Assembly: GCA_964016885.1 (NCBI GenBank)
Contig: OZ024744.1
Span: 125,240,001-125,304,000, forward strand
Direction of reading: 5' to 3'
From: Eledone cirrhosa
Taxonomy: Eukaryota
Length of the DNA: 64,000 nucleotides
The notes below the pieces were generated by a model. The model worked only from the letters and a program-made list of their open reading frames with translations. It made no database searches and was not told the DNA's origin. The first letter of the stretch is position 1; every line of letters begins with the position of its first letter. Both the position numbers and the translations under genes were made by a program. This document shows, piece by piece, positions 1 to 64,000 of this stretch.

Positions 1-377
1 CAGTTATAAAAAAATTTCAGCTTGTTGAATCCCAAAATAGTTGTTGAAACAGCCACAGCTCAGCCGTCGGGGTCCTGAATATTTATCATATATATATATA
101 CGTATGAGTGTGTGTGTTTTGAGAATTAATAATTATATAAACAAGTTTGTAATGAACAATTTATTTCTTATCAAAACTGTATAAACATGATATTATTTAC
201 AGTAAGAATAACAATAATAATGATGGTTTCTAGTAAAGGTGGAAGGCCAGTAATTTGGGGGAGGGGAAAGTTGATTAAATCGAAGAGAGAAAGAAAGAAA
301 AAACAGAACGGGAAGGAGAGGGGATGGCAAGAGGTCCGGTGTCGCAGGAGAGAGGGGAGGGTGGTTGAGCTTTGAGT

Positions 378-870
378 CTAGGGCAAGAGGGCAGAAATGC
401 TGCGCCCCACGGATAAGACGGCAAAAATATTCTCGCGGACGATGGCCAGAGATACCCAATGCAACAACCACCCAACCTCGCGGTGTTCCCTCCTCAGATG
501 GGCTGCTGACTCTCCGATCTTTTGGAGGAGCTCGGCAGTACAAGGTCCAAGTACTCCTGGGGTCTCGACGTTGACTGGTGCAGAGAGGAAGTGGCCGGAC
601 AATCCTCGGTATTTGTTTATTTTACGTTCTTCTGCGAGGTGGGCTGCGATGCCGGGGTTTGTGACCGAAACGACTTGGAAACGAAGTTGTAGGCGGAGAT
701 TGTGTCGTAGCTGGTGGTGTCCCAGATGAGGGACCTACGTCCTTCGAATGGGAAGAGAGTGATTCCGTCGGGGCGCTTGCCATCTCCGGGACCTGTTGGC
801 CCCAGTTGTGATGGGAAGCCAGCTGCGTCCAGGCTTCTTCTCAATATGTCGTTGACAACGACGTGTATCT
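378..870 (-). mobile_element. Decayed 3' fragment of a CRE-like non-LTR retrotransposon (restriction-like endonuclease domain)
   Basis: Frameshifted peptides GKRPDGITLFPFEGRRSLIWDTT, VETPGVLGP and SLAIVREN match the RPD-G..WD, ETxG and SLAxxRGN motifs of CRE-clade RLE domains. Confidence 0.7.
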
Positions 871-1169
871 ATTCAATAATTATTTGAATATTGAAATTTT
901 AGGTTTAACTACCTTTTAAACCAAATACATTAAGAAAGGCATGACCAACACCACATCATTTTTATTTCTATTTTGAAAGTAGGTTTATAAGTATTAAATT
1001 TCAGTAGATTCTTATATCCTTCATGGTGGTCTGGTGGGAGATACGAGAGATGGTGGAGGTTCTGGTCTGGGGTTCAATCCTGCTCAGGAGATACTCTAAG
1101 GGGGTTCATACTAAACTTCTTCAGTGTTTCTTATCTCTAGAGACAAATATATATACATAAGGTAATCTG

Positions 1170-1295
1170 GTAAAGTTGTTAGAACATCACATAGAATTCT
1201 TTGTAGTATTTTTTCCAGTTCTTCAATCTGAGTTCAACTTTACTTTTCTTCCATTCGGGGTTGATAATAACGTACCAGTCAAATACTAGGGGTTA
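1170..1295 (+). mobile_element. Degenerate SINE fragment
   Basis: TCTGAGTTCAACTTTACTTTTCTTCCATTCGGGGTTGATAATAACGTACCAGT...TACTAGGGGT resembles the better-preserved SINE copies at 4770 and 42800. Confidence 0.55.
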
Positions 1296-1410
1296 ATTCT
1301 TCCTCTATATCTCTTTCTCACTCTCTGTCTGTTTTATTAAGACCTGGAGAGGTGATGTACTCTACCAGGTTTTATAATGAGTGATGGGGTCATACCTGCC
1401 TGCTACACCT

Positions 1411-1945
1411 CTGTGTACTAAGTGTAGCATATTATATCCTTGTTCAGGGCCTTCCTGACATTACTGTGTACTAAGGGTAGCATTTTATATCCTTGTTCAG
1501 GGCCATCTTAACATTGCTGTGTACTAAGTGTAGCATATTATATCCTTGTTCGGGGCCTTCCTGACATTAGTGTGTACTGAGTGTAGATTTTAACATCCTT
1601 GTTCTGGGCCTTCCTAACATTACTGTGTACTGAGTGTAGATTTTAACATCTTTGTTCAGGGCCTTCCTAACATTGCTGTGTACTAGGTGTAGCATATTAT
1701 ATCCTTGTTCAGGGCCCTCCTGACATTACTGTGTACTAAGTGTAGATTTTGATATCCTTGTTCAGGGCCATCCTAACATTACTGTGTACTAAGAGTAGCA
1801 TTATATATCCTTGTTCAGGGCCTTCCTAACATTACTGTGTACTAAATGTAGATTTGGATATCCTTGTTCAGAGCCTTCCTTACATTACTGTGTACTAAGT
1901 GTAGCATTTCATATACTTGTTCTGGGCCTTCCTAACGTTACTGTG
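1411..1945. repeat. 53-bp minisatellite, ~10 copies
   Basis: Unit CTGTGTACTAAGTGTAGCATATTATATCCTTGTTCAGGGCCTTCCTAACATTA starts at 1411, 1464, 1517, 1570 and onward. Confidence 0.95.
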
Positions 1946-2725
1946 GAAATAGTAGTTTATATCCAATATGTAATATAGATATGGATTCTACAGGACTAAA
2001 ACTCATTAATATGAGGGGTATTAGTAGATTATATGCCATATTTAATAGAGAAATGGCTTCTACAAGACTAAAACTCATTAATATGAGGGGTATTACAGTT
2101 TATATGCCATATTTAATACAGAAATGGCTTCTAAAGGACTAGAACTCTTTAAATTGAATAAAATAGTAGTATATATCCTATGTTTAATACAGAAATGCCT
2201 TCTAAAGGACTCATTAATATGAGGGTATTAGTAGATTATATAACATATTTAATACAGAAATGGCTTTTAAATTCAGGGACTCGTTAATTTGATGGAAATA
2301 GTAGTGTCTATGCAATATTTAATACAGAAATAGCTTCTACAGGACTAAAACTAATTAATATGAGGGGTATTAGTAGTATATGTGCCATATTTAATACAGA
2401 GATGGCTTCTAAATGGAGGTATCTCATTAATTCGATTGAAATGGTAGTGTATATGCAATATTTAATACAGAAATAGCTTCTACAAGAATAAAACTCATTA
2501 ATATGAAGGTTATTATTACATTATATGCCATATTTAATACAGAAATCGGTTCTAAAGGACTAGAACTCTTTAATTCAAATCAAATAGTAGTATAAAGCAA
2601 TATTTACTACAGAAATGGCTTCTACAAGACTAAAAATCCTTAATATGAGGGGTATTGTTAGATTATATACCATATTTAATACAGAAATGGCTTCTAAATG
2701 AAGAAATCTCTTTAATTCGATAGTA
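1946..2725. repeat. ~71-bp AT-rich minisatellite, ~11 diverged copies
   Basis: The core ATTTAATACAGAAATGGCTTCTA recurs every ~65-72 bp (2040, 2111, 2247, 2317, 2389, 2460, 2532, 2673). Confidence 0.9.
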
Positions 2726-3377
2726 ATAGTAATAATAATAATAGTAATAGTAATAATACAGCCAATTTTCCACGCAATACTTTTAGTTAGCACCCCGAAC
2801 GCATAATTGGGAATATAATCACTTATTTCCTAATGTTTGTTGAGTGAGTTGGGAAAAAAAACTTGGGAAATATATTTTCAGGGTCTCAAAATCTTAAAGA
2901 GAAAAAAAAGTCCTGTGGAAGGTAGCAAAACAATTAGGAAGAAAATGGTTTGAAGTTGGTTGGTGAGTATAAGATTACAGTATCTTGTTGATTTCTATAA
3001 AGTTTACTTTTAACTGAATTGGTAAAAATGGATAAATTAGAAGACACAATATAATAACTAATATTGTCTTCTAAAACAGGGAATAAAAATATGTTGGTGT
3101 ATTGGGGGGGGGGGGGGGTAAACATGTGAGTTAATGGGAATGTTTTTGTTTGTTTTTATTGAAACATATTCAATCTACAGATAGGTTGTTATAGTTATTT
3201 AGTCTCGGGTCTGCCATTATCTGCAGATTTATAATTGAGGGGTGTTCCAGGTGTGACCACCCTACATTATTCCTAGAGATTGTTACTCCTTCATTCTTCA
3301 GTCATCTTGGTCTTCTTATGAGATGGTGGTGTAGTCTTATTTATTGTTAAGGTTATGGTCTTCCTTTGTCCACACTC

Positions 3378-3415
<38 letters not shown>

Positions 3416-3699
3416 AAAGGCTTCCTTCTCTGGAAAAAGATGATTTAATATTCACAACCATCTGTCTAATTGTTTTCTGATGAGAATAAAGTTAATCTTG
3501 CTTGTATGTCTACCTGATCAAATGACTGGCTGATATCTTGAAGTCATTTACACCACAGAACTGTAGGAGTCTTGATCCCTCAAGCCATACCTCTAGCCAT
3601 CATGTACTCCAAAAGAGTCTCACCTTGGTGCTACTCAACATGTCCATTAAATTTAGCAGCAAGGATGCCCTCTTCTTAGTGAGAGACAACTACAAGAGA

Positions 3700-4460
3700 G
3701 GTTCTTAGAGAAGAATAAGCCACTATAGTTAACTTTTGTTGACATAGAGAACCCCGATCTGTCATCTGGTGGTCCTTAAGGAAACTAGGTGTAGGGGAAT
3801 GGCTTGTGAGGACAGTGCAAGCTATGTACAAGGGTGCTGTCAGTAAAGTGAGAGGAGGAATTCCAGAAACAAAGTAGGTGTACATCAGGGTTCGGTCCTC
3901 AGTCCGCTCTTGTTCATTATAGTCCTCCCTCCCTCCCTCCCTCCCTCCCTCCCTCCCTCCAAGCCATAACAGAGGAGGAGTAGTTTAAGACTGGATGCCC
4001 ATGGGAACTTCTCTATGCTGACGATCTGGTTCTTATAGCAGAATCAGTAGAGGAGCTAGCTAGAGAATAAATTCTGGCTATGGAAACAGCAGTAGTTGGA
4101 ATCAAGAAGACTGAGAGTGAACCTAGCTAAGACAAAAGTGTTTATAAGTAGAAGAGAGGACAAAACTCTGATTCTGTCAGGGAAATGGCCATGTTCGATA
4201 TGTAGGAAAGGAGTTGGCATAAATTCTATGAAATGTAGTACGCAATGCAGATCTTGGCTACACAAGAGATGTAGTGGGATAGCAGGAAAACTGACTGACA
4301 GGTAGGGAGAAATACGTATGCAGTAGATGTACAGGGAAATTTGACAGAGATTGCAGTGATAGACACATTTTTCAAATGCAGGTGGGATCTATAGAGGGAG
4401 TTGATAGCTTCTGATACCTAGGTGATCAGATTAGTAAGGGAGGAGGGTGATATAAAATAT
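3700..4460 (+). mobile_element. Decayed RTE-clade LINE, RT domain plus Cys/His finger
   Basis: Broken frames give VHQGSVLSPLLFIIV, LLYADDLVLIAES, LRVNLAKTKV and WPCSICRKGVG..KC..C..WLHKRCSGI, with stops and frameshifts. Confidence 0.85.
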
Positions 4461-4769
4461 ATTGTTATCATGACTGTCTTTATTATTTAAATTACCTCTG
4501 TCTATTTACAGATTTTACAGAGTGTACTGGGTGCTTTTATGATGGGAGCAGCAACTCTATACGATTTTACAGAGTGTACTTGGTGCTTTTATCATGGCAC
4601 ATGGCAGCAGCAGCAGCAGCAGCAACTACGATTTTACAGAGTGTACTTGGTGCTTTTTACTCTGACATCAGCACTGAGGAAGTTGTCATATTTTCAGCTA
4701 AATTAATGAGTAGAAAAACCAAGTTTCTGCTACAAAAAATTCTCAGATTCAAGGGAGACATTCAGTTTA

Positions 4770-4955
4770 AGTATGGTATACTGTCACTAAGGCAGCAAAT
4801 TGGCAGAGTCGCTAGAATATCAGATAGCATTCTTTACATTATTTGTTTCAGCTCTCTGTTCTCTCAATTCAAATCCTGCTCAGGTCAACTTTGCCTTTCA
4901 TCCATACAAAATAGATTAATAAAAGTACCAGTGTATTACTGGGGTCAATTCTTCT
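4770..4955 (+). mobile_element. tRNA-derived SINE (octopus-type)
   Basis: GGCAGCAAATTGGCAGA...TTCAAATCC (B-box-like) followed by GGTCAACTTTGCCTTTCATCC and GTACCAGT..TACTGGGGTC. The same core occurs at 15800, 16087 and 42800. Confidence 0.7.
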
Positions 4956-4981
4956 TCTAACTCTTCTGCACTTCCATTCTC

Positions 4982-5020
<39 letters not shown>

Positions 5021-5269
5021 GCTTCTTTAGAACACATCTGCTGTATTCAGACCTGGAGCGGAGATGGGCTCCACCAAGTTTTAAAAATTGCCCTTTAAGC
5101 GCTGTATGTCAATATGGTGCCCCTATGATTCCCTCCCTCAGGAGTTATGGGACCATAGATACTGTCAATTGTAAAGAATAACAGAGATATTCAGTGCTAG
5201 TGTGGTGTTCTGTCAGTTGTGGAGATTGATGAATCTAAACAGAAATATCAACAGCACTTTTCATTTCTG

Positions 5270-5445
5270 AGTAACACATTTGTTACCAAGTGCTGCATGG
5301 CTGGAATGAAAATCAGTGCTGTGAAAACCAAGACATTCATCCTCTCAAGGAAGCTTGTGCAGTGCACTCTACATGTAAATGGAGTCCCACTGAAGCAGGT
5401 AGAAAAGTTCATGTATCTCGAAGCTGTGTTCACGAGTGATGACAG
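5270..5445 (+). mobile_element. LINE RT C-terminal fragment (RTE-like)
   Basis: GMKISAVKTK...LKQVEKFMYL resembles the RT-thumb motif GLxIN.KTK..LE.V..FKYLG. Confidence 0.6.
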
Positions 5446-5580
5446 AGACGGCAAAGGCACAACACACAACAGAAGAAAAGAACAATGACAATTATTATTA
5501 TTATTATTATTATTATTTGTTTTATTAGTTTTATTATAATAAAAATTGTGCTGTTAGTTTGCTTGCTATACCATCATGTA

Positions 5581-5667
5581 CCCTAACCCTAAACCTAACC
5601 CCAACTCCAACTCTGACCCTAAACCTAACCCCAACCCTAACCCCAACCCTAACCCTAACCCTAACCC
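5581..5667 (-). repeat. Interstitial telomere-like repeat, degenerate (CCCTAA)n
   Basis: CCCTAA and CCCCAA hexamers become perfect toward the junction with the 172-bp array. Confidence 0.85.
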
Positions 5668-6769
5668 ACGATAGAAGACGTTCGTTACCGCTGGAGCAAC
5701 GCAAATTACTCCTCGGTTGACGCCAAAAACGAACGCCTTCTCGACGGCTAGCCGCATTTCGTGATCCGCCTTTCGATTGCGCTTCCGTCGCGGAAAAAGA
5801 ATTGCCTTTATAGGCCGCCGCCGCCGCCCGACCGGACCCACGATAGAAGACGTTCGTTACCGCTGGAGCAACGCAAATTACTCCTCGGTTGACGCCAAAA
5901 ACGAACGCCTTCTCGACGGCTAGCCGCATTTCGTGATCCGCCTTTCGATTGCGCTTCCGTCGCGGAAAAAGAATTGCCTTTATAGGCCGCCGCCGCCCGA
6001 CCGGACCCACGATAGAAGACGTTCGTTACCGCTGGAGCAACGCAAATTACTCCTCGGTTGACGCCAAAAACGAACGCCTTCTCGACGGCTAGCCGCATTT
6101 CGTGATCCGCCTTTCGATTGCGCTTCCGTCGCGGAAAAAGAATTGCCTTTATAGGCCGCCGCCGCCGCCCGACCGGACCCACGATAGAAGACGTTCGTTA
6201 CCGCTGGAGCAACGCAAATTACTCCTCGGTTGACGCCAAAAACGAACGCCTTCTCGACGGCTAGCCGCATTTCGTGATCCGCCTTTCGATTGCGCTTCCG
6301 TCGCGGAAAAAGAATTGCCTTTATAGGCCGCCGCCGCCGCCCGACCGGACCCACGATAGAAGACGTTCGTTACCGCTGGAGCAACGCAAATTACTCCTCG
6401 GTTGACGCCAAAAACGAACGCCTTCTCGACGGCTAGCCGCATTTCGTGATCCGCCTTTCGATTGCGCTTCCGTCGCGGAAAAAGAATTGCCTTTATAGGC
6501 CGCCGCCGCCGCCCGACCGGACCCACGATAGAAGACGTTCGTTACCGCTGGAGCAACGCAAATTACTCCTCGGTTGACGCCAAAAACGAACGCCTTCTCG
6601 ACGGCTAGCCGCATTTCGTGATCCGCCTTTCGATTGCGCTTCCGTCGCGGAAAAAGAATTGCCTTTATAGGCCGCCGCCGCCGCCCGACCGGACCCACGA
6701 TAGAAGACGTTCGTTACCGCTGGAGCAACGCAAATTACTCCTCGGTTGACGCCAAAAACGAACGCCTTC
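5668..6769 (+). repeat. 172-bp GC-rich tandem array (6 units plus a partial), putative rDNA spacer/promoter repeats
   Basis: Units start at 5668, 5840, 6009, 6181, 6353, 6525 and 6697. Each full unit has TTTATAGG followed by (GCC)n. The array ends ~360 bp upstream of an 18S 5' end. Confidence 0.9.
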
Positions 6770-7126
6770 CGGTTCGGGCGACGTAAAAGTCTGTAGCCTT
6801 TTCGCCGATCCTCGACGATTATCCGCCTTCCGAACAACCGCCTTTCCGCCGTCACAGCAGTAGGTACTCGTCCGTCGTAATAGCCGTCATTTTAATGCAG
6901 GAGAAACGCCTAAATGCACTGCGATTAACGACGATCTACGACGCGCTTACTCTTCCTTGCTGCGACGAAGGTTTCGTTCGGCTTTTCGTCGTGGACCCGG
7001 TCAGGTCATGCCGCTGATCTCGCGTTGCGTCGTTACCGCTGGAGCAACGCAAATTACTCCTCGTTTAACGCCAACATCGAACGCGCTTCGGTTCTCGGTC
7101 GTCGTTGTTTTGTTTCGTGCGGAAGA
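6770..7126 (+). other. 5' ETS-like leader
   Basis: CpG-rich segment directly abutting the 18S start. It contains an internal copy of the 172-bp core CGTTACCGCTGGAGCAACGCAAATTACTCCTCG at ~7031. Confidence 0.55.
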
Positions 7127-7310
7127 TACCTGGGTGATCCTGCCAGTAGTCATATGCTTGTCTCAAAGCTTAAGCCATGCAAGTGGAAGTTCATGCCGTA
7201 AACGAAAATGGTGAAACCGCGAATGGCTCAGGAACCGGATCTAATCCTCGGGACCGTATTCCTCACCGCGAGGAGAGGATAACTGTGGCAATTCTAGAGC
7301 TAATACATGC
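7127..7310 (+). pseudogene. 18S rRNA 5' fragment (first ~180 nt only)
   Basis: TACCTGGGTGATCCTGCCAGTAGTCATATGCTTGTCTCAAAG..TAAGCCATGCA, GTGAAACCGCGAATGGCTCA and GGATAACTGTGGCAATTCTAGAGCTAATACATGC are colinear with the universal 18S 5' end, then collinearity breaks. Confidence 0.93.
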
Positions 7311-7317
7311 AATTGAG

Positions 7318-10300
7318 ATCGGAGAGGGAGCGATCCGTCTGCTTGATTCCGATAACGAACGAGACATTCGTATCCGAAAGAACGTTTGTCTGGAAACTGG
7401 TGCAGTCAGTGAGTCGAAAAAAAAATATCTCGGTGGTAGTGGCAAATATTCGAACGAGACATTCGTATGCGAAAGAACGTTTGTCGGTGGTAGTAGCAAA
7501 TATTCGAACGAGACATTCGTATGCGAAAGAACGTTTGTCTGGAAGTGGCGATCCATGCCCGGTGGATAGTTGGTTCCGGGTTTTACTATGATTGTTGCAA
7601 AACAGAAACTTAAAGGGATTGACAGAATTTGCGATTACGGAGAGGGGGCGATCCGTCTGCTTGATTCCGATAACGAACGAGACATTCGTATCCGAAAGAA
7701 CGTTTGTCTGGAAACTGGTGAGTCAGTGAGTCGAAAAAAAAATATCTCGGTGGTAGTAGCAAATATTCGAACGAGACATTCGTATGCGAAAGAACGTTTG
7801 TCGGTGGTAGTAGCAAATATTCGAACGAGACATTCGTATGCGAAAGAACGTTTGTCGGTGGTAGTAGCAAATATTCGAACGAGACATTCGTATGCGAAAG
7901 AACGTTTGTCGGTGGTAGTAGCAAATATTCGAACGAGACATTCGTATGCGAAAGAACGTTTGTCTGGAAGTGGCGATCCATGCCCGGTGGATAGTTGGTT
8001 CCGGGTTTTACTATGATTGTTGCAAAACAGAAACTTAAAGGGATTGACAGAATTTGCGATTACGGAGAGGGGGCGATCCGTCTGCTTGATTCCGATAACG
8101 AACGAGACATTCGTATCCGAAAGAACGTTTGTCTGGAAACTGGTGAGTCAGTGAGTCGAAAAAAAAATATCTCGGTGGTAGTAGCAAATATTCGAACGAG
8201 ACATTCGTATGCGAAAGAACGTTTGTCGGTGGTAGTAGCAAATATTCGAACGAGACATTCGTATGCGAAAGAACGTTTGTCTGGAAGTGGCGATCCATGC
8301 TCGGTGGATAGTTGGTTCCGGGTTTTACTATGATTGTTGCAAAACAGAAACTTAAAAGGATTGACAGAATTTGCGATTCCGGAGAGGGGGCGATCCGTCT
8401 GCTTGATTCCGATAACGAACGAGACATTCGTATCCGAAAGAACGTTTGTCTGGAAACTGGTGAGTCGAAAAAAAAATATCTCGGTGGTAGTAGCAAATAT
8501 TCGTATGCGAAAGAAAAGATCTCGGTGGTAGTAGCAAATATTCGAACGAGACATTCGTAGGCGAAAGAAAAATATCTCGGTGGTAGTAGCAAATATTCGA
8601 ACGAGACATTCGTATGCGAAAGAACGTTTGTCGGTGGTAGTAGCAAATATTCGAACGAGACATTCGTATGCGAAAGAACGTTTGTCGGTGGTAGTAGCAA
8701 ATATTCGAACGAGACATTCGTATGCGAAAGAACGTTTGTCTGGAAGTGGCGATCCATGCCCGGTGGATAGTTGGTTCCGGGTTTTACTATGATTGTTGCA
8801 AAACAGAAACTTAAAGGGATTGACAGAATTTGCGATTCCGGAGAGAGGGCGATCCGTCTGCTTGATTCCGATAACGAACGAGACATTCGTATCCGAAAGA
8901 ACGTTTGTCTGGAAACTGGTGAGTCAGTGAGTCGAAAAAAAAATATCTCGGTGGTAGTAGCAAATATTCGTATGCGAAAGAAAAGATCTCGGTGGTAGTA
9001 GCAAATATTCGAACGAGACATTCGTAGGCGAAAGAAAAATATCTCGGTGGTAGTAGCAAATATTCGAACGAGACATTCGTATGCGAAAGAACGTTTGTCG
9101 GTGGTAGTAGCAAATATTCGAACGAGACATTCGTATGCGAAAGAACGTTTGTCGGTGGTAGTAGCAAATATTCGAACGAGACATTCGTATGCGAAAGAAC
9201 GTTTGTCTGGAAGTGGCGATCCATGCCCGGTGGATAGTTGGTTCCGGGTTTTACTATGATTGTTGCAAAACAAAAACTTAAAGGGATTGACAGAATTTGC
9301 GATTCCGGAGAGAGGGCGATCCGTCTGCTTGATTCCGATAACGAACGAGACATTCGTATCCGAAAGAACGTTTGTCTGGAAACTGGTGAGTCAGTGAGTC
9401 GAAAAAAAAATATCTCGGTGGTAGTAGCAAATATTCGAACGAGACATTCGTATGCGAAAGAACGTTTGTCGGTGGTAGTAGCAAATATTCGAACGAGACA
9501 TTCGTATGCGAAAGAACGTTTGTCGGTGGTAGTAGCAAATATTCGAACGAGACATTCGTATGCGAAAGAACGTTTGTCTGGAAGTGGCGATCCATGCCCG
9601 GTGGATAGTTGGTTCCGGGTTTTACTATGATTGTTGCAAAACAAAAACTTAAAGGGATTGACAGAATTTGCGATTCCGGAGAGAGGGCGATCCGTCTGCT
9701 TGATTCCGATAACGAACGAGACATTCGTATCCGAAAGAACGTTTGTCTGGAAACTGGTGAGTCAGTGAGTCGAAAAAAAAATATCTCGGTGGTAGTAGCA
9801 AATATTCGAACGAGACATTCGTATGCGAAAGAACGTTTGTCGGTGGTAGTAGCAAATATTCGAACGAGACATTCGTATGCGAAAGAACGTTTGTCTGGAA
9901 GTGGCGATCCATGCCCGGTGGATAGTTGGTTCCGGGTTTTACTATGATTGTTGCAAAACAGAAACTTAAAGGGATTGACAGAATTTGCGATTACGGAGAG
10001 GGGGCGATCCGTCTGCTTGATTCCGATAACGAACGAGACATTCGTATCCGAAAGAACGTTTGTCTGGAAACTGGTGAGTCAGTGAGTCGAAAAAAAAATA
10101 TCTCGGTGGTAGTGGCAAATATTCGAACGAGACATTCGTATGCGAAAGAACGTTTGTCGGTGGTAGTAGCAAATATTCGAACGAGACATTCGTATGCGAA
10201 AGAACGTTTGTCTGGAAGTGGCGATCCATGCCCGGTGGATAGTTGGTTCCGGGTTTTACTATGATTGTTGCAAAACAGAAACTTAAAGGGATTGACAGAA

Positions 10301-13300
10301 TTTGCGATTACGGAGAGGGGGCGATCCGTCTGCTTGATTCCGATAACGAACGAGACATTCGTATCCGAAAGAACGTTTGTCTGGAAACTGGTGAGTCAGT
10401 GAGTCGAAAAAAAAATATCTCGGTGGTAGTAGCAAATATTCGAACGAGACATTCGTATGCGAAAGAACGTTTGTCGGTGGTAGTAGCAAATATTCGAACG
10501 AGACATTCGTATGCGAAAGAACGTTTGTCTGGAAGTGGCGATCCATGCCCGGTGGATAGTTGGTTCCGGGTTTTACTATGATTGTTGCAAAACAGAAACT
10601 TAAAGGGATTGACAGAATTTGCGATTCCGGAGAGGGGGCGATCCGTCTGCTTGATTCCGATAACGAACGAGACATTCGTATCCGAAAGAACGTTTGTCTG
10701 GAAACTGGTGAGTCAGTGAGTCGAAAAAAAAATATCTCGGTGGTAGTAGCAAATATTCGAACGAGACATTCGTATGCGAAAGAACGTTTGTCTGGAAGTG
10801 GCGATCCATGCCCGGTGGATAGTTGGTTCCGGGTTTTACTATGATTGTTGCAAAACAGAAACTTAAAGGGATTGACAGAATTTGCGATTCCGGAGAGGGG
10901 GCGATCCGTCTGCTTGATTCCGATAACGAACGAGACATTCGTATCCGAAAGAACGTTTGTCTGGAAACTGGTGAGTCGAAAAAAAAATATCTCGGTGGTA
11001 GTAGCAAATATTCGTATGCGAAAGAAAAGATCTCGGTGGTAGTAGCAAATATTCGAACGAGACATTCGTAGGCGAAAGAAAAATATCTCGGTGGTAGTAG
11101 CAAATATTCGAACGAGACATTCGTATGCGAAAGAACGTTTGTCGGTGGTAGTAGCAAATATTCGAACGAGACATTCGTATGCGAAAGAACGTTTGTCTGG
11201 AAGTGGCGATCCATGCCCGGTGGATAGTTGGTTCCGGGTTTTACTATGATTGTTGCAAAACAGAAACTTAAAGGGATTGACAGAATTTGCGATTCCGGAG
11301 AGAGGGCGATCCGTCTGCTTGATTCCGATAACGAACGAGACATTCGTATCCGAAAGAACGTTTGTCTGGAAACTGGTGAGTCAGTGAGTCGAAAAAAAAA
11401 TATCTCGGTGGTAGTAGCAAATATTCGAACGAGACATTCGTATGCGAAAGAACGTTTGTCGGTGGTAGTAGCAAATATTCGAACGAGACATTCGTATGCG
11501 AAAGAACGTTTGTCTGGAAGTGGCGATCCATGCTCGGTGGATAGTTGGTTCCGGGTTTTACTATGATTGTTGCAAAACAGAAACTTAAAGGGATTGACAG
11601 AATTTGCGATTCCGGAGAGGGGGCGATCCGTCTGCTTGATTCCGATAACGAACGAGACATTCGTATCCGAAAGAACGTTTGTCTGGAAACTGGTGAGTCA
11701 GTGAGTCGAAAAAAAAATATCTCGGTGGTAGTAGCAAATATTCGAACGAGACATTCGTATGCGAAAGAACGTTTGTCGGTGGTAGTAGCAAATATTCGAA
11801 CGAGACATTCGTATGCGAAAGAACGTTTGTCTGGAAGTGGCGATCCATGCCCGGTGGATAGTTGGTTCCGGGTTTTACTATGATTGTTGCAAAACAGAAA
11901 CTTAAAGGGATTGACAGAATTTGCGATTCCGGAGAGGGGGCGATCCGTCTGCTTGATTCCGATAACGAACGAGACATTCGTATCCGAAAGAACGTTTGTC
12001 TGGAAACTGGTGAGTCAGTGAGTCGAAAAAAAAATATCTCGGTGGTAGTAGCAAATATTCGAACGAGACATTCGTATGCGAAAGAACGTTTGTCGGTGGT
12101 AGTAGCAAATATTGGAACGAGACATTCGTATGCGAAAGAACGTTTGTCTGGAAGTGGCGATCCATGCCCGGTGGATAGTTGGTTCCGGGTTTTACTATGA
12201 TTGTTGCAAAACAGAAACTTAAAGGGATTGACAGAATTTGCGATTCCGGAGAGGGGGCGATCCGTCTGCTTGATTCCGATAACGAACGAGACATTCGTAT
12301 CCGAAAGAACGTTTGTCTGGAAACTGGTGAGTCAGTGAGTCGAAAAAAAAATATCTCGGTGGTAGTAGCAAATATTCGAACGAGACATTCGTATGCGAAA
12401 GAACGTTTGTCGGTGGTAGTAGCAAATATTCGAACGAGACATTCGTATGCGAAAGAACGTTTGTCGGTGGTAGTAGCAAATATTCGAACGAGACATTCGT
12501 ATGCGAAAGAACGTTTGTCTGGAAGTGGCGATCCATGCCCGGTGGATAGTTGGTTCCGGGTTTTACTATGACTGTTGCAAAACAGAAACTTAAAGGGATT
12601 GACAGAATTTGCGATTCCGGAGAGGGGGCGATCCGTCTGCTTGATTCCGATAACGAACGAGACATTCGTATCCGAAAGAACGTTTGTCTGGAAACTGGTG
12701 AGTCAGTGAGTCGAAAAAAAAAATATCTCGGTGGTAGTAGCAAATATTCGAACGAGACATTCGTATGCGAAAGAACGTTTGTCGGTGGTAGTAGCAAATA
12801 TTCGAACGAGACATTCGTATGCGAAAGAACGTTTGTCTGGAAACTGGTGAGTCAGTGAGTCGAAAAAAAAATATCTCGGTGGTAGTAGCAAATATTCGAA
12901 CGAGACATTCGTATGCGAAAGAACGTTTGTCGGTGGTAGTAGCAAATATTCGAACGAGACATTCGTATGCGAAAGAACGTTTGTCTGGAAGTGGCGATCC
13001 ATGCTCGGTGGATAGTTGGTTCCGGGTTTTACTATGATTGTTGCAAAACAGAAACTTAAAGGGGTTGACAGAATTTGCGATTTCGGAGAGGGGGCGATCC
13101 GTCTGCTTGATTCCGATAACGAACGAGACATTCGTATCCGAAAGAACGTTTGTCTGGAAACTGGTGAGTCAGTGAGTCGAAAAAAAAATATCTCGGTGGT
13201 AGTAGCAAATATTCGAACGAGACATTCGTATGCGAAAGAACGTTTGTCGGTGGTAGTAGCAAATATTCGAACGAGACATTCGTATGCGAAAGAACGTTTG

Positions 13301-14550
13301 TCTGGAAGTGGCGATCCATGCTCGGTGGATAGTTGGTTCCGGGTTTTACTATGATTGTTGCAAAACAGAAACTTAAAGGGATTGACAGAATTTGCGATTC
13401 CGGAGAGGGGGCGATCCGTCTGCTTGATTCCGATAACGAACGAGACATTCGTATCCGAAAGAACGTTTGTCTGGAAACTGGTGAGTCAGTGAGTCGAAAA
13501 AAAAATATCTCGGTGGTAGTAGCAAATATTCGAACGAGACATTCGTATGCGAAAGAACGTTTGTCGGTGGTAGTAGCAAATATTCGAACGAGACATTCGT
13601 ATGCGAAAGAACGTTTGTCTGGAAGTGGCGATCCATGCCCGGTGGATAGTTGGTTCCGGGTTTTACTATGATTGTTGCAAAACAGAAACTTAAAGGGATT
13701 GACAGAATTTGCGATTCCGGAGAGGGGGCGATCCGTCTGCTTGATTCCGATAACGAACGAGACATTCGTATCCGAAAGAACGTTTGTCTGGAAACTGGTG
13801 AGTCAGTGAGTCGAAAAAAAAAATATCTCGGTGGTAGTAGCAAATATTCGAACGAGACATTCGTATGCGAAAGAACGTTTGTCGGTGGTAGTAGCAAATA
13901 TTCGAACGAGACATTCGTATGCGAAAGAACGTTTGTCGGTGGTAGTAGCAAATATTCGAACGAGACATTCGTAGGCGAAAGAAAAATATCTCGGTGGTAG
14001 TAGCAAATATTCGAACGAGACATTCGTATGCGAAAGAACGTTTGTCGGTGGTAGTAGCAAATATTCGAACGAGACATTCGTATGCGAAAGAACGTTTGTC
14101 TGGAAGTGGCGATCCATGCTCGGTGGATAGTTGGTTCCGGGTTTTACTATGATTGTTGCAAAACAGAAACTTAAAGGGATTGACAGAATTTGCGATTCCG
14201 GAGAGGGGGCGATCCGTCTGCTTGATTCCGATAACGAACGAGACATTCGTATCCGAAAGAACGTTTGTCTGGAAACTGGTGAGTCAGTGAGTCGAAAAAA
14301 AAATATCTCGGTGGTAGTAGCAAATATTCGTATGCGAAAGAAAAGATCTCGGTGGTAGTAGCAAATATTCGAACGAGACATTCGTATGCGAAAGAAAAAT
14401 ATCTCGGTGGTAGTAGCAAATATTCGAACGAGACATTCGTATTCGAAAGAACGTTTGTCTGGAAGTTGCGATCCATGCCCGGTGGATAGTTGGTTCCGGG
14501 CTTTACTATGATTGTTGCAAAACAGAAACTTAAAGGAATTGACAGAATTT
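7318..14550 (+). repeat. rRNA-derived chimeric satellite, ~20 units of 263-481 bp with a 54-bp subrepeat
   Basis: The anchor TTGGTTCCGGG occurs 20 times (7570-14490). Main unit sizes are 263, 317, 371 and 425 (209 + n x 54). Units contain 18S motifs (GATTCCGGAGAGGG, TTCCGATAACGAACGAGAC, GTTGCAAA.C.GAAACTTAAAGG.ATTGAC) and the 28S motif GGTGGTAGTAGCAAATATTC.AACGAGA. Confidence 0.92.
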
Positions 14551-14574
14551 TCGAATCGACATCAACTCGGCTAC

Positions 14575-14930
14575 GGCTATCCCGTCGAGTACGAGAGTAT
14601 CGCGGGATCAGAGCAACGGTTTGCTAGGCTGCCTCTGAGCGATAACGGCTGAACGCCTCCTCTAAGCCGGAACCCTAGCCGGACCCGAGTTGTTTTTCGA
14701 CAAGCGTCTCGACCTTCTTAAGGCCCATGCCTTAGTTTGGCGATTGCCGTCCGTTCGCCGACGGCGGCAGCGTCAGCGGAAATGCCATTCTGTGACGACT
14801 ACGACGATTCGTCGTCGTCGTCGTCCATTCGATTTCCTGAAAGAGATAGAGACTAAAGTGATCAAATTGTTCGGAGTTACGTGCTTAGTAGAGCAGCTAC
14901 CACACTGCAATCTATTGAGAGTTTTCTGAC
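14575..14930 (+). pseudogene. 28S rRNA 3' fragment (sarcin-ricin loop region to 3' end), degenerate
   Basis: AGTACGAGAG (SRL core, 14588-14597), GATAACGGCTGAACGCCTC..TAAG and TAGTAGAGCAGCTACCACACTGCAATCTATTGAGA occur in the correct LSU 3' order. Confidence 0.8.
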
Positions 14931-15664
14931 GAACGATACAATCCGCCCACGTGGCGCCAGAAAGGGAGAAGAAAAGAAAAGTTAGACGCCGCCGATCGAT
15001 CGGTTCGTTGTTTTACGTGTACACAGCTTGTGTGTGTGTCTGTATGTGATACAAGCCGCCTATCCGTCTTCCAAGTAAGTTTTGTGTGTAGACTGCGGAA
15101 AGAAATCCAATCCGCCGTCTAGGCGGTTCTGCCGCCGACCCATACTTTTGCGAGTCGCTCCCGGGAAAGACAGGCGGCAAGACGGCGTGTATACACGACG
15201 CCTTCCGTCTTCCGCCTCGAACCCGGGCAAACGTTCCTTTATTCGTCCACGCCTTCCCGCTTCGATCGCGAGAAAGTAATCAATCTGTTTTGTGTGTGTG
15301 TCTGTGTGTGATACAAATTTGTTTTCTTAATTTGATAACCATGAATTGTTTCAACACCGGCCCTTTTAAGGGCCACTTATATTTTCAATAATCAGTTTAA
15401 ATGGGTTGCACCGTAGCCACTTGGTAATACACTGCAAATCTCCCGTCAATCTATGAAGGTTTTGTAGTAGATTAGATCAAAACACAATCAGCAAGACAGT
15501 AATGGAATGAATAATATAAACATTTGTTTATAATTAAAGCCTTAAGATGTCCCTCCCTCCCTCCCTTCCTCCCTTCCTTCCTTCCTTCCTTCCTTCCTTA
15601 CGATATACACTTTAATAACATTGAAACTTATTTAATAAGTTTAAATTTTAAACACTTTTTATTC

Positions 15665-15797
15665 AGACGTACCGCGATAAGTAACTAGATATGTTCTAAC
15701 GAATAATCCGCGATGTGGCGAGGATTACCGCGATAGGAAATTAGATACGTTCCAAAGAAATATCCGCGAAAAGTGAACCGCGATATAGCGGGTTCAC
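15665..15797. mobile_element. Probable MITE remnant with repeated ACCGCGATA motifs and a terminal hairpin
   Basis: CCGCGA(T/A) occurs five times and ends in the fold-back GTGAACCGCGATATAGCGGGTTCAC. Confidence 0.4.
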
Positions 15798-15799
15798 CA

Positions 15800-15860
15800 G
15801 CCAGTGTATTACTGGTACTTTATTTTATCGACCCCCATAAGGATGAAAGGCAAAGTTAAC
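15800..15860 (-). mobile_element. SINE fragment
   Basis: Reverse complement of the SINE core (GGATGAAAGGCAAAGTTAAC, TTTTATCGACCCC, ACTGGTAC). Confidence 0.65.
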
Positions 15861-15952
15861 TGTGCAATAACAAAGGGAGATAACCTCGTCTTTTTTTTTT
15901 TACGGAGTTATTTCCCTTTAAATTTTATCTATTACTTATGATGATACAATTT

Positions 15953-16086
15953 AATCAGTTCTTAGCTGTCGAGACACTGCATCCTTTAAAACCTCCATGG
16001 AACAAGCTACCTGCAACAGTTGTTAGCTGTCGAGACACTGCATCTTTTAAAACCTCCATGGAACAAACTACCTGCATCAGTTGTTA
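15953..16086 (+). repeat. 61-bp tandem duplication derived from the CR1 ORF2 3' end
   Basis: CATGGAACAA.CT.CCTGC..CAGTTGTTAGCTGTCGAGACACTGCATC matches the reverse complement of 45270-45330 (WNKLPASIVSCRDTASFK). Confidence 0.8.
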
Positions 16087-16146
16087 GGGTCTGAGTTCAA
16101 ATCACGCCGAGGAGGTTAACTTTGCCTTTCATCCTTACGGGGTCGG
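16087..16146 (+). mobile_element. SINE fragment
   Basis: GGTCTGAGTTCAAATCACGCCGAG..GTTAACTTTGCCTTTCATCCTTACGGGGTCG is nearly identical to 42801-42855. Confidence 0.75.
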
Positions 16147-16355
16147 TCGGAAAACGAACCATTCCCGGTTCGCTTTCGAAGCGGGTTTCCGAAAACAGCG
16201 CTTCTCTCGACCGGGCCCGTCGTCCGCTCGGCGGTGGTTTTCATCGTCCCAGGCACGGCTAACAGGCGGAGACGGGACAAACGCGCGTGTTCCTTTTTTT
16301 ATCAGCCGCAGCGCCGTTCGTATATATGCTTAGGTTGTTTTTTTTTTAAATATCC

Positions 16356-16602
16356 TAAGTTAAGTTGGGGCTAAGTTAAGTTGGGGCTAAGTTAAGTTGA
16401 GGTTAAGTTGAGTTGGGGTTAAGTTAAGTGGGGGTTAAGTTAAGCTGGGGTTAAGTTAAGTTGAGGTTAAGTTAAGTTGGGGTTAAGTCAAGTTGGGGTT
16501 AAGTCAAGTTGGGGTTAAGTTAAGTTGGGGTTAAGTTAGGTTGGGGTTAAGTTAGGTTGGGGTTAAGTTAAGTTGGGGTTAAGTTAGGTTGCGGTTAAGT
16601 TA
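16356..16602 (+). repeat. 16-bp G-rich minisatellite (GGGGTTAAGTTAAGTT)n, ~15 copies
   Basis: Directly visible. It abuts the palindromic satellite. Confidence 0.92.
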
Positions 16603-19600
16603 CATTCGCCGCCGGACTTCAGCTTCCTCATTTAGCATGGGCAGTTTTTCTTGAAAATCACACCACACACAGCAAATATGTGTCCGCACATGTACCAGTA
16701 ATTACAGATCGATTCCGGTGAAAATTCACTGAAAACGGGCCATCCGGCCCTGTGCGTCGATCGTGGGCCGGCCGGATGTTGACGGATCGATGTGTAATTA
16801 GAAGTACATGTGCGGACACTCATTGGCTGTGCGTGGTATGCATTTCAGCAAGATATCTCCGTAACATCAAGAGTTATGGCTGTGGAGGCACACCTAGTCA
16901 AACGTAAACAAGGTCTGGAGCGTTTACGCTTCGCGATTTTGTTTACGTTTGACTAGGTGTGCCTCCACAGCCACAACTCTTGATGTTACGGAGATATCTT
17001 GCTGAAATGCATACCGCGCACAGCCAATGAGTGTCCGCACATGTACTTCTAATTACACATCGATCCGTCAACATCCGGCCGGCCCACGATCGACGCACAG
17101 GGCCGGATGGCCCGTTTTCAGTGAATTTTCACCGGAATCGATCTGTAATTACTGGTACATGTGCGGAGACACATTTGCTGTGTGTGGTGTGATTTTCAAG
17201 AAAAACTGCCCATGCTAAATGAGGAAGCTGAAGTCCGCCGGCGAATGGTGTGCTTCGAAGAAAACTAATTCGAAAATGACCGTTTGCAGGCGGAGTAACC
17301 TTTTCGATCGTGGGCCAGCCGCCCGTGGTGGGATCCATCTGTAATTACTGGTACATGTGCGGACATACATTTGCTGTGTGTGGTGTGATTTTCAAGAAGA
17401 ACTGCCCATGCTAAATGAGGAAGCTGAAGTCCGCCGGCGAATGGTGTGCTTCGAAGAAAACTAATTCGAAAATGACCGTTTGCAGGCGGGGTAACCTTTT
17501 CGATCGTGGGCCAGCCGCCCGTGGTGGGATCCATCTGTAATTACTGGTACATGTGCGGACACACATTTGCTGTGTGTGGTGTGATTTTCGAGAAAGACTG
17601 CCCATGCTAAATGAGGAAGCTGAAGTCCGCCGGCGAATGGTGTGCTTCGAAGAAAACTAATTCGAAAATGACTATTTGCCGGCGGAATCACCTTTTCGGT
17701 CCTGGTCCGGCCGGATCTTGCCGGATCGATCGGAAATTTGTGGACCATGTTCGGAAGGCCATTGTGCATGTGTGGTGAAAAAAATTTGTGTCGAAATCTT
17801 CTCGGAAAATAACGGATCGCCGGCGGAGATTGCCATTTCGATCGTGGGCCGGCCGGATCTTGTCGGATCGATTCGGACATATGTGCATCGTGTTCGCAAG
17901 GCCCTTGTCTATGTGTGGTGTGATTTTCATAAAGAAATTCCGAAAAACCCAGTTTTAAATCTGATTTCGCCAAAGAATTTTGGCTATCAGATCGGGTTGA
18001 AAGGTATGGTTTCAGGTCGATCTGAAAGTCTAAAATGGAATTCACTCGGTTAGCTAACTATTGATATTTCGGAGATATCTTTCTGAAAATCACACCACAC
18101 ACTCCCAATGAGTGTCTGCACATGTACCAGTAATTACAGATGGATCCCACCACGGGCGGCCGGCCCACGATCGAAAAGGTTACTCCGAAGCACACCATTC
18201 GCCGGCGGAATTCATTTAGCATGGGCAGTTTTTCTCGAAAATCACACCACACACAGCCAATGAGTGTCCGCACATGTACCAGTAATTACAGATGGATCCC
18301 ACCACGGGCGGCTGGCCCACGATCGAAAAGGTTACTCCGCCTGCAAACGGTCATTTTCGAATTCGTTTTCTTCGAAGCACACGATTCGCCGGCGGACTTC
18401 AGCTGCCTCATTTAGCATGGGCAGTTTTTCTCGAAAATCACACCACACACAGCAAATGTGTGTCCGCACATGTACCAGTAATTACAGATCGATTCCGGTG
18501 AAAATTCACTGAAAACGGGCCATTCGGCCCTGTGCATCGATCGTGGGCCGGCCGGATGTTGACGGATCGATGTGTAATTAGAAGTACATGTGCGGACACT
18601 CATTGGCTGTGCGTGGTATGCATTTCAGCAAGATATCTCCGTAACATCAAGAGTTATGGCTGTGGAGGCACACCTAGTCAAACGTAAACAAGCTCTGGAG
18701 CGTATACGCTTCGCGATTTTGTTTACGTTTGACTAGGTGTGCCTCCACAGCCACAACTCTTGATGTTACGGAGATATCTTGCTGAAATGCATACCACGCA
18801 CAGCCAATGAGTGTCCGCACATGTACTTCTAATTACACATCGATCCGTCAACATCCGGCCGGCCCACGATCGACGCACAGGGCCGGATGGCCCGTTTTCA
18901 GTGAATTTTCACCGGAATCGATCTGTAATTACTGGTACATGTGCGGAGACACATTTGCTGTGTGTGGTGTGATTTTCAAGAAAAACTGCCCATGCTAAAT
19001 GAGGAAGCTGAAGTCCGCCGGCGAATGGTGTGCTTCGAAGAAAACTAATTCGAAAATGACCGTTTGCAGGCGGAGTAACCTTTTCGATCGTGGGCCAGCC
19101 GCCCGTGGTGGGATCCATCTGTAATTACTGGTACATGTGCGGACATACATTTGCTGTGTGTGGTGTGATTTTCAAGAAGAACTGCCCATGCTAAATGAGG
19201 AAGCTGAAGTCCGCCGGCGAATGGTGTGCTTCGAAGAAAACTAATTCGAAAATGACCGTTTGCAGGCGGGGTAACCTTTTCGATCGTGGGCCAGCCGCCC
19301 GTGGTGGGATCCATCTGTAATTACTGGTACATGTGCGGACACACATTTGCTGTGTGTGGTGTGATTTTCGAGAAAGACTGCCCATGCTAAATGAGGAAGC
19401 TGAAGTCCGCCGGCGAATGGTGTGCTTCGAAGAAAACTAATTCGAAAATGACTATTTGCCGGCGGAATCACCTTTTCGGTCCTGGTCCGGCCGGATCTTG
19501 CCGGATCGATCGGAAATTTGTGGACCATGTTCGGAAGGCCATTGTGCATGTGTGGTGAAAAAAATTTGTGTCGAAATCTTCTCGGAAAATAACGGATCGC

Positions 19601-22600
19601 CGGCGGAGATTGCCATTTCGATCGTGGGCCGGCCGGATCTTGTCGGATCGATTCGGACATATGTGCATCTTGTTCGCAAGGCCCTTGTCTATGTGTGGTG
19701 TGATTTTCATAAAGAAATTCCGAAAAACCCAGTTTTAAATCTGATTTCGCCAAAGAATTTTGGCTATCAGATCGGGTTGAAAGGTATGGTTTCAGGTCGA
19801 TCTGAAAGTCTAAAATGGAATTCACTCGGTTAGCTAACTTTTGATATATCGGAGATATCTTTCTGAAAATCACACCACACACTCCCAATGAGTGTCTGCA
19901 CATGTACCAGTAATTACAGATGGATCCCACCACGGGCGGCCGGCCCACGATCGAAAAGGTTACTCCGAAGCACACCATTCGCCGGCGGAATTCATTTAGC
20001 ATGGGCAGTTTTTCTTGAAAATCACACCACACACAGCCAATGAGTGTCCGCACATGTACCAGTAATTACAGATGGATCCCACCACGGGCGGCTGGCCCAC
20101 GATCGAAAAGGTTACTCCGCCTGCAAACGGTCATTTTCGAATTAGTTTTCTTCGAAGCACACCATTCGCCGGCGGACTTCAGCTTCCTCATTTAGCATGG
20201 GCAGTTTTTCTCGAAAATCACACCACACACAGCAAATGTGTGTCCGCACATGTACCAGTAATTACAGATCGATTCCGGTGAAAATTCACTGAAAACGGGC
20301 CATTCTGCCCTGTGCGTCGATCGTGGGCCGGCCGGATGTTGACGGATCGATGTGTAATTAGAAGTACATGTGCGGACACTCATTGGCTGTGCGTGGTATG
20401 CATTTCAGCAAGATATCTCCGTAACATCAAGAGTTATGGCTGTGGAGGCACACCTAGTCAAACGTAAACAAGCTCTGGAGCGTATACGCTTCGCGATTTT
20501 GTTTACGTTTGACTAGGTGTGCCTCCACAGCCACAACTCTTGATGTTACGGAGATATCTTGCTGAAATGCATACCACGCACAGCCAATGAGTGTCCGCAC
20601 ATGTACTTCTAATTACACATCGATCCGTCAACATCCGGCCGGCCCACGATCGACGCACAGGGCCGGATGGCCCGTTTGCAGTGAATTTTCACCGGAATCG
20701 ATCTGTAATTACTGGTACATGTGCGGACACACATTTGCTGTGTGTGGTGTGATTTTCGAGAAAGACTGCCCATGCTAAATGAGGAAGCTGAAGTCCGCCG
20801 GCGAATGGTGTGCTTCGAAGAAAACTAATTCGAAAATGACTATTTGCCGGCGGAATCACCTTTTCGGTCCTGGTCCGGCCGGATCTTGCCGGATCGATCG
20901 GAAATTTGTGGACCATGTTCGGAAGGCCATTGTGCATGTGTGGTGAAAAAAATTTGTGTCGAAATCTTCTCGGAAAATAACGGATCGCCGGCGGAGATTG
21001 CCATTTCGATCGTGGGCCGGCCGGATCTTGTCGGATCGATTCGGACATATGTGCATCGTGTTCGCAAGGCCCTTGTCTATGTGTGGTGTGATTTTCATAA
21101 AGAAATTCCGAAAAACCCAGTTTTAAATCTGATTTCGCCAAAGAATTTTGGCTATCAGATCGGGTTGAAAGGTATGGTTTCAGGTCGATCTGAAAGTCTA
21201 AAATGGAATTCACTCGGTTAGCTAACTTTTGATATATCGGAGATATCTTTCTGAAAATCACACCACACACTCCCAATGAGTGTCTGCACATGTACCAGTA
21301 ATTACAGATGGATCCCACCACGGGCGGCCGGCCCACGATCGAAAAGGTTACTCCGAAGCACACCATTCGCCGGCGGAATTCATTTAGCATGGGCAGTTTT
21401 TCTTGAAAATCACACCACACACAGCCAATGAGTGTCCGCACATGTACCAGTAATTACAGATGGATCCCACCACGGGCGGCTGGCCCACGATCGAAAAGGT
21501 TACTCCGCCTGCAAACGGTCATTTTCGAATTAGTTTTCTTCGAAGCACACCATTCGCCGGCGGACTTCAGCTTCCTCATTTAGCATGGGCAGTTTTTCTC
21601 GAAAATCACACCACACACAGCAAATGTGTGTCCGCACATGTACCAGTAATTACAGATCGATTCCGGTGAAAATTCACTGAAAACGGGCCATTCTGCCCTG
21701 TGCGTCGATCGTGGGCCGGCCGGATGTTGACGGATCGATGTGTAATTAGAAGTACATGTGCGGACACTCATTGGCTGTGCGTGGTATGCATTTCAGCAAG
21801 ATATCTCCGTAACATCAAGAGTTATGGCTGTGGAGGCACACCTAGTCAAACGTAAACAAGCTCTGGAGCGTATACGCTTCGCAATTTTGTTTACGTTTGA
21901 CTAGGTGTGCCTCCACAGCCACAACTCTTGATGTTACGGAGATATCTTGCTGAAATGCATACCACGCACAGCCAATGAGTGTCCGCACATGTACTTCTAA
22001 TTACACATCGATCCGTCAACATCCGGCCGGCCCACGATCGACGCACAGGGCCGGATGGCCCGTTTGCAGTGAATTTTCACCGGAATCGATCTGTAATTAC
22101 TGGTACATGTGCGGACACACATTTGCTGTGTGTGGTGTGATTTTCGAGAAAGACTGCCCATGCTAAATGAGGAAGCTGAAGTCCGCCGGCGAATGGTGTG
22201 CTTCGAAGAAAACTAATTCGAAAATGACTATTTGCCGGCGGAATCACCTTTTCGGTCCTGGTCCGGCCGGATCTTGCCGGATCGATCGGAAATTTGTGGA
22301 CCATGTTCGGAAGGCCATTGTGCATGTGTGGTGAAAAAAATTTGTGTCGAAATCTTCTCGGAAAATAACGGATCGCCGGCGGAGATTGCCATTTCGATCG
22401 TGGGCCGGCCGGATCTTGTCGGATCGATTCGGACATATGTGCATCGTGTTCGCAAGGCCCTTGTCTATGTGTGGTGTGATTTTCATAAAGAAATTCCGAA
22501 AAACCCAGTTTTAAATCTGATTTCGCCAAAGAATTTTGGCTATCAGATCGGGTTGAAAGGTATGGTTTCAGGTCGATCTGAAAGTCTAAAATGGAATTCA

Positions 22601-25600
22601 CTCGGTTAGCTAACTTTTGATATATCGGAGATATCTTTCTGAAAATCACACCACACACTCCCAATGAGTGTCTGCACATGTACCAGTAATTACAGATGGA
22701 TCCCACCACGGGCGGCCGGCCCACGATCGAAAAGGTTACTCCGAAGCACACCATTCGCCGGCGGAATTCATTTAGCATGGGCAGTTTTTCTTGAAAATCA
22801 CACCACACACAGCCAATGAGTGTCCGCACATGTACCAGTAATTACAGATGGATCCCACCACGGGCGGCTGGCCCACGATCGAAAAGGTTACTCCGCCTGC
22901 AAACGGTCATTTTCGAATTAGTTTTCTTCGAAGCACACCATTCGCCGGCGGACTTCAGCTTCCTCATTTAGCATGGGCAGTTTTTCTCGAAAATCACACC
23001 ACACACAGCAAATGTGTGTCCGCACATGTACCAGTAATTACAGATCGATTCCGGTGAAAATTCACTGAAAACGGGCCATTCTGCCCTGTGCGTCGATCGT
23101 GGGCCGGCCGGATGTTGACGGATCGATGTGTAATTAGAAGTACATGTGCGGACACTCATTGGCTGTGCGTGGTATGCATTTCAGCAAGATATCTCCGTAA
23201 CATCAAGAGTTATGGCTGTGGAGGCACACCTAGTCAAACGTAAACAAGCTCTGGAGCGTATACGCTTCGCGATTTTGTTTACGTTTGACTAGGTGTGCCT
23301 CCACAGCCACAACTCTTGATGTTACGGAGATATCTTGCTGAAATGCATACCACGCACAGCCAATGAGTGTCCGCACATGTACTTCTAATTACACATCGAT
23401 CCGTCAACATCCGGCCGGCCCACGATCGACGCACAGGGCCGGATGGCCCGTTTGCAGTGAATTTTCACCGGAATCGATCTGTAATTACTGGTACATGTGC
23501 GGACACACATTTGCTGTGTGTGGTGTGATTTTCGAGAAAGACTGCCCATGCTAAATGAGGAAGCTGAAGTCCGCCGGCGAATGGTGTGCTTCGAAGAAAA
23601 CTAATTCGAAAATGACTATTTGCCGGCGGAATCACCTTTTCGGTCCTGGTCCGGCCGGATCTTGCCGGATCGATCGGAAATTTGTGGACCATGTTCGGAA
23701 GGCCATTGTGCATGTGTGGTGAAAAAAATTTGTGTCGAAATCTTCTCGGAAAATAACGGATCGCCGGCGGAGATTGCCATTTCGATCGTGGGCCGGCCGG
23801 ATCTTGTCGGATCGATTCGGACATATGTGCATCGTGTTCGCAAGGCCCTTGTCTATGTGTGGTGTGATTTTCATAAAGAAATTCCGAAAAACCCAGTTTT
23901 AAATCTGATTTCGCCAAAGAATTTTGGCTATCAGATCGGGTTGAAAGGTATGGTTTCAGGTCGATCTGAAAGTCTAAAATGGAATTCACTCGGTTAGCTA
24001 ACTTTTGATATATCGGAGATATCTTTCTGAAAATCACACCACACACTCCCAATGAGTGTCTGCACATGTACCAGTAATTACAGATGGATCCCACCACGGG
24101 CGGCCGGCCCACGATCGAAAAGGTTACTCCGAAGCACACCATTCGCCGGCGGAATTCATTTAGCATGGGCAGTTTTTCTTGAAAATCACACCACACACAG
24201 CCAATGAGTGTCCGCACATGTACCAGTAATTACAGATGGATCCCACCACGGGCGGCTGGCCCACGATCGAAAAGGTTACTCCGCCTGCAAACGGTCATTT
24301 TCGAATTAGTTTTCTTCGAAGCACACCATTCGCCGGCGGACTTCAGCTTCCTCATTTAGCATGGGCAGTTTTTCTCGAAAATCACACCACACACAGCAAA
24401 TGTGTGTCCGCACATGTACCAGTAATTACAGATCGATTCCGGTGAAAATTCACTGAAAACGGGCCATTCTGCCCTGTGCGTCGATCGTGGGCCGGCCGGA
24501 TGTTGACGGATCGATGTGTAATTAGAAGTACATGTGCGGACACTCATTGGCTGTGCGTGGTATGCATTTCAGCAAGATATCTCCGTAACATCAAGAGTTA
24601 TGGCTGTGGAGGCACACCTAGTCAAACGTAAACAAGCTCTGGAGCGTATACGCTTCGCAATTTTGTTTACGTTTGACTAGGTGTGCCTCCACAGCCACAA
24701 CTCTTGATGTTACGGAGATATCTTGCTGAAATGCATACCACGCACAGCCAATGAGTGTCCGCACATGTACTTCTAATTACACATCGATCCGTCAACATCC
24801 GGCCGGCCCACGATCGACGCACAGGGCCGGATGGCCCGTTTGCAGTGAATTTTCACCGGAATCGATCTGTAATTACTGGTACATGTGCGGACACACATTT
24901 GCTGTGTGTGGTGTGATTTTCGAGAAAGACTGCCCATGCTAAATGAGGAAGCTGAAGTCCGCCGGCGAATGGTGTGCTTCGAAGAAAACTAATTCGAAAA
25001 TGACTATTTGCCGGCGGAATCACCTTTTCGGTCCTGGTCCGGCCGGATCTTGCCGGATCGATCGGAAATTTGTGGACCATGTTCGGAAGGCCATTGTGCA
25101 TGTGTGGTGAAAAAAATTTGTGTCGAAATCTTCTCGGAAAATAACGGATCGCCGGCGGAGATTGCCATTTCGATCGTGGGCCGGCCGGATCTTGTCGGAT
25201 CGATTCGGACATATGTGCATCGTGTTCGCAAGGCCCTTGTCTATGTGTGGTGTGATTTTCATAAAGAAATTCCGAAAAACCCAGTTTTAAATCTGATTTC
25301 GCCAAAGAATTTTGGCTATCAGATCGGGTTGAAAGGTATGGTTTCAGGTCGATCTGAAAGTCTAAAATGGAATTCACTCGGTTAGCTAACTTTTGATATA
25401 TCGGAGATATCTTTCTGAAAATCACACCACACACTCCCAATGAGTGTCTGCACATGTACCAGTAATTACAGATGGATCCCACCACGGGCGGCCGGCCCAC
25501 GATCGAAAAGGTTACTCCGAAGCACACCATTCGCCGGCGGAATTCATTTAGCATGGGCAGTTTTTCTTGAAAATCACACCACACACAGCCAATGAGTGTC

Positions 25601-27180
25601 CGCACATGTACCAGTAATTACAGATGGATCCCACCACGGGCGGCTGGCCCACGATCGAAAAGGTTACTCCGCCTGCAAACGGTCATTTTCGAATTAGTTT
25701 TCTTCGAAGCACACCATTCGCCGGCGGACTTCAGCTTCCTCATTTAGCATGGGCAGTTTTTCTTGAAAATCACACCACACACAGCAAATGTGTGTCCGCA
25801 CATGTACCAGTAATTACAGATCGATTCCGGTGAAAATTCACTGAAAACGGGCCATTCGGCCCTGTGCGTCGATCGTGGGCCGGCCGGATGTTGACGGATC
25901 GATGTGTAATTAGAAGTACATGTGCGGACACTCATTGGCTGTGCGTGGTATGCATTTCAGCAAGATATCTCCGTAACATCAAGAGTTATGGCTGTGGAGG
26001 CACACCTAGTCAAACGTAAACAAGCTCTGGAGCGTATACGCTTCGCGATTTTGTTTACGTTTGACTAGGTGTGCCTCCACAGCCACAACTCTTGATGTTA
26101 CGGAGATATCTTGCTGAAATGCATACCACGCACAGCCAATGAGTGTCCGCACATGTACTTCTAATTACACATCGATCCGTCAACATCCGGCCGGCCCACG
26201 ATCGACGCACAGGGCCGGATGGCCCGTTTGCAGTGAATTTTCACCGGAATCGATCTGTAATTACTGGTACATGTGCGGACACACATTTGCTGTGTGTGGT
26301 GTGATTTTCGAGAAAGACTGCCCATGCTAAATGAGGAAGCTGAAGTCCGCCGGCGAATGGTGTGCTTCGAAGAAAACTAATTCGAAAATGACTATTTGCC
26401 GGCGGAATCACCTTTTCGGTCCTGGTCCGGCCGGATCTTGCCGGATCGATCGGAAATTTGTGGACCATGTTCGGAAGGCCATTGTGCATGTGTGGTGAAA
26501 AAAATTTGTGTCGAAATCTTCTCGGAAAATAACGGATCGCCGGCGGAGATTGCCATTTCGATCGTGGGCCGGCCGGATCTTGTCGGATCGATTCGGACAT
26601 ATGTGCATCGTGTTCGCAAGGCCCTTGTCTATGTGTGGTGTGATTTTCATAAAGAAATTCCGAAAAACCCAGTTTTAAATCTGATTTCGCCAAAGAATTT
26701 TGGCTATCAGATCGGGTTGAAAGGTATGGTTTCAGGTCGATCTGAAAGTCTAAAATGGAATTCACTCGGTTAGCTAACTATTGATATATCGGAGATATCT
26801 TTCTGAAAATCACACCACACACTCCCAATGAGTGTCTGCACATGTACCAGTAATTACAGATGGATCCCACCACGGGCGGCCGGCCCACGATCGAAAAGGT
26901 TACTCCGAAGCACACCATTCGCCGGCGGACTTCATTTAGCATGGGCAGTTTTTCTTGAAGATCACACCACACACAGCCAATCAGTGTCCGCACATGTACC
27001 AGTAATTACAGATGGATCCCACTACGGGCGGCTGGCCCACGATCGAAAAGGTTACTCCGCCTGCAAACGGTCATTTTCGAATTCGTTTTCTTCGAAGCAC
27101 ACCATTCGCCGGCGGACTTCAGCTGCCTCATTTAGCATGGGCAGTTTTTCTCGAAAATCACACCACACACAGCCAATGAG
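16603..27180. repeat. Palindromic (foldback) higher-order satellite, array 1
   Basis: Symmetry centres at ~16925, 18705, 20485, 21873, 23261, 24649 and 26037, spaced 1780, 1780 and then 1388 four times (1388 + n x 196). The same ORFs appear on both strands. Confidence 0.95.
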
Positions 27181-27256
27181 TTTAAAATACTCACCGTTTG
27201 ATTTGGAAAAACTTAAAATGCTCACATATATATGTGTATGTATTTATCTATGCATG

Positions 27257-27302
<46 letters not shown>

Positions 27303-27778
27303 TATGTATTTATCTATGTATTTATCTATATGCATGGATATATATATATATATATATATTTATCTATGTATTTATCTATATGCATGGATATATATATATA
27401 TATATATGTATTTATCTATGCATGTATGAATATATAAAATATATATATATATATATGTGTGTATGTATTTATCTATGCATGTATGAATATATAAAATATA
27501 TATATATATATATATGTATGTATTTATCTATGCATGTATATATATATAAAATATATACATAAATATATATATATATGTATTTATCTATGCATGTGTGCAT
27601 ACATATATATATATATATGTATTTATCTATACATGTATGTATATATATATATATACATATATAAGTATTTATCTATACATGTATGTATATATATATATAC
27701 ATATATATGTATTTATCTATACATGTATGTATATATATATATATATATATGTATATAAGTATTTATCTATACATGTAT

Positions 27779-27811
<33 letters not shown>

Positions 27812-29441
27812 AGTATTTATCTATACATGTATGTATATATAAAATATTGTCATGTTTACAAAAATATTTTTCTAATATCGTGTTTAATATTTTCTATTGT
27901 CGTCTGCTTCTCTTCTCACGTGGTTACTTACTCTCTCACCCTCTCTCTCTTTCCCCTCTCATACAACCCCTTCTTTCTCTTTCTTTCCCCTCTCACACAA
28001 CCTCTTCTTTCTCTCTCTTTTTGCCAGTCCCTTCTCTCACTCTCTCTCCCTCTTCCTTTTTTATCTCTTTCTTTCTGTCTCTGTTTCCCTCCTATAGACA
28101 TTCTCTCTCTCTCTTTCTGCTCTCACTCAGCCTTCTCTCTCTTTCCCCTCTCACACAGTCTTCTCTCTCTCTCTTTCCCCTCTCACACAGCATTCTCTCT
28201 CTCTCTCTCTCTCTTTCCCCTCTCACACAGCATTCTCTCTCTCTCTCTCTCTCTCTTTATTTCCCCTCTCACACAGCCTTCTCTCTCTATCTATCTATCT
28301 CTCTCTCTGGAGATTTTTTAACACAAAGTCACACAAGGATTAGAAAAATGGCGATAATCACTTTGAAAGTAACAATTATGCAATAAATAGTTGTTATTGC
28401 CACGTCTCGTATCCTCCTTTGGCAATGTGTAAAATGTTAGCGAGATCGAGTGAACAATACACAAGTTATAATACTTTACAGACGGGACTTATACAGTAGA
28501 TGTAGCAAAATGCGTAGATTACGATTCTTGAGACGAGATTAAAATATACGATTAGGGGATACTTTAAGAAGACGAGTAGATGTTTGAGTAGATTTAGCTG
28601 CTTTTTCTAGCATTTTTAGTTATACTTTGAAGCACATTTTTTTTGTTACTATTATATTAAAAGTTATCTGGTTACGTTATTTGACTGGTATTTCTAGCAT
28701 TTTACAAGGACCACGTGTGTGTTTTATTTAAGGAAGATCTAGTTGTTATTTCTGATATTTTCTTCATCAAGTTAGTTGCTATTTCCTGCATCCTCTTGAA
28801 GACAAGAAATAATAATGAATTAGCTGCTGTTTCTAGTAGGTTCTATGGTAGTGATGAGCGTGGGAGGGAGGTTTGACTGCTATTTTTAGCAGGTTCTAAG
28901 GCATTGAGGTTTATGTTTTACGAGAGATTTGGCTGTTATTTCTAACATGTTATAATGGAGAGAGAGAGAGAGTATAAGATATACAGAGAGAGGGAGTATA
29001 AGATATAGAGAGAGGGGAAACGGCCGATGTTTACGTTGAGAAAACCTAATAAAATGTTATAAATGGGTTTATAAAGAATAGAATGAGATAAACAAGACAA
29101 AGTTAGATAAAATAAATCAGCTGTAAGGATATTATACGATATATTTATAATATTTTAATATATTTTTCCTGGTCGTCTGCTGCCATTGATAGAGAGAGGA
29201 GTGGTGGGAGGTAGCCATAACAACCGTGGTAGCAGCACTGAGGTTTGTTTTTAAAGAAGTGAATACAAGAAAAACAAGCAACTAAGAATATTAATCTCTT
29301 AAACCCTTCAAGATGTGTATGACAAGAAAGAAGACGTTTTAGAGTCGTATGACATAGATGATAACTGGAAATTCTTACGTGACAACTTACTGCAGGCTAC
29401 TGAAGAAACTTGTGGCTGGAGCAGAGCTCCGACCAGACAGA
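27181..29441. repeat. Duplicated block, copy 1: (TA)-rich and (CT)-rich microsatellites, AT-rich DNA, truncated RTE piece
   Basis: Near-identical to 33680-35950 (ORF 27198 matches 33697, 29315 matches 35824). Confidence 0.93.
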
Positions 29442-32400
29442 AGTACATGTGCGGACACTCATTGGCTGTGCGTGGTATGCATTTCAGCAAGATATCTCCG
29501 TAACATCAAGAGTTATGGCTGTGGAGGCACACCTAGTCAAACGTAAACAAGCTCTGGAGCGTATACGCTTCGCGATTTTGTTTACGTTTGACTAGGTGTG
29601 CCTCCACAGCCACAACTCTTGATGTTACGGAGATATCTTGCTGAAATGCATACCACGCACAGCCAATGAGTGTCCGCACATGTACTTCTAATTACACATC
29701 GATCCGTCAACATCCGGCCGGCCCACGATCGACGCACAGGGCCGGATGGCCCGTTTGCAGTGAATTTTCACCGGAATCGATCTGTAATTACTGGTACATG
29801 TGCGGACACACATTTGCTGTGTGTGGTGTGATTTTCACGAAAAACTGCCCATGCTAAATGAGGAAGCTGAAGTCCGCCGGCGAATGGTGTGCTTCGAAGA
29901 AAACTAATTCGAAAATGACCGTTTGCAGGCGGAGTAACCTTTTCGATCGTGGGCCAGCCGCCCGTGGTGGGATACATCTGTAATTACTGGTACATGTGCG
30001 GACACACATTTGCTGTGTGTGGTGTGATTTTCGAGAAAGACTGCCCATGCTAAATGAGGAAGCTGAAGTCCGCCGGCGAATGGTGTGCTTCGAAGAAAAC
30101 TAATTCGAAAATGACTATTTGCCGGCGGAATCACCTTTTCGGTCCTGGTCCGGCCGGATCTTGCCGGATCGATCGGAAATTTGTGGACCATGTTCGGAAG
30201 GCCATTGTGCATGTGTGGTGAAAAAAATTTGTGTCGAAATCTTCTCGGAAAATAACGGATCGCCGGCGGAGATTGCCATTTCGATCGTGGGCCGGCCGGA
30301 TCTTGTCGGATCGATTCGGACATATGTGCATCGTGTTCGCAAGGCCCTTGTCTATGTGTGGTGTGATTTTCATAAAGAAATTCCGAAAAACCCAGTTTTA
30401 AATCTGATTTCGCCAAAGAATTTTGGCTATCAGATCGGGTTGAAAGGTATGGTTTCAGGTCGATCTGAAAGTCTAAAATGGAATTCACTCGGTTAGCTAA
30501 CTATTGATATATCGGAGATATCTTTCTGAAAATCACACCACACACTCCCAATGAGTGTCTGCACATGTATCAGTAATTACAGATGGATCCCACCACGGGC
30601 GGCCGGCCCACGATCGAAAAGGTTACTCCGAAGCACACCATTCGCCGGCGGAATTCATTTAGCATGGGCAGTTTTTCTCGAAAATCACACCACACACAGC
30701 CAATGAGTGTCCGCACATGTACCAGTAATTACAGATGGATCCCACCACGGGCGGCTGGCCCACGATCGAAAAGGTTACTCCGCCTGCAAACGGTCATTTT
30801 CGAATTCGTTTTCTTCGAAGCACACGATTCGCCGGCGGACTTCAGCTGCCTCATTTAGCATGGGCAGTTTTTCTCGAAAATCACACCACACACAGCAAAT
30901 GTGTGTCCGCACATGTACCAGTAATTACAGATCGATTCCGGTGAAAATTCACTGAAAACGGGCCATTCGGCCCTGTGCGTCGATCGTGGGCCGGCCGGAT
31001 GTTGACGGATCGATGTGTAATTAGAAGTACATGTGCGGACACTCATTGGCTGTGCGTGGTATGCATTTCAGCAAGATATCTCCGTAACATCAAGAGTTAT
31101 GGCTGTGGAGGCACACCTAGTCAAACGTAAACAAGCTCTGGAGCGTATACGCTTCGCGATTTTGTTTACGTTTGACTAGGTGTGCCTCCACAGCCACAAC
31201 TCTTGATGTTACGGAGATATCTTGCTGAAATGCATACCACGCACAGCCAATGAGTGTCCGCACATGTACTTCTAATTACACATCGATCCGTCAACATCCG
31301 GCCGGCCCACGATCGACGCACAGGGCCGGATGGCCCGTTTGCAGTGAATTTTCACCGGAATCGATCTGTAATTACTGGTACATGTGCGGACACACATTTG
31401 CTGTGTGTGGTGAGATTTTCGAGAAAGACTGCCCATGCTAAATGAGGAAGCTGAAGTCCGCCGGCGAATGGTGTGCTTCGAAGAAAACTAATTCGAAAAT
31501 GACTATTTGCCGGCGGAATCACCTTTTCGGTCCTGGTCCGGCCGGATCTTGCCGGATCGATCGGAAATTTGTGGACCATGTTCGGAAGGCCATTGTGCAT
31601 GTGTGGTGAAAAAAATTTGTGTCGAAATCTTCTCGGAAAATAACGGATCGCCGGCGGAGATTGCCATTTCGATCGTGGGCCGGCCGGATCTTGTCGGATC
31701 GATTCGGACATATGTGCATCGTGTTCGCAAGGCCCTTGTCTATGTGTGGTGTGATTTTCATAAAGAAATTCCGAAAAACCCAGTTTTAAATCTGATTTCG
31801 CCAAAGAATTTTGGCTATCAGATCGGGTTGAAAGGTATGGTTTCAGGTCGATCTGAAAGTCTAAAATGGAATTCACTCGGTTAGCTAACTATTGATATAT
31901 CGGAGATATCTTTCTGAAAAGCACACCACACACTCCCAATGAGTGTCTGCACATGTACCAGTAATTACAGATGGATCCCACCACGGGCGGCCGGCCCACG
32001 ATCGAAAAGGTTACTCCGAAGCACACCATTCGCCGGCGGAATTCATTTAGCATGGGCAGTTTTTCTCGAAAATCACACCACACACAGCCAATGAGTGTCC
32101 GCACATGTACCAGTAATTACAGATGGATCCCACCACGGGCGGCTGGCCCACGATCGAAAAGGTTACTCCGCCTGCAAACGGTCATTTTCGAATTCGTTTT
32201 CTTCGAAGCACACGATTCGCCGGCGGACTTCAGCTGCCTCATTTAGCATGGGCAGTTTTTCTCGAAAATCACACCACACACAGCAAATGTGTGTCCGCAC
32301 ATGTACCAGTAATTACAGATCGATTCCGGTGAAAATTCACTGAAAACGGGCCATTCGGCCCTGTGCGTCGATCGTGGGCCGGCCGGATGTTGACGGATCG

Positions 32401-33679
32401 ATGTGTAATTAGAAGTACATGTGCGGACACTCATTGGCTGTGCGTGGTATGCATTTCAGCAAGATATCTCCGTAACATCAAGAGTTATGGCTGTGGAGGC
32501 ACACCTAGTCAAACGTAAACAAGCTCTGGAGCGTATACGCTTCGCGATTTTGTTTACGTTTGACTAGGTGTGCCTCCACAGCCACAACTCTTGATGTTAC
32601 GGAGATATCTTGCTGAAATGCATACCACGCACAGCCAATGAGTGTCCGCACATGTACTTCTAATTACACATCGATCCGTCAACATCCGGCCGGCCCACGA
32701 TCGACGCACAGGGCCGGATGGCCCGTTTGCAGTGAATTTTCACCGGAATCGATCTGTAATTACTGGTACATGTGCGGACACACATTTGCTGTGTGTGGTG
32801 AGATTTTCGAGAAAGACTGCCCATGCTAAATGAGGAAGCTGAAGTCCGCCGGCGAATGGTGTGCTTCGAAGAAAACTAATTCGAAAATGACTATTTGCCG
32901 GCGGAATCACCTTTTCGGTCCTGGTCCGGCCGGATCTTGCCGGATCGATCGGAAATTTGTGGACCATGTTCGGAAGGCCATTGTGCATGTGTGGTGAAAA
33001 AAATTTGTGTCGAAATCTTCTCGGAAAATAACGGATCGCCGGCGGAGATTGCCATTTCGATCGTGGGCCGGCCGGATCTTGTCGGATCGATTCGGACATA
33101 TGTGCATCGTGTTCGCAAGGCCCTTGTCTATGTGTGGTGTGATTTTCATAAAGAAATTCCGAAAAACCCAGTTTTAAATCTGATTTCGCCAAAGAATTTT
33201 GGCTATCAGATCGGGTTGAAAGGTATGGTTTCAGGTCGATCTGAAAGTCTAAAATGGAATTCACTCGGTTAGCTAACTATTGATATATCGGAGATATCTT
33301 TCTGAAAAGCACACCACACACTCCCAATGAGTGTCTGCACATGTACCAGTAATTACAGATGGATCCCACCACGGGCGGCCGGCCCACGATCGAAAAGGTT
33401 ACTCCGAAGCACACCATTCGCCGGCGGAATTCATTTAGCATGGGCAGTTTTTCTCGAAAATCACACCACACACAGCCAATGAGTGTCCGCACATGTACCA
33501 GTAATTACAGATGGATCCCACCACGGGCGGCTGGCCCACGATCGAAAAGGTTACTCCGCCTGCAAACGGTCATTTTCGAATTCGTTTTCTTCGAAGCACA
33601 CGATTCGCCGGCGGACTTCAGCTGCCTCATTTAGCATGGGCAGTTTTTCTCGAAAATCACACCACACACAGCCAATGAG
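29439..33679. repeat. Palindromic higher-order satellite, array 2
   Basis: Centres at ~29564, 31148 and 32536, spaced 1584 (1388+196) and 1388. It ends at the same junction CAGCCAATGAGT|TTAAAATAC as array 1. Confidence 0.95.
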
Positions 33680-33755
33680 TTTAAAATACTCACCGTTTGA
33701 TTTGGAAAAACTTAAAATGCTCACATATATATGTGTATGTATTTATCTATGCATG

Positions 33756-33801
<46 letters not shown>

Positions 33802-34277
33802 TATGTATTTATCTATGTATTTATCTATATGCATGGATATATATATATATATATATATTTATCTATGTATTTATCTATATGCATGGATATATATATATAT
33901 ATATATGTATTTATCTATGCATGTATGAATATATAAAATATATATATATATATATGTGTGTATGTATTTATCTATGCATGTATGAATATATAAAATATAT
34001 ATATATATATATATGTATGTATTTATCTATGCATGTATATATATATAAAATATATACATAAATATATATATATATGTATTTATCTATGCATGTGTGCATA
34101 CATATATATATATATATGTATTTATCTATACATGTATGTATATATATATATATACATATATAAGTATTTATCTATACATGTATGTATATATATATATACA
34201 TATATATGTATTTATCTATACATGTATGTATATATATATATATATATATGTATATAAGTATTTATCTATACATGTAT

Positions 34278-34310
<33 letters not shown>

Positions 34311-35950
34311 AGTATTTATCTATACATGTATGTATATATAAAATATTGTCATGTTTACAAAAATATTTTTCTAATATCGTGTTTAATATTTTATATTGTC
34401 GTCTGCTTCTCTTCTCACGTGGTTACTTACTCTCTCACCCTCTCTCTCTTTCCCCTCTCATACAACCCCTTCTTTCTCTTTCTTTCCCCTCTCACACAAC
34501 CTCTTCTTTCTCTCTCTTTTTGCCAGTCCCTTCTCTCACTCTCTCTCCCTCTTCCTTTTTTATCTCTTTCTTTCTGTCTCTGTTTCCCTCCTATAGACAT
34601 TCTCTCTCTCTCTTTCTGCTCTCACTCAGCCTTCTCTCTCTCTCTCTCTCTTTCCCCTCTCACACAGTCTTCTCTCTCTCTCTTTCCCCTCTCACACAGC
34701 ATTCTCTCTCTCTCTCTCTTTCCCCTCTCACACAGCATTCTCTCTCTCTCTCTCTCTCTCTCTCTTTATTTCCCCTCTCACACAGCCTTCTCTCTCTATC
34801 TATCTATCTCTCTCTCTGGAGATTTTTTAACACAAAGTCACACAAGGATTAGAAAAATGGCGATAATCACTTTGAAAGTAACAATTATGCAATAAATAGT
34901 TGTTATTGCCACGTCTCGTATCCTCCTTTGGCAATGTGTAAAATGTTAGCGAGATCGAGTGAACAATACACAAGTTATAATACTTTACAGACGGGACTTA
35001 TACAGTAGATGTAGCAAAATGCGTAGATTACGATTCTTGAGACGAGATTAAAATATACGATTATGGGATACTTTAAGAAGACGAGTAGATGTTTGAGTAG
35101 ATTTAGCTGCTTTTTCTAGCATTTTTAGTTATACTTTGAAGCACATTTTTTTTGTTACTATTATATTAAAAGTTATCTGGTTACGTTATTTGACTGGTAT
35201 TTCTAGCATTTTACAAGGACCACGTGTGTGTTTTATTTAAGGAAGATCTAGTTGTTATTTCTGATATTTTCTTCATCAAGTTAGTTGCTATTTCCTGCAT
35301 CCTCTTGAAGACAAGAAATAATAATGAATTAGCTGCTGTTTCTAGTAGGTTCTATGGTAGTGATGAGCGTGGGAGGGGGGTTTGACTGCTATTTTTAGCA
35401 GGTTCTAAGGCATTGAGGTTTATGTTTTACGAGAGATTTGGCTGTTATTTCTAACATGTTATAATGGAGAGAGAGAGAGAGTATAAGATATACAGAGAGA
35501 GGGAGTATAAGATATAGAGAGAGGGGAAACGGCCGATGTTTACGTTGAGAAAACCTAATAAAATGTTATAAATGGGTTTATAAAGAATAGAATGAGATAA
35601 ACAAGACAAAGTTAGATAAAATAAATCAGCTGTAAGGATATTATACGATATATTTATAATATTTTAATATATTTTTCCTGGTCGTCTGCTGCCATTGATA
35701 GAGAGAGGAGTGGTGGGAGGTAGCCATAACAACCGTGGTAGCAGCACTGAGGTTTGTTTTTAAAGAAGTGAATACAAGAAAAACAAGCAACTAAGAATAT
35801 TAATCTCTTAAACCCTTCAAGATGTGTATGACAAGAAAGAAGACGTTTTAGAGTCGTATGACATAGATGATAACTGGAAATTCTTACGTGACAACTTACT
35901 GCAGGCTACTGAAGAAACTTGTGGCTGGAGCAGAGCTCCGACCAGACAGA
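33680..35950. repeat. Duplicated block, copy 2
   Basis: Near-identical to 27181-29441. Here the RTE sequence continues past the breakpoint. Confidence 0.93.
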
Positions 35951-36420
35951 GAGTGACCTGGTGGTGGGACAACACGGTAGATAAGGCCATTAGAGACAAA
36001 AGACTAGCATGGAACACTTGAAAAAATGGTGGGAGTAGAGACCGATACACAGCTGCTAAGAGAGAAGCTAGACGTCAGATGTACTTAGCACGCACGGAGG
36101 CTGAGAGTAGGAGGTTTGCCAATGTTCTGTGATGGGAAGATCAGAGGCGTGCGGTGTTCCACATTGCAAGGCATGGTGTCAGTGTAAATCAGGATGTTGT
36201 TGGAGATAAGTGTATCCGGAATGATGCCAGTGTACTTGGTGTCACGAATGATCAAAAAAAGGAGGCCTGGAAATATCATTATGAGAGGCTGATGAATTGT
36301 GGAGAATGAATGGGAGAGAGGGAAACTATCCCCAGTAGACTCAACAGAGGGACCAGCTATTGAGATTGGGGAATATAGGGTACAAGAGGCAATTAAGGAA
36401 ATGAAGAATGGCAAGGCTAC
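35790..36420 (+). mobile_element. Decayed RTE LINE (linker between endonuclease and RT)
   Basis: NWKFLRDNLLQATEETCGW...TWWWDNTVDKAIRDKR and EAIKEMKNGKA, with stops. Confidence 0.8.
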
Positions 36421-36426
36421 ATTTAA

Positions 36427-36647
36427 CCCTTTAGCATTTAAACCAGCCATACCTAGCCAGAATACTCTCACATCTTTCTGTTCAAACCAGCCATAACTGG
36501 CCACTCATACTGACGTTAAGGTATTGTTCTCAATATAAATAATATCAAAATCTCATAGATTCGATATTATATGAGATAATTATGTAAGATAAAGCCTTTA
36601 CCACAAAAATACAATAGTATATATAGAGTAATAAAAATGCTAAAGGG
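36427..36647. mobile_element. piggyBac-like MITE
   Basis: 13-bp TIRs CCCTTTAGCATTT and AAATGCTAAAGGG, flanked by TTAA and TAAA. Confidence 0.75.
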
Positions 36648-36929
36648 TAAAAGTAGCTTATTATTTTGTGAGCTCTTGCTACTTATTGCTCTTGTGCATC
36701 AAGAACATACACAGCTTACATTTTGTTGCTAATCTCACTGAGATCCAACTACATCTCTTGTTTATCCATAGTTTGGAATTTCTACCTACTCCTTTCCTTT
36801 AGAATGATCAAGGCCATTTTCTTGTGGGGATCTAGGCCCTGTTTTCCTTTCTATTTTGCCAAGTTATCTTACATCACTTTCATTCTAGACCATGCTTCCA
36901 GGTTTGGAATTTCTCCTCTAATTTTACCA

Positions 36930-38465
36930 CAGATTAAGTGACAAGGGTTCAATCATGTGCATACAGGAGTTCCCATGGACAGCCAGTAATATGTAATAGC
37001 CTGCAGGATGATAATAAACAGAAGAGGGTTAATTACAGAGCCCTGATAGAGGGTTAATAACAGAGCCCTGATAGACTTGTTCACTCAACTCCTCACTATA
37101 GCCATCATTACTTTTAACCTTACTGACTGCTCCTCCATACATGGCTTTTACTGCTCTCACAAGCCACTCATATACCCCTAGTTTTCTAAGTTATACACCA
37201 GATTAGGGAAGGGGGAAGTCTCACAGAAGCTCTCTCTGGGTCAACAAATGCCAAGTAGAGGGGCTTATTTTAGCTAGGTACTACTCTTGCAGTTGCCACA
37301 CAAGGAAGAGGACATCAGTGGTACTTTTACCTGGCACAAATCCAAACTTCATCTCATCTAGGTTAACTTGGTCCCTAATCAGCTGTGTTATAAATCTAAC
37401 ACCTTCATGAAGTGGTCCATCTAATATCTCTATAGTTTTCTAGCTCTAGTACATCTCCTTTGCCCTTGTAGCAGTTGATGATGATGATACTACACCATTT
37501 ATTTGGTATGACACCATTTTGTATTACATGCTGTACGATACCAGTGGTTAAGATGTGACCCACCATCCCAGATACTTTCAGTATCTCAGCAACTATCACC
37601 AATGGACAAGATACTTTCTCTGTCTTCATATCCTTAATTACCTTACTTCATATCCTTAATTACCTTACTGCTTACTTGTATGGCTGGACCCTCTGTTGGG
37701 CCCACTTTCCGTAGACTATCTTCCTCCCATGCATTCTCCTCATTCAGTAATCTTTCATAAAGGCATTTCCATGTTACAAAGGTTGGCTGAAAAGTTCATA
37801 GACTATCAATGATAGCATGATGCTAGAGCTGTGAAATCTTGCCTGCATTAATTTCAACTCTTCTTATTAATAACTGCATTGTTTCCTTCCAGGGACTATG
37901 TTGAAAAATAAACCTCATTTGGTCATTCCATGAGTGTATCTTGGTCTGCCTATGAACTTTTCAGCTGACCCTATTCAGCATCAGTGAGCCCAAATGCCCC
38001 ATTATCATCCTGGACACACTTTACCCCAACATCACAATTTGCCCTCACACACTGCCTCACAATCCTGAACATCTCATGTATTTCATCCTCACATCATAAA
38101 ACCAACTGAAATTATATATTCTCTGCTTCCCTCCTTGCAAAGAATACTTCTTGCCTAGCTTCCTGTAGTGTACCCTCCAGCTGCCTCCATTCTGCCATTA
38201 TTCCATGCCTGTCTCTTGGCCTTAACTGTCTCATCTACCCTAGTGTTTCACCACCAAGATACTCTCCTCTCTGAAGCCCTGCTCCAGCCACAGATCTAGT
38301 TTGACACCTTCAGCAAAGGTTCTTTAAGGAACTCCCACTGTTCCCCTATATTGTATGTTTCTATTTGTTCTTCCTTACTGTTGTAAAGATCAAACAAAAT
38401 ATCTCTAAATTTGGAACTGGCTGAGGGGTCCTTTAACTTCCATATCCTTCTCCTCCAAGTTGCCC
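36930..38465 (-). mobile_element. Decayed RTE LINE interrupted by a MITE
   Basis: IVAEILK...IPNKWCSIIIINCYKGKGDVLELENYRDI and nearby decayed RT motifs on the minus strand. Confidence 0.8.
37775..37973. mobile_element. Tc1/mariner-like MITE
   Basis: Inverted ends GGTTGGCTGAAAAGTTCATAG and CTATGAACTTTTCAGCTGACC with TA near both ends. A related reversed partial copy lies at ~50190-50330. Confidence 0.7.
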
Positions 38466-38685
38466 TCAGTCTTCAAGTTCATCTAAGTCTATGAAATCAC
38501 TAACTACTGGGTTATGTTGGGAGGTGCATTCTTCCCCAGGGGGTGGGGATTGTGTGTTTACAAATGTCAATATCTCATCTTCTGGTGAGGATAAAAATCT
38601 GACTGGCATGCTCCTCTGACCAATAGGTGTTGAAGTGGTTGTCGGGTAAACGTTAAGACCCTCTGATATACATATATATATATAT

Positions 38686-38735
38686 ACTAGCAGTGGTACC
38701 CGGCGTTGCACGGGATAACGTATTTCGGAACGCGG
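38686..38735 (+). mobile_element. End of a Helentron/DINE-like non-autonomous element
   Basis: ACTAG..TACCCGGCGTTGCACGGG short fold-back placed after a TA run. Confidence 0.45.
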
Positions 38736-38989
38736 GCCGCCATCTTCCACTTCAGCCGGTCGCCCTAAAGTGTTGGCTATTCAGTCTACTTGAGGCCAGT
38801 TGGTGAGGGGGGGTAAAGCTTTCAGTGTGCTACTACCCTCACGGTCAAATAGAAAGGGAGAGGAAGAAAAGTCAGCGTTAATATCGTGCTACACGTTTGA
38901 AAGGTTGGATGACCTTAGAGTTCACCAGGGTGGGGGGTTCTAAAAGTATCTATCTTGGTATTTTATCTTAGAAGTAATCATTACAGAGT

Positions 38990-39760
38990 GTACTGGGTGT
39001 ATTTTAGTGGGCAGTAATTCCATAAAGAACACAGTATAATCTGTGGACACAAGCCTTGCAGTGTGATTACAGGCAGGTTAATGGGAAAGATAGATTATAT
39101 ATGTGACATGATGTACATGAGAAGTGAGGACACAGACCACACATGAAATAGATTCCTACAACTGTCAGGGAGGCTCCCTAGAATTACAGATGACATATTT
39201 CAATATCTCGGTGATCAAGTTAGCAGTGGAGGAAGAATCTCTAAAAGTGTAATACCCAGGATAAGGACAGGCTGGAAGAAGTTTAGAGTACTGTTCCATC
39301 TGTTGACAACAAAGGGCTTCTCTCTCAGAATGGAGGCTAGACTGCTTGATACTTATGTGTGGTCTGCAATCTACACCCCAGCCATGCCCCTTCCACTACC
39401 ACTCCTTAGCTATTTCTCTCCATTAATACTCCTCACATTTCAAGCAGTTTTCTCATCTCAATGAAAGAAAAATATTGGGCTCAAGAGAAGTCTTCAGTTA
39501 TGCCATGGTGTGGCAACCTCCCTAGGGTTGGGCAGAGTGTAAATGAGAGTGAAATTAGGTATGAGAGGGATCAGATGCAGTATACAAGAGAGTAGATTAC
39601 ATTGGTATGGTCATGTGATGGGTATAAAGGATGACAGCTGTATAAAAATGTGCTGGGCAATCAAAGTTGATGGAAGTTATGAAGGCGGAAGACCTAGGAT
39701 GAGGTGATAAAAGATGACTTTGCACAATTGCAACTCTCAAAGACAATGACACAGGATAGA
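38990..39760 (+). mobile_element. Decayed RTE LINE 3' part
   Basis: Broken FQYLGDQ, RIRTGWKKF, RLHWYGHV and GRPR-type motifs. Confidence 0.7.
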
Positions 39761-40059
39761 GATCTTATTTATGTTTATTTACGTTTAGCGTAATCGATTT
39801 GTTTTCGATTTGTTTCCATATCACCACGCGTTTTATTTCATAGTCATAGTTATCAAGTTAGAAAACAAATGAAGTTCAGGGGGCCGACACTACCGACTTT
39901 CTTAAAGAAAAACAATTTAACGCGGGTAACTACAAGATAACCTTGATTTGTAATACTGGCAGACATTGAAATATTTAAAATTCTCTATAATTTCCTTTTT
40001 ATCAGGTCCCAAGCAGTAACACTTCGAATATTTCAATAAATATTAACCAGTTACTCCCG

Positions 40060-40486
40060 TTTTCGTTCTTTCTTTAATGTGCACTCTTTCTTTCTTTAAT
40101 GTGCATTCTTTCTTTCCTCTACACTGCATCTGACCTCTCTTATACCTAGTTTCTCTCTCAGTTTATTAATGCTTGTTGTTCATGCACACTATTACACATC
40201 TATCAGATCCTGTAAACTTCATTTCTTTCCAGTCTTTATAGGTCCTCTGAATATATTGCCCTGGTCTCACTTCAATGTAACATTGCTGTTTGTACACAGA
40301 CTTCATACAATCTGCCTTTCACTTTCAGGGGAAATCATTTTGTAGGCATCAGTAGTAGTAGCTCCCTAAACTGTTTCCATCCCATTCTCACTCAGGCTAC
40401 TGTACCTTCAGAACACCCACCTCCACTGTTAATTTGGTTAATTAAGTTAACAGAAATTATGAACCGGTTTCTACAGAGCCTTCTGG
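40060..40486 (-). mobile_element. Decayed RTE LINE 3' fragment
   Basis: The minus strand reads RVRMGWKQFRELLLL...LKVKGRLYEVCVQTAML. Confidence 0.65.
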
Positions 40487-42760
40487 ACATTTAACCCTTT
40501 AGCATTTAAACCAGCCATACCTAGCCAGAATACTCTCACATCTTTCTGTTCAAACCAGCCATAACTGGCCACTCATACTGACGTTAAGGTATTGTTCTCA
40601 ATATAAATAATATCAAAATCTCATAGATTCGATATTATATGAGATAATTATGTAAGATAAAGCCTTTACCACAAAAATACAATAGTATATATAGAGTAAT
40701 AAAAATGCTAAAGGGTAAAAGTAGCTTATTATTTTGTGAGCTCTTGCTACTTATTGCTCTTGTGCATCAAGAACATACACAGCTTACATTTTGTTGCTAA
40801 TCTCACTGAGATCCAACTACATCTCTTGTTTATCCATAGTTTGGAATTTCTACCTACTCCTTTCCTTTAGAATGATCAAGGCCATTTTCTTGTGGGGATC
40901 TAGGCCCTGTTTTCCTTTCTATTTTGCCAAGTTATCTTACATCACTTTCATTCTAGACCATGCTTCCAGGTTTGGAATTTCTCCTCTAATTTTACCACAG
41001 ATTAAGTGACAAGGGTTCAATCATGTGCATACAGGAGTTCCCATGGACAGCCAGTAATATGTAATAGCCTGCAGGATGATAATAAACAGAAGAGGGTTAA
41101 TTACAGAGCCCTGATAGAGGGTTAATAACAGAGCCCTGATAGACTTGTTCACTCAACTCCTCACTATAGCCATCATTACTTTTAACCTTACTGACTGCTC
41201 CTCCATACATGGCTTTTACTGCTCTCACAAGCCACTCATATACCCCTAGTTTTCTAAGTTATACACCAGATTAGGGAAGGGGGAAGTCTCACAGAAGCTC
41301 TCTCTGGGTCAACAAATGCCAAGTAGAGGGGCTTATTTTAGCTAGGTACTACTCTTGCAGTTGCCACACAAGGAAGAGGACATCAGTGGTACTTTTACCT
41401 GGCACAAATCCAAACTTCATCTCATCTAGGTTAACTTGGTCCCTAATCAGCTGTGTTATAAATCTAACACCTTCATGAAGTGGTCCATCTAATATCTCTA
41501 TAGTTTTCTAGCTCTAGTACATCTCCTTTGCCCTTGTAGCAGTTGATGATGATGATACTACACCATTTATTTGGTATGACACCATTTTGTATTACATGCT
41601 GTACGATACCAGTGGTTAAGATGTGACCCACCATCCCAGATACTTTCAGTATCTCAGCAACTATCACCAATGGACAAGATACTTTCTCTGTCTTCATATC
41701 CTTAATTACCTTACTTCATATCCTTAATTACCTTACTGCTTACTTGTATGGCTGGACCCTCTGTTGGGCCCACTTTCCGTAGACTATCTTCCTCCCATGC
41801 ATTCTCCTCATTCAGTAATCTTTCATAAAGGCATTTCCATGTTACAAAGGTTGGCTGAAAAGTTCATAGACTATCAATGATAGCATGATGCTAGAGCTGT
41901 GAAATCTTGCCTGCATTAATTTCAACTCTTCTTATTAATAACTGCATTGTTTCCTTCCAGGGACTATGTTGAAAAATAAACCTTATTTGGTCATTCCATG
42001 AGTGTATCTTGGTCTGCCTATGAACTTTTCAGCTGACCCTATTCAGCATCAGTGAGCCCAAATGCCCCATTATCATCCTGGACACACTTTACCCCAACAT
42101 CACAATTTGCCCTCACACACTGCCTCACAATCCTGAACATCTCATGTATTTCATCCTCACATCATAAAACCAACTGAAATTATATATTCTCTGCTTCCCT
42201 CCTTGCAAAGAATACTTCTTGCCTAGCTTCCTGTAGTGTACCCTCCAGCTGCCTCCATTCTGCCATTATTCCATGCCTGTCTCTTGGCCTTAACTGTCTC
42301 ATCTACCCTAGTGTTTCACCACCAAGATACTCTCCTCTCTGAAGCCCTGCTCCAGCCACAGATCTAGTTTGACACCTTCAGCAAAGGTTCTTTAAGGAAC
42401 TCCCACTGTTCCCCTATATTGTATGTTTCTATTTGTTCTTCCTTACTGTTGTAAAGATCAAACAAAATATCTCTAAATTTGGAACTGGCTGAGGGGTCCT
42501 TTAACTTCCATATCCTTCTCCTCCAAGTTGCCCTCAGTCTTCAAGTTCATCTAAGTCTATGAAATCACTAACTACTGGGTTATGTTGGGAGGTGCATTCT
42601 TCCCCAGGGGGTGGGGATTGTGTGTTTACAAATGTCAATATCTCATCTTCTGGTGAGGATAAAAATCTGACTGGCATGCTCCTCTGACCAATAGGTGTTG
42701 AAGTGGTTGTCGGGTAAACGTTAAGACCCTCTGATATACATATATATATATATACTAGCA
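40487..42760. repeat. 2.27-kb dispersed duplication, copy 2 (MITEs at 40495-40715 and 41843-42041, RTE fragment)
   Basis: Near-identical to 36419-38692. Confidence 0.95.
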
Positions 42761-42799
42761 TGGTACCCATGCTTTCCAGCATAGAGTTACGTCTCTTTA

Positions 42800-42910
42800 T
42801 GGTCTGAGTTCAAATCACGCCGAGGTTAACTTTGCCTTTCATCCTTACGGGGTCGATAAAATAAAGCACCAGTAATGTACTGGGGTCGATTTAATCGACT
42901 TTCCCCTCCT
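42800..42910 (+). mobile_element. tRNA-derived SINE (5'-truncated)
   Basis: GAGTTCAAATC B-box-like motif, AACTTTGCCTTTCATCC, GGGGTCGATAAAATAA and TACTGGGGTCGATTTAATCGAC. Confidence 0.75.
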
Positions 42911-42951
42911 CTGCCAAATGACACACACATGCATGGTTCGGGGGAACCTAC

Positions 42952-42987
<36 letters not shown>

Positions 42988-43866
42988 GTAGGTCACTGGT
43001 TGAGTCGGTATTAACCACAGTAACTAAGGTACTCAATACATATTAGATATAGGTGTCTTTCTAATTGCTGGCCTTGTTCATAAGGTATACACAAGTATGA
43101 TGTGTGTCTGTTTAACTGTACGTGTGAAAACATCGCGAAATTGCGCCTTTTAATATTTGAATATAAACAGTTAAAAAATAATTATTTTAGTAATTTTTAA
43201 ATATCGATAATGTGTATATAAATATTAGAAATCAATTTAATTAGTTCAGTAACATTACTCGGAGTTAAGATAAACCTTCATTTGAAGAAATTCGAGATTT
43301 GACCAAATAAATAGATTATGTGATCAATAAAAAAAATATGTATACGCGCTTGAACGACGGGTTGCAGACAGTCAGGCATACAGACACATATTTTAAAGCG
43401 TGCGACGTTAAAAGTCTTACTCTCTCTCTTTTTAGATAGATAGACTTAATTAAAGCAGTTTCACTCTCTCTATATTTCATCAGCTCTCTCTCTCTTAAAT
43501 TGAAAGATTCATTAAGGCTGAAATAATCTAAACAGTAACATCATTTTTCGCCAGCTCTAGCTTGCGTCCAGAGATATACACACACATATATATATATTTT
43601 TTTTGTTATCGAGTTGAGCTTTGCCAAGCATAGAATTCCAAATTTGACCATCTCCACTGAAAATGTTCGTGAAATAGTCTTTAAGAAGCAATTTAATTTT
43701 TTCCAACTGAAACTGTAAGTATTTTAAAATTTATTTCAACATGGTCTTAAAAGATTGTTGGCTTTTTTTAAATTCATAACTATTTACTATGAAATATAAA
43801 TTATTAAATCCAATTTATTTGATAACCATGATTTGATTTTATAATTACCTGAATCACGTTAACATG

Positions 43867-43909
<43 letters not shown>

Positions 43910-44162
43910 GTGTGTGTATATATATATATATATAATAATTGTTTCTACGTTACGCAGTGTATTACTGGTACTGTATTTTACGATATTAAATATTAAATAT
44001 TAACTATTAGATATTAAATATTAAATATTAGATATTAGATATTAAATATTAAATATGATATCCCTGAAATATATATAATGAAATAAATATGGTTTTATAA
44101 ATGTAATTTCCATTTGTTTAATATCAAATATATATATATATATATATATGTATTTATGTATA

Positions 44163-44225
<63 letters not shown>

Positions 44226-44283
44226 GAGGCAGACACAGACACAGAATATCGTATATATCACACACACACAATTAAGACTTGAC

Positions 44284-44380
44284 GTGTTGCAGACAGCCAG
44301 ACATACAGAGAGATATTTTAAAGCGTGCGACCTTAAATGCCTTACTCTTTCTCTTATCAAAAGAGAAAGAGTAATGCTAA
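44284..44380 (+). mobile_element. Helentron/DINE-like element end with stem-loop
   Basis: GTTGCAGACAG.CAG.CATACAGA..TTTTAAAGCGTGCGAC (also at 43361-43430) followed by the hairpin TTACTCTTTCTCTT-ATCAA-AAGAGAAAGAGTAA. Confidence 0.4.
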
Positions 44381-44454
44381 CACTTACGTCTACTTCACGC
44401 TCTCTTGAACCGTTACAGAAATTGCATCACATCTAATTATAACTTTGTACGTTT

Positions 44455-44455
44455 G

Positions 44456-44489
<34 letters not shown>

Positions 44490-44492
44490 TAC

Positions 44493-44588
<96 letters not shown>

Positions 44589-44621
44589 GTGTGTGTGTGT
44601 ATATATATACACACACACGTG

Positions 44622-44683
<62 letters not shown>

Positions 44684-44734
44684 AATACACACACACGTGT
44701 GTGTGTATATATATATATATATACACACACACAC

Positions 44735-44819
<85 letters not shown>

Positions 44820-44909
44820 CACACACACGTGTGTGTGTATATATATATATACACACACACACGTGTGTGTGTATATATTTATATATATATATATACACAC
44901 GTGTGTGTG

Positions 44910-44954
<45 letters not shown>

Positions 44955-44958
44955 GTGA

Positions 44959-44989
<31 letters not shown>

Positions 44990-45086
44990 CACGTGTGTGT
45001 GTGTATATATATATATATACACACACACGTGTGTATATATATATATATACATATATATATATACACACACACGTGTGTGTGTATAT
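44455..45086. repeat. Palindromic compound microsatellite (TA)n(CA)nCG(TG)n
   Basis: Repeated TATATACACACACGTGTGTGTATATA units. Confidence 0.95.
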
Positions 45087-48000
45087 AATAATAATAATAA
45101 TAATGAAATGATTGTGTACAGTGCTCAGGTGCACTACAACTCATCAAAGGTGCATGTATAGTACATAGAATAATGTACAAACATCAGTAAAATGAACAGT
45201 GCACACATGTGTGCATGTGTATGGAAGGGGCACATCAGGTGTAGTTTTGGCGTATTTCGGGAAGCATGAGTGTCTTAAAGGATGCAGTGTCTCGGCAGCT
45301 AACAATTGACGCAGGCAGTTTGTTCCATGTTTCAGCAACTCTGAGCGTGAAAAAATGTCTGCGAAAGTCATGGGAGCTGTGCTGTTTTCTTATCTTGTAG
45401 GCATGTCCACGTGTGTTAGACACATGGAGATCAAAGAGGCGCTCAGGGTTGCAGTTGGCGAGATGGTTAAAAACTTTGTGGGTATTCACCAAGTCCACTG
45501 CCAGATGTCGGAGCTTCAATGAATCCATGCCCAGGGAAGCAAGGCGTTCAGAGTATGGTAGGTGTCTGATGGAGGGTATGCGCTTGGTTGCACGTCTCTG
45601 AACAGCTTCCAGGAGGTCAATGTTCCGAGCAAGATAGGGGTTCCAGACTGATGATGCGAATTCCAAGTGTGGTCGCACCATAGCTGTATACAGTTTTAAA
45701 TAGATGGCTGGAGAGCGGCTAACAAAGGTCTTGCTGAGTGATGCCAAGACACCCTCGGCCTTCTTGACAATCTTAGAGACATGCTTTGTCCAACGCAAAT
45801 CGTTGCCGACAGTAATGCCCAGGTCACGTTCACAAGAGGACTTTTTGATGTCAGTGTTGTGGAGGGAGTATGTGGACGCTGGATTTTTCCTTCCAAAATG
45901 CATGGTGGTACACTTGTCCACAGCCAGCTTCAGTTGCCAGTCTGTGATCCATTGCTGCATTGTGTCCAGGTCTGATTTTAGGAAAGAGTTGTAAATTTCA
46001 GGATCAGTCCTTTTGATTTCAAGGTACAGCTTGATGTCATCTGCATATTTTAGTACCGTGGCATTCTGTAAGTTGGCATCTATGTCATTAATATATGCCA
46101 CAAACAAAAGAGGACCAAGAACAGATCCCTGTGGTACACCAGATGACATCTCATATGGTGAAGAATGCTGTCCTAGAACCGTGACTACTTTCCTTCGGCT
46201 GAGAATGAAGGATTTCAGCCAGTCGAAAAGATCATCCCTCACACCCATTGCAGAGAGTTTTGCCATAAGTCTTTTGTGTGGCACAGAATTAAAAGCCTTA
46301 GCAAAGTCAAGGTAAACAACATCCACCCATGAGCCGCTGTCAGTGATCCGGGTGATGTCCTCAAGGAACTCGATAAGCTGATCACAGCAGCTGGAGTTAG
46401 GGATAAATCCAAACTGTGAGGGCCGGATGAGGCTGTGAGAGCTCCAGAAGTTCCAAAGTGTTTCTCTGACACAGGATTCCATCAGTTTGGCCATACAGCT
46501 AGTAAGACTGACTGGACGATAGTTGACAGGTGACATGCGGTTGCCCTTTTTGAACAGGGGAATGACACTGGCAGTTTTCCACTGCTCCGGAGTAGCACCA
46601 TTGCTGAGACAGTATTGAAAGAAAAAAGAAAGCTGGCGCAAAAGGAAATCCCCGCCACGTTTGAGAAGCAGGTATGTCACACCATCAAGACCAGGGGAGG
46701 CATAGTTGCGCTTATTCTTAAGGTGACGTCGCAACATTGCAGGTGTAAATTCCATAGTTGTTATGGAATTTGATGTTAGAGATGGTGGAGATGGTACATT
46801 CTGGTTTTCAACAGTAAAAATACTTGCATAGCACTCAGCAATGAGTTCTGCGCATTCCTTGGGATCGTCAGTGATCTGGCTTGTGTGGGGATTGCGAAGA
46901 GGACCAACTGGAGAGTGAGGTCTCTGCTTTGAATGAACATATTTCCAGAACACCTTACTGTCAGGATTGGTTGCGATGCACTGTTCAAATTCAAGCACTG
47001 CCTTCTTTGTCACTTGCTTGAGATGGTTAGAAGATTTATTCCGCTTTTTTCTGTTGGCATCTGATCTATGCAGTTTATATTCCCGTTCAGCGTTCCGACG
47101 TTCTTTCCTGGCAAGTCGGACTGCTGAAGTTTCCCAGATTGCACTTTTGGGGTGGTTATTTTTCCGCTTCCGTGGCACTGATGCTGCACACGCTATCCAT
47201 ATTGAGTCCAGGATGCTCTGGAGTATAGAGTTCACATCTCCAGAGTTATACATCTCATGCCAGTTTGGGCGCTGTAGCTCAGTGCAGTACAAGTTCCAAT
47301 CCGCCCTCTTCCAATCAAAGCAAGCAGATTGGAGATGGCTCTGGTTTTTGTTGCTGCCCTCAAGTGCCAGATTGGCAATGATCATAGCATGATCAGAGTC
47401 GCCTAGAGGTTCCTCAGTAGTACAACTGATAACCACTTCAGGAGTAGTGGTGAAGATCAGGTCCAAAGTGTTGTCACCTCTTGTTGGAGAGGTGACTACT
47501 TGTGACCAGTTTGAGTCCAGCACTAGTTCAAGGAAATCGTTTGCACCCTGTGGCCAACGAAAGGTTTCCCAATCGATCTCAGGATGATTGAAGTCACCTG
47601 CAATAAACACATAAGTGGCTGTTTTCTTGGCAGCAACTCTGAGGATATCGCAAAGCTGTGTGTCCTGATGGTAGTTTGGGGGGCGATAAACAACACCAAG
47701 CAGAAGTGTTGACATGGTCATACGTATGTCACAGAAAAAAACTTCTTCCTGTGATTCGTTCAAATCAACGCAAGGAATTACCGAAAAGTTTGAACGAACG
47801 TAGACCATCACACCACCACCACGGCGGTTAATGCGGTCCTTGCGGAAAAGGTTGTACCCAGTAATGGTGAAAACCCCATCACAGAGTAAGGAATGTGCCC
47901 ATGTTTCCGTGACTGTGATGAAGTCAGGGTCGATGCTTCTGACGTAGGATTCGAACAGATGTATCTTGTTGCATAAACTGCGAGCATTTAAGGACAACAA

Positions 48001-48209
48001 TTTGTACCCTGCTCGCAGTCTATGATGGTGTGTAGAGGGTGGCAGGTTGTTCTGGTTTAGTTTCCCAGAGTTGTAGCAGTTTTTACATTGCCAGTTATTG
48101 TGGGTAGATCACACTCAGACCAGCTGGTATCTCTCTTCCACGTTTCACCCGCCTTGACAAACCTCCAGATCTGCCCATCATCACGCAGACTGAAACTTTC
48201 ATCTTGTGC
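45087..48209 (-). mobile_element. 5'-truncated CR1-clade LINE: ORF1 tail, intact ORF2, 3' UTR, (TTA)n tail
   Basis: Bounded on both sides by the TA/CA/TG microsatellite. The (AAT)n tail is at 45087-45103 and the ORF1 remnant at 48057-48209. Confidence 0.9.
45235..48000 (-). CDS. LINE ORF2: APE endonuclease plus reverse transcriptase (CR1 clade), 921 aa
   Basis: Endonuclease motifs LNARSL, VTETW, GGGV, YRPP, GDFN, TLDLIF and SDH. RT motifs YRPVSLTS, DFAKAFNSV, GVPQGSVLGP and YADD. CR1-type C-terminus TRGH..K..R..FF..RV..WN.LP. No in-frame stop. Confidence 0.95.
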   Translation of the reverse strand: MLSLNARSLCNKIHLFESYVRSIDPDFITVTETWAHSLLCDGVFTITGYNLFRKDRINRRGGGVMVYVRSNFSVIPCVDLNESQEEVFFCDIRMTMSTLLLGVVYRPPNYHQDTQLCDILRVAAKKTATYVFIAGDFNHPEIDWETFRWPQGANDFLELVLDSNWSQVVTSPTRGDNTLDLIFTTTPEVVISCTTEEPLGDSDHAMIIANLALEGSNKNQSHLQSACFDWKRADWNLYCTELQRPNWHEMYNSGDVNSILQSILDSIWIACAASVPRKRKNNHPKSAIWETSAVRLARKERRNAEREYKLHRSDANRKKRNKSSNHLKQVTKKAVLEFEQCIATNPDSKVFWKYVHSKQRPHSPVGPLRNPHTSQITDDPKECAELIAECYASIFTVENQNVPSPPSLTSNSITTMEFTPAMLRRHLKNKRNYASPGLDGVTYLLLKRGGDFLLRQLSFFFQYCLSNGATPEQWKTASVIPLFKKGNRMSPVNYRPVSLTSCMAKLMESCVRETLWNFWSSHSLIRPSQFGFIPNSSCCDQLIEFLEDITRITDSGSWVDVVYLDFAKAFNSVPHKRLMAKLSAMGVRDDLFDWLKSFILSRRKVVTVLGQHSSPYEMSSGVPQGSVLGPLLFVAYINDIDANLQNATVLKYADDIKLYLEIKRTDPEIYNSFLKSDLDTMQQWITDWQLKLAVDKCTTMHFGRKNPASTYSLHNTDIKKSSCERDLGITVGNDLRWTKHVSKIVKKAEGVLASLSKTFVSRSPAIYLKLYTAMVRPHLEFASSVWNPYLARNIDLLEAVQRRATKRIPSIRHLPYSERLASLGMDSLKLRHLAVDLVNTHKVFNHLANCNPERLFDLHVSNTRGHAYKIRKQHSSHDFRRHFFTLRVAETWNKLPASIVSCRDTASFKTLMLPEIRQNYT

Positions 48210-48274
48210 TGTATATATATATATATACACACGTGTGTGTGTATTTATGTATATATATATATATACACACACAC

Positions 48275-48316
<42 letters not shown>

Positions 48317-48433
48317 GTGTGTGTGTGTATATATATTTATATATATATACACACACGTGTGTGTGTATATATATATATATATATACACGTGTGTGTGTAT
48401 TTATATATATATATATATACACACACACGTGTG

Positions 48434-48464
<31 letters not shown>

Positions 48465-48484
48465 GTGTGTGTATATATATATAT
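48210..48484. repeat. Palindromic compound microsatellite (continuation beyond the CR1)
   Basis: Same unit as 44455-45086. Confidence 0.95.
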
Positions 48485-48850
48485 CTGTCTCTCTCCCTGT
48501 CTCTCACTCTCCCTCTATCCCCCCTCTCTCTCTCTGTCTCTCTCTCCCCCCCCTCTCTCTCTCTAGTAGTAGAGAGAGACAAAGAGAGAGAGATATAAAC
48601 GTATAACCCTAACCAAACCCTAACCCAACCCTAACCCCAACCCTAACCCTAACCTAACCCTAACCCATCTCTCTCTCTCTCTCACCCCCTCTCTCTCTCT
48701 CTAGTAGTAGAGAGAGAGACAAAGAGAGAGAGAGATATAAACGTATAACCCTAACCCAACCCTAACCTCTCTCTCTCTTCTCTCTCTCTCTCTCCCCTCT
48801 CTCTCTCTATTCCCCCCTCTCTATTTCCCCCCCCCTCTCTCTCTAGTAGT

Positions 48851-48881
<31 letters not shown>

Positions 48882-48966
48882 TATAAACGTATAACCCTAA
48901 CCCAACCCTAACCCTAACCCAACCCCAACCCTAACCCATCTCTCTCTCTCTCTCTCTCTCTCTCTT
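48485..48966. repeat. Three-unit composite repeat: (CT)n-AGTAGT-(AG)n, ATAAACGTATAA, telomere-like (CCCTAA)n
   Basis: CTAGTAGTAGAGAGAG...ATAAACGTATAACCCTAA occurs at ~48563, 48701 and 48843. Confidence 0.85.
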
Positions 48967-49114
48967 TGTTTTTAACATTGTTTTGTTTTTCTTTTCTTTT
49001 CTTATTCAGATGACAAACGGCAGAGGATACAACAGAAGAAAAGAACAAAGATAATTATTATTATTATTACTATTATTATTTGTTTTATTATAATCAAAAT
49101 ATGCTGTTAGTTAG

Positions 49115-50150
49115 ATCTGCATTGCGTACATTTTATATAATTTATGCCAGTTCCTTTTCTGCATATCGAACATGGCCATTTCCCTGACGGAATAGAGTTT
49201 TGTCCTCTTTCGTGACACAAAGTACAGCCAGCGGCATCATTGCGGACAGACTTAATCCCGAATTGCACTGACACACTGCCTCGCAATACGGAACACCGCA
49301 CGTCTTTGATCTTCTTCCCGTCGATCAGCCTCCTTGCCATGCTAAGTACACCTGACGTCTAGCTTCTCTCTTAGCGGCGGCTTTATATTCTTCTCTACTC
49401 CCACTAATTTTCCAAGCATTCCATGCTAGCCTTTAGTCTCCAATGGCCCGATCTACCGTGCTGTCCCACCACCATGTCACTCTCTGTCTGGTTGGAACTC
49501 TGATCCAGCCACAAGTTTAATCAGTAGCCTGCAATAAGTTGTCACATAAGAAAATCGAGTTCTCATGTATGTCATACGACTGTGAATCGTCTTCTTTTTC
49601 GTCATACACATATTGAAGGGCTTTCCTAAATTTCTATTTTAGTGAAATCTCTTTTAGCTTCCAGACCTTTCTTTTTTCCACATCTTCCTGTATGTCTCAA
49701 TCATACCTGGAGCTGTCCAACATGACCATTGAAATCCCCTGCTAGCATAACGATGTCTCCGTCCTGTCATTGTGGCTGTTTGTAAAAATTGCTTGTAAAT
49801 GAAGTCTTTCTTTTCTTTACCTAGCAGAAGCAATTAACACTAACCCAACTGTAACACTAACCCTAACACTAACTTATGCAGGCCTAGGTAAAGACAAGAA
49901 AGATAAAACAAGGAGTGATGCTTCTTGAATTTTGTGATGCAAGTGTTTTAACCATTTGCAAAACCAACTTCCACAAACCTGCCTCACTGCCGCCTAATAA
50001 CCTACAAATCAGGCAAGCACAGAAGCCGGATTTCTCGGTAGTTAGGCAGCGAGACAGACAGATGGGGTGTGAAGTACCAGGGTGTGCCCCGGGGAGGAAT
50101 GTTTCCCACAGCGTGGGTTGGTTGTTGGTGATGTCTCGGTTATCTTGAGA
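49115..50150. mobile_element. Mosaic of decayed RTE fragments on both strands
   Basis: Minus strand gives SGKWPCSICRKG and TWWWDSTVD. Plus strand gives LLEFCDA..LTICKTNFHKP. Confidence 0.7.
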
Positions 50151-50518
50151 CGGAGTGAGACGTGCAGGAATACTCTCACGGAATCGCCAAATGAGGTTTA
50201 TTTTTCAACATAGTCCCTGGAATGAAACAATGTGGTTATTAAGAAGAATTGAAATTAATGTAAGATTTCACAGATCTATGATCAATCCTTCACAGTCAGC
50301 TTACAAAGTTTTCAGCCAAACCTTGTGTATTTCCAACATTTCAAACCCTATCTAGGACTACATTATCTAATGTACAGTACAGTAGTTAGTATTAGTGGCT
50401 ATCAGACATAGTGTATCTAAATGCAACATTTTTAACATTGTTTTTTTTTTCTTTTCTTTTCTTTTCTTATTCAGATGACAGACGGCAGAGGATACAATAG
50501 AAGAAAAGAACAATGATA

Positions 50519-50939
50519 ATTATTATTATTATTATTGTTGTTATTCCTTGAATCTCAGTCATTGATGTTGGTTAACTGGAAAGTCCGTTGGAATGAATAT
50601 CAAGCCACTACCTGCAGCCTCAGATATTCAGGACGTATCGGAGGGTTCTTGCTGTTTCAAGCAAGCATGCCTTTTGAAGCGTTCCAAAAAGCGTGAAGGG
50701 GCCGATTTTCTTTAACCATCCCTGGAAACTTTTGGAGATGGACAAAAAACTGGAACACAATAGACCTGACCTGGTGGTTGTGGACAAAGAAAAAAGATCG
50801 TGTCTGATTGTGGATGTGGCCTGCCCGTTCAACACGAGAGTGCAAGAGAAGGAGAGGGAGAAAATTAACCGATACCAGGACCTAAAGTGGGAGGTGAAAA
50901 GGATTTGGAACTTCCATGAAGTCAAAGTGATCCCGATTG

Positions 50940-50980
<41 letters not shown>

Positions 50981-50986
50981 TATTAT
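50519..50986 (-). mobile_element. R4/Dong-clade retrotransposon 3' end with a 5' inversion, inserted in (TTA)n
   Basis: Plus strand 50736-50938 encodes HNRPDLVVVDK..CLIVDVACP..EKEREKINRYQDL..KVIPI (RLE). Minus strand 50735-50620 encodes SKSFQGWL..LQKACLLETARTLRYVLNI*, followed by a 3' UTR and (TAA)n tail. Confidence 0.85.
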
Positions 50987-51384
50987 TTGTTTTATTATAA
51001 TCAAAATATGCTGTTAGTTAGATCTGCATTGTGTACATTTTATATAATTTATGCCAGTTCCTTTTCTACATATCGAACATGGCCATTTCCCTGACGGAAT
51101 AGAGTTTTGTCCTCTTTTCTACTCATCAACACTCATTCGTGACACAAAGTACAGCCAGCGGCATCATTGCGGACAGACTTAATCCTGATTTGCACTGACA
51201 CACTGCCTCGCAATACGGAACACCGCACGTCTTTGATCTTCTTCCCGTCGATCAGCCTCCTTGCCATGCAAAGTACACCTGACGTCTAGCTTCTCTCTTA
51301 GCGGCGGCGGCTGTATATTCTTCTCTACTCCCACTAATTTTCCAAGCATTCCATGCTAGTCTTTAGTCTCCAATGGCCCGATCT

Positions 51385-51545
51385 ACAGTTTCTGTCTCAA
51401 CTCGTCTATGCTTGGTCGTTCCCGCACATTGACATTGCACATCCAACGGAGCATGCTTGCTTCATTTCTCTCCAGCCGTCGCATGTCCTCTGCAGTTGCT
51501 GCCCGTGTCTCACTACCATGCAGCATCGCGCATCTAAACCTGGCC
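51385..51545 (-). mobile_element. RTE LINE 3' fragment
   Basis: AMLHGSET..DMRRLERNEASMLRWMCNV..ELRQKL. Confidence 0.75.
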
Positions 51546-52415
51546 CTTACCCTAACCCCAACCTCTTTGGTTTTCGTTTTCTCGACGGCTAGCCGCATTT
51601 CGTGATCCGCCTTTCGATTGCGCTTCCGTCGCGGCAAAAGAATTGCCTTTCCAGACCGCCGTCGCCCGACCGGACCCATGATAGAAGACGTTCGTTACCG
51701 TTGGAGCAACGCAAATTACTCCTCGGTTGACGCCAAAAACGAACGCCTTCCCGCCTCGCGCCGCCTTCTCCTCGCCGACCCTCGGCCTCGACGATTAGCC
51801 ACTTTCCGTCACAGCAGTAGATACGCGTCCGTCGTAATAGCCGTCATTTTAACGCAGGAGAAACGCCTAATTGCCCTGCACCGCGTTTGACGGCGATCTA
51901 CGACGGCGACGATGCGCGCACTCTTCCTTGCTGCGACGAAGGTTTCGGCTTTTCGTCGTGGACCCGGTCAGGTCATGCCGCTGACCTCGCGTTACGGCGA
52001 CGCGAGAAGACGTTCGTTACCGCTGGAGCAACGCAAATTACTCCTCGGTTGACGCCAAAAACGAACGCCTCGCGCCGCCGCTTCCTCCTCGGCCTCGACG
52101 ATTAGCCGCTTTCCGTCACAGCAGTAGATACGCGTCCATCGTAATAGCCGTCATTTTAACGCAGGAGAAACGCCTTGACGACGATATACGACGGGTCGAC
52201 GACGCGCGCACTCTTTCTGCTGCGACGAAGGTTTTGGCTTTTCGTTGTGGACCCGGTCGGGTCATGCCTCTGACCTCGCGTTGCGTCGCCACCGCCGCGG
52301 CGGGCTTGGGTTTAGCCGTAGCTACCCTCGTTTTGCCAACGGCGACGCGAGAAGACGTTCGTTACCGCTGGAGCAACGCAAATTACTCCTCGGATGAGGC
52401 CAAAAACGAACGCTG
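51546..52415 (+). repeat. Diverged paralog of the 172-bp repeat and ETS-like leader, without 18S
   Basis: A short CCCTAA/CCCCAA run, one 172-type unit in which TTTATAGG is replaced by TTTCCAGA, then two diverged copies of the 6700-7030 leader. Confidence 0.88.
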
Positions 52416-52492
52416 AAGAGATATTGTCCATGGATATCGGGAATTTTACCCGCCCTAGATAGATAGATAGATAGGGATGTATGTATGTATGT

Positions 52493-52534
<42 letters not shown>

Positions 52535-52913
52535 GTATGTATCTTTCTCATTCTCTCTGTATGTATGTATGTATGTATATATATATAATTATATATTTAT
52601 AGACATCCTGAAAGCTTTTTAAATGTCTGAGAGATTGGCTAAATATGTTTTGCAGGTATGACCAGTAAGAGAGAGGTAAGTTATTTCAAAACAATTCTTT
52701 GACCATTATTTTAAGGTACTATCTCAGTGTATTTTTAAATTGACCTCTTGATAGGATGAAATGACCTGTATAATTTTTTTCATATTTAGATGGAATAGAA
52801 GAAAAACAAGAAAAATGAAATGAATTCAAACAGAAAATATACACCAATGCCAATGGAGGTATGATTTCAGTTTAATCTTAACCTAATGACCACTTTACAG
52901 AGTGTACTGGATA

Positions 52914-52994
<81 letters not shown>

Positions 52995-55900
52995 AGGAAG
53001 CTCCAACCGTTAAGGTTGTCTTTCCATTTATTAATATATTGTGTATTTACTCCACTAAACTGTTGAGTGCTTTATATCAGTTATAAAAAAATTTCAGCTT
53101 GTTGAATCCCAAAATAGTTGTTGAAACAGCCACAGCTCAGCCGTCGGGGTCCTGAATATTTATCATATATATATACGTATGAGTGTGTGTGTTTTGAGAA
53201 TTAATAATTATATAAACAAGTTTGTAATGAACAATTTATTTCTTATCAAAACTGTATAAACATGATATTATTTACAGTAAGAATAACAATAATAATGATG
53301 GTTTCTAGTAAAGGTGGAAGGCCAGTAATTTGGGGGAGGGGAAAGTTGATTAAATCGAAGAGAGAAAGAAAGAAAAAACAGAACGGGAAGGAGAGGGGAT
53401 GGCAAGAGGTCCGGTGTCGCAGGAGAGAGGGGAGGGTGGTTGAGCTTTGAGTCTAGGGCAAGAGGGCAGAAATGCTGCGCCCCACGGATAAGACGGCAAA
53501 AATATTCTCGCGGACGATGGCCAGAGATACCCAATGCAACAACCACCCAACCTCGCGGTGTTCCCTCCTCAGATGGGCTGCTGACTCTCCGATCTTTTGG
53601 AGGAGCTCGGCAGTACAAGGTCCAAGTACTCCTGGGGTCTCGACGTTGACTGGTGCAGAGAGGAAGTGGCCGGACAATCCTCGGTATTTGTTTATTTTAC
53701 GTTCTTCTGCGAGGTGGGCTGCGATGCCGGGGTTTGTGACCGAAACGACTTGGAAACGAAGTTGTAGGCGGAGATTGTGTCGTAGCTGGTGGTGTCCCAG
53801 ATGAGGGACCTACGTCCTTCGAATGGGAAGAGAGTGATTCCGTCGGGGCGCTTGCCATCTCCGGGACCTGTTGGCCCCAGTTGTGATGGGAAGCCAGCTG
53901 CGTCCAGGCTTCTTCTCAATATGTCGTTGACAACGACGTGTATCTATTCAATAATTATTTGAATATTGAAATTTTAGGTTTAACTACCTTTTAAACCAAA
54001 TACATTAAGAAAGGCATGACCAACACCACATCATTTTTATTTCTATTTTGAAAGTAGGTTTATAAGTATTAAATTTCAGTAGATTCTTATATCCTTCATG
54101 GTGGTCTGGTGGGAGATACGAGAGATGGTGGAGGTTCTGGTCTGGGGTTCAATCCTGCTCAGGAGATACTCTAAGGGGGTTCATACTAAACTTCTTCAGT
54201 GTTTCTTATCTCTAGAGACAAATATATATACATAAGGTAATCTGGTAAAGTTGTTAGAACATCACATAGAATTCTTTGTAGTATTTTTTCCAGTTCTTCA
54301 ATCTGAGTTCAACTTTACTTTTCTTCCATTCGGGGTTGATAATAACGTACCAGTCAAATACTAGGGGTTAATTCTTCCTCTATATCTCTTTCTCACTCTC
54401 TGTCTGTTTTATTAAGACCTGGAGAGGTGATGTACTCTACCAGGTTTTATAATGAGTGATGGGGTCATACCTGCCTGCTACACCTCTGTGTACTAAGTGT
54501 AGCATATTATATCCTTGTTCAGGGCCTTCCTGACATTACTGTGTACTAAGGGTAGCATTTTATATCCTTGTTTAGGGCCATCTTAACATTGCTGTGTACT
54601 AAGTGTAGCATATTATATCCTTGTTCGGGGCCTTCCTGACATTAGTGTGTACTGAGTGTAGATTTTAACATCCTTGTTCTGGGCCTTCCTAACATTACTG
54701 TGTACTGAGTGTAGATTTTAACATCTTTGTTCAGGGCCTTCCTAACATTGCTGTGTACTAGGTGTAGCATATTATATCCTTGTTCAGGGCCCTCCTGACA
54801 TTACTGTCTACTAAGTGTAGATTTTGATATCCTTGTTCAGGGCCATCCTAACATTACTGTGTACTAAGAGTAGCATTATATATCCTTGTTCAGGGCCTTC
54901 CTAACATTACTGTGTACTAAATGTAGATTTGAATATCCTTGTTCAGAGCCTTCCTTACATTACTGTGTACTAAGTGTAGCATTTCATATACTTGTTCTGG
55001 GCCTTCCTAACGTTACTGTGGAAATAGTAGTTTATATCCAATATGTAATATAGATATGGATTCTACAGGACTAAAACTCATTAATATGAGGGGTATTAGT
55101 AGATTATATGCCATATTTAATAGAGAAATGGCTTCTACAAGACTAAAACTCATTAATATGAGGGGTATTACAGTTTATATGCCATATTTAATACAGAAAT
55201 GGCTTCTAAAGGACTAGAACTCTTTAAATTGAATAAAATAGTAGTATATATCCTATGTTTAATACAGAAATGCCTTCTAAAGGACTCATTAATATGAGGG
55301 TATTAGTAGATTATATAACATATTTAATACAGAAATGGCTTTTAAATTCAGGGACTCGTTAATTTGATGGAAATAGTAGTGTCTATGCAATATTTAATAC
55401 AGAAATAGCTTCTACAGGACTAAAACTAATTAATATGAGGGGTATTAGTAGTATATGTGCCATATTTAATACAGAGATGGCTTCTAAATGGAGGTATCTC
55501 ATTAATTCGATTGAAATGGTAGTGTATATGCAATATTTAATACAGAAATAGCTTCTACAAGAATAAAACTCATTAATATGAAGGTTATTATTACATTATA
55601 TGCCATATTTAATACAGAAATCGGTTCTAAAGGACTAGAACTCTTTAATTCAAATCAAATAGTAGTATAAAGCAATATTTACTACAGAAATGGCTTCTAC
55701 AAGACTAAAAATCCTTAATATGAGGGGTATTGTTAGATTATATACCATATTTAATACAGAAATGGCTTCTAAATGAAGAAATCTCTTTAATTCGATAGTA
55801 ATAGTAATAATAATAATAGTAATAGTAATAATACAGCCAATTTTCCACGCAATACTTTTAGTTAGCACCCCGAACGCATAATTGGGAATATAATCACTTA

Positions 55901-56453
55901 TTTCCTAATGTTTGTTGAGTGAGTTGGGAAAAAAAACTTGGGAAATATATTTTCAGGGTCTCAAAATCTTAAAGAGAAAAAAAAGTCCTGTGGAAGGTAG
56001 CAAAACAATTAGGAAGAAAATGGTTTGAAGTTGGTTGGTGAGTATAAGATTACAGTATCTTGTTGATTTCTATAAAGTTTACTTTTAACTGAATTGGTAA
56101 AAATGGATAAATTAGAAGACACAATATAATAACTAATATTGTCTTCTAAAACAGGGAATAAAAATATGTTGGTGTATTGGGGGGGGGGGGGGGGTAAACA
56201 TGTGAGTTAATGGGAATGTTTTTGTTTGTTTTTATTGAAACATATTCAATCTACAGATAGGTTGTTATAGTTATTTAGTCTCGGGTCTGCCATTATCTGC
56301 AGATTTATAATTGAGGGGTGTTCCAGGTGTGACCACCCTACATTATTCCTAGAGATTGTTACTCCTTCATTCTTCAGTCATCTTGGTCTTCTTATGAGAT
56401 GGTGGTGTAGTCTTATTTATTGTTAAGGTTATGGTCTTCCTTTGTCCACACTC

Positions 56454-56491
<38 letters not shown>

Positions 56492-58547
56492 AAAGGCTTC
56501 CTTCTCTGGAAAAAGATGATTTAATATTCACAACCATCTGTCTAATTGTTTTCTGATGAGAATAAAGTTAATCTTGCTTGTATGTCTACCTGATCAAATG
56601 ACTGGCTGATATCTTGAAGTCATTTACACCACAGAACTGTAGGAGTCTTGATCCCTCAAGCCATACCTCTAGCCATCATGTACTCCAAAAGAGTCTCACC
56701 TTGGTGCTACTCAACATGTCCATTAAATTTAGCAGCAAGGATGCCCTCTTCTTAGTGAGAGACAACTACAAGAGAGGTTCTTAGAGAAGAATAAGCCACT
56801 ATAGTTAACTTTTGTTGACATAGAGAACCCCGATCTGTCATCTGGTGGTCCTTAAGGAAACTAGGTGTAGGGGAATGGCTTGTGAGGACAGTGCAAGCTA
56901 TGTACAAGGGTGCTGTCAGTAAAGTGAGAGGAGGAATTCCAGAAACAAAGTAGGTGTACATCAGGGTTCGGTCCTCAGTCCGCTCTTGTTCATTATAGTC
57001 CTCCCTCCCTCCCTCCCTCCCTCCCTCCAAGCCATAACAGAGGAGGAGTAGTTTAAGACTGGATGCCCATGGGAACTTCTCTATGCTGACGATCTGGTTC
57101 TTATAGCAGAATCAGTAGAGGAGCTAGCTAGAGAATAAATTCTGGCTATGGAAACAGCAGTAGTTGGAATCAAGAAGACTGAGAGTGAACCTAGCTAAGA
57201 CAAAAGTGTTTATAAGTAGAAGAGAGGACAAAACTCTGATTCTGTCAGGGAAATGGCCATGTTCGATATGTAGGAAAGGAGTTGGCATAAATTCTATGAA
57301 ATGTAGTACGCAATGCAGATCTTGGCTACACAAGAGATGTAGTGGGATAGCAGGAAAACTGACTGACAGGTAGGGAGAAATACGTATGCAGTAGATGTAC
57401 AGGGAAATTTGACAGAGATTGCAGTGATAGACACATTTTTCAAATGCAGGTGGGATCTATAGAGGGAGTTGATAGCTTCTGATACCTAGGTGATCAGATT
57501 AGTAAGGGAGGAGGGTGATATAAAATATATTGTTATCATGACTGTCTTTATTATTTAAATTACCTCTGTCTATTTACAGATTTTACAGAGTGTACTGGGT
57601 GCTTTTATGATGGGAGCAGCAACTCTATACGATTTTACAGAGTGTACTTGGTGCTTTTATCATGGCACATGGCAGCAGCAGAAGCAGCAACTACGATTTT
57701 ACAGAGTGTACTTGGTGCTTTTTACTCTGACATCAGCACTGAGGAAGTTGTCATATTTTCAGCTAAATTAATGAGTAGAAAAACCAAGTTTCTGCTACAA
57801 AAAATTCTCAGATTCAAGGGAGACATTCAGTTTAAGTATGGTATACTGTCACTAAGGCAGCAAATTGGCAGAGTCGCTAGAATATCAGATAGCATTCTTT
57901 ACATTATTTGTTTCAGCTCTCTGTTCTCTCAATTCAAATCCTGCTCAGGTCAACTTTGCCTTTCATCCATACAAAATAGATTAATAAAAGTACCAGTGTA
58001 TTACTGGGGTCAATTCTTCTTCTAACTCTTCTGCACTTCCATTCTCTCACTCTCTCTCTCTCTCTCTCTCTCTCTATGCTTCTTTAGAACACATCTGCTG
58101 TATTCAGACCTGGAGCGGAGATGGGCTCCACCAAGTTTTAAAAATTGCCCTTTAAGCGCTGTATGTCAATATGGTGCCCCTATGATTCCCTCCCTCAGGA
58201 GTTATGGGACCATAGATACTGTCAATTGTAAAGAATAACAGAGATATTCAGTGCTAGTGTGGTGTTCTGTCAGTTGTGGAGATTGATGAATCTAAACAGA
58301 AATATCAACAGCACTTTTCATTTCTGAGTAACACATTTGTTACCAAGTGCTGCATGGCTGGAATGAAAATCAGTGCTGTGAAAACCAAGACATTCATCCT
58401 CTCAAGGAAGCTTGTGCAGTGCACTCTACATGTAAATGGAGTCCCACTGAAGCAGGTAGAAAAGTTCATGTATCTCGAAGCTGTGTTCACGAGTGATGAC
58501 AGAGACGGCAAAGGCACAACACACAACAGAAGAAAAGAACAATGACA

Positions 58548-58580
<33 letters not shown>

Positions 58581-58643
58581 TGTTTTATTAGTTTTATTAT
58601 AATAAAAATTGTGCTGTTAGTTTGCTTGCTATACCATCATGTA

Positions 58644-58736
58644 CCCTAACCCTAAACCTAACCCCAACTCCAACTCTGACCCTAAACCTAACCCCAACCC
58701 CAACCCCAACCCTAACCCTAACCCTAACCCTAACCC
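58644..58736 (-). repeat. Interstitial telomere-like repeat
   Basis: Copy of 5581-5667, one hexamer longer. Confidence 0.85.
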
Positions 58737-60004
58737 ACGATAGAAGACGTTCGTTACCGCTGGAGCAACGCAAATTACTCCTCGGTTGACGCCAAAAACG
58801 AACGCCTTCTCGACGGCTAGCCGCATTTCGTGATCCGCCTTTCGATTGCGCTTCCGTCGCGGAAAAAGAATTGCCTTTATAGGCCGCCGCCGCCGCCCGA
58901 CCGGACCCACGATAGAAGACGTTCGTTACCGCTGGAGCAACGCAAATTACTCCTCGGTTGACGCCAAAAACGAACGCCTTCTCGACGGCTAGCCGCATTT
59001 CGTGATCCGCCTTTCGATTGCGCTTCCGTCGCGGAAAAAGAATTGCCTTTATAGGCCGCCGCCGCCCGACCGGACCCACGATAGAAGACGTTCGTTACCG
59101 CTGGAGCAACGCAAATTACTCCTCGGTTGACGCCAAAAACGAACGCCTTCTCGACGGCTAGCCGCATTTCGTGATCCGCCTTTCGATTGCGCTTCCGTCG
59201 CGGAAAAAGAATTGCCTTTATAGGCCGCCGCCGCCGCCCGACCGGACCCACGATAGAAGACGTTCGTTACCGCTGGAGCAACGCAAATTACTCCTCGGTT
59301 GACGCCAAAAACGAACGCCTTCTCGACGGCTAGCCGCATTTCGTGATCCGCCTTTCGATTGCGCTTCCGTCGCGGAAAAAGAATTGCCTTTATAGGCCGC
59401 CGCCGCCGCCCGACCGGACCCACGATAGAAGACGTTCGTTACCGCTGGAGCAACGCAAATTACTCCTCGGTTGACGCCAAAAACGAACGCCTTCTCGACG
59501 GCTAGCCGCATTTCGTGATCCGCCTTTCGATTGCGCTTCCGTCGCGGAAAAAGAATTGCCTTTATACGCCGCCGCCCGACCGGACCCACGATAGAAGACG
59601 TTCGTTACCGCTGGAGCAACGCAAATTACTCCTCGGTTGACGCCAAAAACGAACGCCTTCTCGACGGCTAGCCGCATTTCGTGATCCGCCTTTCGATTGC
59701 GCTTCCGTCGCGGAAAAAGAATTGCCTTTATAGGCCGCCGCCGCCGCCCGACCGGACCCACGATAGAAGACGTTCGTTACCGCTGGAGCAACGCAAATTA
59801 CTCCTCGGTTGACGCCAAAAACGAACGCCTTCTCGACGGCTAGCCGCATTTCGTGATCCGCCTTTCGATTGCGCTTCCGTCGCGGAAAAAGAATTGCCTT
59901 TATAGGCCGCCGCCGCCGCCCGACCGGACCCACGATAGAAGACGTTCGTTACCGCTGGAGCAACGCAAATTACTCCTCGGTTGACGCCAAAAACGAACGC
60001 CTTC
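58737..60004 (+). repeat. 172-bp array (7 units plus a partial)
   Basis: Units at 58737, 58909, 59078, 59250, 59422, 59588, 59760 and 59932. Confidence 0.9.
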
Positions 60005-60361
60005 CGGTTCGGGCGACGTAAAAGTCTGTAGCCTTTTCGCCGATCCTCGACGATTATCCGCCTTCCGAACAACCGCCTTTCCGCCGTCACAGCAGTAGGT
60101 ACTCGTCCGTCGTAATAGCCGTCATTTTAATGCAGGAGAAACGCCTAAATGCACTGCGATTGACGACGATCTACGACGCGCTTACTCTTCCTTGCTGCGA
60201 CGAAGGTTTCGTTCGGCTTTTCGTCGTGGACCCGGTCAGGTCATGCCGCTGATCTCGCGTTGCGTCGTTACCGCTGGAGCAACGCAAATTACTCCTCGTT
60301 TAACGCCAACATCGAACGCGCTTCGGTTCTCGGTCGTCGTTGTTTTGTTTCGTGCGGAAGA

Positions 60362-60545
60362 TACCTGGGTGATCCTGCCAGTAGTCATATGCTTGTCTCA
60401 AAGCTTAAGCCATGCAAGTGGAAGTTCATGCCGTAAACGAAAATGGTGAAACCGCGAATGGCTCAGGAACCGGATCTAATCCTCGGGACCGTATTCCTCA
60501 CCGCGAGGAGAGGATAACTGTGGCAATTCTAGAGCTAATACATGC
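60362..60545 (+). pseudogene. 18S rRNA 5' fragment
   Basis: Matches 7127-7310. Confidence 0.93.
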
Positions 60546-60552
60546 AATTGAG

Positions 60553-63365
60553 ATCGGAGAGGGAGCGATCCGTCTGCTTGATTCCGATAACGAACGAGAC
60601 ATTCATATCCGAAAGAACGTTTGTCTGGAAACTGGTGAGTCAGTGAGTCGAAAAAAAAATATCTCGGTGGTAGTAGCAAATATTCGAACGAGACATTCGT
60701 ATGCGAAAGAACGTTTGTCGGTGGTAGTAGCAAATATTCGAACGAGACATTCGTATGCGAAAGAACGTTTGTCTGGAAGTGGCGATCCATGCCCGGTGGA
60801 TAGTTGGTTCCGGGTTTTACTATGATTGTTGCAAAACAGAAACTTAAAGGGATTGACAGAATTTGCGATTCCGGAGAGAGGGCGATCCGTCTGCTTGATT
60901 CCGATAACGAACGAGACATTCGTATCCGAAAGAACGTTTGTCTGGAAACTGGTGAGTCAGTGAGTCGAAAAAAAAATATCTCGGTGGTAGTAGCAAATAT
61001 TCGTATGCGAAAGAAAAGATCTCGGTGGTAGTAGCAAATATTCGAACGAGACATTCGTAGGCGAAAGAAAAATATCTCGGTGGTAGTAGCAAATATTCGA
61101 ACGAGACATTCGTATGCGAAAGAACGTTTGTCGGTGGTAGTAGCAAATATTCGAACGAGACATTCGTATGCGAAAGAACGTTTGTCGGTGGTAGTAGCAA
61201 ATATTCGAACGAGACATTCGTATGCGAAAGAACGTTTGTCTGGAAGTGGCGATCCATGCCCGGTGGATAGTTGGTTCCGGGTTTTACTATGATTGTTGCA
61301 AAACAAAAACTTAAAGGGATTGACAGAATTTGCGATTCCGGAGAGAGGGCGATCCGTCTGCTTGATTCCGATAACGAACGAGACATTCGTATCCGAAAGA
61401 ACGTTTGTCTGGAAACTGGTGAGTCAGTGAGTCGAAAAAAAAATATCTCGGTGGTAGTAGCAAATATTCGAACGAGACATTCGTATGCGAAAGAACGTTT
61501 GTCGGTGGTAGTAGCAAATATTCGAACGAGACATTCGTATGCGAAAGAACGTTTGTCTGGAAGTGGCGATCCATGCCCGGTGGATAGTTGGTTCCGGGTT
61601 TTACTATGATTGTTGCAAAACAGAAACTTAAAGGGATTGACAGAATTTGCGATTCCGGAGAGGGGGCGATCCGTCTGCTTGATTCCGATAACGAACGAGA
61701 CATTCGTATCCGAAAGAACGTTTGTCTGGAAACTGGTGAGTCGAAAAAAAAAATATCTCGGTGGTAGTAGCAAATATTCGTATGCGAAAGAAAAGATCTC
61801 GGTGGTAGTAGCAAATATTCGAACGAGACATTCGTAGGCGAAAGAAAAATATCTCGGTGGTAGTAGCAAATATTCGAACGAGACATTCGTATGCGAAAGA
61901 ACGTTTGTCGGTGGTAGTAGCAAATATTCGAACGAGACATTCGTATGCGAAAGAACGTTTGTCGGTGGTAGTAGCAAATATTCGAACGAGACATTCGTAT
62001 GCGAAAGAACGTTTGTCTGGAAGTGGCGATCCATGCCCGGTGGATAGTTGGTTCCGGGTTTTACTATGATTGTTGCAAAACAGAAACTTAAAGGGATTGA
62101 CAGAATTTGCCATTCCGGAGAGGGGGCGATCCGTCTGCTTGATTCCGATAACGAACGAGACATTCGTATCCGAAAGAACGTTTGTCTGGAAACTGGTGAG
62201 TCAGTGAGTCGAAAAAAAAATATCTCGGTGGTAGTAGCAAATATTCGAACGAGACATTCGTATTCGAAAGAACGTTTGTCTGGAAGTTGCGATCCATGCC
62301 CGGTGGATAGTTGGTTCCGGGCTTTACTATGATTGTTGCAAAACAGAAACTTAAAGGGATTGACAGAATTTGCGATTCCGGAGAGGGGGCGATCCGTCTG
62401 CTTGATTTCGATAACGAACGAGACATTCGTATCCGAAAGAACGTTTGTCTGGAAACTGGTGAGTCAGTGAGTCGAAAAAAAAAATATCTCGGTGGTAGTA
62501 GCAAATATTCGAACGAGACATTCGTATGCGAAAGAACGTTTGTCGGTGGTAGTAGCAAATATTCGAACGAGACATTCGTATGCGAAAGAACGTTTGTCGG
62601 TGGTAGTAGCAAATATTCGAACGAGACATTCGTATGCGAAAGAACGTTTGTCTGGAAGTGGCGATCCATGCCCGGTGGATAGTTGGTTCCGGGTTTTACT
62701 ATGATTGTTGCAAAACAGAAACTTAAAGGGATTGACAGAATTTGCGATTCCAGAGAGAGGGCGATCCGTCTGCTTGATTCCGATAACGAACGAGACATTC
62801 GTATCCGAAAGAACGTTTGTCTGGAAACTGGTGAGTCAGTGAGTCGAAAAAAAAATATCTCGGTGGTAGTAGCAAATATTCGAACGAGACATTCGTATGC
62901 GAAAGAACGTTTGTCTGGAAGTGGCGATCCATGCTCGGTGGATAGTTGGTTCCGGGTTTTACTATGATTGTTGCAAAACAGAAACTTAAAGGGATTGACA
63001 GAATTTGCGATTCCGGAGAGGGGGCGATCCGTCTGCTTGATTCCGATAACGAACGAGACATTCGTATCCGAAAGAACGTTTGTCTGGAAACTGGTGAGTC
63101 AGTGAGTCGAAAAAAAAATATCTCGGTGGTAGTAGCAAATATTCGTATGCGAAAGAAAAGATCTCGGTGGTAGTAGCAAATATTCGAACGAGACATTCGT
63201 ATGCGAAAGAAAAATATCTCGGTGGTAGTAGCAAATATTCGAACGAGACATTCGTATTCGAAAGAACGTTTGTCTGGAAGTTGCGATCCATGCCCGGTGG
63301 ATAGTTGGTTCCGGGCTTTACTATGATTGTTGCAAAACAGAAACTTAAAGGAATTGACAGAATTT
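60553..63365 (+). repeat. rRNA-derived chimeric satellite, ~8 units
   Basis: Same units as 7318-14550. Anchors at 60804, 61271, 61588, 62048, 62311, 62683, 62946 and 63305. Confidence 0.92.
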
Positions 63366-63389
63366 TCGAATCGACATCAACTCGGCTAC

Positions 63390-63745
63390 GGCTATCCCGT
63401 CGAGTACGAGAGTATCGCGGGATCAGAGCAACGGTTTGCTAGGCTGCCTCTGAGCGATAACGGCTGAACGCCTCCTCTAAGCCGGAACCCTAGCCGGACC
63501 CGAGTTGTTTTTCGACAAGCGTCTCGACCTTCTTAAGGCCCATGCCTTAGTTTGGCGATTGCCGTCCGTTCGCCGACGGCGGCAGCGTCAGCGGAAATGC
63601 CATTCTGTGACGACTACGACGATTCGTCGTCGTCGTCGTCCATTCGATTTCCTGAAAGAGATAGAGACTAAAGTGATCAAATTGTTCGGAGTTACGTGCT
63701 TAGTAGAGCAGCTACCACACTGCAATCTATTGAGAGTTTTCTGAC
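63390..63745 (+). pseudogene. 28S rRNA 3' fragment
   Basis: Matches 14575-14930. Confidence 0.8.
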
Positions 63746-64000
63746 GAACGATACAATCCGCCCACGTGGCGCCAGAAAGGGAGAAGAAAAGAAAAGTTAG
63801 ACGCCGCCGATCGATCGGTTCGTTGTTTTACGTGTACACAGCTTGTGTGTGTGTCTGTATGTGATACAAGCCGCCTATCCGTCTTCCAAGTAAGTTTTGT
63901 GTGTAGACTGCGGAAAGAAATCCAATCCGCCGTCTAGGCGGTTCTGCCGCCGACCCATACTTTTGCGAGTCGCTCCCGGGAAAGACAGGCGGCAAGACGG

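Follow-up and report, generated by a model that had tools for sequence, protein, structure and literature searches.

An internally deleted ribosomal DNA copy with a mosaic interior, repeated in a tandem macrosatellite of Eledone cirrhosa

Does a shortened rDNA unit that keeps the beginning of the 18S and the end of the 28S gene on either side of a repeat array still behave like an rRNA gene, or is it a relic? The question is raised by a locus of Eledone cirrhosa in the window (the whole 64,000-nt stretch of DNA analysed), in which an earlier note had seen a collapsed mini-rDNA that retains its ends in the manner of a defective-interfering element. The reading that we consider probable is that of a promoterless, internally deleted rDNA copy lodged in a ~38-kb tandem macrosatellite, with likely a single origin by microhomology-mediated repair or template switching inside a broken rDNA unit; it was likely multiplied through unequal exchange and is probably inert or transcribed only incidentally.

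Remnants of one rDNA unit in native order

Measured against the host's intact rDNA unit on contig C12 (18S of 2,876 nt, 5.8S, 28S of ~6.3 kb), the element reads leader, 18S 1-191, mosaic repeat, decayed 28S end and 3' spacer (Table 1), and the coordinates bear out the earlier description of parts lying in native order on one strand, with the 18S start kept and the 28S 3' end present together with the sarcin-ricin loop region. The 18S begins at 7128 in the element, with 4 substitutions in 188 aligned sites. Behind the leader remnant 835 nt of leader have been deleted, as have, by comparison with the intact unit, ~2 kb of 3' spacer: the spacer match spans 15030-15325, and 15030-15284 corresponds to sequence found ~2.1-2.35 kb past the 28S end in the intact unit. 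No match to 5.8S was found anywhere in the window, nor was the contiguous 18S-ITS1-5.8S-ITS2-28S core of a functional 45S unit found in the element; the earlier note was right on both points, but not in reporting that ITS is missing too, as a 19-nt ITS1 piece occurs in every monomer of the mosaic. At the gathering score, Rfam returns in the window only the 28S end of the second copy and a histone stem-loop. This second copy has its 18S start at 60363, 8 monomers and its 28S end at ~63760. Telomere-like tracts, one of which is fused to the element, number five in the window; 22 other loci totalling 220 kb hold three, every one of them in the unit copy on C18. The 172-bp repeats (3-8 counted per unit) derive from sequence that, in the intact unit, lies downstream of the predicted start motif.

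Table 1. Features of the element and of the macro-unit that carries it (window coordinates)
Feature	Positions	Strand	Remarks
Degenerate (CCCTAA)n telomere-like tract, fused to element 5' end	5580..5667	+	14.7 copies, 82% matches
6.4 x 172-bp repeat	5664..6769	+	91-95% like host leader region
Leader remnant and 60-nt leader-repeat piece	6770..7089	+	-1122 to -880 from 18S, 4.5% substitutions
Last 44 nt of 5'ETS and 18S nt 1-191	7083..7317	+	224/237 identical
Mosaic satellite, 20 monomers	7318..14558	+	pieces of 18S, ITS1, 28S
Decayed 28S 3' end, including sarcin-ricin loop	14559..14945	+	starts at 28S nt 5881
3' spacer remnant	14946..15325	+	mapped to intact unit
Rest of macro-unit carrying the element	15326..58642		satellite, repeats, LINE ORF, rDNA fragments
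LINE ORF, endonuclease and RT domains	45235-48108	minus	ORF domain scan
Second copy, next macro-unit	58643..64000	+	runs off window end

Predicted Pol I start and state of the ends

The start motif TATTATATAGGG is a prediction, made by position and by likeness to a published consensus: arthropod starts follow TATA>TANGRRRR, with spacer duplicates, and TATTATATAGGG fits this pattern (PMC2590618); a further paper gives no more than general support for TATA/GGGG starts (PMC6730533). In 3/3 arrayed intact units examined, the motif stands at -2170, -1802 and -1776 from the 18S, and it recurs in each ~710-bp spacer subrepeat of intact units. A search for it gives 0 matches in the window and the C18 stretch, and none in another 67 loci, mostly array loci. 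The element begins at -1949 from the 18S and the predicted start motif lies ~220 nt further upstream, so the repeats at its head, earlier described as spacer repeats, are likely 5'ETS. The ~710-bp promoter-bearing subrepeats, which are likely enhancers, are missing from the unit except for one ~190-nt fragment. Counting against a promoterless element is a TAGGTAC-like motif at -1075/-1440, which it keeps and which we take to resemble vertebrate Pol I starts. A dispersed rDNA copy on C2 was considered as a marker of the start site and discarded, since it begins at -694.

The 28S 3' end of the element is structurally decayed: it carries 29 substitutions in 372 sites, has lost 78 nt and has an altered sarcin-ricin loop, and it scores 59 bits with the LSU model versus 156 for an intact copy. 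Among 25-35 copies, with simple repeats excluded, the ends have 10 variable sites in 1,328 (7.5/kb) and the flanks 8 in 3,071 (2.6/kb), a comparison of low power. A smaller sample of 12-15 copies had given end diversities of 0.0002-0.0006 versus 0.0015-0.0017 in the flanks; this deficit at the ends was not repeated in the larger set and was dropped. That the ends match between copies reflects duplication or homogenisation of the whole ~38-53-kb unit. The proposal that the element keeps its cis-acting ends for Pol I, as a defective-interfering derivative would, thus loses its footing: the predicted start motif is lost, the leader is incomplete and, within the power of the comparison, the ends are no more conserved than the flanks.

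Mosaic interior, array and candidate RNA

Each monomer of the mosaic satellite (~260-480 bp, with the grammar AB(C)nEF) consists, in order, of 18S 2042-2080, ITS1 289-307, a 40-nt linker, a 54-bp sub-repeat made of 28S 2083-2121 and ITS1 293-307, 28S 1396-1413, and 18S 1843-1900. The five donor pieces, 18-58 nt long, are drawn from ~4.5 kb of the intact unit (18S 1843 to 28S 2124), and all well-supported pieces are in sense orientation. Counting 28S 2083-2121 in its two variants, four pieces (these two, 18S 2042-2080 and 18S 1843-1900) score 32.5-36.5, the ITS1 289-307 piece (19/19 identical) scores 19 and the 28S 1396-1413 piece (17/18 identical) 15.5, to be read beside the 10.5-13.5 obtained in 10/10 shuffled units. 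By raw length, donors share words of 10 nt (18S/28S), 4 nt (28S/ITS1) and 8 nt (ITS1/28S). The monomer folds no better than its shuffles (z -1.02; 17/100 shuffles as good), and the long reading frames without stops that occur in the array are attributed to its repetition. An apparent inverted ITS1 piece in the linker, which had suggested a fold-back, proved not significant (506/2,000 null draws; 111/2,000 with homopolymers collapsed). The 15 copies parsed hold 2-53 monomers each, and the interior measures 0.75-19 kb among copies (mean array 6.0 kb, ~16 monomers per unit), in keeping with the earlier picture of a collapsed rDNA derivative whose ends are fixed while its middle varies and expands.

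The two copies seen at first are part of a much larger set: a junction pattern search finds 59-61 near-identical copies in the assembly (reversed-pattern controls, 0). On C28, 43 5' and 44 3' junctions recur at a median spacing of 37.5 kb, forming 1.7 Mb of ~38-kb units; both edges of this array are assembly gaps, so how large it is and where it sits depend on the scaffolding. C28 stands out of chromosome size order and is possibly the Z chromosome; the 18S and 5.8S matches listed, which are the best candidates scored, sit on other contigs. Contig depth suggests that the element is about equal in copy number to the true rDNA. Per-region diversity among unit copies is 0-0.18%. Outside the element, the macro-unit holds simple repeats and a palindromic 1,388-bp satellite, as well as one more 28S fragment and a second piece of leader; Pfam gave no match for 6/7 ORFs scanned.

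Contigs from short reads run across the leader deletion (7035-7164, 0 mismatches), the joint between array and 28S (with a loose end at 7634) and the stretch from the 28S end to the spacer (356 nt, 0 mismatches); the runs that gave them may come from the source sample. As for transcription, the run of interest is X23, which is RNA-like, its library not being on record, and which is set beside the DNA-like run X21. In X23, one contig of 289 nt crosses mosaic-specific junctions with a single mismatch; depths are 114 for this contig, 212 for that of the intact ETS/18S and 425-644 for those of the flank, and at ~16 monomers per unit the mosaic depth comes to ~7 per monomer, which DNA carry-over could explain. 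A canonical GT..AG skip, from 855 to 2396 in locus L039 (window 2962 to 4512), has a depth of 197 in X23 and 0 in X21. The deep flank contigs are identical to the array flank; one other differs by ~3%, and this variant was not found in the assembly (60/60 reference alleles; variant search, 0 matches). Since the spliced exon has 463 candidate sites versus ~60 units, the RNA in X23 may derive from paralogs. None of the listed X23 contigs links flank to element. X23 also shows neither cover over L039 6373-6874 (28S end, 3' spacer) nor an element-type 18S variant, but holes between contigs prove nothing, and these two absences carry no weight here. Near-exact mosaic contigs at depths of 5-36 in X22 and X24 are read as trace amounts of DNA from the same species, not as evidence of conservation; no run recorded as RNA has more than 0.05 of the words, and run X10 has rRNA of another species only.

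Origin, rival readings and known systems

The rDNA parts all map to the leader-to-3'-spacer span of one unit, the predicted Pol I start motif being absent. We hypothesize that the unit broke ~220 nt into its leader, with a telomere-like tract capping the broken end or fusing to it, and that a string of 18-58-nt templated pieces from the ~4.5-kb donor span took the place of the core, linked via short shared words or short fillers. The single copy that founded the array then decayed, with 2-9% substitutions and loss of helices; monomer and 54-bp sub-repeat vary in number among copies, presumably by expansion and contraction, and the low diversity among units points to recent amplification of the whole. 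Any RNA from the element would then be flanking Pol II read-through or background, not a Pol I product. Alternatively, and as regards origin only, the founder could be a chimeric pre-rRNA cDNA, produced not by DNA repair but by a non-LTR reverse transcriptase (R2 or LINE) that jumped between templates. The sense orientation of the well-supported pieces, which all start downstream of the predicted start site, and the LINE ORF in the unit speak for such a route, but we hold it unlikely given the inclusion of spacer from beyond the 28S end, the lack of a poly(A) tail at 15325, the telomere-like 5' boundary, and jumps that go forward and backward via short shared words.

With regard to function, a defective-interfering mini-rDNA with Pol I promoter, processing and termination signals, transcribed as a long repetitive mimic of pre-rRNA, would fit the 5'ETS/18S boundary and 28S end in native order in all these copies and the low-depth mosaic contig of X23; it is very improbable in view of the absent start motif, the deletions in leader and 3' spacer, the decayed 28S end and ends that show no selective conservation. 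Loss of the promoter is compatible with another role, that of a natural pseudo-NOR (an untranscribed array that would bind UBF and Pol I factors through its GC-rich leader and rRNA sequence, associate with nucleoli and either buffer the real rDNA or compete with it), because synthetic pseudo-NORs also lack promoter and transcription yet attract UBF and the Pol I machinery (PMC3923965). The array likewise lacks the predicted promoter, spans at least 1.7 Mb, approaches rDNA in abundance and retains a high CpG content (observed/expected 1.8 in the element versus 0.21 in the flank), and neutrality alone explains neither this ratio nor the abundance. We rate the idea as quite unlikely all the same, as the probable enhancers are gone bar one fragment, just 9.7/53 kb of the window's unit is rDNA-derived and the rDNA parts show no excess conservation. 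A bolder version, in which hundreds of promoterless units on the octopod Z, equal in number to the real rRNA genes, would bind Pol I factors or yield mosaic RNA and so form a sex-dosed (ZZ versus Z0) handle on nucleolar activity, has a slim chance. A long shot, too, is a functional lncRNA or small-RNA source, whereby Pol II read-through from the upstream spliced unit would yield an rRNA-like repetitive transcript with a role: the GT..AG skip, the identical flank contigs and the mosaic contig of X23 agree with it, and Z-linked sex-biased lncRNAs are reported in Octopus (10.1101/2024.12.09.627507), whereas the unrecorded library, the diverged flank contig, the surplus of exon sites, the low per-monomer depth and the missing flank-to-element contig weaken it. 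An assembly artefact, which the earlier note had wished to see checked and which the gaps at both edges of the C28 array might recall, has next to no probability: the structure is real, its copies differ in their interiors and short-read contigs bridge three of its junctions.

Taken as a promoterless relic, and even if inert, the array is a clear germ-line record of the birth of a satellite from a rearranged rDNA unit, in which the donors of an rRNA-stitched monomer can be traced to the single base and three nested scales of amplification are seen (54 bp, ~300 bp, ~38 kb). In practice, it may double the apparent rDNA copy number given by leader or 18S 5' probes and produce false FISH sites in this animal. 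If it were UBF-bound or transcribed, the synthetic pseudo-NORs would have in it their natural counterpart, and the idea could be tested in a ZZ/Z0 animal.

The Y chromosome of D. simulans carries an array of rDNA spacers without genes. The element shares the traits of rDNA-derived satellites: origin from host rDNA, tandem amplification away from intact arrays, and loss and decay of rRNA coding. Within the accessible portions of the open-access literature, no description was found of a mosaic array of this kind or of cephalopod rDNA-derived satellites, and no equivalent in those of PMC10946416 or PMC9031259. The tomato satellite, whose monomer is an IGS subrepeat, is also a tandem repeat from a damaged rDNA unit; recombination and segmental duplication amplified it, and rRNA coding sequence was lost (PMC2679016). 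The element differs in having a monomer assembled from five short segments of 18S, ITS1 and 28S, in retaining the two mature-rRNA ends and in lying within a ~38-kb macro-unit. Displaced human rDNA pseudogenes are likewise non-functional, lie outside NORs and decay by substitution and deletion; they are either almost full-length or scattered, each with its own decay (PMC5381670), whereas here one rearranged founder was homogenised into dozens to hundreds of copies whose interior expands. Tandem Short Template (TST) jump chains also join short templated pieces from a hotspot of a few kb (1-10 kb; the five donors here lie within ~4.5 kb) and are attributed to template switching after breakage, but their pieces are ~150-200 bp, somatic and rarely with clear microhomology (PMC7347108), while those of the element are 18-58 nt, germ-line and amplified into a satellite. 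Synthetic pseudo-NORs, the XEn arrays, are similarly megabase-sized, rDNA-related and promoterless; they consist entirely of UBF-binding enhancer sites (PMC3923965), in contrast to the element, which lacks the spacer subrepeats. Finally, should C28 be the Z, the element would resemble the 240-bp IGS repeats of Drosophila in being rDNA-derived and in having a possible structural role on a sex chromosome; the Drosophila repeats contain the spacer promoter and mediate X-Y pairing (PMC3469440), whereas the element has lost its promoter-bearing repeats.

Structure and abundance of the collapsed rDNA

On balance, the element is likely to be an rDNA pseudogene that was rearranged, is promoterless as judged from a predicted motif, and was amplified as part of a macrosatellite. 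Mapping onto the host's intact C12 unit (18S 2,876 nt, 5.8S and 28S ~6.3 kb), used as reference, bears out the earlier note's proposal that leader, 18S start, array and 28S end lie in native order on one strand. Nor is the structure an assembly artefact: three of its junction regions recur in short-read contigs, namely the one across the leader deletion (7035-7164, 0 mismatches), the array-to-28S joint and the stretch from the 28S end into the spacer. The runs behind these contigs may be the assembly's own sample yet are independent of the long-read assembly.

Features of the element and of the surrounding macro-unit (window positions)
Feature	Position	Strand	Basis
Degenerate (CCCTAA)n tract	5580-5667	+	Repeat analysis
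6.4 x 172-bp repeats	5664-6769	+	Comparison with intact unit
Leader remnant (-1122 to -880 from 18S)	6810-7032	+	Comparison with intact unit
835-nt deletion of leader	Between leader remnant and 5'ETS/18S piece	+	Comparison with intact unit
44 nt of 5'ETS and 18S 1-191	7083-7317	+	Comparison with intact unit
Mosaic array	7318-14558	+	Comparison with intact unit
28S nt 5881 to 28S end	14559-14945	+	Comparison with intact unit
3' spacer	Up to 15325	+	Comparison with intact unit
957-aa open LINE frame encoding endonuclease and RT domains; co-amplified with the unit	45235-48108	-	Domain search

The exact 18S-to-array and array-to-28S junctions occur 59 and 61 times in the assembly (reversed-pattern controls, 0); 43 and 44 of them lie head to tail on C28 (124.72-126.45 Mb), at a median spacing of 37.5 kb and with interiors of 745-19,031 bp, the remainder on six small contigs and in one copy on C18. 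Assembly gaps bound the C28 array at both edges, so its size is a lower bound and its placement depends on scaffolding. The element is a passenger of a macro-unit, and the two copies in the window share 99.4% identity in the flank upstream of it. In two DNA-like runs, unit-specific contigs reach depths of 3,614-3,693 and 3,473-4,102 and intact-rDNA variant contigs 3,654-4,526 and 4,350-5,343, a ratio by contig depth of about 0.65-1 to 1. In run X19, six contigs of other dispersed loci have depths of 5-24; taken as a baseline, these would put the number of units at roughly 150-700, a rough inference given that contig depth is not copy number. The 15 of C1-C27 whose lengths were checked become steadily shorter, from 443 down to 22 Mb, while C28 measures 136.5 Mb; since sex chromosomes are usually placed out of size order in an assembly, C28 is by position a putative Z. 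The great length of the host's 18S points to a coleoid cephalopod, probably an octopod. Octopods are described as ZZ/Z0 (10.1101/2024.12.09.627507). Intact rDNA is present elsewhere in the 3.0-Gb genome: among the best candidates scored, full-length 18S has at least 11 matches, on C2, C4, C12 and C25, away from the window, and 5.8S at least 29, with dispersed ones numerous on C1, C2, C3, C4, C6, C7 and C10. At least one near-complete solitary rDNA copy, at C2:166.88 Mb, begins 694 nt 5' of 18S.

Apart from the LINE frame, the macro-unit includes a second leader fragment, a further 28S fragment and a palindromic satellite. The satellite, at 16603-33677, is a foldback-like array of ~1,388-bp units with ~95%-identical inverted arms and an internal 196-bp repeat. 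The second, 5'ETS-like leader fragment (51563-52413) is rearranged differently and lies directly 3' of a short CCCTAA-like stretch; contigs of its type reach a depth of ~500 in run X23. At 16150-16602, a 200-nt 28S fragment sharing 88% identity with the intact gene precedes a G-rich 16-bp repeat in 15 copies, so that the rDNA block is flanked by C-rich and G-rich telomere-like tracts. At 15354-15398, 29 nt past the element's end, Rfam scores a histone 3' stem-loop above its cut-off, and this match recurs in most copies examined. The array unit at C28:125,596,001-125,606,000 (L051) shows a further internal deletion: its 3' junction and 12 copies of the leader repeat remain, but the leader remnant, the 18S start and the 5' junction are gone. 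The isolated C18 macro-unit copy (assembly G000, C18:6,704,034-6,740,000; L078, L033-L035), free of visible gaps across 6.70-6.72 Mb, has its 28S end truncated by rearrangement; its identity is 91-95% where it starts, within the LINE, and then climbs to 98-99%, which suggests ectopic recombination via a resident LINE.

Promoter region and ends

In intact units, TATTATATAGGG sits in the leader region, inside a ~40-nt block that is conserved, at -2170 (C12), -1802 (C25) and -1776 (C4) from 18S, and the motif recurs once per ~710-bp spacer subrepeat, or only once per unit on C25. It is a predicted Pol I start motif, fitting the arthropod consensus TATA>TANGRRRR and its spacer duplicates as given in PMC2590618. 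With up to one mismatch, it has no match in the window, the C18 stretch, 20 loci and 47 further loci. The element begins at -1949, ~220 nt 3' of this predicted start, and hence its 172-bp repeats, labelled spacer repeats in the earlier note, are probably 5'ETS, and the unit probably lacks the core promoter, insofar as a motif can place the start site. Retention of cis-ends for Pol I is thus not supported.

That the ends match between copies, as the note had observed, holds, not as kept cis-ends but because whole units were recently amplified; power to detect selection is low. Among 25-35 copies, variable sites number 10 in 1,328 in the rDNA-derived ends and 8 in 3,071 in the flanks; a lower diversity of the ends, seen in 12-15 copies with simple repeats included, did not hold in this set. 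Substitutions against the intact unit number 4 in 188 sites of 18S and 29 in 372 of 28S, where 78 nt are also deleted, and amount to 4-9% in the spacers. The element's 28S end has an altered 3' side of the sarcin-ricin loop, has lost one helix and has disrupted terminal helices; it scores 59 bits versus 156 for the intact gene.

Origin of the mosaic

Monomers follow the grammar AB(C)nEF, where C stands for a sub-repeat of 54 bp, with 2-53 monomers per array (15 copies parsed). Their pieces (18S 2042-2080, ITS1 289-307 (19/19), 28S 2083-2121, 28S 1396-1413, 18S 1843-1900) score 15.5-36.5 locally against intact rDNA, versus 10.5-13.5 for 10 shuffled units; an apparent inverted ITS1 piece was statistically not significant, and shuffled sequences fold as well as the monomer does (z -1.02). 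All donors come from a ~4.5-kb stretch of the intact unit and are joined out of order, with shared words of 10, 4 and 8 nt (raw lengths) at the joints of three donor pairs and 2-40-nt fillers at the rest. This pattern resembles the outcome of microhomology-mediated joining or of template switching, either of which could have made the mosaic. TST-jump chains (PMC7347108) are similarly chains of short templated pieces, but their pieces span ~150-200 bp and microhomology is rare. Alternatively, the founder could be a chimeric pre-rRNA copied by reverse transcription: every piece is in sense orientation, but the element includes spacer 2.1-2.35 kb beyond the 28S end and has no poly(A). A telomere-like tract adjoins the element's 5' end, and tracts of this kind, five in the window, occur among 22 other loci (220 kb) solely in the C18 copy; this modestly supports end-healing or fusion.

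Transcription and known systems

None of the on-record RNA runs holds more than 0.05 of the query words. Run X23, whose library type is not on record, behaves like RNA, given that it skips a canonical GT..AG intron in the upstream flank (2962-4512, also 56037-57580; L039 855-2396; depth 197) that DNA-like X21 does not skip, and that its 18S contig has a depth of 3,903 against 212 at the ETS/18S boundary. The spliced transcript, from the macro-unit flank or a paralog, has no Pfam match. A single 289-nt X23 contig spans mosaic junctions (1 mismatch, depth 114), while flank contigs reach 425-644; at ~16 monomers per unit this leaves ~7 per monomer, a level that weak read-through or DNA carry-over could produce. 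One flank contig differs by ~3% from the array, its source not found in searches of the assembly, and the spliced exon has 463 candidate sites in the genome. Transcription of the element is therefore tentative and, if real, probably low.

A less likely reading is that the element behaves as a natural pseudo-NOR; it survives promoter loss because synthetic pseudo-NORs also lack promoters (PMC3923965); against it, enhancer-like spacer repeats are missing from the element. Among the listings of an open-access library there was no described equivalent. The element works like the rDNA-derived satellite of PMC2679016, from which it differs in its coding-fragment mosaic monomer, its kept rRNA ends and its abundance.
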